The position numbers and the translations under genes are program-made. DNA of 64,000 nucleotides from Octopus vulgaris (taxonomy: Eukaryota), in the NCBI GenBank assembly GCA_951406725.2, contig OX597824.1:20832001-20896000 (forward strand), given 5' to 3'. The stretch's first letter is position 1, and every line of letters starts with the position of its first letter. This document shows, piece by piece, positions 1-64,000 of the stretch. The notes below the pieces were generated by a model. That model was not told the origin of the DNA. It saw only the letters and a program-made list of their open reading frames with translations, and did not search any database.

Positions 1-3000
1 GAAACGGTTTAATCCGGTTTAAACCGGTTTGATCTGGTTTGAACCGGTTTGTCGGCACCGTCTTTGATCTTTGTCGGCACCGTCTTTGATCTCTGACATT
101 CCTGACATTATTGACATTTGAACCGGTCTGATCCGGTTTGAACCGGTTTGAACCGGTTTCATCCGGTTTGATGCGGTTTGAACCGGTTTAATCCGGTTTG
201 ATGCGGTTTGAACCGGTTCATCGGCCCCGTTTTTGATCTTTGTCGGCACACTCTTTGATCTGTGTCAGCACCGTCTTTGATCTCAGACATTCCTGACATT
301 CCTGACATTTGAACCGGTTTGATCCGAATTTGAACCGGTTGGAACCGGTTTAATACGGTTTGAACCGGTTTGAACCGGTTTGTCGCCACCGTCTTTGATC
401 TTAGTCGGCACACACTTAGATCTCTGTCGGCACCGTCTTTTATCTATGACATTCCTCCCATTCCAGACATTCCTGACATTCCAGACGTTCCTGACGTTCC
501 TGACATTCCTGACATTTGAACCGATTTCATCCGGTTTGAACCGGTTTAATTCGGTTTGAACCGGTTTGATGCGGTTTGGACCGGTTTATCTGCATCGTGT
601 TTGATCTTTTTGGCACACTCTTTGATCTCTGTCGGCACCGTCTTTGATCTCTGACATTCCATACATTACAGACATTCCTGAATATCCTGACATTTGATCC
701 GGTTTGATTCGGTTCGATCCGGTTTGAACCGATTTGATCTGGTATGAACCGGTTTGATCTGGTTTGAAACGGTTTAATCCGGTTTGAACCGGTTTGCACC
801 GTTTTGAACCAGTTTGAACCTGTTAGAACCGGTTTGAACCGGTTTGTCGACACCGTCTTTGATCTTTGTCGGCACCCTCTTTGATCTCTGTCGGCACCGT
901 CTTTGATCTCTGACATTCCTGACATTCCCGACATTCCAGACATTCCTGACATTCCAGACATTCCTGACATTCCAGACATTCCAGACATTCCTGACATTCC
1001 AGACATTCCTGACATTCCTAACATTCCAGACATTCCTGACATTCCAGACATTTGAACCGGTTAGAACCGGTTTGACGCGGTTTAAACCGGTTTGATCCGG
1101 TTTGAACCAGTTTGACCAGGTTTAAACCGGTTTGATCCGGTTTGAACCGGTTTGTCGGCACCGTCTTTGATCTTTGTCGAAACACTCTTTGATCTCTGTC
1201 GGCACCGTCTTTGATCTATGACATTCATGACATTCCTGACATTTTAACCAGTTTGATCAGGTATGATCCGGTTTGAACTGGTTTGGTCCGGTTTGAAATG
1301 GTTTAATCCGGTTTGAACTGGTTTGATCTAGTTTGAACCGGTTGTTCGCCTCCGTCTTTCATCTTGGTCGGCACACTCTAGATCTCTGTCGGCACCGTCT
1401 TTCATCTATGACATTCCTCATATTCCAGACATTCCTGACATTCCAGACATTCCTGACATTACTGACATTCCAGACATTCCTGACATTCCTGACATTTGAA
1501 CCGGTTTGATCCGGTTCGAACTGGAGATCAAAGACGGTTTGATCTGGTTTGGACCGGTTTGTCGACATTCCTGATATTTGTCGGCACCATCTTTGATCTT
1601 TGTCGGCACACTCTTTGATCTATGTCGACACTGTCTTTGATCTCTGATATTCCTGACATTCCAGACATTCCTGACATTCCAAACATTCCTGACATTTCAG
1701 ACATTCCAGACATTCCTGATATTCCTGACATTCCAGACATCCTGACATTCCAGACATTCCTGACATTCTAGACATTCCTGACATTCCAGATATTCCTGAC
1801 ATTCCAGACATTCCTGACATTCCTGACATTCCAGGCATTCCTGACATTCCACACATTCCTGACATTCCATAAATTCCAGACATTCCTGACATTCCAGACA
1901 TTCCTGACATTCCAGACATTCCTGACATTCCAGACATTCCAGACATTCCTGACATTCCAGACATTCCTGACATTCCAGACATTCCTAACATTCCAGACAT
2001 TCCTGACATTTGATCCGGTTTGAACCGGTTTGTCCGCACCGTCTTTGATCTTTGTCGAAACACTCTTTGATCTCTGTCGGCACCGTCTTTGATCTATGAC
2101 ATTCCTGACATTCCTGACATTCCTGACATTTTAACCAGTTTGATCAGGTATGATCCGGTTTGAACTGGTTTGGTCCAGTTTGAAATGGTTTAATCCGGTT
2201 TGAACCGTTTGATCTAGTTTGGACCGGTTGTTCGCCTCCGTCTTTCATCTTGGTCGGCACACTCTAGATCTCTGTCGGCACCGTCCTTGATCTATGACAT
2301 TCCTCATATTCCAGACATTCCTGACATTCCTGACATTCCAGACATTACTGACGTTCCAGACGTTCCTGACATTCCTGACATTTCTGACATTTGAACCGGT
2401 TTGATCAGGTTTGAATTGGTTTGAACCGTTTTAATCCCGTTTGAACCGGTTTGATGCGGTTTGGACCGGTTTATCGTAACCATATTTGATCTTTGTTGGC
2501 ACACACTTTGGTCTCTGTTTGCACCGTCTTTGATCTCTGACATTCCATACATTCCAGACATTCCTGACATTTGTCGCCACCGTCTTAGATCTAAGTCGAC
2601 ACACTCTTAGACCTCTGTCGGCACCGTCTTTGATATATGACATTCCTGACATTCCTGACATTCCTGACATTCCTGACATTCCACACATTCCTGTCATTCC
2701 TGACATTCCACACATTCCTGACATTCCTGACATTCCACACATTCCTGACATTTTTGACATTCCTGATATTTGAACCGGTTTCATTCAGTTTGAACCGGTA
2801 TGATGCAGTTTGGACCGGTTTATCGGCACCGTCTTTGATCTTTGTTTGCACACTCTTTGATCACTGTCGGCACCGTCTTTGATCTCAGACATTCCATACA
2901 TTCCATACATTCCTGACATTCGTGAGATTTAATCCGGTTTGATTCCTGACATTCCTGACATTCCAGGCATTCCTGACATTCCTGACATTCCAGACATTCC

Positions 3001-5953
3001 TGACGTTCCTGACATTCCAGACATTCCTGACATTCCAGACATTCCTGACATTCCTGACATTCCAGACATTCCAGACATTCCTGACATTCCTGAGATTTAA
3101 TCCGGTTTGAACCGGTTTGATAAGATTTGGACCGTTTTGTCGGCACCGTCTTTGATCTTTGTCAGCACCCTCTTTGATCTCTGTCGGCACCGTCATTGAT
3201 CTCTGACATTCCTGACATTCCTGACATTCCATTCCTAACATATCAAACCGGTTCAAACCGGTTCAAACCTGGTCAAAACGGTTCAAACTGGATCAAGCTT
3301 GATCGAACCGGTTCAAATGTCAGGAATGTCGGGAATGTCAGGAATGTCCGGAATGTCTGGAATGTCTGGAATGTCTGGAATGTCAGGAATGTCTGGAATG
3401 TCTGGAATGTCAGGAATGTCTTGAATGTCAGGAATGTCTGCAATTTCAGGAATGTCTGGAATTCGGAATGTGAGGAATGTCATGGATCAAAGACGGTGCC
3501 GACAGAGATCAAAGAGTGTGCCGACAAAGATCAAAGACGGTGCCGACAAAGATCAAAGACGGTGCCGACAAACCAGTACAAACCGAATCAAACCGGTTCA
3601 GACCGGTCCAAACCGGTTGAGACCGGGTCAAACCGGTTGAAACCGGATATAACCAGATGAAACCGGTTCAAACCGTATCAAACCGGTACAAACCGTTTCA
3701 AACCGGTTCAAACCGGATCAAATTGGTTCAAACCGGTTCAAACCAGATCAAACCGGTTCAAACCGGATCAAATTGTTTCAAACTGTATCAAGCCTGATCG
3801 AACCGGTTCAAATGTCAGGAATGTCAGGAATGTCTGGAATGTCTGGAATGTCCGGAATGTCTGGAATGTCAAGAATGTCTGGAATGTCAGGAATTTCTGG
3901 AATGTCAGGAATGTCTGGAATGTGAGGAATGTCAGAGATCAAAGACGGTGCCGACAAAGATCAAAGAGTGTGTTTACAGAGATCAAAGATGAGGCCGACA
4001 GAGATCGAAGAGGGTGCCGACATAGATCAAAGATGGTGCCGAGAGAGATCAAAGAGGATGCCGACAGAGTTCAAAGAGGGTGCCGACAGAGATCGAAGAG
4101 GATGTCAACAGAGATCAAAGAGTGTGCCGACAGAGATCAAAGAGGAATGTTCACACAGATCAAAGAGGAGTGTTCGCACAGATCAAAGAGGTTGCCGACA
4201 GAGATCAAAGACGGTGCCGAAAGAGATCAAAGAGGAGTGTTGACACAGATCAAAGAGGATGCCGACATAGATCAAAGAGGGTGCCGACATAGATCCAAGA
4301 GGGTACCGAGATAGATCAAAGAGAGTGCCGACATAGATCAAAGCGGCTTTCGATAGATATCAAAGAGGGTGCCGACAGAGATCAAAGAGGGTGCCGACAG
4401 AGATTAAAGAGGGTGCCGACAGAGATCAAAGTGATCAAAGAGGGTGCCGACATAGATCAAAGAGGGGTGTTGACACAGATCAAAGTGATTAAAGAGAGTG
4501 CCGATATAGATCAAAGAATGTCAGGAATGTCAGGAATGTCTGCAATGACAGGAATGTCTGGAATGTCTGGAATGTCTAGATTGTCATGAATGTTTGGAAT
4601 GTCAGGAATGTCTGGAAGTTCAGGAATAATTGGAATGTGAGGAATGTGAGAGATCAAAGACGGTGCCGACAGAGATCAAAGGGTGTACCTACAAAGATCA
4701 AAGATGTTGCCGACAAACCGGTACACACCAGATCAAACCGGTTCAAACCGGATCAAACCGGTATAAACTGGATCAAACCTATTCAAACCGGTACAAACCG
4801 AATCAAACCGGATCAAGACGGATCAAACCCGTTCAAACCGGTTCAAACTGGATCAAGCCTGATGGAACCAGTTCAAATGTCAGGAATGTCTCAAATGTGA
4901 GGAATGTGAGGAATGTCAGAGATCAAAGACGGTGCCGACAGAGAGCAAAGAGTGTGCCGACAGAGACCGAAGACGGTGCCGACAGAGATCAAAGAGTGTG
5001 GCGACAAATATCAAAGACGGTGCCGACAGAGATCAATGAGTGTGCCGATAAAGATCAAAGACAGTGCTGACAAACCGGTACAAACCCGATCAAACCGGAT
5101 CAAACCGGTTCAAACCGGATCAAAACGGTTCAAACCGGATCAAAACGGTTCAAACCGGATCAAACGGGTTCAAACCAGATTAAACCGGTTCAAACCGGAT
5201 CAAACCAAATCAAACCGGCTCAAACCGGATCAAACTGGTTCAAACCGGTTCAAACAGGATCAAGCTGGTTCAAACTGGTTCAAATCTGATCGAACCGGTT
5301 CAAATGTCAGGAATGTCAGAGGGTGCCGACAGAGGTCAAAGAGGGTGTCGACAGAGATCAAAGAGGGTGCCGACAGAGATCAAAGAGGGTGTCGACAGAG
5401 ATCAAAGATGATGCCGACAGAGATCAAAGAGGAGTGTTCACAAAGATCAAAGAGGGTGCAGACAGAGATCAAAGAGGAGTGTTTACGCAGATAAAAGAGG
5501 AGTGTTGACACAGATCAAAGAGGGTGCCGACAGAGATCAAAGAGAATGCCGATATAGATCAAAGAGGGTGCCGACAGAGATCAAAGAGGGTGCCGATATA
5601 GATCGTAGATGGTGCCGACAGAGATCAAAGAGGGTGCCGACAGAGTTCAAAGAGGGTGCCGACAGAGATCGAAGAGGATGTCGACAAAGATCAGAGAGGG
5701 TGCCGACAGAGATCAAAGAGAGTGCTGGCAGAGATCAAAGAGGAGTGTTGACACAGATCAAAGAGGGTGCCGACAGAGATCAAAGAGGGTACCGACAGAG
5801 ATGAAAGAGAGTGCCGATAGAGATCAAAGAGAGTGTCGACAGAGATCAAAGAGGATGCCGACATAGATCAAAGAGGGTACCGACATAGATGAAAGAGGGT
5901 GCCGACAGAGATCCAAGAGGGTACCGACATAGATCAAAGAGGGTGCCGACAGA
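1..5953. repeat. Compound satellite of alternating 9-bp (GACATTCCW), 10-bp (TTGAACCGGT-like) and 22-bp (TTTGATCTCTGTCGGCACCGTC-like) sub-arrays; orientation flips at ~3240
   Basis: Units read directly. C-rich orientation 1-~3235, reverse-complement orientation ~3244-5953. The MSGMSG, NRFKPVQTG and RDQRGCRQRSK ORFs are translations of these units. Confidence 0.95.
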
Positions 5954-8900
5954 GCTAAGCCAAATAGCTAACCCAAATAGCCAACCCAAATAGCCAAACC
6001 AAATAGCCAAGCCAAAAAGCAAACCCAAATAGCCCACCCAAATAGCCAACCCAAATAACCTACCCAAATAGCCTAGCAAAATAGCTAAGCCAAATAGCCA
6101 ACACTAATAGCAAACCCAAATAGCCAACCCAAATAGTCAAGCCAAATAGCTAACCCAAATAGCCAACCCAAATAGCCAACCCAAATAGCCAACCCAAATA
6201 GCCTAGCCAAATAGCTAAGGCAACTATCAAACCCAAATAGGACACACAAATAGCTAACCCAAATATCCAAGCCAAATGACCAAGCTAAATAGCCTAGCCA
6301 AATAGCCAAGCCAAATAGCCAAGCCAAATACCAAATAGCCAAATAGCCAACCCAAATAGGAAGCCCAAATAGCCAACCCAAACTGCAAAGCCAAATAGCC
6401 AACCCAAATAGCTAACCCAAATAGCAAACCCAAAAAGCCAACCCAAATAGCCAACACAAATAGCAATGCCAAATAGCCAACCAAATAGCTAACCCGAATA
6501 GCCAACCCAAATCGCCAACCCAAACAGCCAAGCCAAATAGCCAAGCCAAAAAGCCAAGCCAAATAGCCAAGCCAAATAGCCAACACCAATAGCAAACCCA
6601 AATAGCCACGCCAAATAGCCAAGTCAAATAGCAACCCAAAATAGCCAACCCAAATAGCCAAGCCAAATTGCCAAGCCAAATAGCAAACCCAAATAGCCAA
6701 CCCAAATAACCTAGCCAAATAGCTAAGCCAAATAGCCATCCCAAATAGCCAAGCCAAATAGCCAAGTCATATAGCAATTTGGGTTGGCTATTTGGGTTGG
6801 CTATTTGGGTTTGCTATTTGGTTTGGCTATTTGGCTTGCCTATTTGGGTTTGCTATTTGGCTAGGCTATTTATGTTGGCCATTTGGGTTTGCTATTTGAG
6901 TTGGCTATTTGGCTTGCCTATTTGGCTAGGCTATTTGGTTTGGCTGTTTCGGCTGGCTATTTGGGTTTACACTTTGGCTTGACTATTTGGCTTGGCTATT
7001 TGGGTTAGCTATTTGTGTGTGCTTTTTGGGATGGCTATTTGTTTAGCTATTTGGCGAGGCTATTTGGCTGTTAGCCAACCCAAAAAGCAAATCCAAATAG
7101 CCAACTCAAATAGCTAACCCAAATAGCCAACCCAAATAACCTAGTCAAATAGCTAAGCCAAATAGCCAACCCAAATAGCCAACTCAAATAACTAACCCAA
7201 ATAGCCAACCCAAATAGCCAAGCCAAATAGCCGAGCCAAATAGCCAAGCCAAATTGCCCAGCCAAATTTCCTAGCCAAATGCCAAGCCAAATAGCCAACA
7301 CAAATAGCATACCCAAATAGCAAACCCAAATAGCAAAGCCAAAGAGCAAACCAAAACAGCCAACCCAAATAGCCAAGCCAAATTGCCAAGCCAAATAGCA
7401 AACCCAAATAACCAACCCAAATAGCCAACCCAAATAGCCAAGCCAAATAGCCTAGCCAAATAGCTAAGTCAAATAGCCAACACAAATAGCCAACCCAAAA
7501 AGCCAATCCAAAAAGCCAACCCAAACAGCCAACCGAAATAGCCAAGCCAAATAACCAAGCCAAATAGGCAACCCAAATAGCCAAGCCAAAAAGCTAAGCC
7601 AATTAGCCAACACAAATAGCATACCCAAATAGCCAACCCAAAAAGCCAAGCCAAATTGCCAACCCAAATAGATATCCAAAATAGCCAAGCCAAATAGCAA
7701 ACCCAAATAGGCAAGCCAAATAGCCAAACCAAATAGCCAACCCAAAGTTGGCTATTTGAGCTAGACAACCCAAATAGGCAAGCCAAATCGCCATGCCAAA
7801 TAGCCAACCGAAATAGCAAAGCCAAATAGCCAACCCCAATAGCCAACCCAAATAGCCAAACCAAATAGCCTAGCCAAATAGCCAAGCCAAATAGCCAACT
7901 CAAATAGCAAACCCAAATAGCCAACACAAATAGCCTAGCCAAATAGCAAAGCCAAATAGGCAAGCCAAATAGCCAAACCAAATAGGCAAGCCAAATAGCC
8001 AACCCAAATAGCAAACATAAATAGTCAACCCAAATAGCCAAGCCAAATAGCCAAGCCAAATAGCAAACCAAAACAGCCAACCCAAACAGCAAACACAAAT
8101 AGCCAACCCAAATAACCTAGCCAAATAGCCAACCCAAATAGCAAATCCAAATAGCCAACTCAAATAGCTAACCCAAATAGCCAAGCCAAATGACCAAGCC
8201 AAATAGCCTAGCCAAAAAGCCAAGCCAAATAGCCAAATAGTTAAGCCAAATAGCCAAGCCAAATAGCTAACCCGAATAGCCAACCCAAATAGCCCACCCA
8301 AATAGCCATGCCAAATAGCCAAGCCAAATTTCCTAGCCAAATAGCCAACACAAATAGCGTACTCAAATAGCCAACCCAAATAGCCAAGCCAAATAGCGAA
8401 CCAAAATAGCCAACCCAAATAGCCAAGCCAAATTGCCAAGCCACATAGCAAACCCAAATTGCCAACCCAAATAGCAAACACAAATAGCCAACCCCAAATA
8501 TCCAAGCCACATAGCCAAGACAAATAGCCTAGCCAAATAGCTAAGACAAATAGCCAACACAAATAGCATACCCAAATATCCAATCCAAAATGCCAAGCCA
8601 AATAGCAAACCCAAATAGCCATGCCATATTTGAGTTGGCTATTTGGCTTGGCTATGTGGCTAGGCTATTTGGTTTGGCTATTTGGCTTGGCTCTTTGGAT
8701 TGGCTACTTGGGTTTGCTATTTGAGTTGGCTATTTGGCTTTGCTATTTCGGTTGGCTATTTGGGTTTGGTATTTCGGTTGGCTATTTGGCTTGGCGATTT
8801 GGCTTGCCTATTTGGGTTGTCTAGCTCAAATAGCCAACTTTGGGTTGGCTATTTAGGTTAGCTATTTGAGTTGGCTATTTGGATTGGCTTTTTGGGTTTG

Positions 8901-11900
8901 CTATTTGACTTGGCAATTTGGCTTGGCTTATTTAAGTATGCTATTTGGCTTGGCTATTATGGTTGGCTATTTGGCATGGCTATTTGGGTTGGCTATTATG
9001 GTTGGCTATTTGGCATGGCTATTTGGGTTGGCTATTTGTGTTGGCTATTAGGGCTAAGCATTTGGCTTGGCTATTTGGGTTAGCTATTTGAGTTGGCTAT
9101 TTGGATTTGCTTTTGCGTTGGCTATTTGGCTAGGCTATTTGGGTTGGTATTTGTGTTTGCTGTTTGGGTTGGCTATTTTGGTTTGCTATTTGGCTTGGCT
9201 ATTTGGGTTTGCTATTAGTGTTTGCTATTTGGCTTAACTATTCGGCTCGGCTATTTGTGTTGGCTATTTGAATTGGCTTTTGGGTTTGCTATTTGACTGG
9301 CAATTTGGCTTGGCTCTTTGGGTTGGCGATTTTGGTTTGCTATTTTGGTTTGCTATTTGGCTTGGCTATTTGGGTTAGCTATTTGTGTGTGCTTTTTGGG
9401 ATGGCTATTTGTCTTAGCTATTTGGCGAGGCTATTTGGCTGTTAGCCAACCCAAAAAGCAAATCCAAATAGCCAACTCAAATAGCTAACCCAAATAGCCA
9501 ACCCAAATAACCTAGTCAAATAGCTAAGCCAAATAGCCAACCGAAATAGCCAAGCCAAATAGCTAACCCAAATAGCCAACCCAAATACCCAAGCCAAATA
9601 GCCGGGCCAAATAGCCAAGCCAAATTGCCCAGCCAAATTTCCTAGCCAAATGCCAAGCCAAATAGCCAACACAAATAGCATACCCAAATAGCAAACCCAA
9701 ATAGCAAAGCCAAAGAGCAAACCAAAACAGCCAACCCAAATAGCCAAGCCAAATTGCCAAGCCAAATAGCAAACCCAAATAACCAACCCAAATAGCCAAC
9801 CCAAATAGCCAAGCCAAATAGCCTAGCCAAATAGCTAAGTCAAATAGCCAACACAAATAGCCAACCCAAAAAGCCAATCCAAAAGCCAACCCAAACAGCC
9901 AACCGAAATAGCCAAGCCAAATAACCAAGCCAAATAGGCAACCCAAATAGCCAAGCCAAAAAGCTAAGCCAATTAGCCAACACAAATAGCATACCCAAAT
10001 AGCCAACCCAAAAGCCAAGCCAAATTGCCAACCCAAATAGATATCCAAAATAGCCAAGCCAAATAGCAAACCCAAATAGGCAAGCCAAATAGCCAAACCA
10101 AATAGCCAACCCAAAGTTGGCTATTTGAGCTAGACAACCCAAATAGGCAAGCCAAATCGCCATGCCAAATAGCCAACCGAAATAGCAAAGCCAAATAGCC
10201 AACCCCAATAGCCAACCCAAATAGCCAAACCAAATAGCCTAGCCAAATAGCCAAGCCAAATAGCCAACTCAAATAGCAAACCCAAATAGCCAACACAAAT
10301 AGCCTAGCCAAATAGCAAAGCCAAATAGGCAAGCCAAATAGCCAAACCAAATAGGCAAGCCAAATAGCCAACCCAAATAGCAAACATAAATAGTCAACCC
10401 AAATAGCCAAGCCAAATAGCCAAGCCAAATAGCAAACCAAAACAGCCAACCCAAACAGCAAACACAAATAGCCAACCCAAATAACCTAGCCAAATAGCCA
10501 ACCCAAATAGCAAATCCAAATAGCCAACTCAAATAGCTAACCCAAATAGCCAAGCCAAATGACCAAGCCAAATAGCCTAGCCAAAAAGCCAAGCCAAATA
10601 GCCAAATAGTTAAGCCAAATAGCCAAGCCAAATAGCTAACCCGAATAGCCAACCCAAATAGCCCACCCAAATAGCCATGCCAAATAGCCAAGCCAAATTT
10701 CCTAGCCAAATAGCCAACACAAATAGCGTACTCAAATAGCCAACCCAAATAGCCAAGCCAAATAGCGAACCAAAATAGCCAACCCAAATAGCCAAGCCAA
10801 ATTGCCAAGCCACATAGCAAACCCAAATTGCCAACCCAAATAGCAAACACAAATAGCCAACCCCAAATATCCAAGCCACATAGCCAAGACAAATAGCCTA
10901 GCCAAATAGCTAAGACAAATAGCCAACACAAATAGCATACCCAAATATCCAATCCAAAATGCCAAGCCAAATAGCAAACCCAAATAGCCATGCCATATTT
11001 GAGTTGGCTATTTGGCTTGGCTATGTGGCTAGGCTATTTGGTTTGGCTATTTGGCTTGGCTCTTTGGATTGGCTACTTGGGTTTGCTATTTGAGTTGGCT
11101 ATTTGGCTTTGCTATTTCGGTTGGCTATTTGGGTTTGGTATTTCGGTTGGCTATTTGGCTTGGCGATTTGGCTTGCCTATTTGGGTTGTCTAGCTCAAAT
11201 AGCCAACTTTGGGTTGGCTATTTAGGTTAGCTATTTGAGTTGGCTATTTGGATTGGCTTTTTGGGTTTGCTATTTGACTTGGCAATTTGGCTTGGCTTAT
11301 TTAAGTATGCTATTTGGCTTGGCTATTATGGTTGGCTATTTGGCATGGCTATTTGGGTTGGCTATTATGGTTGGCTATTTGGCATGGCTATTTGGGTTGG
11401 CTATTTGTGTTGGCTATTCGGGCTAAGCATTTGGCTTGGCTATTTGGGTTAGCTATTTGAGTTGGCTATTTGGATTTGCTTTTGCGTTGGCTATTTGGCT
11501 AGGCTATTTGGGTTGGCTATTTGTGTTTGCTGTTTGGGTTGGCTATTTTGGTTTTGCTATTTGGCTTGGCTATTTGGGTTTGCTATTAGTGTTTGCTATT
11601 TGGCTTGGCTATTCGGCTCGGCTATTTGTGTTGGCTATTTGAATTGGCTTTTTGGGTTTGCTATTTGACTTGGCAATTTGGCTTGGCTCTTTGGGTTGGC
11701 GATTTTGGTTTGCTATTTTGGTTTGCTATTTGGCTTGGCTATTTGGGTTAGCTATTTGTGTGTGCTTTTTGGGATGGCTATTTGTCTTAGCTATTTGGCG
11801 AGGCTATTTGGCTGTTAGCCAACCCAAAAAGCAAATCCAAATAGCCAACTCAAATAGCTAACCCAAATAGCCAACCCAAATAACCTAGTCAAATAGCTAA

Positions 11901-14900
11901 GCCAAATAGCCAACCGAAATAGCCAAGCCAAATAGCTAACCCAAATAGCCAACCCAAATACCCAAGCCAAATAGCCGGGCCAAATAGCCAAGCCAAATTG
12001 CCCAGCCAAATTTCCTAGCCAAATGCCAAGCCAAATAGCCAACACAAATAGCATACCCAAATAGCAAACCCAAATAGCAAAGCCAAAGAGCAAACCAAAA
12101 CAGCCAACCCAAATAGCCAAGCCAAATTGCCAAGCCAAATAGCAAACCCAAATAACCAACCCAAATAGCCAACCCAAATAGCCAAGCCAAATAGCCTAGC
12201 CAAATAGCTAAGTCAAATAGCCAACACAAATAGCCAACCCAAAAGCCAATCCAAAAAGCCAACCCAAACAGCCAACCGAAATAGCCAAGCCAAATAACGA
12301 AGCCAAATAGGCAACCCAAATAGCCAAGCCAAAAAGCTAAGCCAATTAGCCAACACAAATAGCATACCCAAATAGCCAACCCAAAAAGCCAAGCCAAATT
12401 GCCAACCCAAATAGATATCCAAAATAGCCAAGCCAAATAGCAAACCCAAATAGGCAAGCCAAATAGCCAAACCAAATAGCCAACCCAAAGTTGGCTATTT
12501 GAGCTAGACAACCCAAATAGGCAAGCCAAATCGCCATGCCAAATAGCCAACCGAAATAGCAAAGCCAAATAGCCAACCCCAATAGCCAACCCAAATAGCC
12601 AAACCAAATAGCCTAGCCAAATAGCCAAGCCAAATAGCCAACTCAAATAGCAAACCCAAATAGCCAACACAAATAGCTAGCCAAATAGCAAAGCCAAATA
12701 GGCAAGCCAAATAGCCAAACCAAATAGCCAAGCCAAATAGCCAACCCAAATAGCAAACATAAATAGTCAACCCAAATAGCCAAGCCAAATAGCCAAGCCA
12801 AATAGCAAACCAAAACAGCCAACCCAAACAGCAAACACAAATAGCCAACCCAAATAACCTAGCCAAATAGCCAACCCAAATAGCAAATCCAAAAAGCCAA
12901 GTCAAATAGCTAACCCAAATAGCCAAGCCAAATGACCAAGCCAAATAGCCTAGCCAAAAAGCCAAGCCAAATAGCCAAATAGTTAAGCCAAATAGCCAAG
13001 CCAAATAGCTAACCCGAATAGCCAACCCAAATAGCCCACCCAAATAGCCATGCCAAATAGCCAAGCCAAATTTCCTAGCCAAATAGCCAACACAAATAGC
13101 GTACTCAAATAGCCAACCCAAATAGCCAAGCCAAATAGCGAACCAAAATAGCCAACCCAAATAGCCAAGCCAAATTGCCAAGCCACATAGCAAACCCAAA
13201 TTGCCAACCCAAATAGCAAACACAAATAGCCAACCCCAAATATCCAAGCCACATAGCCAAGACAAATAGCCTAGCCAAATAGCTAAGACAAATAGCCAAC
13301 ACAAATAGCATACCCAAATATCCAATCCAAAATGCCAAGCCAAATAGCAAACCCAAATAGCCATGCCATATTTGAGTTGGCTATTTGGCTTGGCTATGTG
13401 GCTAGGCTATTTGGTTTGGCTATTTGGCTTGGCTCTTTGGATTGGCTACTTGGGTTTGCTATTTGAGTTGGCTATTTGGCTTTGCTATTTCGGTTGGCTA
13501 TTTGGGTTTGGTATTTCGGTTGGCTATTTGGCTTGGCGATTTGGCTTGCCTATTTGGGTTGTCTAGCTCAAATAGCCAACTTTGGGTTGGCTATTTAGGT
13601 TAGCTATTTGAGTTGGCTATTTGGATTGGCTTTTTGGGTTTGCTATTTGACTTGGCAATTTGGCTTGGCTTATTTAAGTATGCTATTTGGCTTGGCTATT
13701 ATGGTTGGCTATTTGGCATGGCTATTTGGGTTGGCTATTATGGTTGGCTATTTGGCATGGCTATTTGGGTTGGCTATTTGTGTTGGCTATTCGGGCTAAG
13801 CATTTGGCTTGGCTATTTGGGTTAGCTATTTGAGTTGGCTATTTGGATTTGCTTTTTGCGTTGGCTATTTGGCTAGGCTATTTGGGTTGGCTATTTGTGT
13901 TTGCTGTTTGGGTTGGCTATTTTGGTTTGCTATTTGGGTTGGCTATTTGGGTTTGCTATTAGTGTTTGCTATTTGGCTTGGCTATTCGGCTCGGCTATTT
14001 GTGTTGGCTATTTGAATTGGCTTTTTGGGTTTGCTATTTGACTTGGCAATTTGGCTTGGCTATTTGGGTTGGCGATTTTGGTTTGCTATTTTGGTTTGCT
14101 ATTTGGCTTGGCTATTTGGGTTGGCTATTTGGTTATGCTATTTGTGTTGGCTATTTGGCTAAGCATTTGGCTAGGCTATTTGACTTGGCTATTAGGGTTG
14201 GCTGTTTGGGTTGGCTATTTGGGTTTGCTTTTTGGCTTGACTATCTGGTGTGGCTCTTTGTGTTTGCTATTTGGGTTGGCTATTTGGGTTGGCTATTTAG
14301 GCTTCCTATTTGGGTTGGCTATTTGCTTTTGGCTTTGCTTTTGGCTAGGCTATTTGGCTTGGTCATTTGGCTTGGCTCTTTGGGTTGGCTATTTGTGTTT
14401 GCTATTTGGGTTGGCTATTTGTGTTTCCTATTTGGGTTGGATAGTTGGCTTGGCTATTTGGCTAGGCTATTTGGGTTGGCTATTTGGGTTGGCTATTTGG
14501 GTTAGCTATTTGGCTTGACTATTTGGGTTAGCTATTTGGGTTGGCTATTTTGGTTTGCTATTTGGTTTGGCTATTTGGGTTGGCTATTTGAGTATGCTAT
14601 TTGTGTTGGTTATTTGGCTTAGGATTTGGCTTGGCTATTTGGCTTGGCTATTTGGCTATTTGGCATAGCTATTTGGGTCGGCTATTTGGGTTGGCTATTT
14701 GGGTTAGCTATTTGGCTTGGCTATTTGGCTTGGCTATTTGGGTTCGCTATTTGAGTTGGCTATTTGGATTTGCTTTTTGCGTTGGCTATTTGGCTAGGCT
14801 ATTTGGGTTGGCTATTTGTGTTTGCTGTTTGGGTTGGCTATTTTGGTTTGCTATTTGGCTTGGCTATTTGGGTTTGCTATTAGTGTTTGCTATTTGGCTT

Positions 14901-16988
14901 GGCTATTCGGCTCGGCTATTTGTGTTGGCTATTTGGATTGGATTTTTGGGTTTGCTATTTGACTTGGCAATTTGGCTTGGCTATGTGCGTTGGCGATTTT
15001 GGTTTGCGATTTTGGTTTGCTATTTGGCTTGGCTATTTGGCTTGGCTATTTGGGTTGGCTATTTGGTTATGCTATCTGTGTTGGCTATTTGGCTAAGCAT
15101 TTGGCTAGGCTATTTGACTTGGCTATTAGGGTTGGCTGTTTGGGTTGGCTATTTGGGTTTGCTTTTTGGCTTGACTATTTGGCGTGGCTATTTGGGTTTG
15201 CTATTTGTGTTTGCTATTTGGGTTGGCTATTTGGGTTGGCTATTTAGGCTTCCTATTTGGGTTGGCTATTTGGCTATTTGCTTTTGGCTTTGCTTTTTGG
15301 CTAGGCTATTTGGCTTGGTCATTTGGCTTGGCTATTTGGGTTGGCTATTTGTGTTTGCTATTTGGGTTGGCTATTTGTGTTTCCTATTTGGGTTGGATAG
15401 TTGGCTTGGCTATTTGGCTAGGCTATTTGGGTTGGCTATTTGGGTTGGCTATTTGGGTTTGCTATTTGGGTTGGCTATTTGGCTTGGCTATTTCGTTTGC
15501 CTATATGGGTTGTCTATTTGGGCTGTCTATTTGGCATGGCTATTTGGGTTGGCTATTTGGGTTTACTCTTTGGCTTGACTATTTGGCTTGGCTATTTGGG
15601 TTAGCTATTTGTGTGTGCTTTTTGGGATGGCTATTTGTCTTATTATTTGGCTTGGCTATTTGGCTTGGCTATTTGGCTTGGCTATTTGGCTTGGCCATTT
15701 GGGTTTGCTATTTGGCTTGGCATTTTGGATTGGATATTTGGGTATGCTATTTGTGTTGGCTATTTGTCTTAGCTATTTGGCTAGGCTATTTGTCTTGGCT
15801 ATTTGGCTTGGCTCTTTGGGGTTGGCTATTTGTGTTTGCTATTTGGGTTGGCAATTTGGGTTGGCTATGTGGCTTGGCAATTTGGCTTGGCTATTTGGGT
15901 TGGCTATTTTGGTTTGCTATTTGGTTTGGCTATTTGGGTTGGCTATTTGAGTATGCTATTTGTGTTGGCTATTTGGCTTAGGATTTGGCTAGGAAATTTG
16001 GCTTGGCTATTTGGCTTGGCTATTTGGCATAGCTATTTGGGTCGGCTATTTGGGTTGGCTATTTGAGTTGGCTATTTGGATTTGCTTTTTGCGTTGGCTA
16101 TTTGAGTTGGCTATTTGGATTTGCTTTTTGCGTTGGCTATTTGGCTAGGCTATTTGGGTTGGCTATTTGTGTTTGCTATTTGGCTTGGCTATTTGGGTTT
16201 GCTATTAGTGTTTGCTATTTGGCTTGGCTATTCAGCTCGGCTATTTGTGTTGGCTATTTGGGTTGGCTATTTGGGTTTGCTATTTGGGTTGGCTATTTGG
16301 GTTGGCTATTTGTGTTTGCTATTTGGGTTGGCTATTTGGCTTGCCTATTTGGTCTGGCTATTTGGCTTGCCTATTTGGCTTTGCTTTTTGGCTAGGCTAT
16401 TTGTGTTGGCTATTTGGGTTTGCTATTTGAGTTGGGTATTTGGCTTCGCTATTTGGCTCGGCTATTTGGTTTGGCTGTTTGGGTTGGCTATTTGGGTTTA
16501 CTCTTTGGCTTGACTATTTGGCTTGGCTATTTAGGTTAGGTATTTGTGTGTGCTTTTTGGGGTGGCTATTTGTCTTAGCTATTTAGCTATTTGGCTGTTA
16601 GCCAACCCAAAAAGCAAATCCAAATAGCCAACTCAAATAGCTAAGCCAAATAGCCAACCCAAATAACCTAGTCAAATAACTAACCCAAATAGCCAACCCA
16701 AATAGCCGAGCCAAATAGCCAAGCCAAATTGCCCAGCCAAATTTCCTAGCCAAATGCAAAGCCAAATAGCCAACACAAATAGCATACCCAAATAGCAAAC
16801 CCAAATAGCAAAGCCAAATTGCAAACCAAAACAGCCAACCCAAAATTACCAAGCCAAATTGCCAAGCCAAATAGCAAACCCAAATTGCCAACCCAAATAG
16901 CTAACACAAATAGCCAACACAAATAGCATACCCAAATAGCCAATCCAAATAGCCAAGCCAAATAGCAAACCCAAATAGCCAACCCAAA
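5954..16988. repeat. 13-bp satellite (CCAAATAGCCAAS) with ~2.37-kb higher-order repeat and multiple inversions
   Basis: Monomer read directly. Orientation switches at ~6777, 7071, 8627, 9442, 10996, 11815, 13369 and 16598. Near-identical junctions at 7071, 9442 and 11815 give periods of 2371 and 2373 bp. Confidence 0.95.
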
Positions 16989-17179
16989 AAGAGTTTTGAC
17001 CAAAAATAATAAAAATATTTTGACCAAAAATTTTCAAAAAACTTTCAAAAAATTTTTTACCAAAAATTTTTAAATAGCTGGAATGTGTTGAATTTGTGGA
17101 TATCTGGAATGTCTGGAATTGCTGGAATGTTGGAATCTGTAGGTATGTACATATATATATATGTATATATTCATATCTC

Positions 17180-17540
17180 TTTTACTCTTTTACTTGTTTC
17201 AGTCATTTGACTGCGGCCATGCTGGAGCACCGCCTTTAATCGAGCAAATCGTTCCGGGACATTCTTTTGTAAGCCCAGTACTTATTCTATCGGTCTCTTT
17301 TGCCGAACCGCTAAGTGACGGGGACATAAACACACCAGCATCGGTTGTCAAGCAATGCTAGGGGGACAAACACAGACACACAAACACACACACATACATA
17401 TATATGTACATATATACGACGGGCTTCTTTCAGTTTCTGTCTACCAAATCCACTCACAAGGCTTTGCCCAAGATGCCACGCAGTGGGACTGAACCCGGAA
17501 CCATGTGGTTGGTAAACAAGCTACTTACCACACAGCCACA
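17180..17540 (-). mobile_element. tRNA-derived SINE, family B (internally deleted)
   Basis: Reverse complement of the fuller copy at 22059-22480 (head GGCTGTGTGGTAAGTAGCTTG...GGTTCAGTCCC; tail GCTCCAGCATGGCCGCAGTCAAATGACTGAAACAAGTAAAAG). Confidence 0.85.
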
Positions 17541-18123
17541 TGTTTATATATTATTTATGTTATTATATGATCGAACGCTACGCATCCATTTCCAAGTATA
17601 TGTAGCGAATCTTGCATGCATTATGTGGATTTGATCCTCTACAGCCAAATTTAAACTAACACTGCTACAAAATTTTTCCCACGGTTGAACAATGGTTTTT
17701 CTCTGACAGCAGTTTTTACATTTTCCAGATGCCCTTTAATTCGGCCGAAATTAATGTCTTCACCACTTGACCCTTTCTAACCTTTTCTACTTCACCAAAG
17801 TCTAGAATAGATAACAAGACCACCAACTAAATCTATTGTTTTCTATGATATATCTATCCTTCTGGATCTTAATATAAGCAAGCACATCCCAAGCAAAAAT
17901 CAGTTAGTCACCAGCCGGGTAACGATTCAACCGCAGTTAGTCACCAACCGGTGACAACTCAACGAGGTCTGGCAGACCAACCTTGGTCAGAGAGAGAAAG
18001 CAACTCTGAGACAACACCCTACAATTCTCTCTAGCTCTAATTCTGTTCTCTTACAACATCATTCTATCTCTCCCAGCAATTACTACTAAAACAATGAAGA
18101 GAACCCAAACAAACATTCTACCG

Positions 18124-18583
18124 TATCTAACTTTCGCATGCTTTTGGATTTATCAACCTGCCCGTCGAGGTAAGGTAATTATAAAATAACGGCAAATATA
18201 TAACTTTCTTAAAATTTAATACATTGTGCATCTTTCACTAATAATGCTTACAAACCAAATTCTCCCGTAACAACAAATTGTTTTGCTACCGTTATAAATG
18301 GTGACCCTCGAACAAGAGCATTGAACAAGAGCATATATATATGTAACGGCCTATATTGTAATGGTTGGTTCTTAGGAAGGTTTCAATGCTCTTGTTCGAG
18401 GGTCACCATTTATAACGGTAGCAAAACAATTTGTTGTTACGGGAGAATTTGGTTTGTAAACATTATTAGTGAAAGATGCACAATGTATTAAATTTTAAGA
18501 AAGTTATATATTTGCCGTTATTTTATAATTACCTTACCTCGACGGGCAGGTTGATAAATCCAAAAGCATGCGAAAGTTAGATA
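18124..18583. repeat. Long inverted repeat (202-bp arms, 56-bp spacer); fold-back/MITE-like or inverted retroelement end
   Basis: 18124-18325 is the reverse complement of 18382-18583, with one mismatch noticed. Confidence 0.9.
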
Positions 18584-18762
18584 TATATACATACATATAT
18601 ATATATAAAATTATTTTTAGGGAATAAAAATTCCAGCATAACAGAGGTTCAAATTATTCTCAATGAAGAAATATATATTAATTTAGAGATAGTAGGCCCC
18701 TACATCTCACCATATAAAAAGAATTTTTATTTTTATTTTAAATACCTACTGTTTTATTACTT

Positions 18763-18857
18763 GGCAACACGTGTTTCATGAGGTACATCCTCGGGTTCCT
18801 AAACCACTCCATGTTTTCCTGGAACCCTTCTTAAAATGTAGCCCCAATCATCAGGCC
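18763..18857 (-). ncRNA. Type I hammerhead ribozyme motif with extended stem II (Penelope-like element type)
   Basis: Minus strand reads GGC-CUGAUGA-[long stem II incl. UACAU/AUGUA and GGGUUCC/GGAACCC]-GAAAC-ACGU-GUU-GCC. Palindromic stem III ACACGUGU; 3-bp stem I. Confidence 0.7.
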
Positions 18858-18928
18858 CTTATATCACTTTATCAGCGTTCAATACAATAAACTATATATT
18901 TTAATTTTTTAAAGCCCTTAAGTATGTG

Positions 18929-18978
<50 letters not shown>

Positions 18979-19509
18979 GTGAAGGAACACTTCCAGCCCC
19001 TCAAGGTTCTCTAGTTTGCGCCTGGCCGTAGTGGCAATGTGTGCTTGAGTACTGCCAATAAAACTTTATCCAAAAAAAACCCTGAAAAAGGAGTGCACAT
19101 CTTTGGTAGACTAATGTCAGATATCGGGCTTTCGAAGTATCATATACTCACTGCATTTAGTTGAGCATAAAATTTAGCATTTACGGCATGACCGTATGGG
19201 ACAAGCTAAAAGTACAATACTTCTTCAAAATTCCGCAAACTGTCTTAGTTTTCTGAAAACTCTATCCAAAAAACCTGAAGGCATAGCTTGTGTGGTGTCT
19301 CTCTGGAAAGATAGTTGCTCATCTGCTAATCACTGAAAAGTGAAGGAAATCGAAATACGATGATTATTTAATGCACTTTATTTATAGACTTTGTATACTT
19401 TATGCAGAATTTTATAGACTTATTACACAGCATTCATAAAATAAATAGTCACTCTTATTTTTCCATTTTTCCTATAAACAAAAAATAAATATCCCGTACA
19501 TATGATACA

Positions 19510-20030
19510 ACCTTTAGTTAAACCGTCTTAGTTTGGCAACGGGTTCTGCAGCTTGACCGGAACGAAACCACTGATTTCTCTTAGGATTACAAAAATAATT
19601 CGATTTTCAGCCGTAGTCATAACCAAATGCCAAAAACGGGCATCTCGAGTATTTGGCAGCAGTTTCATTTGCAAACATTCAAAATTCTGGTCATTTGTCA
19701 GTCCATAAGGAACTTACCGACAGCGTCTGTTCACAAGGCTGAGTTTATGGAGGTGTTGGTTGATGGTGCTTTGTGAAGGACCAAGTTCCACCGAAAATGT
19801 ACGAGTAATTGCGCATGGCTGTTCGACTATTTCAAGCAAAGCCTTATCTTGGGTTTGGTTCGAGGCTACTACCACCTTCCTTGAAACGTTTGAAGCAGTT
19901 TTGTGTCACACGTTCGTTGACAGTTCCTGGGTCAGCCACATCAAAAATTTCTTTTGCCGCTTTCTTTGCACTCAACCGTGTTTACCTCAGGTAGCGTAAA
20001 ATTGCTTTAATCTTTTTTTTTTCATCACAC
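19510..20030 (-). pseudogene. Decayed mariner transposase, N-terminal half
   Basis: Hand translation: KAAKEIFDVADPGTVNERVTQNCFKRFKEG (HTH) ... ELGPSQSTINQHLHKL ... VPYGLT (WVPHEL-like) ... QWFRSGQAAEPVAK; stops and frameshifts present. Confidence 0.8.
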
Positions 20031-20130
20031 ATCAAAGCTGTAAAGCAAAGAATAAACAATAAATGTTTTTATACTAAATATGAAAATAAAGGAAAAACAT
20101 TCCAGCAACGATTTGACAAGTTGTATCAAA

Positions 20131-20523
20131 TCTCTTTATATATAAAGCTGAAGTTATCTGTGTATGGCAGGTTTGGTAGCTTTCAACTAATACTATCTCC
20201 TCCGAGGCCCTGCGGCGCAAGTTGACCAAAATTGAGAGCATGATAGAAGAAGGATTGCTCTTCCTTCCGTAGAAGAAAGAATTCAAATCGGACCATGTTA
20301 ACACCAAAAATTATTTACATCAAAAAGGTGCTTTTTTTCTATGAAAATCCCTATTTTTTACGATTTTTTTGACTGTTGTGTCGCCATTTTTCGGTGTATT
20401 TCAACCAGAAAAATGTTCACTTAAAGAGAATAACAAGCTACATAATGCAAAATGTTTACTTTTCGAAAATTCCAATTCTAAAGGGTCGAAACAAACCCAA
20501 GCAACGCCAGGCGATACTGCTAG
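20131..20523 (+). mobile_element. Non-autonomous Helitron
   Basis: Starts TC(TCTTTATATATAAA), ends with GC-rich subterminal motif and CTAG, inserted between A and T. Second copy at 48278-48664. Confidence 0.8.
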
Positions 20524-20660
20524 TTAATAATATAACTTGGAGATACAAGTTGCCAAAAATTGCCGGTGAAAATCCGAACAAAAACTTTTTACTCAACTTG
20601 AAGTATATACGTGTAGCTATACATACACGTACACATACATGAATACATACACGCACAGTG

Positions 20661-21036
20661 ATACACTCCGTCGGTTACGACGATGAGGGTTCCGGTTGAC
20701 CCGATCAACGGAACAGCCTGCTCGTGAAATTAACGTGTAAGTGGCTGAGCACTCCACAGACACGTGTACCCTTAACGTAGTTCTCGGAGATATTCAGCGT
20801 GACACAGAGAGTGACAAGGCCGGCCCTTTGAAATACAGGTACAACAGAAACAGGAAGTAAGAGTGAGAGAAAGTTGTGGTGAAAGAGTACAGCAGGGATC
20901 ACCACCATCCCCTGCCGGAGCCTCGTGGAGCTTTAGGTGTTTTCGCTCAATAAACACTCACAACGTCCGGTCTGGGAATCGAAACCGCGATCCTACGACC
21001 GCGAGTCCGCTGCCCTAACCACTGGGCCATTGCGCT
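20661..21036 (-). mobile_element. tRNA-derived SINE, family C
   Basis: Head TGGCCCAGTGGTTAGGGCAGCGGACTCGCGG...GGTTTCGATTCCC (Pol III A/B boxes); near-identical to 41308-41674. Confidence 0.9.
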
Positions 21037-21185
21037 TCCACACACGCACAGTACATATTTATTAAACTGGGGAAAAATTGACAATTGACTTGGAGTCCGG
21101 AAATTTCTTTTAAGGGATGTGTGTGTGAGGCAGTGATTGGTAACCGAGACCTTAGGCGATATACCGTGCTTGTAAAACCTGTCAA

Positions 21186-21510
21186 ATGAGATCGTTGTCA
21201 TGGCTGATGCGGGTGTCATGTCCAACGCACCCGTACCGGTGGGACGTAAAAGTCTTGGAGTGGTTGGCGTTAGGAAGGGCATCCAGCCGTAGAAACCAAG
21301 TCAAAACAGACTGGAAACCGGGACAGCTCCCGGCTCACCAACTTTCAATCAAACCGTCCAACCCATGCCAGCATAGAAAACGGACGTTTAATGATAAACA
21401 GACTGGAATACCGGGACAGCTCCCCGGCTCACCAACTTTCAATCAAACCGTCCAACCCATGCCAGCATAGAAAACGGACGTTTAATGATCGTGATGATAA
21501 TGATGATGAC
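21186..21510 (+). mobile_element. Family D retroposon with (ATG)n tail; 3' part tandemly duplicated
   Basis: GAGTGGTTGGCGTTAGGAAGGGCATCCAGC...GTCCAACCCATGCCAGCAT...GACGTTTAATGAT core, found in more than 10 copies in the window. Confidence 0.8.
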
Positions 21511-22058
21511 CATACACACACACACAAAGTTAATACATACACATATACTTATATGTAATATACACTTGTATTCGAAAGTTTTAGAAACGGTCCCGTTTCC
21601 TCCGTTATTTGTTGATGTCTTTCAAAGATATATTTTTTATAATTTACCTCTGCTGACTGAGCGAATTTTTCTAACAACCGGGGCCACTGTACAAAGGTTG
21701 TATTATATGTCAAAGTACATTTTCTCACAAACCTTAAATCAAGTCCGCAGATAATAAATCCACGCTTTCCACCGATATTTTGGAGTATTTATAATATACA
21801 TGGGAATTAAACGACTTCCTTCTGTCAGATCGGATATTATTCAAAGAAGCCCAATTCATTAACGTGCTTTTTTTCCCTTTCCTTCTTCTTTAAAGAGATA
21901 TCTATCTACTAAATTTATTTACGAGACTGGCAACGAAAGCTAATAAAAAATATATCAGTGAGTCTTAGTGTGTTTAACGCAAGGGGAACTAAAAATCAAG
22001 ACGAGGAATAAAGATGCGGTGAGAAAAAAAATATTACTTCTCAATGAAAAAACAACAG

Positions 22059-22229
22059 AGCGCAGGAGTGGCTGTGTGGTAAGTAGCTTGCTAACCAACC
22101 ACATGGTTCCGGGTTCAGTCCCACTGCGTGGCATCTTGGGCAAGTGTCTTCTGCTATAGCCCCGGGCCGACCAATGCCTTGTGAGTGGATTTGGTAGACG
22201 GAAACTGAAAGAAGCCCGTCGTATATATG

Positions 22230-22262
<33 letters not shown>

Positions 22263-22480
22263 ATGTGTTTGTGTGTCTGTGTTTGTCTCCCTAGCATTGC
22301 TTGACAACCGATGCTGGTGTGTTTACATCCCCGTTTCAGATTCTTCTCTCGGCAAAAGAGACCGATAGAATAAGTACTGGGCTTACAAAGAATAAGTCCC
22401 GGGGTCGATTTGCTTGACTAAAGGCGGTACTCCAGCATGGCCACAGTCAAATGGCTGAAACAAGTAAAAAAGTAAAGAGT
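22059..22480 (+). mobile_element. tRNA-derived SINE, family B, near full length
   Basis: tRNA-like head, CORE-like CTTGGGCAAGTGTCTT segment, internal (TG)n, conserved 3' tail. Further copies at ~32615-32942, 34722-35100 and 61585-61930. Confidence 0.9.
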
Positions 22481-23972
22481 ATATATATATATATATATAA
22501 ATATTCTGCTCAATACCACAGATTTGCTTGTCAGTTGTTTGACCTTAACCACTTGAGCATGTCCCTTAGTGGCTGATGATATGTGCATCTCTGATCACGA
22601 GCAGAAGTAGTGGGGGAGCATCATAGCCATGTGTTGAAAGGAATTCTTTTGGGGTTTGAATAATTCACCTTTGAAAACATGGGTGGTTCGTTCAACATCC
22701 TTATTGAGGGACCTTTTGAGCGGGATGGGTTACTCGACCAGAAGAAAATTCTAACTGGGCCCCACCTGCAAGGTCATGTGCTGTTTATCTTGATATGAGA
22801 TCACCATGTCGCGCACATAAGGGCGTGATGCTTGTGCCTGGTGTACCCTTATCAGACGGGTAGTCATGATGGGTATACTGGGCTTCGTATATTTTATTCC
22901 AGTGTCACTTTGATGGCATGCACTGCTCTCTCACCCAATAATAATAATAATAATAATAACAAAAGCAACAACAATAATAATGATAATGATCATAATAATA
23001 ATCCTTTCTACTATAGGCACTAGGCCTGAAATTTAAGGGGAGCGGCCCTTAAAGCCAGGAACTTTTCAGCACCCCTTCATATGAATTCTTAACGTTTACA
23101 GATAAATGTCTCGACAATTTGCTAATTTTGAACTGTTAAACCCACTTCGTTAGAAATTATGATTTTCCAGTTTTAAATTAAATAATTCCCCCAGACTAAT
23201 CAATTTTCGTTTTCCCATTATTTGTATGTACTTTTAAGCTTCTTTTTGCCCCTCTCCTCGCTTTATTTTGTGACTTCCTAAATGCATTTACGTTTGGGAA
23301 AATAAAATCGTTCGTAAACAACGTATTTTCGTAAATTTCTGAAATTATTCAGGTAAGGGAAATAACTCTAAAGAAACTTCTGCTTATCTGAGAGTTATTT
23401 CCCATATGTAAATACTGTATGGCTGAATGTGTATGACGCCCGCTTCGCAACTCCAATGTTCCGGGTTCGATCTCACTTTTTGGTAACTTGGGCAAATGTC
23501 ACTTCTTATTGTTTGGGTCGACGTATATCTTCTAAAAGAAAATGGGTAGACGAAAACTGTTAAAAAAATCGTCGGGAAGATTGCACACGTAATTCAAAAA
23601 GCACAGCCTTGTCACACATTGCATTACATCCATTCTGCATGAGAATTGCGATAAGTGTACATGGGTCTGTGGAATACTCAACCACTTACACGATAATTCA
23701 TAAACAAGTAATTCTGTTTAATACACTACGTCATCTGAAAGTGTAATGTTTTCTGGAATAATCCAGTGACATTATATTTTAATAATTTCATCATCACCGC
23801 TAAATTGTATTGAAGGAATTAAACGATAACTCGTTTAATTCCTTCAATTCTTTGGAAAAAAAAAAAAAGGAACGAGGAGAAACCGATGCAGGAGTTTACC
23901 ACATAGGTTGCATCTATTATATCATTCCTTGATACTGTCTGCACTAAGTACCCCATTAATAGGCCGCTAATA

Positions 23973-24478
23973 TCTATATATATAAAACTGTAGTTGTGTG
24001 AGTGTCTGTCCCCTTCAATTTAGATTCCTAACTACTCCCACATTTTGCGGTGCAGTTTAACCAAATTCGGGTATCTTATAGTCGTGATTCATATCGAGCC
24101 CGTCTGAGTATTAGCGCGCGTCTACGATGAGTCTACGATTTTAAAAATAATTTAACATCATTTTTTATTCCATTTTAATGCATAATTTTTCGTGTGTCGA
24201 TGGCGGCGGAGTTGGCGTCCACGCTCAAACACCTGCACCTGTTTGCTTCTCCCCTCCCTCGTGAAGCTGTGGGGAAGGGAGTGTAAGGAAATCAACGTCG
24301 TAAAGTGTTGTCAAGGAGACCAGCGTTCTTTTAGAACAACGACTTCATGGCTTGAAGACACCAAAACAGAAATGGCTAAGAAAGCCCGAATTGGCATCTA
24401 TAAGGGAAGTAACTCTCTAAAAATGCTTATATAGTTATTTCCCTTACAAACCCGAGCAACGCCGGGCGATACTGCTAG
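23973..24478 (+). mobile_element. Non-autonomous Helitron, second subfamily
   Basis: A|TCTATATATATAAA start; CCCG-AGCAACGC-CGGG hairpin then CTAG|T end. 3' end shared with 20131-20523, interior different. Confidence 0.8.
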
Positions 24479-24878
24479 TGAAAAATAAAGGACTGAAAAC
24501 TTAGGGTAAGCAAATTAATAGCTTCAGTTTTCTGTAGCTAATGGATTTGTTCTGCATATAAACAGATCAGCTCTTTCCTGGGATTATTCAAGTGATGTAG
24601 AGAAACTTTATCCAACCTGTTCTTACTCTAGCTGCTAAACTTTCAGAACATGTCCCTGCCTATTAATTAGGTCACCTAGATAATAAAAGCTATCAAAAAC
24701 TAGGAAAGCTTTTCAGGTATTTTCAGCCTTCTCTGTTCACCTACCTCCAATCCTATCACACCCCTTGTATTTCCACTACTTATGCTGGGTACACCGAATG
24801 GAATTTCTACTTGCTTCTTTTCTGCATACTGAGTACAGCTATTTTGCTGATGGTATCAAGGTCTTTATATAGGTATAA

Positions 24879-25135
24879 AGGCGGAAAGCTGGCAAAAACG
24901 TTAGCACGCCGGGCGAAATGTGTAACCGTATTTCGTCTGCCGTTAGGTTCTGAGTTCAAATTCCGCCGAGGTCGACTTTGCCTTTTATCCTTTCGGGGTC
25001 GATAAATTAGGTATCAGTTACGCACTGGGGTCGATAAATTAGGTACCAGTTACGCACTGGGGTCGATATAATCGACTTAATCTGTTTGTCTGTCCTCTCT
25101 GTGTTTAGCCCCTTGTGGGTAGTAAAGAAATAGGT
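24879..25135 (+). mobile_element. tRNA-derived SINE, family A (MetaSINE-like central domain)
   Basis: Consensus GGCGAGCTGGCAGAAACGTTAGC...GAGTTCAAATTC...GCCTTTCATCCTTTCGGGGTCGATAAATTAAGTACCAG. Other copies at ~26978-27185(-), 28548-28778, 33181-33400 and 51865-52066(-). Confidence 0.85.
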
Positions 25136-25306
25136 ATGAAGGTCTTTTCTTTTTTCAAACTCCCATCTTTGTTAAATTTTCTTTAAGGGTTTTCAATTCC
25201 AGGTTTTTGCTTTTACATCAGAAATACTTCTTCTACACACACACACACATAAATAGAGATACAGTCATACACAAAGAAACTAATAATTTACATATTTACA
25301 AGCACA

Positions 25307-25312
25307 TTTATT
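25307..25312 (-). terminator. Candidate poly(A) signal AATAAA of the BTB-containing gene
   Basis: TTTATT on the + strand, ~540 nt past the stop codon, at the end of an AT-rich 3' UTR-like region. Confidence 0.45.
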
Positions 25313-25846
25313 AAACCTTAATATCTATATCTATGTGTGTGAGTGAGTGTGTGTGTGTGTAAAACATATACATATATTTATAAACCTATATATATATATA
25401 TTACACCAGATAATATAGTCTTCTGTTTGATGTTTCTGAGGGTTTCTTGTACCATATTCAAACGTGTTTTAAGATACTGGAACCCACGGTTGTTTTTATA
25501 ATGTGATGTGATACCAGAAAATTGGAATAGTGATGGAGTAAAACTTTAGATTCGAATGAATGTATGAATGAGTGAATGGATGAACAAAGCAATATACATA
25601 CATACATATACATATATATATGTGCATACATATATATGTGTTTATATATATTATAGATATGTTGATAGATAGTTATGCATTTATGTCAACAACCACAAAT
25701 GTACACACATATATAAATGAATAGGAAGCAAAAAGATGATATGTCCAAAATTGGTCTCTGAATGTGAAAGGAATTTCAGTTGATATTGGTCTCATGAGGA
25801 AAAAATTTCATTTATGTTTTGTTTTTGTCAGTTTTGTATAATGGTT

Positions 25847-26872
25847 TCAGTTTGATGCAAGAGAATAGAGGGAGAATGCGTCACCCGATGTTGGCACCAA
25901 AGTAACAGGAAAAGGAGACGGTGAGGATGTTTGCTGTAGGACTTCAGTTGAACTCAAGTCTGCTTTTGATAATTCGGGACTTAACGATTTATTTGGAGAT
26001 TTTCTTTCATTGTTTTTCTGTGAAGATTGGTTATCGTGAATAGAATGGTTCATCTGTTTATCTTCCCCACTGTCTCCATCGCTGTTGTTGCTAGGAATGG
26101 TGGTTGTGCTGCAGTTGTTGTTGTTAATGTGTTCAGTACTTTGGTCTTGAAGGTCGTTCTCATAACTTTTACCTTCTTGTGACAAATAGGAACTAATCTG
26201 GTCAGTACTTTGCTTTTTCTGACTAAGCTGAATGGAAGAATTAAACTCTGAAGAATGCTGGTACGGTTCTGTTTTGACCTGTCCTTGGGGAGTCGTGAAA
26301 ATCTGAGCATTTTGACTCGTGGACGGAAGACAATATTCTTGACTATCAGGAAACACGACAGGCATGTCACTCCCAGGGTGGAGTCTAGACATTGCTGAAG
26401 CAGCAGGACTCGCAAGAGCAATGTTATGGTAACTCGTAAGATCTGCAGAATGCTGATAATGATTAGGGTCTATTCTATCAGCCAGACTATGGTCGTCCCC
26501 TAAATTAAGAATTACAGTCTGTTTGCTAGGGCGCCCTCTTTTCCGTTTGCCAGCATATTCCTGGCTGTAATTTTCAATCAAAGAAGGCATGGTTATCGGA
26601 AGCTGCAGATGAAGCTTATACTCAGCTAAACTGGAAGAAAATTCTCGACAATATCGCTGAACTTTCTCTACTTTCAGCAAATTAGCAACACGTTCAATGT
26701 CTTTGTAATTGTACTCGGTTAAGTTCAACACTCCATCGTAAAGAAAAGCTACAAAGGTGGCAAGAGCTTCGTCATTGATGCCAGACGGAAGATTCACTTC
26801 AAGCTCCGCACCGTCTCTTATGTTTTTCTCAAGCAGATGAGGACTCACAGCAAATAAAATCAGTCGATGAAG
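25847..26872 (-). CDS. Coding exon 8 (terminal): BTB core, AT-hook, low-complexity tail
   Basis: ttttacag|LHRLILFAVSPHL...FVAFLYDGVLNLTEYNYKDIERVANLLKV matches the BTB HR.VL.A.S / F.YTG.L pattern. KRKRGRPSK at 26522-26548; stop TGA. Confidence 0.92.
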   Translation of the reverse strand, partial: LHRLILFAVSPHLLEKNIRDGAELEVNLPSGINDEALATFVAFLYDGVLNLTEYNYKDIERVANLLKVEKVQRYCREFSSSLAEYKLHLQLPITMPSLIENYSQEYAGKRKRGRPSKQTVILNLGDDHSLADRIDPNHYQHSADLTSYHNIALASPAASAMSRLHPGSDMPVVFPDSQEYCLPSTSQNAQIFTTPQGQVKTEPYQHSSEFNSSIQLSQKKQSTDQISSYLSQEGKSYENDLQDQSTEHINNNNCSTTTIPSNNSDGDSGEDKQMNHSIHDNQSSQKNNERKSPNKSLSPELSKADLSSTEVLQQTSSPSPFPVTLVPTSGDAFSLYSLASN

Positions 26873-29800
26873 CTGTAAAAGATGAAAAGAAAATGTTCAG
26901 ATTATTTAAAAGCAAACAGTCAGCCATTTTGTTTACTTCATTAAGAATTTTTTCAAGTAAATATGATTGATTATATTTATTTCTTTATTGCCCAGAGGGG
27001 GCTAAACATAGAGGGTAACAAACAAAGATAGACAAAGGGATTAAGTTGATTACATTGACCCCATCCCGAAAAAGGATGAAAGGCAAAGTTGACCTCAGCG
27101 GAATTTGAACTCAGAATGTAATAGCAGATGAAATATCACTAAGCATTGCACCTGGTGTGCTAACAATTCTGCCAGCTTGCTGCCCTGTTTAATTATATTA
27201 CAAACAAGTAGCTAACATACACAACTGTAATTATGTAACAACAACGACGACGTTGTTGTCGTCGTTTAACGTCTGTTTTCCATGCTAGCATGGGTTGGAC
27301 AGTTCGACCGGGATCTGGGAAGCCAGGAGGCTGCACCAGGCTCCAGTCTGATCTGGCAGTGTTTCTACAGCTGGATGCCCTTCCTAATGCCAACCACTCC
27401 ATGAGTGTAGGGGTGATTTTTATGTGCCACCAGCACAGAAGCCAGAGGAGGCTGGCAACTTCTACGATCGGTTGGTGCTTTTTATGTGCCACTGGCACGA
27501 ACGCCAGTCAAGGAGGCACTGGCATCAGCCATATTTGGATGATGTTTTTTACGTGCCACCAGCATAGGTATCACAACTACAATTTCCATTTGATTTTTAT
27601 TTTGATGTACTTGACTCAACAGGTCTCCTCAAGTATAGCAGGTTGCCCTATATACATCATCATCATCGTTTAGCGTCCGTTTTCCATGCTAGCATGGGTT
27701 GGACGGTTCTACTGGGGTCTGTGAAGCCAGAAGGCTTCATCAGGCCCAGTCAAATCTGGCAGTGTTTCTACGGCTGGATGCCCTTCCTAATGCCAACCAC
27801 TCCGTGAGTGTAGTGGGTGCTTTTTACGTGCCACCCGCACAGGTGCCAGACAGAGCTGGCAAACGGCCACGAACGGATGGTGCTTTTTATGTGCCACCGG
27901 CACAAGGGCCAGGCGAGGCTGGCAACGGACACGAAACGGGGCGGTGCTGGCAACGGTCGCGAAACGGAAGGTTCTCTGACATGCCACCGGCACTGGTAAC
28001 ACATCTGCAATTTCCATTGATCGATTTCCATTCTGATCCTCACTTGCCTCAACGGGTCTTCACAAGTAGAGTTTCGACATGCCACCGGCACTGGTAACAC
28101 ATCTGCAATTTCCATTGATCGATTTCCATTTCTGATCCTCACTTGCCTCAACGGGTCTTCACAAGTAGAGTATCGACATGCCACCGGCACTGGTAACACA
28201 TCTGCAATTTCCATTGATCGATTTCGGTTCTGATCCTCACTTGCCTCAACAGGTCTTCACAAGTAGAGTTTTGTGTCCCAAGAAGGGAAGGTATGCATAC
28301 GTAGGCTGGCTCCATCCCAAGTAGAAGGCCACGGGTTATGGACTCACTTGTCCTGCCGGGTCTTCTCGCGCACAGCACACAATTATAATTATACAAGCAA
28401 TTAACTAAAACAGCAAAAAATATATCTATACTATATACAATTAACTATAGCAAAACAAACCACCACCATCGACCATACTCAAATGGTGCTTTTGATGTGC
28501 TACCCTCATGGGAGCAAGTCAGGCAGTACTGGTATTGACCATTAAGATGGCGAGCTGGCAGAAACGTTAGCACGCTGGGCGAAATGCTTAGAGGTATTTC
28601 GTCTGCCATTACGTTCTGAGTTCAAATTCCGCCGAGGTCGACTTTGCCTTTCATCCTTTCGGGGTCAATAAATTAAGTACCAGTTGCGCACTGGGGTCGA
28701 TATAATTGACTTAATCCATTTGTCTGTCCTTGTTTGTCCCCTCTGTGTTTAGCCCCTTGTGAGTAGTAAAGAAATAGGTATTGACCATGCTTGAACAGCA
28801 CCTTTTACATGCCAATCAGGTGGCACTGGCATCAACCATACTCGAATGGTGCTTTTCACATGCCACCAGCATGGGGGCCACACAGATGGCACTGGCTATG
28901 TGTCACTGGCACAGATGCCAATCAGGTGGAACTAGCATTGACCACGCTTGAATGGTTCTTTTTAAGTGCCACTGACATTGGCATTAGCTATGCTCAAATG
29001 GTGCTTAAAATCTCAAATATAACAATGATAGTTTCTTATTCCCCACAAACTTTTAACAAACAATCATATTTACCATAATCTTTGTCTCTCCGCTACAAAT
29101 AACGGCATCACAAAGTTTGTTAGTTCTCCACAACCAAGACAAGGATTTTAAAATTCCATCAGAATGTTCTGGTTCGACATAGGCTTTTTTAAATGGTGTT
29201 GGTGATTTCACATATGAAGATGTAAAGCTGAAATAGAAAAAAAGTAGCACAATGTTTTACGTACAAATTATTCCTTTAGCAATCAGATTACTCTGCAAAA
29301 TATAATGCTTCTTTATCCATATTGTTTTGTTTTAATCATGCATTATCTTGAAGCTTTGAAATGTGATTGTATATTTTCAGAATGACATGGAAAGGTAGGT
29401 GTGAGAGGTTGGATCTAGCCAGTTTGAACAGAAAACAGGTCGAAAGAATATTTGGGTTGGTTATGGCCAGTTTAAATGCTTAAGGGCTGAAGATGGTGGC
29501 AGAATTATTAGAATACTTGATAAAATGACAATTCAAAACCAACACAAACTGAGAGAGGAAAAGACAGCTCAGAGTTGAAAACAGTGGAGAATAGTTGTCC
29601 ATGATCAATGTTCCACATGGATCAAAGGGCCTAAGTAGAAAGTAAGTACATTAATAATTTTAGAACAGTTCTTAAAGTCAGGGATTCTTTTGACAGCTTC
29701 AACAATTAAATAAAAACCAAAAGTTCTTAAACATTAGAATAGCTTAACCCTTTCATTACCAACATGGTTGAAACCACCTCTCACTCTATAGTACAAATGT

Positions 29801-32800
29801 CTTGTTTTCATAAGTTTTGAATTAAAATCTTCCACCAAACCTTATTCACAATTTATGTTCCTTACACCAGCTTAATGATAACTAAGTTATTTTACTAAAT
29901 TCTTTATTATATTCAAAATTAATCGAAAGAAACACAGACCATCAAATGGCGGTGCCCCAGCATGGCCACAGCTCATAAGCTGAAACTAGAATCAATCAAT
30001 CAATCTCAAAATAAATATGGTAACGAAAGGATTAAATGAAATAAATTTCAACCGACTTCGTAGACCAGGATTTTGCTAATAAACTTGGAAGTTACCTCGG
30101 AGATTCTTCACATGTTGGAATACGCAGGGCAGTTGTGGTAGTGGCAGTAGAAGTACATCCTTCCAAAGATTCAATAAGACTAGAAATACCTTGTCCTGTA
30201 CTCCAAGACTCTAAACCGTCCTATTAAAAGAAAAATAGAATGACATGATGAAAATTACAACAGATCAATTTTTGAAAAGAGAGTCTACTCACCAATGTTG
30301 TGACTGAGTAATAATCAAACTGATGAATGGCTTGGTGCTGAATACTGAACTCATTAAAACTAAACTGTAGTTCATTACTTACAATGGATGGATAGCTGTC
30401 CTCGTTTCAGCTGGTGTTCTGCTAGATAAGAGCACAAGCTACTAACCTTTAGATTCTAAGTTCAATCAGAGGCACGGACTTGAAAAATAATATTAACAGA
30501 AAAATAACATCAGCAAAAAAGAATACCTTAGGAATGAGAACAGATTATCCCATTAGTCAAATAAAAGTTTGGATTCGAAATTCCACCAGGACACCTGATG
30601 AAGGCTGGAGAGAACATCAGCTGAAACGTTGTATAATAATAATAAAAAAGAACTTATTGTATACAGTGCTCAGGTGCACCACAACTTGTCAAAAGTGTGT
30701 ATAAAGCATATGCAGTAATGTACAAATGTCTGGAAAGTGAACAGTGTATGAGTCAGCTATATGCTTGCATGTGTATGGAGGGGAGAAAATCAGGTGTAGC
30801 ATTGGCGAATCTCAGGAAGCATGGAAGTTTTGAAGGATGCAGGGTTCCAACAACTAACAACTAATGCCGACAGTTTGTTCCATGCTTCAGCAACTCTTAG
30901 TGTGAAAAAATGTTTCCGAAAGTCATTGGGAGCTGTGCTGTTTTCTGACTTTCTAAACATGTCCACAGGTGTTAGATAGGTGGAGTTTGAAAAGGTGCTC
31001 AGGGTTATTGTTTGTAAGATGGTTAATAATTTTGCGGGTGTCTGTCAAGTCAGCCGCCAGACGTCGGAGTTTCAAAGTATCCATGCCCAAATAAGGTGAG
31101 GACACCAATCCGTCCATTGTAAATAATGTACATAATTCCTCATCCCCAAAATATAGAATAGTATTAAACTGTAGTTTATGAAACATTGATGGAGCCTCTA
31201 TGTGGTTGTTTAATTTGCTACAAACAGCAGCCAAATATCCCTCAAATTACACAGTAACATCTTTATAAGCACCAGAAAATGGATATAAAAAATTTATGCT
31301 TCAGGGGTTAAAAGTTTGTAGCAAAGATTTCAGAGAACATTTATTAATCACACAATACTTGTGATCAAAGATACTTGGAATATATATCTTCCCTATTTTT
31401 AAGAAAGAAGGGTAAAATCTGAGTAGTAACTGGCTGCTATTTCTAGCTGATTGAGCGACAACCAAGAGCATATGTTGATGTTTAAATTTGGGGCACTTGC
31501 TTGTAGAATGAGAAATTCAAGTTTGGTCAAAGAAATGGTTGTTACATAGCTCAGTGAATCTGTGATGTACAAAATTCCTCATCCCCAAAATATAGAACAG
31601 TATTAAACTGTAGTTTATGAAACATTGATGGAGCCTCTATGTGGTTGTTTAATTTGCTACAAACAGCAGCCAAATATCCCTCAAATTACACTCTAACATC
31701 TTTATAAGCACCAGAAAATGGAATTAAAAAATTCATGCATTAGGGGTGGTGAATAATATGGTTTCAGAGAAAAGACCCAGGGAGATTTGTTCATACAAAA
31801 AGTTGTGCATGCAAACAGATGGAAAGTCACCAGAGAAACTGGTAGGAGAACTATTTTCATAATGACTTTCGAGCATGATCATTACCAGCGTCGCCTTACT
31901 GGCACTCGAGCCCCGTGCTAGTAGGGTGTTAAGAGCATCCATTACACTTTCAGAGTGGATGGCGTTAGGAAAGGCATCCAGCTGTAGAAACTCTGCCAGA
32001 TCAAGATTGAAGCCTGGTGCAGTCATCTGGTTCACCAGCCCTCAGTCATTCGTCCAATCCATGCTAGCATGGAAAGCGGACGTTAAACAATGATGATGAT
32101 GATGACATTCTGGCAGATTTGAACATGAATATGCAGGCCACTGTTGTGTTTTGTCACAGGGAAACAACATTTTTTACCATGAAAGTGAGTTTATAACACA
32201 CTTGTTTCTTTAAAGCAAAGAACATTTCTGATTCTTGCCGTCCACTGTGAATATAACAGTTTATTATCTGTTGGCATGTATCAGCATGGATCAGCAAATG
32301 ATTTTGTTTACTGAAGTTATAAGCAAGAGCTGTGATTCTTGTTAGATTCATTAGTCAGGGATGCCTCTGACTGATAAGACACAGCAACGTTGAAATACTG
32401 GCTGTTCCAAGGTCACTTTTGCATTAAAGAAAAGTTGTTCAGTGACAAACATGACAGCAATTAGCATATTCACACCTGAATCTGCATTTTATCTTTTATC
32501 TTCTAATTATTTTAGTCACTGGACTCTGGCCATGCTGGGGCACAACCTTGTCTGAATGCATTAAGAATAAACACTCGAGTCATTGTTTTGAATTTTGCTG
32601 TTTACAGTTCATATTCTTTTATTCTTTTACTTGTTTCAGTCATTTGACTGTGGCCATGCTGGAGCACCGCCTTTAGTCGAGCAAATTGACTCCAGGACTT
32701 ATTCTTTGTAAGCCTAGTACTTATTCCATCAGTCTCTTTAGCCAAACTGCTAAGTTACGGGGACGTAAACTCACCACCATTGGTTGTCAAGCAATGTTGG

Positions 32801-35800
32801 AGGGACAAACACAAACACACAAACATATAAAAACACATACATATACATATATACGAGGGGCTTCTTCCAGTTTCTACCATATCCACTCACAAGGCTTTGG
32901 TCAGCCCGAGGCTATATTAGAAGACACTTGCCCAAGATGCCGACAATTTATTATTCTCATTGACATTTTTATAAGTAAATGGTATGGGTGCCGGTGCCAC
33001 GTAAAATGCACTCAGTAAAGTGGTTGGCGTTAGGAAGGGCATCCAGGTGTAGAAAACATGCTAAAGCAGATGATGGATCCTGATGCGGTCCCTGGCCCTG
33101 CCAGTTACTGTCAAGCCATCCAACCCATGCCAGCATGGAAAACAGATGTTAAATGATGATGATGATGATGTAATGGGACAAGGCGGCGAGCTGGCAGAGA
33201 CGTTAGTACACCGAGCGAAGTGCTTCGCTGTATTTCGCCCGTCGCTACGTTCTGAGTTCAAATCCCGCCGAGGTCAACTTTGCCTTTCATCCTTTCGGGG
33301 TCGATAAATTAAGTACCAGTTACACACTGGGGTCTATGTAATCGACTTAATCTATTTGTTTGTCCCCTCTATGTTTAGCCCCTTGTGGGGCAATAAGGAA
33401 ACGATGTAATGGAACAAGTCCAAGTTATGTTGAGAATGAAATAAGTTGTAAAGACATGCAATCTGAAAAATGCAATAAAACTGTTTTCTTTTGAGGTGAA
33501 TATTTGATTATATTTACCTGTGTTTGGCGATGAGAAGACTGGGCAGCAACAGGTTTTTCACACACTTCACTTGAAGATGATTCCGGTTCGCTCACAACCC
33601 GTCGACGCTTACGTTTTTCCACAACTTCAATGTTTGTCATAATTCTTCTCTCATTACGGAATTTATCAGAAAGTGTTGCAGACCAAGATTCCTAAATTAA
33701 TATATTTAATGGAATAATTCACTTTTTTTGGAATTGGTTCAAAGTGCATATAAAGCTATAAATAGCAGCATGTAAATATGGAGTTAAAAAACCCTTCTGG
33801 ATAGAAAAATTTGAAGTCTGCCGTAGGGACCTGAACTTACATCTCCTGTAGACATGACAGATGTTCTACCATTATACCAAAGCAAAGTGTTTGTGTCTCA
33901 TCTTAATATTGTAATGAGAACTGTGCCAGTGGCACGTAAAAAGTACCAACTGATCGTGGCCGCTGCTAGCCTCCTCTGGCACCTGTGCAGGTGGCACATA
34001 AAAAGCATCCACTACACTCACAGAGTGGTTGGCGTTAGGAAGGGCATCCAGCTGTAGAAACACCGCCAGATCAGACTGGAGCCTGGTGCAGCCTCCTGGC
34101 TTCCCAGACCTTGGTCAAACCATCCAACCTGTGCTAGCATGGAAAACGGATGTTAAACGATGATGATGAGGAATTGGAAATAAGTGTCACCATTACATAA
34201 ACAGTGCCACTCATTTCTAATCTTCCAGGTAAACATGTCTGGCCATGGAGAAATATCGAAATATCACCTTGCTTGAAAAGAAGTGAGGGTTGGTGACAGG
34301 AAGGACATCCAGCCTCAGAGAATTTCGTCTGACCCATGCAAGCATGGAAAAGTGGATGACAGAACAATGATGATGATGATGTTTAGAGATACGAAAGGTC
34401 GACTTTGCTTTTCATCCTTTCGGCATCAATAAGTTAAATACTAATTGCGTACAGGGGTCGATCTTATCGACTGGCCCCTCCCCGAAAATTTAATCAAAGA
34501 GAAATAAGACAGTAACTTACATAACCTTTACCGCCGGGGACCGTATCCCGTAAATGTGAATATTCTGTAATAATTGCCATGGCAACTTCTTTGTATTGAG
34601 ATGACGTAGGGTAACTGTAATTGGATACAAACATTGTCTGTGTTGATAAATATCAAAATAAACAACAGCAACAACAACAACAAGAAACTGTCTGCAACAA
34701 GAATCTGTTATATTTTGTTTGTTTTAGTCTTTAGACTGTGGCCATGCTGGGGCACTGCCTTGAAGAATTTTTAGTTGAATGAATTGACCCTAATACTTTT
34801 TTCACAAACTTGGTACTTATTCTATCAATCTCTTTTGCCAAACCGCTAAGTTACAGGGACATAAACACATCAGCATCGGTTGTCAAGCGATGTTGGGGGA
34901 GACAATCACAAACACAGACACACACACACACACACATACATATATACGATGGGCTTCTTTCAGTTTCCGTCTACCAAATCCACTCACAAGGCTTTGGTTG
35001 GCTCGAGGCTATAGTAGAAGACACTTGCCCAAGGTGCCACACAGTGGGACTGAACCCGGAACCATGTAGTTCGTAAGCAAGCTACTTACCACACAGCCAT
35101 CGTTTGCTGAACTACTAAGTTACGGGGAGGTAAACAAACAAACACTGCTTGCCAAGCAGTGGTGGAGGGCAAACACAGACACAAAGATACATGCACACAT
35201 ACACACATATGACAGGCTTCTTTCAGTTTCCATCTACAAAATCCACTCACATTGCTTTGGCCAGCCTGTGGCTATAGTAGAAAACACTTTCCCAAGGTGT
35301 CACACAGTGGGACTGAACCCAGAAGCATATAGTTGCAAAGCAAACTTCTTACCACACAGCCACACCTGGGCAACCTTTTCCAAAAAGTAGGGGTTACATG
35401 AGGTATGACTCATCATCAGGTGGGCTGCACTACTAAAAAAAAATTCAAGAAAATTTTTTGTTTGGCAAGACATCCAGAAAGTCCCATAGAGCACAGATCC
35501 CCCATGACTGGTCTACATGATTACTCATGCTATTAGAAAAAGCAGTCAAATTTCTCTTAACATTTGATGATGTAAGTTAAGGTTATACAATATTTATGAA
35601 ATATTTGAAGGTGGCAAGATGGCAGAAGCGTTAGCACGCCAAGCAGAATGCTTAGCGGTATTTCATTTGCGTTACGTTGTGAGTTCAAATTCCGCCGAGG
35701 TCGACTTTGCCTTTCATCCTTTCGGGGTCGATAAATTAAGTACCACTTACGCACTGGGGTCGATATAATCGACTTAATACCTATGTCTGTCCTTGTTTGT

Positions 35801-38800
35801 CCCCTCTGTGTTTAGCCCCTTGTGGGTAATAAAGAAATAGAAATAGGTATTTCATCTGTCTTTACATTTTGAGTTCAAATTCCGCCAAGGTCAACTTTGC
35901 CTTTCATCCTTTCGGGGTCGATAAGTTAAGTACCAGTTGTGTACTGGGATCGATCTAATTGACACTGGCTCCTTCCCCCAAAATTTCGGGCCTTGTGCTT
36001 AGATTAGAAAAGAGTATTAAAAGTGGTAAGCTGGCAGAAACTTTAGCATGCCAGGCGAAATGCTTAGCGGTATTTTGTCTGTCTTTACGTTCTGAGTTCA
36101 AATTCTGCCATGGTCGACTTTGCCTTTCATCCTTTCGGGGTCGATAAATTAAGTACCAATTGCATACTGGAGTCGATCTAATTGATTGGCCCCCCTCCCC
36201 CAAAATTTCTGGTTTCGTGCCTAGAGTAGAAGATAGTATTAAAAGCGGCAAGCTGGCAGAAACGTTTGCATGCCAGGCGAAATGCTTAGCAGTACTTCAT
36301 GTCTTTACGTTCTGAGTTCAAATTCCGCCGAGATTGACTTTACTTTCCATCCTTTTGGGATTGATAAGTTAAGTACCAATTGCGTACTGGGGCCAATCTA
36401 ATCGACTGGCCCCCCCTCCCCAAAAATTTCTGGCTTTATGCCTAGAGTAGAAAAGAATATTTATGAAACATACGAGTTAGGATGACCATGGGTTGAATAC
36501 CTTTGATCATAGGACTAAATCTGTCCCCATGGAAACTTACCACAAATGCTTTTTGACTCAAGTGGGGGTACAACTGATCAACATGAAATTTTACCAAATG
36601 CATGACGAGCAGTTATTTAGCATTTGAATAGTTGGTTACATATTTAATTATTTTAAAAAGATATATACAAACATAAATCAGATTAATAACTCACACTGTA
36701 TAATTAATCATTTCGTCATAAATAGCTTGTATCAGTGCTGACTTCATCTTGCGACTTAACACCTGTTTCGAAGCAAGTGTAGATTTTAACTCAGGACGGA
36801 ATAAGTGTGTAGGAATTCGGAATGGTACAGGCCAAGGCTTAAACTCCATGTGTTCAGAGTGGCTGCAAAGTAAAAATGGAAAAAGAAAAAAAAAAAACTA
36901 ATTAATAAATAGGTACAGGTAAAGGGGTGTACTTGAGAAGGTAGCTTTGCATGCACATGGTTTTAAGGACAATCCCATTACATGATACTTTAGAGTTTAT
37001 TAATTCCTTGTGAGTGGAATTAACCCATGCCAGCGCCACATGAAAACCACCTGTACCAGCACCATGCATCAAACATCTGTGACTGTTTTGGCAGGATTTT
37101 TACAGCTGGATGCCCTTCCTAACATCAACCACTCAGCAGAGTGGACTTAATGCTTTTTATGTGGCACAAAGCACAGGCGAGGTCAGTTTTGGTAAGGTTT
37201 TTTACAGCTGGATGCCCCTCCAAACACCAAGCACTTTACACTGTGGACTGGGTGCCTTTAAACGGTATCTGCACTGCCAGGGTCACCAAGTACTTGCAAG
37301 ACAAAAAACAAAACTTTGAAGAGGGGAGGGGGCATTGGTGGAGGTGATCTGGTGTTGGATGATGAAAGGTTATAGTGAACCAGAGAGACAGAAACGGGTG
37401 TCTTGTAGAGGAAGTACAAGGTTACCTGGCCAGAGAGACAGAGATCAGGAACAAAGACAGAAGCAGGTGAGTTACTGCAAAGGAAAAACATGCTTACCCA
37501 ACCTGAGGGAAATGCAGGAGAAGGAGAAAGAGAGAGAGTGGGAGATAGCAGGGTAGAGATAGTGGCAAAATGTTGGGCATACTCACAAGGAACGGGGATC
37601 AGAATATAATTGGGATCGTTGAGTAAAGGAAGGGAGAGAAATATAGATGGTGGCAAGTGCCAATCATCATCGTTTAACGTCTGCTTTCCATGCTAGCATG
37701 GGTTGGATGGTTTGACTGGGAAGCCAGAGGCTGCACCAGGCCCAATCTTGATCTGGCAGTGTTTCTACAGCTGGATGCCCTTCCTAATGCCAACCACTCC
37801 GTGAGTGTAGTGGGTGCTTTTACGTGCCAGGCGAGGCTGGCAACAGCCATGATCGGTTGGTACATTTTACGTGCCACCGGTACGGAGGCCAGTCGAGGCG
37901 GCGCTGGCAATGGCCACATTCGGATGGTTCTTTTACGTGGCACCAGCACTGGTATCACAACTGCAATTTCCATTGATTTTTGATCGAGACAAAAAATCAC
38001 CCGAATAACAAGACCAAGCCGTATCAATACAAAGACCCACAGAGACAAACACCTGTGAGACGAAAACTATGTGCTTGTGAAGTGGACAACAAAACCATAG
38101 GAAAAAAAAATTATTACTTACGCTAATTTGTTTCGCACATCTGAAGATTTTGCAGAATTTGAAACTGTGGACGATGAAGCCTCGTGTTTGTCAGCATCAG
38201 GCATCAATGTATCAACAACATCTTGCAATGAATTAGATGACGCTGCCACCGGTTCTTCAAACCCACTCATCAATGAACTATTGGTAACCTGAATAAATTG
38301 TGACATAAAAATAATACTGATCGTGAAAAACCAACTTTAAAATGGATCAGCTACCGCCATTAAGAAAATATTCAAACACAAATGAGACAGCTAAATGTTA
38401 TTTACAGATTTAGATTACACAAACTAAGCTAAGCAGCAGATCCTAGTATCTTGGAACATAGGTAAACACAGACATGTACACAAACACATGCAGAAACATA
38501 CTTGATAAAAAATGCTGCAAAATGTTCAAATTTAAGGAATTTGTTTTTAATTTCATAATAGCATAAAGAAATTTTTATCACAACTATTGGTGCTCACTAA
38601 ATATTTGCCAGTTTCCAAGAATTGAGGGATTCTTTTACTTTATAGCCACAAAGTTATCAGAAAGTTTGAAAGAAAGTTAAATGTTCAATTAATGATTTTA
38701 ACATCCGCCCACCATGGGACTAAAGAAGTCCCATTTAAAAACTGATCTACATTAAAAAAAATACCATCAAAATTTCATATTAATTTAAGATTTAAACACC

Positions 38801-40306
38801 AGATTAATAACAACAAAGTTATTTACATTATTTACATTTGACAGATATTTGTCCTCATCTTGTTTGTTGTTAACACAACATTTCAGCTGATATAACCTCC
38901 AGCCTTCATCAAGTGTCTTGTGGAAACTTCACAAGCTGCCACATTTAATCATCCACATTAGCCATGGGCAAAATGCAACTAACAGGACCTTCTGAATGAC
39001 CCAAACCAATAAATTACTTTGAATTTTTTTTAGTATTCCCCACCCATTGACGAGCTATGTCTCATGCAGTCACACTTCTCAAAAAAGTTGCCCATGGTTG
39101 CTCAAGAGTAGTGGTTCTCAAAAAGGGTTCATACAGCCCTTGGGGATCCACGTAAGATTTTGTTAAAATTTACAGGCAATAAAATTGGTTATACTTCTAA
39201 AATACATCAAATATCTTAACAATTTTTTTTTATACACCATCATCATCATCATTGTTTAACATCTGCTTTCCATGCTGGCATGGGTTGGACGATTTGACTG
39301 AGGACTGGCAAGCCAGGAGGCTGTACTAAGCTCCAATCTGATCTGGCAGGGTTTCTACAGCTGGATGCCCTTCCTAATGCCAACCACTCTGAGAGGGTAG
39401 TGGGTGCTTTTTATGTGCCACCAGCATGGGAGCCAATCAGGCGGCACTGGCATTGACCATACTCAAATGGTGCTTTTTATGTGTCACTGGCACAGGTTCC
39501 AGATCACAATTTCTAATAATATTAAATGACAAAAATATAATAGGATTTTTTAAAAACATTAAATGGCTATGAGGGTCCCGTAGAGTAAAATAGGGATCAG
39601 AGGGTCCATAAGTGAAGAATGGTTAAGAACCACTGATCCCTACTGTTTGATTTATCCTAGCAGTGATACCCAGCAACCACAACAACAATAACCACATTAT
39701 CAAAAGTACCCTTTTGCCAAGTTATAACAAAAAGTTAGTGAAATATTTAAAATGTTTACAGTTGGAAAATAATTTGACAAAAAATGTGAATTTTTAATTA
39801 TTTTCTGAGATTTTACAAAAACAACACAAATATTATCAAAAAAATATATTTTAAAACAAGACAACACAATTACAGCAAGACATTAATGAAAAAATGTAAA
39901 TACCTCTTACCATCGGACTATTAATCATCAATGAACTATTTGTAACCACCGGACTATTGACCATTAAATTGCTACAACTGACCATTGAGGAGGTGAGCAA
40001 TGAAGAAGTATTACTAACCATAGGACTGGTAGCCTGTGTGACCGGGCTTTGGCTCATAATGTTACCAGCGCCTGGACTGATACCCATGGATAACTCTGAG
40101 AGATTCATAATTACATTCAGTCGGTCTCCATCTTGTAAGTCTGATGGTTCAACGTCCACCCAGTCGTGCCAGTCGTCATTCCACTTCTGGATACTAAAAT
40201 TTCCCGACGGCAAATTGAAAGCACGAGTTATCATGCTGCGGATTATGTAAGGATATAACACATCGAGCACCTTCTTCTTGTAGCCAAAAGTAATGTGAAA
40301 CTTCAT
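25847..40306 (-). CDS. Spliced gene, 8 coding exons, 767 aa: ubiquitin/PB1-like domain + SAMD3-like helical domain + BTB/POZ + AT-hook + S/Q/N-rich tail
   Basis: join(40306-39911, 38288-38122, 36862-36695, 34614-34521, 33691-33518, 30220-30096, 29227-29074, 26872-25847). All introns GT-AG; phases 0,2,2,0,0,2,0 compatible; 2304 nt open. Confidence 0.85.
27655..28380 (-). mobile_element. Family D retroposon with three internal ~110-bp tandem duplications; adjacent copy at ~27240-27650
   Basis: Segment CATGCCACCGGCACTGGTAACACATCTGCAATTTCCATTGATCGATTTC...CACAAGTAGAG occurs three times; (CAT)n tail at the left end. Confidence 0.85.
29074..29227 (-). CDS. Coding exon 7: start of BTB domain
   Basis: tttcag|...EPEHSDGILKSLSWLWRTNKLCDAVICSGETKIM|gtaaat; typical H...L..L..L.....LCD motif. 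Confidence 0.9.
29744..30035. mobile_element. piggyBac-type MITE carrying an inserted retroposon tail (~29945-30005)
   Basis: TTAA-CCCTTTCATTACC ... GGTAACGAAAGGA-TTAA; same family as 54522-54746 (opposite orientation). Confidence 0.75.
30096..30220 (-). CDS. Coding exon 6 (S/T-rich linker)
   Basis: ttttaatag|DGLESWSTGQGISSLIESLEGCTSTATTTTALRIPTCEESP-AG|gtaact; phase 0 in, phase 2 out, joins exons 5 and 7 in frame. Confidence 0.72.
30590..30635 (+). ncRNA. Minimal Penelope-type hammerhead remnant
   Basis: GACAC-CUGAUGA-AGGCUGG...UCAGCU-GAAAC-GUU-GU; core intact, stem I partner reduced to 2 bp. Confidence 0.6.
30640..31095 (-). mobile_element. CR1-clade LINE 3' fragment
   Basis: LGMDTLKLRRLAADL...NTCGH...FRKHFFTLRVAEAWNKLSALVV...SFK matches the CR1 ORF2 C-terminal TRGH / FF..RV...WN.L pattern; A-rich tail. 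Confidence 0.8.
31134..31735. repeat. Local direct duplication, ~160 bp (31134-31295 and 31573-31735)
   Basis: AATTCCTCATCCCCAAAATATAGAA...AAGCACCAGAAAATGGA present twice, nearly identical. Confidence 0.85.
33518..33691 (-). CDS. Coding exon 5: end of helical domain and basic NLS-like stretch
   Basis: aatttag|ESWSATLSDKFRNERRIMTNIEVVEKRKRRRVV...QTQ|gtaaat. Confidence 0.85.
34521..34614 (-). CDS. Coding exon 4
   Basis: ttacag|YPTSSQYKEVAMAIITEYSHLRDTVPGGKGY|gtaagt (too short for the ORF track). Confidence 0.85.
35610..36460 (+). mobile_element. Head-to-tail cluster of four family A SINE units
   Basis: Repeated GAGTTCAAATTC...CCTTTCGGGGTCGATAA cores at ~35680, 35870, 36095 and 36315. Confidence 0.85.
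36695..36862 (-). CDS. Coding exon 3
   Basis: tttgcag|HSEHMEFKPWPVPFRIPTHLFRPELKSTLASKQVLSRKMKSALIQAIYDEMINYT-GT|gtgagt (not in the ORF track). Confidence 0.85.
37664..37985 (-). mobile_element. Family D retroposon
   Basis: Same core and (CAT)n tail. Further copies at ~31860-32105(+), 32988-33170(+), 33920-34170(+), 39238-39505(-), 43725-44035(+), 44905-45380(+), 51590-51857(-) and 58930-59220(+). Confidence 0.85.
38122..38288 (-). CDS. Coding exon 2 (Ser-rich linker)
   Basis: attcag|VTNSSLMSGFEEPVAASS...DVRNKL-GC|gtaagt. Confidence 0.82.
38872..38917 (-). ncRNA. Degenerate minimal hammerhead, same family as 30590-30635
   Basis: Minus strand GACAC-UUGAUGA-AGGCUGG...UCAGCU-GAAAU-GUU-GUGUU; 5-bp stem I intact, two core-region C>U changes. 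Confidence 0.55.
39109..39635. mobile_element. hAT (Charlie-like) MITE interrupted by a family D element
   Basis: Terminal inverted ends TAGTGGTTCTCAA ... TTAAGAACCACTG; no target duplication verified. Confidence 0.55.
39911..40306 (-). CDS. Coding exon 1: start codon, ubiquitin/PB1-like domain, Ser/Met-rich repeats
   Basis: Acceptor poly(T)-aacag 3 nt before the ATG; MKFHITFGYKKKVL...FNLPSGNFSIQKWNDDWHDWVDVEPSDLQDGDRLNVI; donor ATG|gtaaga. Confidence 0.88.
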
Positions 40307-40487
40307 TTTCTGTTAAAAAAAAAAAAAAGATAATGATGATGATGATGATGATAATAATTAAAACAAAACAAATACAAGAAACAATGATATAATCATTAAA
40401 TAAAATGACAATTAACGATGAAATAATTTGTGTAACAATCTATAAAAATAATAAAAACCATACTTAACCCTCTTTAACAATTATTTT

Positions 40488-40534
<47 letters not shown>

Positions 40535-40659
40535 TTGTATGTTATATTTTAATAATTACTGGTAACTTTATATATTAATATATTCTATATGTAAAGCATA
40601 ATGTGTTATACATGTATGTATATTCTTGTAATTGTCATTTTAGTCAATAAATAAATTAA

Positions 40660-41262
40660 TTGACATAATATAATGTCTAAAAGTTGATGAACCACCTATT
40701 GATCCCCTCCATTTTCTTATTGCTCTCTCTTTCTCTCTCCCTTTCTCTTACTCCTCCTCCTCCCTCCCGTCGTTGACCCGTGACGAGAACTCTGCTACTG
40801 TCTTTCTGTCCTGGCTGCCTTCAAGTAGAGACAGCACTTTCTGTTGCTCCTTCGCCGTTCTCAAAAAATAGCGTTTGTAAAATTTATTATCTCGTTCGGC
40901 TTAACAGCCCTTCTTGTTTGTGTTACTGTTATTCTCCTTGTCCTGTCTTTTACTGTTTATATTTTGTACTGTCGTTACTGTCCTGTTTTTTGTTACCATT
41001 TTTACCCCTCCGCAAAAAAAACTCAAATTTTATTTAATTTGATTTTCGCGGGAAGGATTGTTTCATTAAAGTCATGTATCGCCTTGACCTTCGAAACGTG
41101 GAGTAGATGAAACAAAGGCGACTGAAGAAGGGGAATTTTCCTTGTTTTGTATGTCCTGCACTCTATTTTTTCGTTGTTTAAGAAAAATGTCCATTTCCTT
41201 GGTTTTGTGTTTATGTTTTCGTTTCTCATTGTGTTCGACGTGTTTTTTGGTGTCCTGTACCC
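40660..41262 (+). mobile_element. Unclassified T-rich repeat, probable retroelement terminal segment, carrying a hammerhead core
   Basis: Pyrimidine-rich non-coding block between TA-rich tracts; contains the motif at 41072-41133. Boundaries approximate. Confidence 0.45.
41072..41133 (+). ncRNA. Candidate hammerhead ribozyme with non-canonical (pseudoknotted) strand order
   Basis: UCAUGU-A^-UCGCCUU-gac-CUUC-GAAACGUGG-(13 nt)-AAGGCGA-CUGAAGA-A-GGGG. Stem III 6 bp (2 GU), stem I 7 bp perfect, stem II 4 bp (2 GU), GUA cleavage triplet. Confidence 0.6.
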
Positions 41263-41307
41263 ATATATGCATGTATATATACATGTAGAGGTAGGTACGT
41301 ACATATA

Positions 41308-41674
41308 TGGCCCAGTGGTTAGGGCAGCGGACTCGCGGTCATAGGATTGCGGTTTCGATTCCCAGACCGGGCGTTGTGAGTGTTTATTGAGCGAAAACAC
41401 CTAAAGCTCCACGAGGCTCCGGCAGGGGATGGTGGTGATCCCTGCTGTACTCTTTCACCACAACTTTCTCTCACTCTTACTTCCTGTTTCTGTTGTACCT
41501 GTATTTCAAAGGGCCGGCCTTGTCACTCTCTGTGTCACGCTGAATATCCCCGAGAACTACGTTAAGGGTACACGTGTCTGTGGAGTGCTCAGCCACTTAC
41601 ACGTTAATTTCACGAGCAGGCTGTTCCGTTGATTCGGATCAACCGGAACCCTCGTCATCGTAACCGACGGAGTG
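41308..41674 (+). mobile_element. tRNA-derived SINE, family C
   Basis: Near-identical to 20661-21036. A variant with the same head and a different 3' half lies at ~53465-53755. Confidence 0.9.
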
Positions 41675-42136
41675 CTTCCATCCATCTTCTAAATATGGCG
41701 GCGAGCTGGCAGAAACGTTAGCACACCGGGCGAAATGCGTAGCCGTATATGTTTTATTTATTTATTAATTTAATATATATATATATATATATATCCATCT
41801 ACCACAAGGAATTGTTTGGCCCGAGACTGTAAGAGAAGTGTTACATAGTGGGACTGAACCTGACACTACATGGTAATAAAATGAACTTCTTAACCACTCA
41901 CCCATACAGATGGTACTCATTGTTTTCCATCTGCTTCTAATGCATGTCTGGGCTTTGCGATATGTCTTGATATGTTGCGTAATCTTTGTAAACAAAAAGC
42001 TCATTCAGACAGCATCGTTTATTTCCAGTTCTCCATATCACCATGCCTGGGTTGTTCATTAATAGACAGACTGGGGAGATGATGACTTCACTTGAAAACA
42101 GGTGAGGATTGGTGACAGGAAAGACATCCAGCCATA

Positions 42137-42925
42137 AGGTGGCGAGCTGGCAGAAACGTTAACACGTTGGGCGAAATGCTTAGCAGTATTTCGTCTGCCG
42201 CTACACTCTGAGTTCAAATTCCGCCAAGGCCGACTTTGCCTTTCATCCTTTCGGGTGTCGATAAATTAAGTACCAGTTACGCACTGAGGTCGATATAATC
42301 AACTTAATCCGTTTGTCTGTCCTTGTTTGCCCCCTCTGTGTTTAGCCCCTTGTGGGTAGTAAAGAAATAGGTATTTTGTCTGCCGCTACGCTCTGAGTTC
42401 AAATTCCGCCGAGGCCGACTTTGCCTTTCATCCTTTCGGGTGTCGATAAATTAAGTACCAGTTACGCACTGAGGTCGATATAATCAACTTAATCCGTTTG
42501 TCTGTCCTTGTTTGCCCCTCTGTGTTTAGCCCCTTGTGGTAGTAAAGAAATAGGTATTTTGTCTGCCGCTACGCTCTGAGTTCAAATTCCGCCGAGGCCG
42601 ACTTTGCCTTTCATCCTTTCGGGTGTCGATAAATTAAGTACCAGTTACGCACTGAGGTCGATATAATCGACTTAATCCGTTTGTCTGTCCTTGTTTGCCT
42701 CCTCTGTGTTTAGCCCCTTGTGGGTAGTAAAGAAATAGGTATTTCGTCAGCCATTACGTTCTGAGTTCAAATTCCGCCAAGGTCGACTTTACCTTTCATC
42801 CTTTCGGGGGTCGATAAATTAAGTACCAGTTACGTACTGAGGTCGAGGTAATTAACTTATTCCCTTTGTCTGTCTTTGTTTGTCCCCTCTATGTTTAGCC
42901 CCTTGTGGGCAATAAAGAAATAAGA
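42137..42925 (+). mobile_element. Tandem array of four family A SINE units (~180-bp period)
   Basis: One full head followed by three 5'-truncated units, each joined at AAAGAAATAGGTATTT. Confidence 0.9.
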
Positions 42926-43135
42926 AAATGCCTCCAGCCATAGAAAACTCTGCTTCAATATATTTTCATTGGAATACTTTTCCATACAACCATGGAAAAG
43001 TAGGCATGGAAATGATGGTGACGATCATTATTATTTCATGATGGCATGCAGAACTATCTTAACACATGGGCATACTGGGCAGTTGCTCAGGGACCTTGCA
43101 TGTCTAGGGGCCTAATTCTGATCTCTGTATGCTGT

Positions 43136-43585
43136 GGCTTGACTTGACTTGAGACAGCATTCACCCGGGGCAGGTTGAGCTGGCTTCATTCATCCTCAAT
43201 GCTGCATCTTTCACAAACGCTGACCAGGCCTGGCGATTTGAGGCTAATGACCACGTGATCTCCAACCACTTCTTATTTCCAGCGGTGAACGCCGTAGATA
43301 TGGGGGCCTAGGTTGGGTTCCAGATCAGCCTTGATTGTCATCAGCCAGGTTTTTCGTTGTCCACCACATCGCTTTTGCCAACCCTGAAGGGGAGCTGGGG
43401 CAATTGCTTCGTAGATGAATTCTCCTGGTTGACGACGGAGAGCATGACCCAGCCAATGCAGATGTCTCGTTAGGATGACTTGTCGAAGGGAGGTGGCTTG
43501 CTGTCAATTGATAAATACTATAGGGCCCAATGTACTGATATGCCCAGGGACCTATAGAGCTGTTAAGGCAGTCTGACAGCATGGT
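43136..43585 (-). mobile_element. RTE-clade LINE 3' fragment with (CAAGT)n tail
   Basis: LHWLGHALRRQPGE...GWQKRCGGQRKTW...LASNRQAWSAFV matches RTE C-terminal motifs; short tandem-repeat tail. Confidence 0.8.
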
Positions 43586-44724
43586 TTGGCTTAGTCTCAG
43601 AGCATTTTACCATTCATCACAATCACCAAGATTTAGCACACAGCAACAGAGAAAACTCAACAGATTCTTCTTCTTCTTCCTCCCTCACATTTATGTTTCT
43701 GCTTCTTCTTTATTGTTTTTATTCCAAATGGAAATTGTAGTTGTGATACCTGCGCTGGTGGCATGTAAAAAGTACCATCCGAACGTGGCCGATGCCAGTG
43801 CCGCCTTGACTGGCTTCCGTGCCGAAAAAGGACCAACCAATTGTGGTCGCCAGTGGCACGGAAAAAGCACCCACTACACTCACAGAGTGGTTGGTGTTAG
43901 GAAGGGCATCCAGCTGTAGAAACACTGCCAGATCAGACTGGAGCCTGGTGCAGCCTCCTGGCTTCCCAGACCACGGTCGAACTGTCCAACCCGTGCTAGC
44001 ATGGAAAGCAGACATTAAACGATGATGATGATGATTCAATTTCCTTTGCCTTGTTTTTTTCTTCTTTCCCTAAATCTTACTTATTCTCACCTTACAGTAA
44101 TACATATTGTTTTTGTCCTATCTTTCCCTGGCCCTTATATTATCCCTCTTAGTTTTCCTTTTCAAAGCAAACGTATGTAACCATCTAAGTTGCCATCTGT
44201 GTCAACTCATCCAAACCAGTTCCTTAATGTACACACACACACACACATATTATGGACTTTTAGGTCCATAATATTAATGGTCATTTGCGTACAGGGAACA
44301 AGAAACTGAATAGTGACTCCTGTATCATCATCATAGGTTTAACGTCCACTATTCCATGTTTGCATGGGTCAGACGGAATTTTGTTGAGGTAGATTTTCCA
44401 GAGCCAGATGCCATTCCTGTCACCAACCTCCACCTGTTTTTAAGTAAGGTAATATTTCTCCATCACCAGAACATGTTTTTCACAAAAGCTAGGGAAAGGA
44501 CACCACTTGCGAGTCGGAGACATTTGTTTTCAACCATTATACAATGTCAAGGTAATGACACACACACACACACTATGGGCTTCTTTCAGTTTCCATCTTG
44601 CAAAAGACACATGCTAAAGGTACCATGCTACATATATATATTGATAGAAATGGTAAGACAACAAAAGAAAGAAAGAGACCTCGATATTATGTAAATAGAG
44701 GAATTTATTTGTAAATGTATTATC

Positions 44725-44897
44725 TGACAATTATTCGGTAGCCATGATAAAACTCCGAGTTTCGGATGTTGAAGTGGAAATCCATGCCGCCATTTCTTCA
44801 CTTATCCAATGTCCAGATAACTGAAGAGATGGCGGCATGGATTTCCACCCCGACATCCGAAACTCAGAGTTTTATGATGGCTACCGAATAATTGTCA
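44725..44897. repeat. 82-bp-arm inverted repeat formed by two divergent hammerhead-bearing segments
   Basis: 44725-44806 pairs with 44816-44897 around a 9-nt loop. The + arm reads GAUAA-CUGAAGA-GAUG...CAUCC-GAAAC-UCAGA-GUU-UUAU. Confidence 0.85.
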
Positions 44898-45919
44898 CAT
44901 AGATGAACATCAATGGAATCTGTATCTTTGTGGTACCAGTGCCGGTGGCACGTGGCACACAAGAAAACCATCCGAACGTGGCCGTAGCCAGTACCGCATC
45001 GACTGGCCTCCGTGCTGTGGGCACGTAACAAACACCATCCGATCGTGGCCGTTTGCCAGCCTCATCTGGCACCTGTGTCGGTGGCACATAAAAACACCAT
45101 CCGAGCGTGGCCGTCTGCCAGCCTCGTCTGGCACCTGTGTCGGTGGCACATAAAAAACACCATCCGAGCGTGGCCGTTTGCCAGCCTCGTCTGGCACCTG
45201 TGTCGGTGGCACATAAAATCACCCACTACACTCTCGGAGTGGTTGGCGTTAGGAAGGGCATCCAGCTGTAGAAACACTGCCAGATCTGACTGGACTGGTG
45301 CAGCTTTCGGGCTACCCAGACCCCAGTTGAACCGTCCAACCCATGCTAGCTTGGAAAGCGGACGTTAAATGATGATGATGATTACATTTACAGATATATA
45401 TAAATATATATATATAAATATATATATATATAAATAAACATACCATGATGCCAAGGAAGCATTATTTGTACATATTAAAATAAACCAATTTTCTGAAGTC
45501 TTTATTGGCAGTGATTACATTTTTCAGAGGACAAAGACCTCTGAAAGGAACCCTAACCAGAACTGAAACTGATCAGGCCAAACTTCCTTGTTCTGTCGAC
45601 AGAAATATCAAGGAAAACGTAATTTGTTCTCTGTGTGTGATTTTGAAGCTAAATCGAAAAATGCTGTGAAACAACAATATAAATCTTTGACTAATTTTAA
45701 TCTAAGAGTGATATATTCTTTGAGTATTTCTGTTTTTCTACGTTAACGAGGGCAAAATCTTGATTCTTTTACTGCAACTTCAACATGTACAACGAAATCT
45801 ATACTTGGCTGAGGAGGTTTGATAATACCGAAACAAGCCCGGAATTGCTTCACGTACTTGCTGAAACAAATTTTCTTTCACATCATAGTATTTTTTGAAG
45901 CTCACTACATTAAATATGT

Positions 45920-46040
<121 letters not shown>

Positions 46041-46861
46041 TTGTTCTCAGCTAGACAAATGAAAAATACCATGTAAATAGCAAAATATATAAATTTTGTC
46101 GAAGAAATTCATTTATGAAACCTATGGGACAAAATGATGAATCTCATAAAAACCCAATATAAATCAAAACCACTCAATAAATGGCGAAAGGTAGACAACA
46201 CCCGTATCAATCAATTATCAATAACTTATTAGCATTCGCATGCTCGAGTTTGGATCGATTAATTCCTTCCACTCAAAAACATTACAGGATCATGATGATA
46301 ATAATAATCAAAAAACAATATTCGAAAAATCCCCTCGAAATTAATATTTAAAATCGTTTATGTATAAATGTGACATCTTGTAGTCGAAGGATGTTCCCTA
46401 CTGTATGTCAATTAGACATACGAACACTTCTCTTCTGGCCGTTCATTTTCAAAATAGAGACAATTCGGCGAGTTATTTGACAAGCGGATGAAAACAGGAA
46501 CAAAATATTAGTAGATTTTAAAATAAATGAATTACGGGATATAACCGAATACAATGTTTGGATACGATCTGGTAAATACGAACAGGTGCTTCAACCGAGA
46601 CGTATTCTTGTAAACCTTTATAACTGATATACAAAACAAAAGTGAGTGCGCGAATCTATTGTGGAATGGATAATTATCAGGAAGTATTATCAGGTATTAT
46701 TCTCAACAGATTTGTTTTAAAACGGCGATCGGAAATAAAGGAAAGAATCTTATTAAGATAGCTTTAAAGAGAGATAAGAATAAACAAAGAGAAAAGCTCA
46801 AGAAAAAGTGAATTACACAGAACAATAGCAACAAAAGAGAAAGAATTCTTTGCGTATTTAC

Positions 46862-47200
46862 CTGGTTTTCTCAGCTGGATGGGCAGGAAAATGTTTCGAT
46901 ATATGAACAGGGATGGTTTTAATCGTTAGAAATCAATCCTCGAAGATAAGATTCATAAATCCATTGCTCCTAAATACATTTCCTGTTTATAATGTGAAGG
47001 AAAAACGGGGCAAAAAAAATCTGACCTCGTCGTTTGTTTACTTTTGAAGCGCGCGCGGGGCACCGGCTATTTCCGGTTGAAATTGATTTCAATTTAAAGC
47101 GATCACGTGTCAGATCAGAAGGATCCTATTTATTATACGAGCGAGATCGGCCGCGGAAAGGCTTCATAATTCGCCCATCTTATAATCAAGCCGAATTTTT
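46862..47200 (-). promoter_or_regulatory. Probable non-coding first exon and promoter of the BTB-containing gene
   Basis: Strong minus-strand donor CCAG|GTAAAT at 46862/46861. Unique CpG-enriched tract (GCGCGCGCGGGG; CACGTG E-box near 47104) in otherwise CpG-poor DNA. Coding exon 1 begins with an acceptor, so an upstream exon is required. Confidence 0.5.
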
Positions 47201-47479
47201 ACCGCGAATTACACAGGAATTTCATAAAGCTGTTTTAAATCTGTCAATGTAATACATCAAAACGGAAAAACGGTGCAAATTTATGAACTTCCTTTTGCAT
47301 TTTCCGTCCGAGTTGGTCCTGTCTGTAATAAAAAAGCACAAAGGCCTATAATTTAAATGTAAATTGAAAATTTTAATCGAAATGGTTGTTATGTATTTTG
47401 AAAATGTATCAGTCCTTTCTTGTAGGATCTGAACATAAAACTTTGGCTGTTTACTCACTAAAATTTTAGTAGCAAACTC

Positions 47480-47511
47480 TGTGTGTGTGTGGTGGGGCGC
47501 ATGCCTGCATG

Positions 47512-47542
<31 letters not shown>

Positions 47543-48022
47543 TTATTTATGTATGTATGTATGTATATATGTATGTATGTGTGTATGTATGTATTTATGT
47601 ATGTATGTATATATGTATGTATGTATCTATTTATGTATGTGTGTGTGTATGTATATATGTATGTGTGTATGTATGTATATATGTATGTATTTATGTATGT
47701 GTGTATGTATGTATTTATGTATGTATGTATATATGTATGTATGTATTTATGTATGTATGTATTATGTATGTATGATGGATGTTTGTAAGTGTGTGCATGT
47801 ATGTTTGCATGCAGTGTGCTTGTGTGTATGTACATGTATATGTGTGTTTGTGTATGTCTGTTTTAATAGATATATATGCATATATACATACATACATACA
47901 CATACATGCATATATATATATATACAAATGCACACACATATATATATACACACACACAAACATACATATATACACACATATATATATATACACACACACA
48001 TACATACATACAACACACACCA
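47480..48022. repeat. (TATG)n/(CATA)n/(CA)n microsatellite complex
   Basis: Read directly. Confidence 0.95.
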
Positions 48023-48277
48023 AGAGGGAGAAAGACAGAAAAGGGGCCACAAAAAAGTGTAAATGCTTTGTTTGAAAAGAAGCTAATGAAATATAAAGGA
48101 CCATTCAGTTTAGTTTCAAATGGATGATTGACATGTTTTTAATAACAAATGAAAAACATTAGAAAAGAGAAATTTAAAAAAGAAAAACATTACATTTTTT
48201 ATGGGCAAGTGTTGGAAAGTTTTTGGCTTTGGGGTAAAAGAAAATGGAGGATCATTTAATTATGAGTTTATTCAATA

Positions 48278-48664
48278 CTAGCAGTATCGCCTGGCGTTGC
48301 TCGGGTTTGTTCCGACCCTTTAGAATTGGAATTTTTGAAAAGTAAAAATTTTGCATTATGTAGCTTGTTATTCTCCTTAAGTGAACATTTTTCTGGTTGA
48401 AATACACCGAAAAATGGCGACAGCAGTAAAAAAATCGTAAAAAATAGGGATTTTCATAGAAAAAAAGCACCTTTTTGATGTAAATAATTTTTAGTGTTAA
48501 CATGGTCCGATTTGAATTTTTTCTTATACGGAAGGAAGAGCAAGCCTTCTATCATACTCTCAATTTTGGTCAACTTGCACCACAGGGTCTCGGAGGAGAT
48601 AGTGTTAGTTGAAGGCTACCAAACCTGCCATACACAGACAACTTCAGCTTTATATAGAGAGAGA
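48278..48664 (-). mobile_element. Non-autonomous Helitron, copy of 20131-20523
   Basis: Reverse complement with the same TC start and CTAG end, A|T target. Confidence 0.8.
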
Positions 48665-48966
48665 TTCTTCTCTCAGATTCACTCAGTTATTGCAGTGGAT
48701 CTTCAGTTTTTCTAAGCTCTGTAAACGAACTCTGAATTTTGGGCCTCCAACCAAGCCTTAAAGCCAGGAACTTTTCAGGGCCCCCTCATAATTATGAAAC
48801 CACTAGAGAATACCATTTATAAATGCAATTGAACAATGACAATAAAAAAAAAGTTGAAAATGGCAAACACACCCACTTAACTGTACGACTATAGTCAAGA
48901 CTTTTGTTAAATCCAAGGAAAGCCAGGTAAAAGCATTCCAGAAGTAGTTTGACTGAAAAATATAGA

Positions 48967-49150
48967 CATCATCATCATTATCATCATCGTTGTCGTCATT
49001 GCCATTGTTGTCAGCAGCAGCATCGTCAGTGTCATCATTGTCATCACCACCACCACAACCACCACCACCATCATCATTGTCATCATCAACATCATTGTCG
49101 TCGTTATCGTTGTCGTCGCCGTCATCATCATCATCATCATCATTATCATC
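48967..49150. repeat. Degenerate (CAT/CAC/CGT)n trinucleotide tract, tail of a family D element
   Basis: Read directly; abuts the TTTCCATGCTGGCATG family D end. Confidence 0.9.
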
Positions 49151-49434
49151 AATCTGGTTTCCATGCTGGCATGAGTTGGACAGTCTCACAGGGTTTGACA
49201 ATTCAGAGGACTGTGCATTGCACTAGTGCCTGCTCCAACATGGTCTCTACAGCTAGATGCCCTTCCTAACACCCGGCACCAGCACTAGTGACAATCACCT
49301 CATAACTTGCAAAGCTAAGGCCCCTAAGTGATTCCTATAACTGGAGGGGGAACAAAAGAGCGAGTGGACAGTGATTCAAGGCAGAGAGATGGGGGAATGG
49401 TAGGAGGGGAAGCTGGGGAAGATAGGAAAAAGAG

Positions 49435-49705
49435 CACCTTCGAATGAGAGCATGTATCCCTGCCCAGTAAAATTCTGTAGACTGTTCTGTGCGCCACTTC
49501 TTCACTACAGATTTCACTTCCTCGTCAGTGGAACAATGTTTGCCTCTCAAACCCTCTTTCATGGCGCCAAAGAGATGATAGTCTGAAGGCGCTAAATCTG
49601 GTGAGTGTGGAGGTAGTGAAGAAGTGGCTCAGAGAACAGTCAACAGAATTTTACAGGGCAGGGATACATGCTCTCATTCGAAGGTGGAACATTGCTATTG
49701 AGAGA
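49435..49705. pseudogene. Mariner transposase C-terminal fragment (minus) with an adjacent inverted partial copy (plus)
   Basis: Minus: PDLAPSDYHLFGAMKEGLRGKHCSTDEEVKSVVKKW...FYWAGIHALIRR (YSPDLAPSD motif). Plus 49613-49705: VVKKWLREQSTEFYRAGIHALIRRWNIAIE. Confidence 0.85.
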
Positions 49706-49726
49706 ATATGTATATGTATGTATGTA

Positions 49727-50015
49727 TACAGGGTGCGATGGGTAGACTGTCACCATTTTATATTTCTAATTTCGTGCATGTGCATTGTTTGTTTTTGATT
49801 TTGCCAACCCCACAGTGTAGTAGGGTCAGTTGGGCACCCTCTATGAGAAAAACAGCACCATGATGCATTTCACTCTGCCAGAAATTTGGAAACAGCATGC
49901 TGTACTGCTTGGCATTCGCACCAAAGGCCCCAATATGAACATTTCAGAGTGTTTGGGTGTCCATCTGTGGACAGTGCAGAGGATTCGGAAAGAGTTGGAC
50001 GAGTCTAATGGTTGA
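49727..50015 (+). mobile_element. Tc1/mariner-superfamily left end with truncated HTH
   Basis: TA-CAGGGTG terminus; ...NISECLGVHLWTVQRIRKEL is HTH-like. Confidence 0.55.
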
Positions 50016-50809
50016 CCAGAGCTGGCCGGCTGGAGAGCTACACCCTGGGCGGCACTTTTATGGGGGAAGCACCACTTTGGGATTTGTTGTAGGCAACATG
50101 TATCTTTTCCAAGGACCCTTTTTTTGAGGATTCCAAGATTTCGAAATGATCTGCCAGACAAATGTTGATATCAACTCATGGACTCCCATCATTTAGTAGT
50201 TTCTTTGTAAACCTTAAGGATACAGATCCCAGTTTGAGAACCAGTGGCTTCTGTTGCTGGACCAAAAGGCTGGTTGAGATGTTTGGGTTCCCCAGGTGCG
50301 AAAGGATGTAGGAAGATCTCATGGGTAGAGAAGCCAGTTTTAATTGAGAATAGGCTGAGACTGTCAAGCTGAAAGGTCATGCAGAAGTGGCTAATACCTG
50401 TATTTCAGTAAAGGTCTGACTATCATGCCTTATCCCAGGAAATACCTGTCTAGATATCCTTTCACTTCTTGTGGAAGGGATAGGTGACTGTTGTCAGGAG
50501 ACTCACCGACTCTATGAGAGTCTTGGATTCCCAATTTTTAACAACGCACAGGTGTGTGCTGAAGCTGACACTCCAGCAGGGATTCCCGAACTAGGAAAGA
50601 CAGTGGATGCGTGTATTTGCCTTTGATGAAGCATGTTTTACCATACATCATCTCTTGGATGTTGTATGGTAAGTGTCCAATGCTGACCGGGGTTGGGAAT
50701 CTGGCATTTGGAATGTTACCAAGGACTCACTGCACTCAACCAACTGGACAATGTGGTCAATGGCATGTCAAGCCATGTATTTTATGGAAGGTTTGTGGTG
50801 GCTATGAGG

Positions 50810-50899
50810 GAAGAAGAAGAAGGAGGAGGAGGAGAAGAAGAAGAAGAAGAAGAAGAAAAAGAAGAAGAAGAAGAAGAAAAAGAAGAAGAAGAAGAAGAA
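50810..50899 (+). repeat. (GAA)n microsatellite
   Basis: Read directly. Confidence 0.95.
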
Positions 50900-52544
50900 T
50901 TATCTTTACATGTTTTTTTTTATTCCAAGTTTGACAACTGTGCTACTTGTAATCCAAGAATTATGTCCCTTACACAATAGAAATTCATAACTGGTACATC
51001 ATCATCATTTAGCGTCCGCTTCCCATGCTAGCATGGGTTGGACGGTTCAACTGGGGTCTGGGAAGCCAGAAGGCTGCACCAGGCCCAGTCTGATCTGGCA
51101 ATGTTTCTACAGCTGGATGCCCTTCCTAACGCCAAAGTCACAAATTTTAAAGGAGGGCACGCTAGTTTATGCTAACTCAGGAGAGTAACTGGTATGTTTT
51201 TTCCCCACTGAAATACCAAGTCAACCATGGCAAAATCTGAACTCAGAAATCAAAGGGACTTAATTAAATAAATACACGGTAATTTGTCCTTACCTTCCCT
51301 GTGTATTCCCCAAACAGTAGAGGTATAGTAGTTTCAAATTTTGGTACAAGGCCAGCATTTTCGGGAGGTGTGGGAAAGTCGATTGCATTGACCCCGATGT
51401 TCAACTGGTAATTATTTTATCGAATTCGAAAGTATGAAAGGTAAAGTCAACCTTGGCAGAATTTGAACTCAAAACAGATGAAATGCCGCCAAGCATTTTG
51501 CCTGGCATGCGAAGAATTCTGCCAGATCACCACCAAAGTTTAAATGAGGAATTATTAACTATTTTTAGTTTGAATTTTACTAGTCTTAATCATCATCATC
51601 ATCATCATCATCACTTAACGTCCGTTTTCCATGCTAGCAGTCTGATCTGGCAGTGTTTCTACAGCTGGATGCCCTTCCTAACGCCAACCACTCCGTGAGT
51701 GTAGTGGGTGCTTTTAATGTGCCACCGGCACAGGGGCCAGAGGAGGCTGGCAAACGGCCATGATCGGTTGGTACTTTTTACATGTCACCGACACAGACGC
51801 CAGTCAGGTGGTGCTGGCATTGGCCACGTTCGGATGGTGCATTTTACATGCCACCGATATCCTTTCTATTATAGGCACAAAGCCTAAAATTTCTGGGGAG
51901 GCGGCCAGTCGATTAGATTGAAACCCAGTACACAACAGGTACTTAATTTATTGACCTCAAAAGGATGAAAGGCAAAGTTGACCTCAGCCGAATTTGAACT
52001 CAGAACATTGTGACAGGCGAAATACCGCTAAGCATTTTGCCTGATGTGCTAACCATTCTGCCAGCGCCTTTACTACTCTAAATATCAAAAAGTATAAAGA
52101 AATATAAAGTATGAAAAAATGAAATTTCTAGTCTTAAGTTTACTTTATAAAATAAGATGGAAATTAATCATTTTGTTTCCACAAATTCTAAAGCCATTTT
52201 ACATTTTGTTTCTAAATTTATGGACAAGACCCAGCAAGCCAAGTGAGATCATAACCGTGGCCTATGCCAGTGCAGCATAACCGTCCCGTTTAAGAATACC
52301 CTTCGGTCATTGGGCAATCAACTGCACTTGCAAAGACCTGTTCCTCAAATCGCATCCTATCATCCTAAAGCAGAAGGACAGGTTGAGTAATGCAGTTTTG
52401 AGTAGGCACAATGAAAAAAATGAAAAAGAAAACTTTAAAAAATGGATGATGATGACAGAAATGCCTTTGATCATGGTCAGTTCAACCAGTATTTGCCTAG
52501 GGCTAAACAACAACAACAACAAAAATTATATAATATATAATTAT

Positions 52545-53270
52545 ATGTGTGTGTGTGTGTGTGTGTGTATATTTAGCAGGAAAGAGAAAAAGACGTATAC
52601 ACATACAGACATGCATACACAAATATGCATGTGCACACACACAATGTATGCACATGTGCAGACACACACGCACGCAACATATGCACTCACACACATACAT
52701 GCATGCACTCACACACGCACACACATGCACATACGCACCCACACACATGCAACACACACACACACGTACACACATCCAAGCATGCATGTACATGCACACA
52801 CATGCAACACACACACACTCACATGCATGCATGCACTCACACATGCACACGCACACACAGGCACATGCAATACACACATGCACACAGATATGCATGCACT
52901 ACCACACACACATGCACACATACCTACATGTGTACATGCATGCAACACACACATGCACATACATATGCATGCACTCACACATGCACACACACACACATGC
53001 ACACACACACGCACACACATTATGAATGAGAGATACCAGGACCTCCCCTGCCTGCCCAATCCTTGAAATGAAATAAAAGCTGTGACCAGATCAATGAAGG
53101 GTCAATACTTGCATACCTTAGAAATAAGCACACACATACACACAAGGGAAAAAACACACAGAAACTTACAAGTTCACACACACTGACACACACACACACG
53201 CAATCACACACATACACTTATACATACAATGGCACAAAAATCTGAAAGCGCACACACACACACACATACA
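52545..53270. repeat. Degenerate (CA)n/(CATG)n microsatellite region
   Basis: Read directly. Confidence 0.9.
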
Positions 53271-53866
53271 TATTGTGTTTTAAATGACAAGGGGGGGGGT
53301 TCTAACAAAAGTAGAAAAGCGAGCAAGAACAGCTGGGAAGATTCGAGCTTATTAACTGTTTATTATTACTGGTTGTTGTATTTGTGTAGTGTTACTTAAC
53401 CACTACCATTGTCTCCCTAACCAAATACTCTCTCTCTCTCTGTACATGCATATATATATACATATGGCCTAGTGGTTAGGGCAGCGGACTCGCGGTTGTA
53501 GGATCGCGGTTTCGATTCCCAGACCAGGCGTTGTGAGTATTTATTGAGCGAAAACACCTAAAAGCTTCACGAGGCTCCGGCAGGGGGTGGTGATCCCTGC
53601 TGTACTCTTTCACCACTCTTTCTCCCACTCTTTCTTCTGTTGGCCTGCTCGCTTAGCTAGCGGGGTGGCGTCATTCGAAGGCTAAAAACAATACGAAGCG
53701 CATTGTGACCAGCGATGTGTAACTACATCTGATGGACTGGTCGGTCACGTGATGGTGATGGTGATATTATATATATATAATATATACACACGCACACATG
53801 TATGTATGTATGTGTGTGTGTATATATATATATACACATACATACATACATATATGTACATATATA

Positions 53867-53938
<72 letters not shown>

Positions 53939-54177
53939 TACATATGCATAGGGAGAGTATGTTAGTATATGTATGTATATGTATATATCCTCCTCCTCCT
54001 CATCATCATCCTCATCATCGCCATTTAACATCTGCTTTCCATGCTGGCAAGGGTAAGATGGTTTGACAAGGGACCAGCAAGCTGCAGGCCTGTGTTGAGT
54101 TACAATATGTGTCTGTGTACGTGTGTGTGAGTTACAGTGCATATGCATGTATGTATGTATGTATGTATGTATGTATG

Positions 54178-54840
54178 TGTGGAGTGGAGTGAAAGTGTTT
54201 GAAGAGACCAGGATAACACATGCAAGACTCAGAGAGTTAAAGGAGAATGTCACAATGACCTCTTTGTGTGCACATTTTGTGACAGACCATGTCTTTCTTT
54301 TGCTGGGCTCAAATCTCATTTGTGGACCCATGAAAAATGAACCTCCACCAATTATTCTGTGCAAACCTGTCAATGTAATGAATGCCATAAGGTCTGCAAA
54401 TCAAATGGAGGCCTCAAAAGATATATTTAAGATCCACAAAGATCAGAACTTAACTGCAGCTCTTGGTGGTCCAAATCGGATATGTAATCCATGTGGGCGT
54501 CTTTTCTGAACATTGTCTGGTCCTTTCGTTACCATATTTATTTTGAGATGCTCTGAGTTTCTTTCAATTAATTTTGAATATAACAAAGAATTTAGTAAAA
54601 TAACTTAGTTATCATTCAGCTTGTGTTTGGTACATAAAATGTGATTAAGGTTTGGTGGAAGATTTTAATTCAAAACTTATGAAAACAAGACATTTGTACG
54701 ACAGAGCCACAGCCGATTTCAGCCGGGTTGGTAACGAAAGGGTTAAAAAGCCACACCAGACGCCATGGTTGATCTAAGGTGTAGGTACAAGAGGTGTCAG
54801 GCTCTGCATGAGGAGTAGACAACCATCGTATATGTATGTG
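54178..54840 (+). mobile_element. RTE-clade LINE 3' end encoding three C2H2 zinc fingers (decayed), split by a piggyBac MITE
   Basis: VWSGVKVFEETRITHARL (RTE pre-finger region), then FVCTFCDRPCLSFAGLKSHLWTH, CQCNECHKVCKSNGGLKRY..IH, and ICNPCGRLF*TLSG[MITE]LKSHTRRH*. Confidence 0.75.
54522..54746. mobile_element. piggyBac-type MITE
   Basis: CCTTTCGTTACC ... GGTAACGAAAGGG-TTAA; left TTAA missing. Confidence 0.8.
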
Positions 54841-55601
54841 TATCATCATCATTTTAATGCCTACATCTCCATGCTTGCATGGGCTGGACTACTTGAATGG
54901 CATAGACTTCCCACATGAGTATAAGTGCATGTGTAGTTGTGTGTGTGTGTGTGTGTGTTTGTGTGTGTTTGTGTGTGTGTGTCATGTGTGTGAGTGATGT
55001 GTGTGAGAGAGAGAGAGAGAGTGTGTTTTTATGTTTGTGTGTGTGTGTGTGCATGTGTGTGTGTCTGTGTACATGCACATGTATGTGTGTATATGTGTGT
55101 CTGTATGTGTGTTTGTAAGTGTGTATATGCGTGTATGAGTATTTGTGTGAGTGTTTGTAAGTGTGTATGTGAGAGAGAGTGTTTGTGTCTGAGTGTGTGC
55201 ACATGTATGTCGGCATGTGTATGTGTGTGTGTGAGTGTGTCTGTGTCTGTGTACGAAACAATAAAAATCTCTTGACAATAAAACCAGTCACTATTGTCAA
55301 CAGAAAGTATCCAGTACATTGCTGATGTCATGGGAAAAGCTGTCTTGTTATATAGAAATCACAATTTATGGAATCATCAAAGTGCTTTGTAAAAACTCAA
55401 CAGAATATTCCTTTAATAAAATGGTAACGAACTCAAAGTTAAAACAAACAAAATAATGCTAACGCTCAAACACATCAATCCGGGTGGTGGTAATCTATTT
55501 TACACATTAAAAGGCAAGTTGTCTATCTGTCTGTGTATGTGTTGTGTGAACCACTTCTACTATTATTATTATACTCTATTATTATTATTATTATTATACT
55601 C

Positions 55602-55641
<40 letters not shown>

Positions 55642-55782
55642 CTCTGACAATTTTCAACCGAATTTCACCAAATTTGACGTGTGTGCTCCCTGTTTTTGTT
55701 TTAATTCAATATTCTAAAAGCTATTATTTATAGCTTTATATACACCATTTCACTGTTTTATAAATAAAAAAAGATTTATTAA

Positions 55783-56588
55783 ATACATACATACATACAT
55801 ACACACATACACACATACATACAAACATACATACATACATACATACATACATACATACATACATACATACATAAATACATACATACATACATACATACAT
55901 ACATACATACATACATAAATACATACATACACACATACATACACACATACATACATACATACATACATACATACATACATACATACATACATACATACAT
56001 ACACACACACATACACACACATACATACATACACACATACATACATACATACATACATACACACATACATACACACATACACACACACATACACACACAC
56101 ATACACACACATACATACATACATACATACATACATACACACACACATACATACATACATACATACATACATACATACATACATACATACATACATACAT
56201 ACATACATACACACATACATACATACACACATACATACGTACATACATACATACATACATACATACACACATACATACACACATACATACGTACATACAT
56301 ACATACATACATACATACACACACACATACATACATACATACACACACACATACATACATACATACCTACATACATACACACATACATACATACATACAT
56401 ACATGCGTATATACATATATACATACATACATACACACATACATACACACATACATACATACGTACATACATACATACATACATACAAACATACATACAT
56501 ACATATATACATACATACATACATATATACATACATACATACATACATACATACATACATACATACATACATACATACATACATACAT
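55783..56588. repeat. ~800-bp (CATA)n microsatellite
   Basis: Read directly. Confidence 0.97.
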
Positions 56589-57299
56589 CTGTGTGTGTGT
56601 ACGTACAGGTGTCTGTTCTTATACACTGGCGACCTGGACATGGCCCATGCTGATTTGTGTGAACCAGTCATTAAAATCTGTTTTGAAAAATGAGAAATGG
56701 TTAACTTTTTTACTGCATTCTGAAGTGGGAGACTGACTTGGAAAAGTTATGATACCATTAATGCCACAAGATCGAATCACTTTGCTTATTCATTCAACCA
56801 TTTAATGTTTTGCAGTGAATGTCAATTCATGTGTTTGACATTGAGGAACTGATTAGATCGCCTTAGTCTCGTATTGTTGAGGACATGACAACCCCTCTAC
56901 TGCTGGTGCCACAATAAAATGCAGTCATTAGATTTAGCGAAGAGGTTGCTGATAGGAATGGCTTCCAACTGCAGAAACCAAGACAGAAATGAAGGCATAT
57001 GTAAGATAGGGACCTTTCAACCCTTCTATGAAAGCATTGATTTGGACTGTGAAAAACTGTCCAACCCATGTCAATATGGAAGGAGGACATAAAATGGTGA
57101 TGAGGAGGAAAGAAGTTAGTGATAAGTTTTGCATAGACCTATGGCTATTTGATTAAGAAGTCCAATTTATAACCATGTAGTTTCGGCTTTAGTCTAGCTA
57201 TATTCCACATTGGCTTACTGTCTTCTATTAAAGCTTTGGCTTGACCAATGCCTTGTGAGATGAAATTTGGTGAATGAAAACTGTGTGGAAGCCCCTTGT

Positions 57300-57373
57300 A
57301 TTTATCTATCTATCTGTCTGTCAGTATGTCTGTTTGTCTCCCTGCTTGCCTACCTGCCAATGTGTCTTTCTGT

Positions 57374-57433
<60 letters not shown>

Positions 57434-57481
57434 TCATCCATCCATCTATCGATAGATAGATAGATAGAGAGACAGATAGAC

Positions 57482-57512
<31 letters not shown>

Positions 57513-57565
57513 TAGACAGACAGGCAGACAGACAGACAGACAGACAGATAAATAGATAGATAGAC

Positions 57566-57604
<39 letters not shown>

Positions 57605-57620
57605 CAGGTAGATGGATAGA
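57300..57620. repeat. (TCTA)n followed by (GATA/GACA)n microsatellites
   Basis: Read directly; complementary tracts meet at ATCGAT near 57450. Confidence 0.92.
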
Positions 57621-57909
57621 TTTGCATATATGTATATGTATGTTTGTGTGTATGTATATATGTGTATGCATCATGTGTGTGTATGTGTGTCTGTGCATGT
57701 GTTTGTCTTTGTTTGTCCTTACATTGACACTCCTGGAGCAGTGTTGAAGTTTGTTTATTCCTCCTCATAAACACAACTGTCCCATTCGGTGGGTCAATGT
57801 ATGAAGATCATTCGAATAAAATTATTTGAAAACAAGTAAAGGCATTTGGCCATGAGGCTATAGCATGCAGGAGTCTGGTTCAATTCATGAAAAATAAAGC
57901 CCATTAAAA

Positions 57910-57956
<47 letters not shown>

Positions 57957-58379
57957 ATATGTTTGTGGGTATTTGTATATGTGTACGTGTATGTGTATCT
58001 GTGTGTGTGTGTGTGAATATATGCATATGTTACTGTGTATCTTCAGGTGTGTGTGTGTGTGTGTGTGCCTTGTTGTGTATGGATACAATTGATATGTTTA
58101 TAATGAATTCTCCCCTCCTGCCCCTACCACACTTCCTGCCACTTTACCCCTACCTCTTCCCCGCCTACTCTCGCACTGCCCTAACTGGTCATTATGACTG
58201 TATCTCAAGCCATGTCTGCTTGAGTAACGCATCACTCCAGCATCCTGTCCAATTTTCTGACCCTCACCCCTGACCCTTCGCTATTCGTCTCACCTCTTTC
58301 GTTGCTCACCCCTGTCACATTACCTGCTCTTGTCTGGCCATCCATCTCTTCACCAAATGAATCTCACAACATCGGTTTC

Positions 58380-58880
58380 CACTCCACTCCATGAGGCCCA
58401 ACACTCAAAAGAAACTCAGCCACTTTGCCTCTCTAAGGCCCAATACTCAAAAGGAACTCAGCCATTTTGCTCCCGTGAAGCCCAATGCTTGAAAGGAGGC
58501 AAAGTGGCTGAGTTTCTTTTGAATGTTGGGCCTTAGAGAGGCAAAGTGGCAGAGTTCCTTTCAAGCATTGGGCCTCATGGAGGCAAAATGGCCAGGTTCC
58601 TTTTGAGCATTGAGCCTCAAGGAGTCAAGGTGACTGAGTTCCTATTGAGCATTGAGCCTCAAGGAGTCAAGGTGACTGAGTTCCTTTTGAGCATTGGACC
58701 TTACAGAGGCAAAGTGGCCGAGTTCCCTTTGAGCATTGGGCCTCACAGAGGCAAAGTGGCCGAGTTCCTTTCAAATGTTGGACCTTACGGAGGCAAAGTG
58801 GCTGAGTTCCTTTTGAGAGTTGGACCTCACAGAAGCAAAGTGGCCAAGTTCCTTTCAAGTATTGGGGCTCACAGAGGCAA
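58380..58880. repeat. 42-bp minisatellite (GAGGCAAAGTGGCTGAGTTCCTTTTGAGCATTGGGCCTCACA) with an orientation switch at ~58495
   Basis: About 9 forward units preceded by about 2.5 reverse-complement units. Confidence 0.9.
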
Positions 58881-59400
58881 TGATCAAGACCTTTGGCATT
58901 ATGTTGTGCTTGAGAAAAAGACCCATGAAGCTGAGTAAAATCGCAGTCATGGCAGATACCAGTCTCATGCAAATTGGCACCTGTGCTGGTGACACGTAAA
59001 TGTACCCTGCCACCATGCAGATGGCACTTGTGCCAGTGACATGTAAAAGCATCCATTACACTTTTGGCTGGCGTTTGGAAGGGCATCCAGCTGTAGAAAA
59101 CCATGCCAAATCAGACTGGAGCCCGGTGCAGCCTTCCAGCATGCCAACCCAGTCAAACTGTCCAACCCATGCCAATATGGACAACAGATGGTAAATGATG
59201 ATGGTGATGATGTTGATGATTTATTAAAATGCATGATTTGACCAAACCTGTATATTGTAATTAGATCAGCATAATGAAAATGTCTTAAAAGCATGAATGA
59301 AAAATAACCAAAGTGACACAATTAGAAGTTAATATCATAGTTTTAATGTTTGCTAGTGAAGAAACATCTAGAAGATAGTGTGACTAAATAAGCACAGCAT

Positions 59401-59628
59401 TAGAGAGGGAGAGGGGGGAGAGACAGACAGACAGAGGGAGAGAGAGAGACAGACAGACAGAGGGAGAGAGAGGGAAACAGAGACAGAGAGACAGAGAGAG
59501 AGAGAGGGAGAAAGACAGAGAGGGGAGAGAGTGAGAGAGAGACAGAGAGAGAGAGACAGAGAGAAGGAGAAAGACAGAGAGAGAAAGAAAGAGAGAGAAA
59601 GAGAGAGACAGAGAAAGAGAGAGAGAGG
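59401..59628 (+). repeat. (GA)n-rich polypurine tract
   Basis: Read directly. Confidence 0.92.
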
Positions 59629-60138
59629 TGGGGGTGATCTGAGTGTTAAATGGTTTGTGGGAATTCTGAGTATACACAATATTTTCTCGATAAATAAATA
59701 AAAATATTATTATTGATTGCTTTATCATAAAAAGCCAGAAAACCTGACTGTTCTCATTGTGTGAATAAGTTACAAGTGGGAATCTTCAAAATAAAAGTGC
59801 TTTCATATTTCCTCTCAACAGCAAAAATACAACAAAATTCAGTAAAAAAAAAAGAACTTTAGAAAGCTTTATTGGAGAGAGGCAGGAAAAAAAAATTGGT
59901 AAATTCTCAAACAAATGTGAATATACTGAATGAATTTTAAAAAAATCAAAACTCTTAATAAGAGATTTTGATAAAATTAGATACGGGTGGTATGTATTTG
60001 AGAAATTTACTTCTCAACCATGTGGAGCTGGGTTCAGTTCCAGCGTGTGGCATCTTGGCAACTGTTTTTTACTGTAGCTTTGGGCCAGCCAACACCTTGT
60101 CAGCTGATATGATAGAGAGAAACTGAAAGAAACTTCAA

Positions 60139-60139
<1 letters not shown>

Positions 60140-60172
<33 letters not shown>

Positions 60173-60255
60173 ATTGTGTGTGTATATATATATAAAAATA
60201 AATACATAAATATACATATACATATATATATACATATATATATATATATCTATAT

Positions 60256-60297
<42 letters not shown>

Positions 60298-60325
60298 ATA
60301 TATATATACATATATATATATATGA

Positions 60326-60385
<60 letters not shown>

Positions 60386-60730
60386 GATGATATATATATA
60401 TACACATAGGCACAGGAGTAGCTATGTGGTAAGTAGCTTTCTTACCAACCACATGGTTTCGGGTTCAGTCCCACTGTGTGGCACATTCGGCAAATGATGA
60501 TGATGATGACGACAACTATGATGATGACAACGATGATGTTGATGATGATGATGATGATGATAATGATATGATAACCACGACGATGTTGATGATGTTGATA
60601 ACGACAAGGATGATGATTACTACAACATTGATGACGATAACAATGATGATGATGATGATGATGATAATGATGATGACGACGAGGATGATGATGATGAGAG
60701 TGATAACGATGACAATGATAACGATGATCC
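60140..60730. repeat. (TG)n, (TA)n and (GAT)n microsatellites around family B SINE fragments
   Basis: Read directly. Confidence 0.9.
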
Positions 60731-61584
60731 AAGCAGGAAGGTGCATGAATAAGTAGGCTTATGTGTACGTGGTGTCAGTGAATGTACACATTTTCTTAGA
60801 CACAGATTAAAACTGCCACCTCATTTAGCAGAGTTTAATATAATTAGCTTATTAAATTATCATTCACAGATGAAACAATATTGTTCTTTATCCAGGACAA
60901 AGATCCATTGAATTATTTACCAAAAGAAATCAGGACTCTCTAAAACACTTCAATTGATGGACTTCAATCAAAAGTTCAGCTGTTAAACTATTGAAGTATT
61001 ATATTTCACAACCAATCTTGAGATATTCTTTCTCTTAGCCTTTGAAGATTCTGAGAAAAACCAGAGAAGAATAGCTTTGCAGCTTGAGAAAATATATTGC
61101 ATTTGTTTTTATATATAAGATACATATTTTCCATTTTGGTTTATCAGAGAATTATTAAAAAGAAAAGAAAAACCTCCAAAAACGAAAACTGTATTTGTGC
61201 TTGAGTAGAGGATAAATCTTTCAATCTGTCTTTGCTTCTGGCAATACGATACTCAGGTTTTGCAGAAGAAGAGATCTAATTCAGAAAAACTCAGTCAAAT
61301 TTGCTAATAAATCAAAAAAACAGTTCATCTTAGTTTCTGATACTAATCTCCCATAACAGTCTCTTTTGATGAAATTCGATAGTCTTATTTTTGCAAAGAT
61401 TGTGTAGGAATGACCACTTTTCTCTTTTATATCCAAATGAAGATTCATTATGCTTGAAATTATACAATTTACATATGTCTGAATAATGCAACATTGCAAC
61501 TTAATTAATTTGGTCGGGCTCCCAATTAGGCCTTGTCATTTTGATCTTTCATTAGCTTTTTGATCTTTCATTGACAGGGGTTAC

Positions 61585-61793
61585 TCTTTTAGTCTTTTAC
61601 TTGTTTCAGTCATTTGACTGTGGCCATGCTGGAGCACTGCCTTTAGTCGAGCAAATCGACCCCAGGACTTATTCTTTGTAAGCCTAGTACTTATTCTATC
61701 GGTCTCTTTTGCCAAACCGCTAAGTTACGGAGACGTAAACACACCAGCATCGGTTGTCAAGCGATGTTGAGGGGGACAAACACAGACACACAA

Positions 61794-61826
<33 letters not shown>

Positions 61827-61930
61827 CATATATACGATGGGCTTCTTTCAGTTTCCATCAACCAAATCCACTCACAAGGCTTTGGTAGGCCCGAGGCTAT
61901 AGTAGAAGACACTTGCCCAAGGTGCCATGC
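61585..61930 (-). mobile_element. Family B SINE (5' truncated)
   Basis: Reverse complement of the body and tail of 22059-22480. Confidence 0.88.
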
Positions 61931-62610
61931 CGTGGCACCTTGGGCAAGTGTCCAACAATCACCTGCATGTGGGTAACGAAAGGAAGAAAAATGAATGGGT
62001 TGCATACACTCCATGCAGATTATGGTTTCTTGGTAATTGCCGCATGTCCCCATGTAGCAGTCTAGAAAACAACGATGCAGTGGATAATGTAGAGATCCAT
62101 GATATAAGTTTGTTTGAAGCTTGCATCAGCTACATACCAGTTCCCACAGCATCAAGCCAGGATTTTTATTATTGAGGTTTACTCTTCTCAGTAAGCTTAA
62201 TGTAACCCAGTAAGGGCAACGTGTTTGATCAGAGGCTGCTTATTTTAAGTATAATTGCAGCTAATCCCCATAAATGAGGATCATTCCCCTCTCTGTAACC
62301 ATCACATTATTCTTGACCACTTCTGGTAATACGTAACCCTGTACAACCTGTTGCATGATCAGTTTATGAGTGACTAGACTGGTAATCCCACCGAGCTTAC
62401 TTGCTTGGTGAAGGGGGTGATTCTTGGACCCCCTACTGGACAAAAAACAAAACCCATCGTAGCAAATTTAAGATACTTGATTGTGCTTTTATTCTTTCAC
62501 TGGTTTCAATCGTTAGACTGTAGATATGCTGTGGTTCTCCCTTGACTTAGAGGGGTTTGTTAGTCACATCAATCATGATATTTATTTCAGTGTGGTACTT
62601 GTTAAACTAA

Positions 62611-63018
62611 GGTGGTGAGCTGGCAGAAACGTTAGCAGGCCGGGCGAAATGCTTTGCAGTATTTCGTCTGTTGTTCTGAGTTCAAATTCCGCCGAGATCG
62701 ACTTTGCCTTTCATCCTTTTGGGGTCGATAAATTAAGTACCAGTTAAACACTGGGGTCGATGTAATCGACTTAATACCTATGTCTGTCCTTGTTTGTCCC
62801 CTCTGTTTAGCCCCTTGTGGGTAATAAAGAAATAGGTATTTCATCTGCCGCTACATTCTGAGTTCAAATTCTGCCGAGGTCAACTTTGCCTTTCATCCTT
62901 TTGTGGTAGATAAATTAAGTACCAGTTACGCAGTGGGGTCGATGTAATCAGCTTAATCCCTTTGTCTGTCCTTGTTTGTCCCCTCTGTGTGTAGCCCCTT
63001 GTGGGCAATAAAGAAATG
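62611..63018 (+). mobile_element. Tandem dimer of family A SINE
   Basis: Full unit plus a 5'-truncated unit joined at AAAGAAATAGGTATTT. Confidence 0.88.
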
Positions 63019-64000
63019 AGGGATGGATGGAGTTCATAGGCAAGCATTTACCTAGTGGTCTACTGGTGTATGAAAGGATTTAAGAAATCCAGTAGATCCG
63101 GATTTAGGAAAGCTATACTGGGGTCATAAAGGAGGGAGATGGATTTAATTTGTTAGAGACTGTAGTTCTTAATGACCGTCTCTGACACCTTTGAGATGTT
63201 GGAAGTGGGAATGATTAGTGTTGTAGCTGAGAGGGGAGTAAAGAGGAGCGACTGCTGCCCCATCACCCAAGCACTTTTTTTAAAAATTGGTGCCTTTACA
63301 GCAATGTTTTTTACCTCTTTACTTCACTTGTACAATAACAGTTGAATCTCTTGTTTTTTATTAGTTGCATGTCCTTGGAAGAAGTTTCTGGAGTTGTGTT
63401 TTTGAGCTGTCAGCTCAATCTCCTGTGATGTACTGGTGGCCACTGATGTCTGAAGAACCAAAACAAACCCCAACGTAATAACCTCCTGACACTGGACGGT
63501 CCAGTGGTGTTTCATCTTTTTCGCATCACACTTATGTCAGTAGTTGTGCATTTCATAAATAATGACATTGATAATGAACATGAAATTAATGAAATATTTT
63601 GTGCAATATAAGAGAAATGAGTTAAAAATTGTTTGTTGTGTGTCATGGCACCCTTTTCTTTTTTGTGTGTGATTGCTTATCTTAACTTTAAAATCTTGCA
63701 ACACTACTGGGAATGATATCTCAATAGTTGGTGTGGTGGGTCAGACATGTAGGGACGCCATTTTGGAAGTCTTCAGCGCGCATGTGCAGAGTTGGATTTC
63801 TTCCAGTAGGCCGCTAGAAGTTCCCTCATGCTCATGCACAGAGAACTACCAACAGAAAAATTTCCTGCTGGATTGACCTCTTTCGAAGCTGCAGCTGAAT
63901 TGAATGGATGTGTCCTCATGGCTCTCCCAAGCAAGCCAACATGTGGAGAAGCCACTCTACACTGGAACGAGACAGCATTTGGCTCACACCATTTAACTAC

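Follow-up and report, generated by a model that had tools for sequence, protein, structure and literature searches.

The window analysed is a stretch of 64,000 nucleotides of Octopus vulgaris DNA (contig OX597824.1), and it carries on its minus strand a gene of eight coding exons whose product joins a SAMD3-like N-terminal head, made up of a domain U and a helical module M, to a body with a BTB domain, an AT-hook-like motif and a tail. In spliced translation the exons sum to 2304 nt and give 767 amino acids with a single stop at the end, all seven introns are GT..AG, and the product is identical over 767/767 residues to the Octopus vulgaris database protein CAI9729806.1 (P0007); the eight-exon, 767-aa gene proposed in the first-pass annotation is thus confirmed. 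Its features, in window coordinates, are as follows.

Exon 1: 39911..40306, minus strand; aa 1-132, with domain U (aa 1-68) at 40306-40103, then a linker rich in S, N and T.
Alternative internal donor in exon 1: 40013..40019, minus strand; after codon 96, phase 0.
Exon 2: 38122..38288, minus strand; aa 133-188, a low-confidence linker.
Exon 3: 36695..36862, minus strand; aa 188-244, where helical module M opens, from about 36837.
Exon 4: 34521..34614, minus strand; aa 244-275, the mid-part of M.
Exon 5: 33518..33691, minus strand; aa 276-333, with the last long helix of M and its basic tail (to about 33599), then a linker.
Exon 6: 30096..30220, minus strand; aa 334-375, the first exon of the body, with phase 0 at its 5′ end and phase 2 at its 3′ end.
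Exon 7: 29074..29227, minus strand; aa 375-426, the N-terminal part of the BTB, from about 29184.
Exon 8: 25847..26872, minus strand; aa 427-767 and the stop, with the remaining BTB to about 26636, the AT-hook-like motif and the tail.
Copied stretch: 17420..27167, no strand assigned; 96-97% identical to contig C10, about 34390242-34403311.

An AG acceptor 3 nt upstream of the start codon leads us to infer a non-coding exon ahead of exon 1. Use of the alternative exon-1 donor removes 36 aa, and the result agrees with database isoform X2 over its N-terminal 140 aa. The phase-0 donor at the 3′ end of exon 5 is the join between head and body. The tail encoded by exon 8 is acidic and rich in S, N and Q, with short motifs common to a paralogue on contig C24; the C10 copy contains exon 8 alone, with a stop inside the BTB.

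The SAMD3-like head and the BTB share one transcript, because a single contig spans exons 5, 6 and 7 without introns. Such a contig, contiguous in its record coordinates, was present in 4/4 runs from 4 studies. The comparison with read contigs covered two of the seven junctions, 33518>30220 and 30096>29227, both of them part of the earlier gene model, and each was bridged by one contig in every run. The RNA status of these runs is a guess, and no listed holder of the gene sequence is recorded as RNA. The guessed status and the coverage of 2/7 junctions would leave room for two separate genes, or for a wrongly joined gene model; we consider this very improbable, since the intron-free contigs cross the head-body junction in all four runs, the genome search found no intronless copy, and the joined protein is encoded in each of four named species as well as by two short Logan contigs.

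To place the head, we compared it with its relatives, of which 197 were found at E<=0.001; ten of the clusters were looked up, and 4 of these contain relatives named 'SAMD3'. M matches proteins named SAMD3 or SAMD3-like (P0017, E 6e-19; P0015, E 1e-20) and gives E 4e-37 with the M profile, and the U profile matches aa 3-66 at E 2e-26. These matches, with U and M in SAMD3-like order, bear out the earlier recognition of the front half as SAMD3-like. SAMD3-like proteins are widespread, Pfam has no entry for any of their domains U, M and C, and the literature searched yielded no functional account of them. Their usual domain order is U-M-C or M-C. The C profile scored 0.1 bits on P0007, and because this C-terminal domain (about 245 aa) is missing, the octopus protein is a SAMD3-like derivative rather than a full member. 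The start of exon 6 was considered as a remnant of the C domain and rejected, the M-C linker profile scoring below shuffles (200 shuffles). Among the best 150 of the 197 relatives, a BTB was present in none of the 149 others.

Structure prediction from 109 sequences (AlphaFold2) gave pLDDT >90 for U and most of M; a model from three full-length orthologues reached pLDDT 35 and was set aside. Residues 1-68 were modelled as a beta-grasp, matching ubiquitin, PB1 and CIDE folds at Z 7-8.5 (rmsd about 2-3 A, 63-75 residues), in agreement with the ubiquitin-like N-terminus suggested previously. PB1 domains are beta-grasps that pair front to back; the PB1, ISG15, ubiquitin and CIDE matches tie within 1 Z, and Pfam PB1 was detected in 1 of 109 members (E 0.006). 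A fold search of the U-M model against the PDB and viral models returned nearly all ubiquitin-like rows, lists that were filled by U and barely probed M. Matches in the ESM Atlas are nameless eukaryotic clusters (0.86-0.90). M itself is a basic helical module (residues 197-306) with 20 K+R vs 11 D+E, and the median net charge is +8 across 152 family M domains cut with 14 downstream residues. Among the aligned rows, P246 is kept in 100%, R290 in 89%, W278 in 83% and K285 in 67%. In relatives M occurs in tandem (up to 5 copies) or beside SAM or Myb/SANT domains. No consistent Pfam family was found for M: 75 families matched weakly, each in at most 3 of 109 members. M may resemble the BEN domain, a fold with a C-terminal DNA-recognition helix; BEN is absent among the 25 of these 75 families that were listed. 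A tree of M places a cephalopod clade beside U-M-C proteins, with support of only 89/81 on 116 columns. Both intron positions flanking exon 4 are apparently common to other SAMD3-like genes, as judged from protein fragments.

In the body, the BTB lies where the first-pass annotation had placed an internal one, near residue 390: Pfam PF00651 matches aa 409-505 (E 3e-10, 40.7 bits vs a cut-off of 20.5), and the matches in the PDB open at about residue 390, the N-terminal extension of dimerising BTBs being present. The best PDB matches are mostly ZBTB/BACH transcription factors, with Kelch-type proteins and SPOP among the others. The AT-hook-like motif (aa 535-544; 26548-26519, minus strand) scores 12.4 bits with PF02178, below the cut-off of 17.4; its GRP core is present and kept in 3/3 aligned orthologues, and the motif is absent from the C24 paralogue.

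Whole-length orthologues were found in O. sinensis, O. bimaculoides and Argonauta hians and on two Logan contigs (2765 and 2922 nt). Among the sequences examined, the U-M-BTB arrangement occurs only in cephalopods, as expected if the fusion is lineage-specific. Identity to the distant orthologue P0003 is 96% for M, 95% for the BTB, 71% for U, 60-63% for the linkers and 47% for the tail. Judged by these identities, M and the BTB are under strong constraint, and the head appears fixed, single-copy in its host and under purifying selection, with M at 96% vs the tail at 47%. At least one head locus is present in the octopus genome; weak exon-3 matches on contigs C2 and C10 fall in repeat-like sequence with stops and were dismissed as chance. 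The O. vulgaris record bears the name SLX4. SLX4 proteins have UBZ fingers, MLR, SAP and SLX1-binding domains and, in common with the octopus gene, an internal BTB. In P0001-P0003, in contrast, Pfam detects just the BTB and a weak AT-hook at E<=1; we rejected the SLX4 identity, and the name looks like a transfer via the BTB alone.

Comparison of the body with other octopus loci indicates that the gene is very probably a member of a family in which varied heads are joined to a BTB body. Exons 6-8 match, in sequence as well as in their phases (0/2/0) and the intron inside the BTB, the constant part of the C24 paralogue (P0200), whose upstream exons encode transposon-type domains. The BTB part of exon 8 is 69% identical to this paralogue vs 28-34% for four other loci, and the two genes share post-BTB, KTEP and C-terminal motifs. 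Similarly, the DUF3504 head of C24 joins the body at phase 0 after a Gln, as the SAMD3-like head does. Upstream of sister BTB exons, the best 3′ donor is in phase 0 for 13/13 domain-bearing ORFs vs 96/223 control ORFs; the 13 were chosen by eye before the Pfam check and include two duplicates, and joined protein records back just one of these heads, the DUF3504 of C24. Every one of the 13 sister heads checked is of transposon type, with FLYWCH, THAP, CENP-B and DUF3504 at the position of M. Inspection by eye of unmasked sequence from 17 kb to 30 kb past the end of the window showed no second head-like ORF of >=75 aa, a search that short or multi-exon heads could escape. A convincing U or M head was likewise absent from the sequence examined ahead of five sister BTB loci; possible U/M matches on contig C15 (iE 0.09 and 0.3) were set aside as unconvincing. 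The C-terminal BTB is therefore not peculiar to this gene: the layout characterises an octopus family in which N-terminal heads of transposon type are joined to a BTB body. Proteins of this kind have been described from octopus (Mukherjee and Moroz 2023). The relevant text of that study (PMC10027918) reports octopus CENPB-, THAP- and DUF3504-BTB proteins, with the transposon-type domain N-terminal to the BTB; it regards the BTB, too, as part of a transposon and makes no mention of SAMD3. Passages on vertebrate KCTD1 (PMC3212892) likewise document a transposon-type domain N-terminal to a BTB.

The sister heads bear on the origin of the SAMD3-like head, which probably came directly from a transposon. 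In sea cucumber, 6/6 other full-length proteins compared are 98-99% identical to P0017, and the 15 listed members sit on contigs of 9 different sizes; the SAMD3-like proteins of goldfish and catfish are 95% identical over 257 aa. Such near-identical, dispersed relatives are indirect signs of a mobile element in the head's family, and they bear only indirectly on the earlier suggestion that SAMD3-like genes lie within CACTA/EnSpm elements. Next to SAMD3-like genes, neither a transposase nor element ends were observed, and two metagenome scans and one viral scan recovered no SAMD3-like loci. A literature search, largely by title and abstract, found nothing tying SAMD3 to transposons, EnSpm or CACTA, or to the BEN domain. 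The pertinent part of PMC1636069 describes non-transposase products of an animal CACTA element with sterile alpha motifs unmentioned; the corresponding parts of PMC6004678 hold nothing on accessory genes, and those of PMC10789644 do not mention SAMD. We also considered whether the same gene, with the same function, received its head by shuffling from an already domesticated host SAMD3-like gene instead of an active transposon. On contig C15 the octopus genome has an M-C gene that looks intact, with a frame of 657 aa, and on C5 an exon encoding C alone, in a frame of 323 aa. Each was found once, with no CACTA-type transposase among the long ORFs of 60-70 kb around them, so that a host gene could be the donor. 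Furthermore, relatives in abalone, sea urchin and brittle star (U-M-M, U-M5 and other fusions) look like host genes, and the head retains four introns vs the single-exon heads at sister loci. However, the C15 module is remote from octopus M (28% identity, E 0.87) and has its M in a single exon, fragments of other SAMD3-like genes break at the intron sites of the octopus gene, and transposon-type domains are found in every sister head checked. We therefore regard a host donor as rather unlikely.

Based on these observations we lean towards a model in which this conserved cephalopod gene arose when the U-M part of a SAMD3-like gene, likely transposon-borne, was captured by a copy of the head + BTB body, giving a predicted BTB-paired DNA-binding regulator. 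A multi-exon SAMD3-like gene would have arrived, complete with its introns, in front of body exon 6 as a piece of genomic DNA, and the phase-0 donor after M would then have spliced head to body with loss of the SAMD3-like C-terminal domain. The capture would predate the split from relatives at cuttlefish distance. Upon dimerisation, the BTB would place two M modules and two AT-hooks on DNA, the basic last helix of M giving sequence preference and the AT-hook adding a minor-groove contact, while U may supply a second protein-interaction surface. Because the fusion is strongly conserved in other cephalopods, the gene likely acts as a regulator, its DNA-binding part being predicted. That M binds DNA is a prediction we consider probable. 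It could instead belong to an adaptor that does not bind DNA: U and M would contact protein partners, the BTB would bring in a cullin-3 ligase or a co-repressor, and the basic stretches would serve solely for nuclear localisation. In favour of this reading, U has the ubiquitin/PB1-like fold of an interaction module, the PDB matches of the BTB include Kelch-type proteins and SPOP, the AT-hook is sub-threshold, and part of the charge of M sits in its basic tail. We think the adaptor unlikely: the top BTB matches are mostly ZBTB/BACH transcription factors, M occupies the position of FLYWCH, THAP, CENP-B and DUF3504 in the sister loci, and conserved basic residues lie within its last helix, beyond the tail alone.

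For the DNA-binding regulator, a host gene in which U and M alone have been retained, with M 96% identical and at the DNA-binding position of the sister genes, points to M as the likely working part, and its function is directly testable with one 110-aa construct. We offer more tentatively, as a doubtful extension, that M might be a DNA-binding domain, sequence-specific and so far undescribed, that corresponds in animals to the end-binding helper of CACTA/EnSpm transposons and was frozen almost unchanged onto a cephalopod BTB body; the protein would then be a transcription factor reading relics of the old element's ends, the first BTB-family head from a non-transposase gene and a handle on vertebrate SAMD3. 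That a mobile-element domain can be spliced to a host regulatory domain is already known in general, as are transposon-type heads on BTB; what is new here is a SAMD3-like head on the octopus BTB body. With it, the heads of this octopus family would extend beyond transposase fragments to a multi-exon gene of accessory type, a way in which new regulators can arise in cephalopods.

Compared with SAMD3-like proteins such as XP_071833259.1 (sea cucumber) and XP_026114886.1 (goldfish), the octopus gene has the same order of U and M, a basic tail after M and, apparently, the same two intron positions inside M. It differs in that a BTB replaces the C domain, no SAM domain is present, and it is single-copy and highly conserved, not multi-copy. 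In NACC1/2 the BTB comes first. These BTB-BEN proteins, as portrayed in the pertinent part of PMC11514455, likewise combine a BTB with a DNA-binding module. So do Drosophila mod(mdg4) and lola, with many isoforms on one BTB; in the passages on them in PMC11426971, the BTB is first and isoforms vary at the C-terminus, the reverse of the octopus order. In host-transposase fusions such as KRABINER, a transposase DNA-binding domain is joined mainly to KRAB in tetrapods, with function shown (relevant parts of Cosby et al., bioRxiv 10.1101/2020.05.07.082677). Splicing joins mobile-element and host regulatory domains there as in the octopus gene, whereas the octopus part would derive from a non-transposase accessory gene and its function is predicted only. 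Isoform b of vertebrate KCTD1 has an N-terminal head and a C-terminal BTB, as in octopus; the sections of Kojima and Jurka 2011 (PMC3212892) that treat it describe how a Crypton recombinase domain (DUF3504), transposon-derived and encoded by one exon, became the N-terminal part of a host BTB gene of KCTD type by splicing, after which the combination was conserved. The octopus head, in contrast, is a five-exon SAMD3-like U-M unit with a putative source element, and its BTB is nearest to ZBTB/BACH types. Within octopus, P0200 agrees with this gene in its three body exons, in their splice phases and in the motifs of the tail. The heads of the CENPB-, THAP- and DUF3504-BTB proteins are known transposase- or recombinase-type domains, one exon each and several per locus, whereas at the SAMD3-like/BTB locus one head was seen, multi-exon and of no Pfam family, with an AT-hook-like motif present as well.

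The gene comprises eight minus-strand exons totalling 2304 nt, every intron is bounded by GT..AG, and the 767-aa translation is identical to the Octopus vulgaris protein model CAI9729806.1, which bears out the exon structure proposed in the first-pass annotation. Orthologues spanning the whole length were found in O. sinensis, O. bimaculoides and Argonauta hians, and in two Logan contigs which, at only 2765 and 2922 nt, are too small for the intron-containing gene of 14.5 kb. The shorter database isoform is accounted for by an internal donor that follows codon 96. The record name 'SLX4-like' is unsupported by the Pfam domain content of the orthologues. We placed four of 24 listed runs on 29040-33730, each from a different study and guessed to be RNA. 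In all four, a single contig holds exons 5, 6 and 7 at contiguous record positions (983-1161, 1162-1285 and 1286-1439 in run X1), omitting introns 5/6 and 6/7 exactly at the splice sites. A genome search using exon 8 showed no intronless copy. Exon 5 and the BTB exons are thus joined in one transcript, which argues against the two separate genes that had been weighed as an alternative; the remaining five junctions are supported by database models. What the first-pass annotation had observed in the sequence is confirmed, and its interpretation, a transposon-accessory module fused to a BTB protein, is partly supported.

A partial duplicate of window positions 17420-27167, retaining exon 8 only, lies at G000:C10:34390242-34403311 (96-97% identity; G000 is this octopus genome). 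Its 11 differing codons comprise four silent and six missense changes and one stop within the BTB domain; the copy is likely a pseudogene, and the 247-aa model CAI9728906.1 appears to derive from it. Window positions 1-17000 hold several kilobase-scale, satellite-like arrays of short units, visible as repetitive ORFs; the arrays switch strand several times and include a duplicated block of ~2.4 kb.

Residues 1-276 of the short isoform, searched against the full library, recovered 197 relatives at E<=0.001. Among the best 150, on which domain counts rest, none of the 149 non-orthologous matches carries a BTB domain; eight have SAM and one has Myb/SANT. Four of the 10 clusters whose names were consulted include proteins called SAMD3 or SAMD3-like, which belong to sea cucumber and to fish of the carp family. 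Profiles iterated on the same proteins as this search had found divide the family into an N-terminal ubiquitin-like domain (U, 64 positions), a basic helical module (M, 95) and a C-terminal domain (C, 245), the orders M-C (55) and U-M-C (44) being most frequent among 190 proteins. By these profiles the octopus protein is U + M; neither the C profile nor the M-C linker profile matched it. The SAMD3-like identity first proposed for the front half is upheld by these profile matches and by homology to the SAMD3-named clusters. AlphaFold2 (109 sequences) predicts, with high confidence, a beta-grasp for U and four helices for M, the last long and basic. In fold searches, where the lists for the U-M model were taken up by U rows, U tied between ubiquitin, ISG15, PB1 and CIDE folds (Z 7-8.5); of the original PB1/ubiquitin-like assignment, the ubiquitin-like fold therefore stands, with PB1 level with the other three. 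Elsewhere, SAMD3-like modules are fused to a Myb/SANT domain (P0025), accompany a weak SRF-type match (P0028, Amphiura), or occur with an MTRES1 C-terminal domain in what may be a fused gene model (P0030).

Eighteen of 159 M matches end early, at profile positions 71-78 (14), 45-52 (three) and 83 (one), and introns of the octopus gene fall within M at positions ~76 and ~47. From these protein fragments, rather than from DNA, we infer that intron positions are common to this gene and its SAMD3-like relatives; the head (exons 1-5) would then have been captured as genomic DNA, introns included. Three scans of metagenome and viral sequences yielded no SAMD3-like locus, and thus none placed within an element. 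Sea-cucumber copies are 98-99% identical on different scaffolds, and goldfish and catfish proteins share 95% identity, indirect signs that would be compatible with an element that moved recently and may have been transferred. Non-transposase products are made by an animal CACTA element and have been proposed to be TnpA-like (DNA-binding); SAMD3 is unnamed in the accessible portion of that paper (PMC1636069). A host SAMD3-like gene is also a possible donor of the head, since the genome contains two such loci:

G000:C15:14090691-14098502 (stretches L007, L022), M-C gene whose N-terminal part is long and of low complexity
G000 C5:18002433-18003401 (stretch L025), intact C-only exon

No exons were found upstream of the latter.

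The exon-8 DNA search of the genome also found a paralogue on contig C24, whose protein (P0200) combines DUF3504 with BTB and is represented by orthologues from argonaut and cuttlefish. The phases of its three body exons match those of exons 6-8, the head-body join is in phase 0 after Gln in both proteins, and their tails have short motifs in common. Loci with domain ORFs upstream of a BTB body are:

G000:C24:13419080-13455329 (stretches L017-L020, L033), minus strand, the paralogous BTB body with six upstream domain ORFs
C15:71430096-71502000, BTB locus with same-strand domain ORFs upstream
C24:25654801-25669591, likewise
C23:26793582-26819753, likewise

The six ORFs at the first locus encode DUF3504, FLYWCH (two), CENP-B/Tc5 (two) and integrase-zinc domains, among which protein records back the DUF3504 join alone; the seven at the other three encode FLYWCH, CENP-B, DUF3504 or THAP. 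A BTB locus on C5 showed no such ORFs within 60 kb, and inspection by eye of ORFs of at least 75 aa revealed no second head at the octopus SAMD3-BTB locus. The best 3' donor is in phase 0 in 13/13 head ORFs, chosen by eye and including two duplicates, versus 96/223 control ORFs. Convergent with the C24 paralogue, an open frame of 815 aa that encodes a Rab-GAP TBC domain lies on the plus strand (G000:C24:13407545-13409989, L016).

Relative to the distant orthologue P0003, identity is 96% in M, 95% in BTB, 71% in U, 60-63% in the linkers and 47% in the tail. The P0200 tail retains 62% identity when octopus is compared with a cluster containing cuttlefish, so P0003 is probably at least as distant from octopus as that cluster. 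In a tree of M, all three cephalopod sequences group in a single clade (stem 0.64, crown branches <0.04) with weakly resolved neighbours. P0123, a 55-aa single-exon read-through matching exon 4 at 22/31 residues (P0003: 28/31), could represent either an older orthologue or a protein closely related to the donor.

M occupies the position where the sister loci carry DNA-binding domains, is found as tandem copies among relatives, is basic, and has W278, K285 and R290 conserved in its final helix. On these positional and chemical grounds, M is predicted to contact DNA. The most likely reading of the whole chain, towards which we lean cautiously, is a nuclear regulator that would dimerise via BTB and use both M and the AT-hook-like motif to contact DNA; the matched ZBTB/BACH BTB domains are described, in the portion available, as a dimerising subtype (PMC11426971).

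The U-M-BTB fusion itself was not found in print in open-access text. In the available parts of the sources, the fusion of host and transposase sequences is an established way for transcription factors to arise (bioRxiv 10.1101/2020.05.07.082677), and CENPB-BTB and THAP-BTB proteins of octopus have been noted (PMC10027918). KCTD1 isoform b, as far as the accessible text describes it (PMC3212892), is a published precedent, and the likeness lies in a transposon-derived head joined to a host BTB domain.
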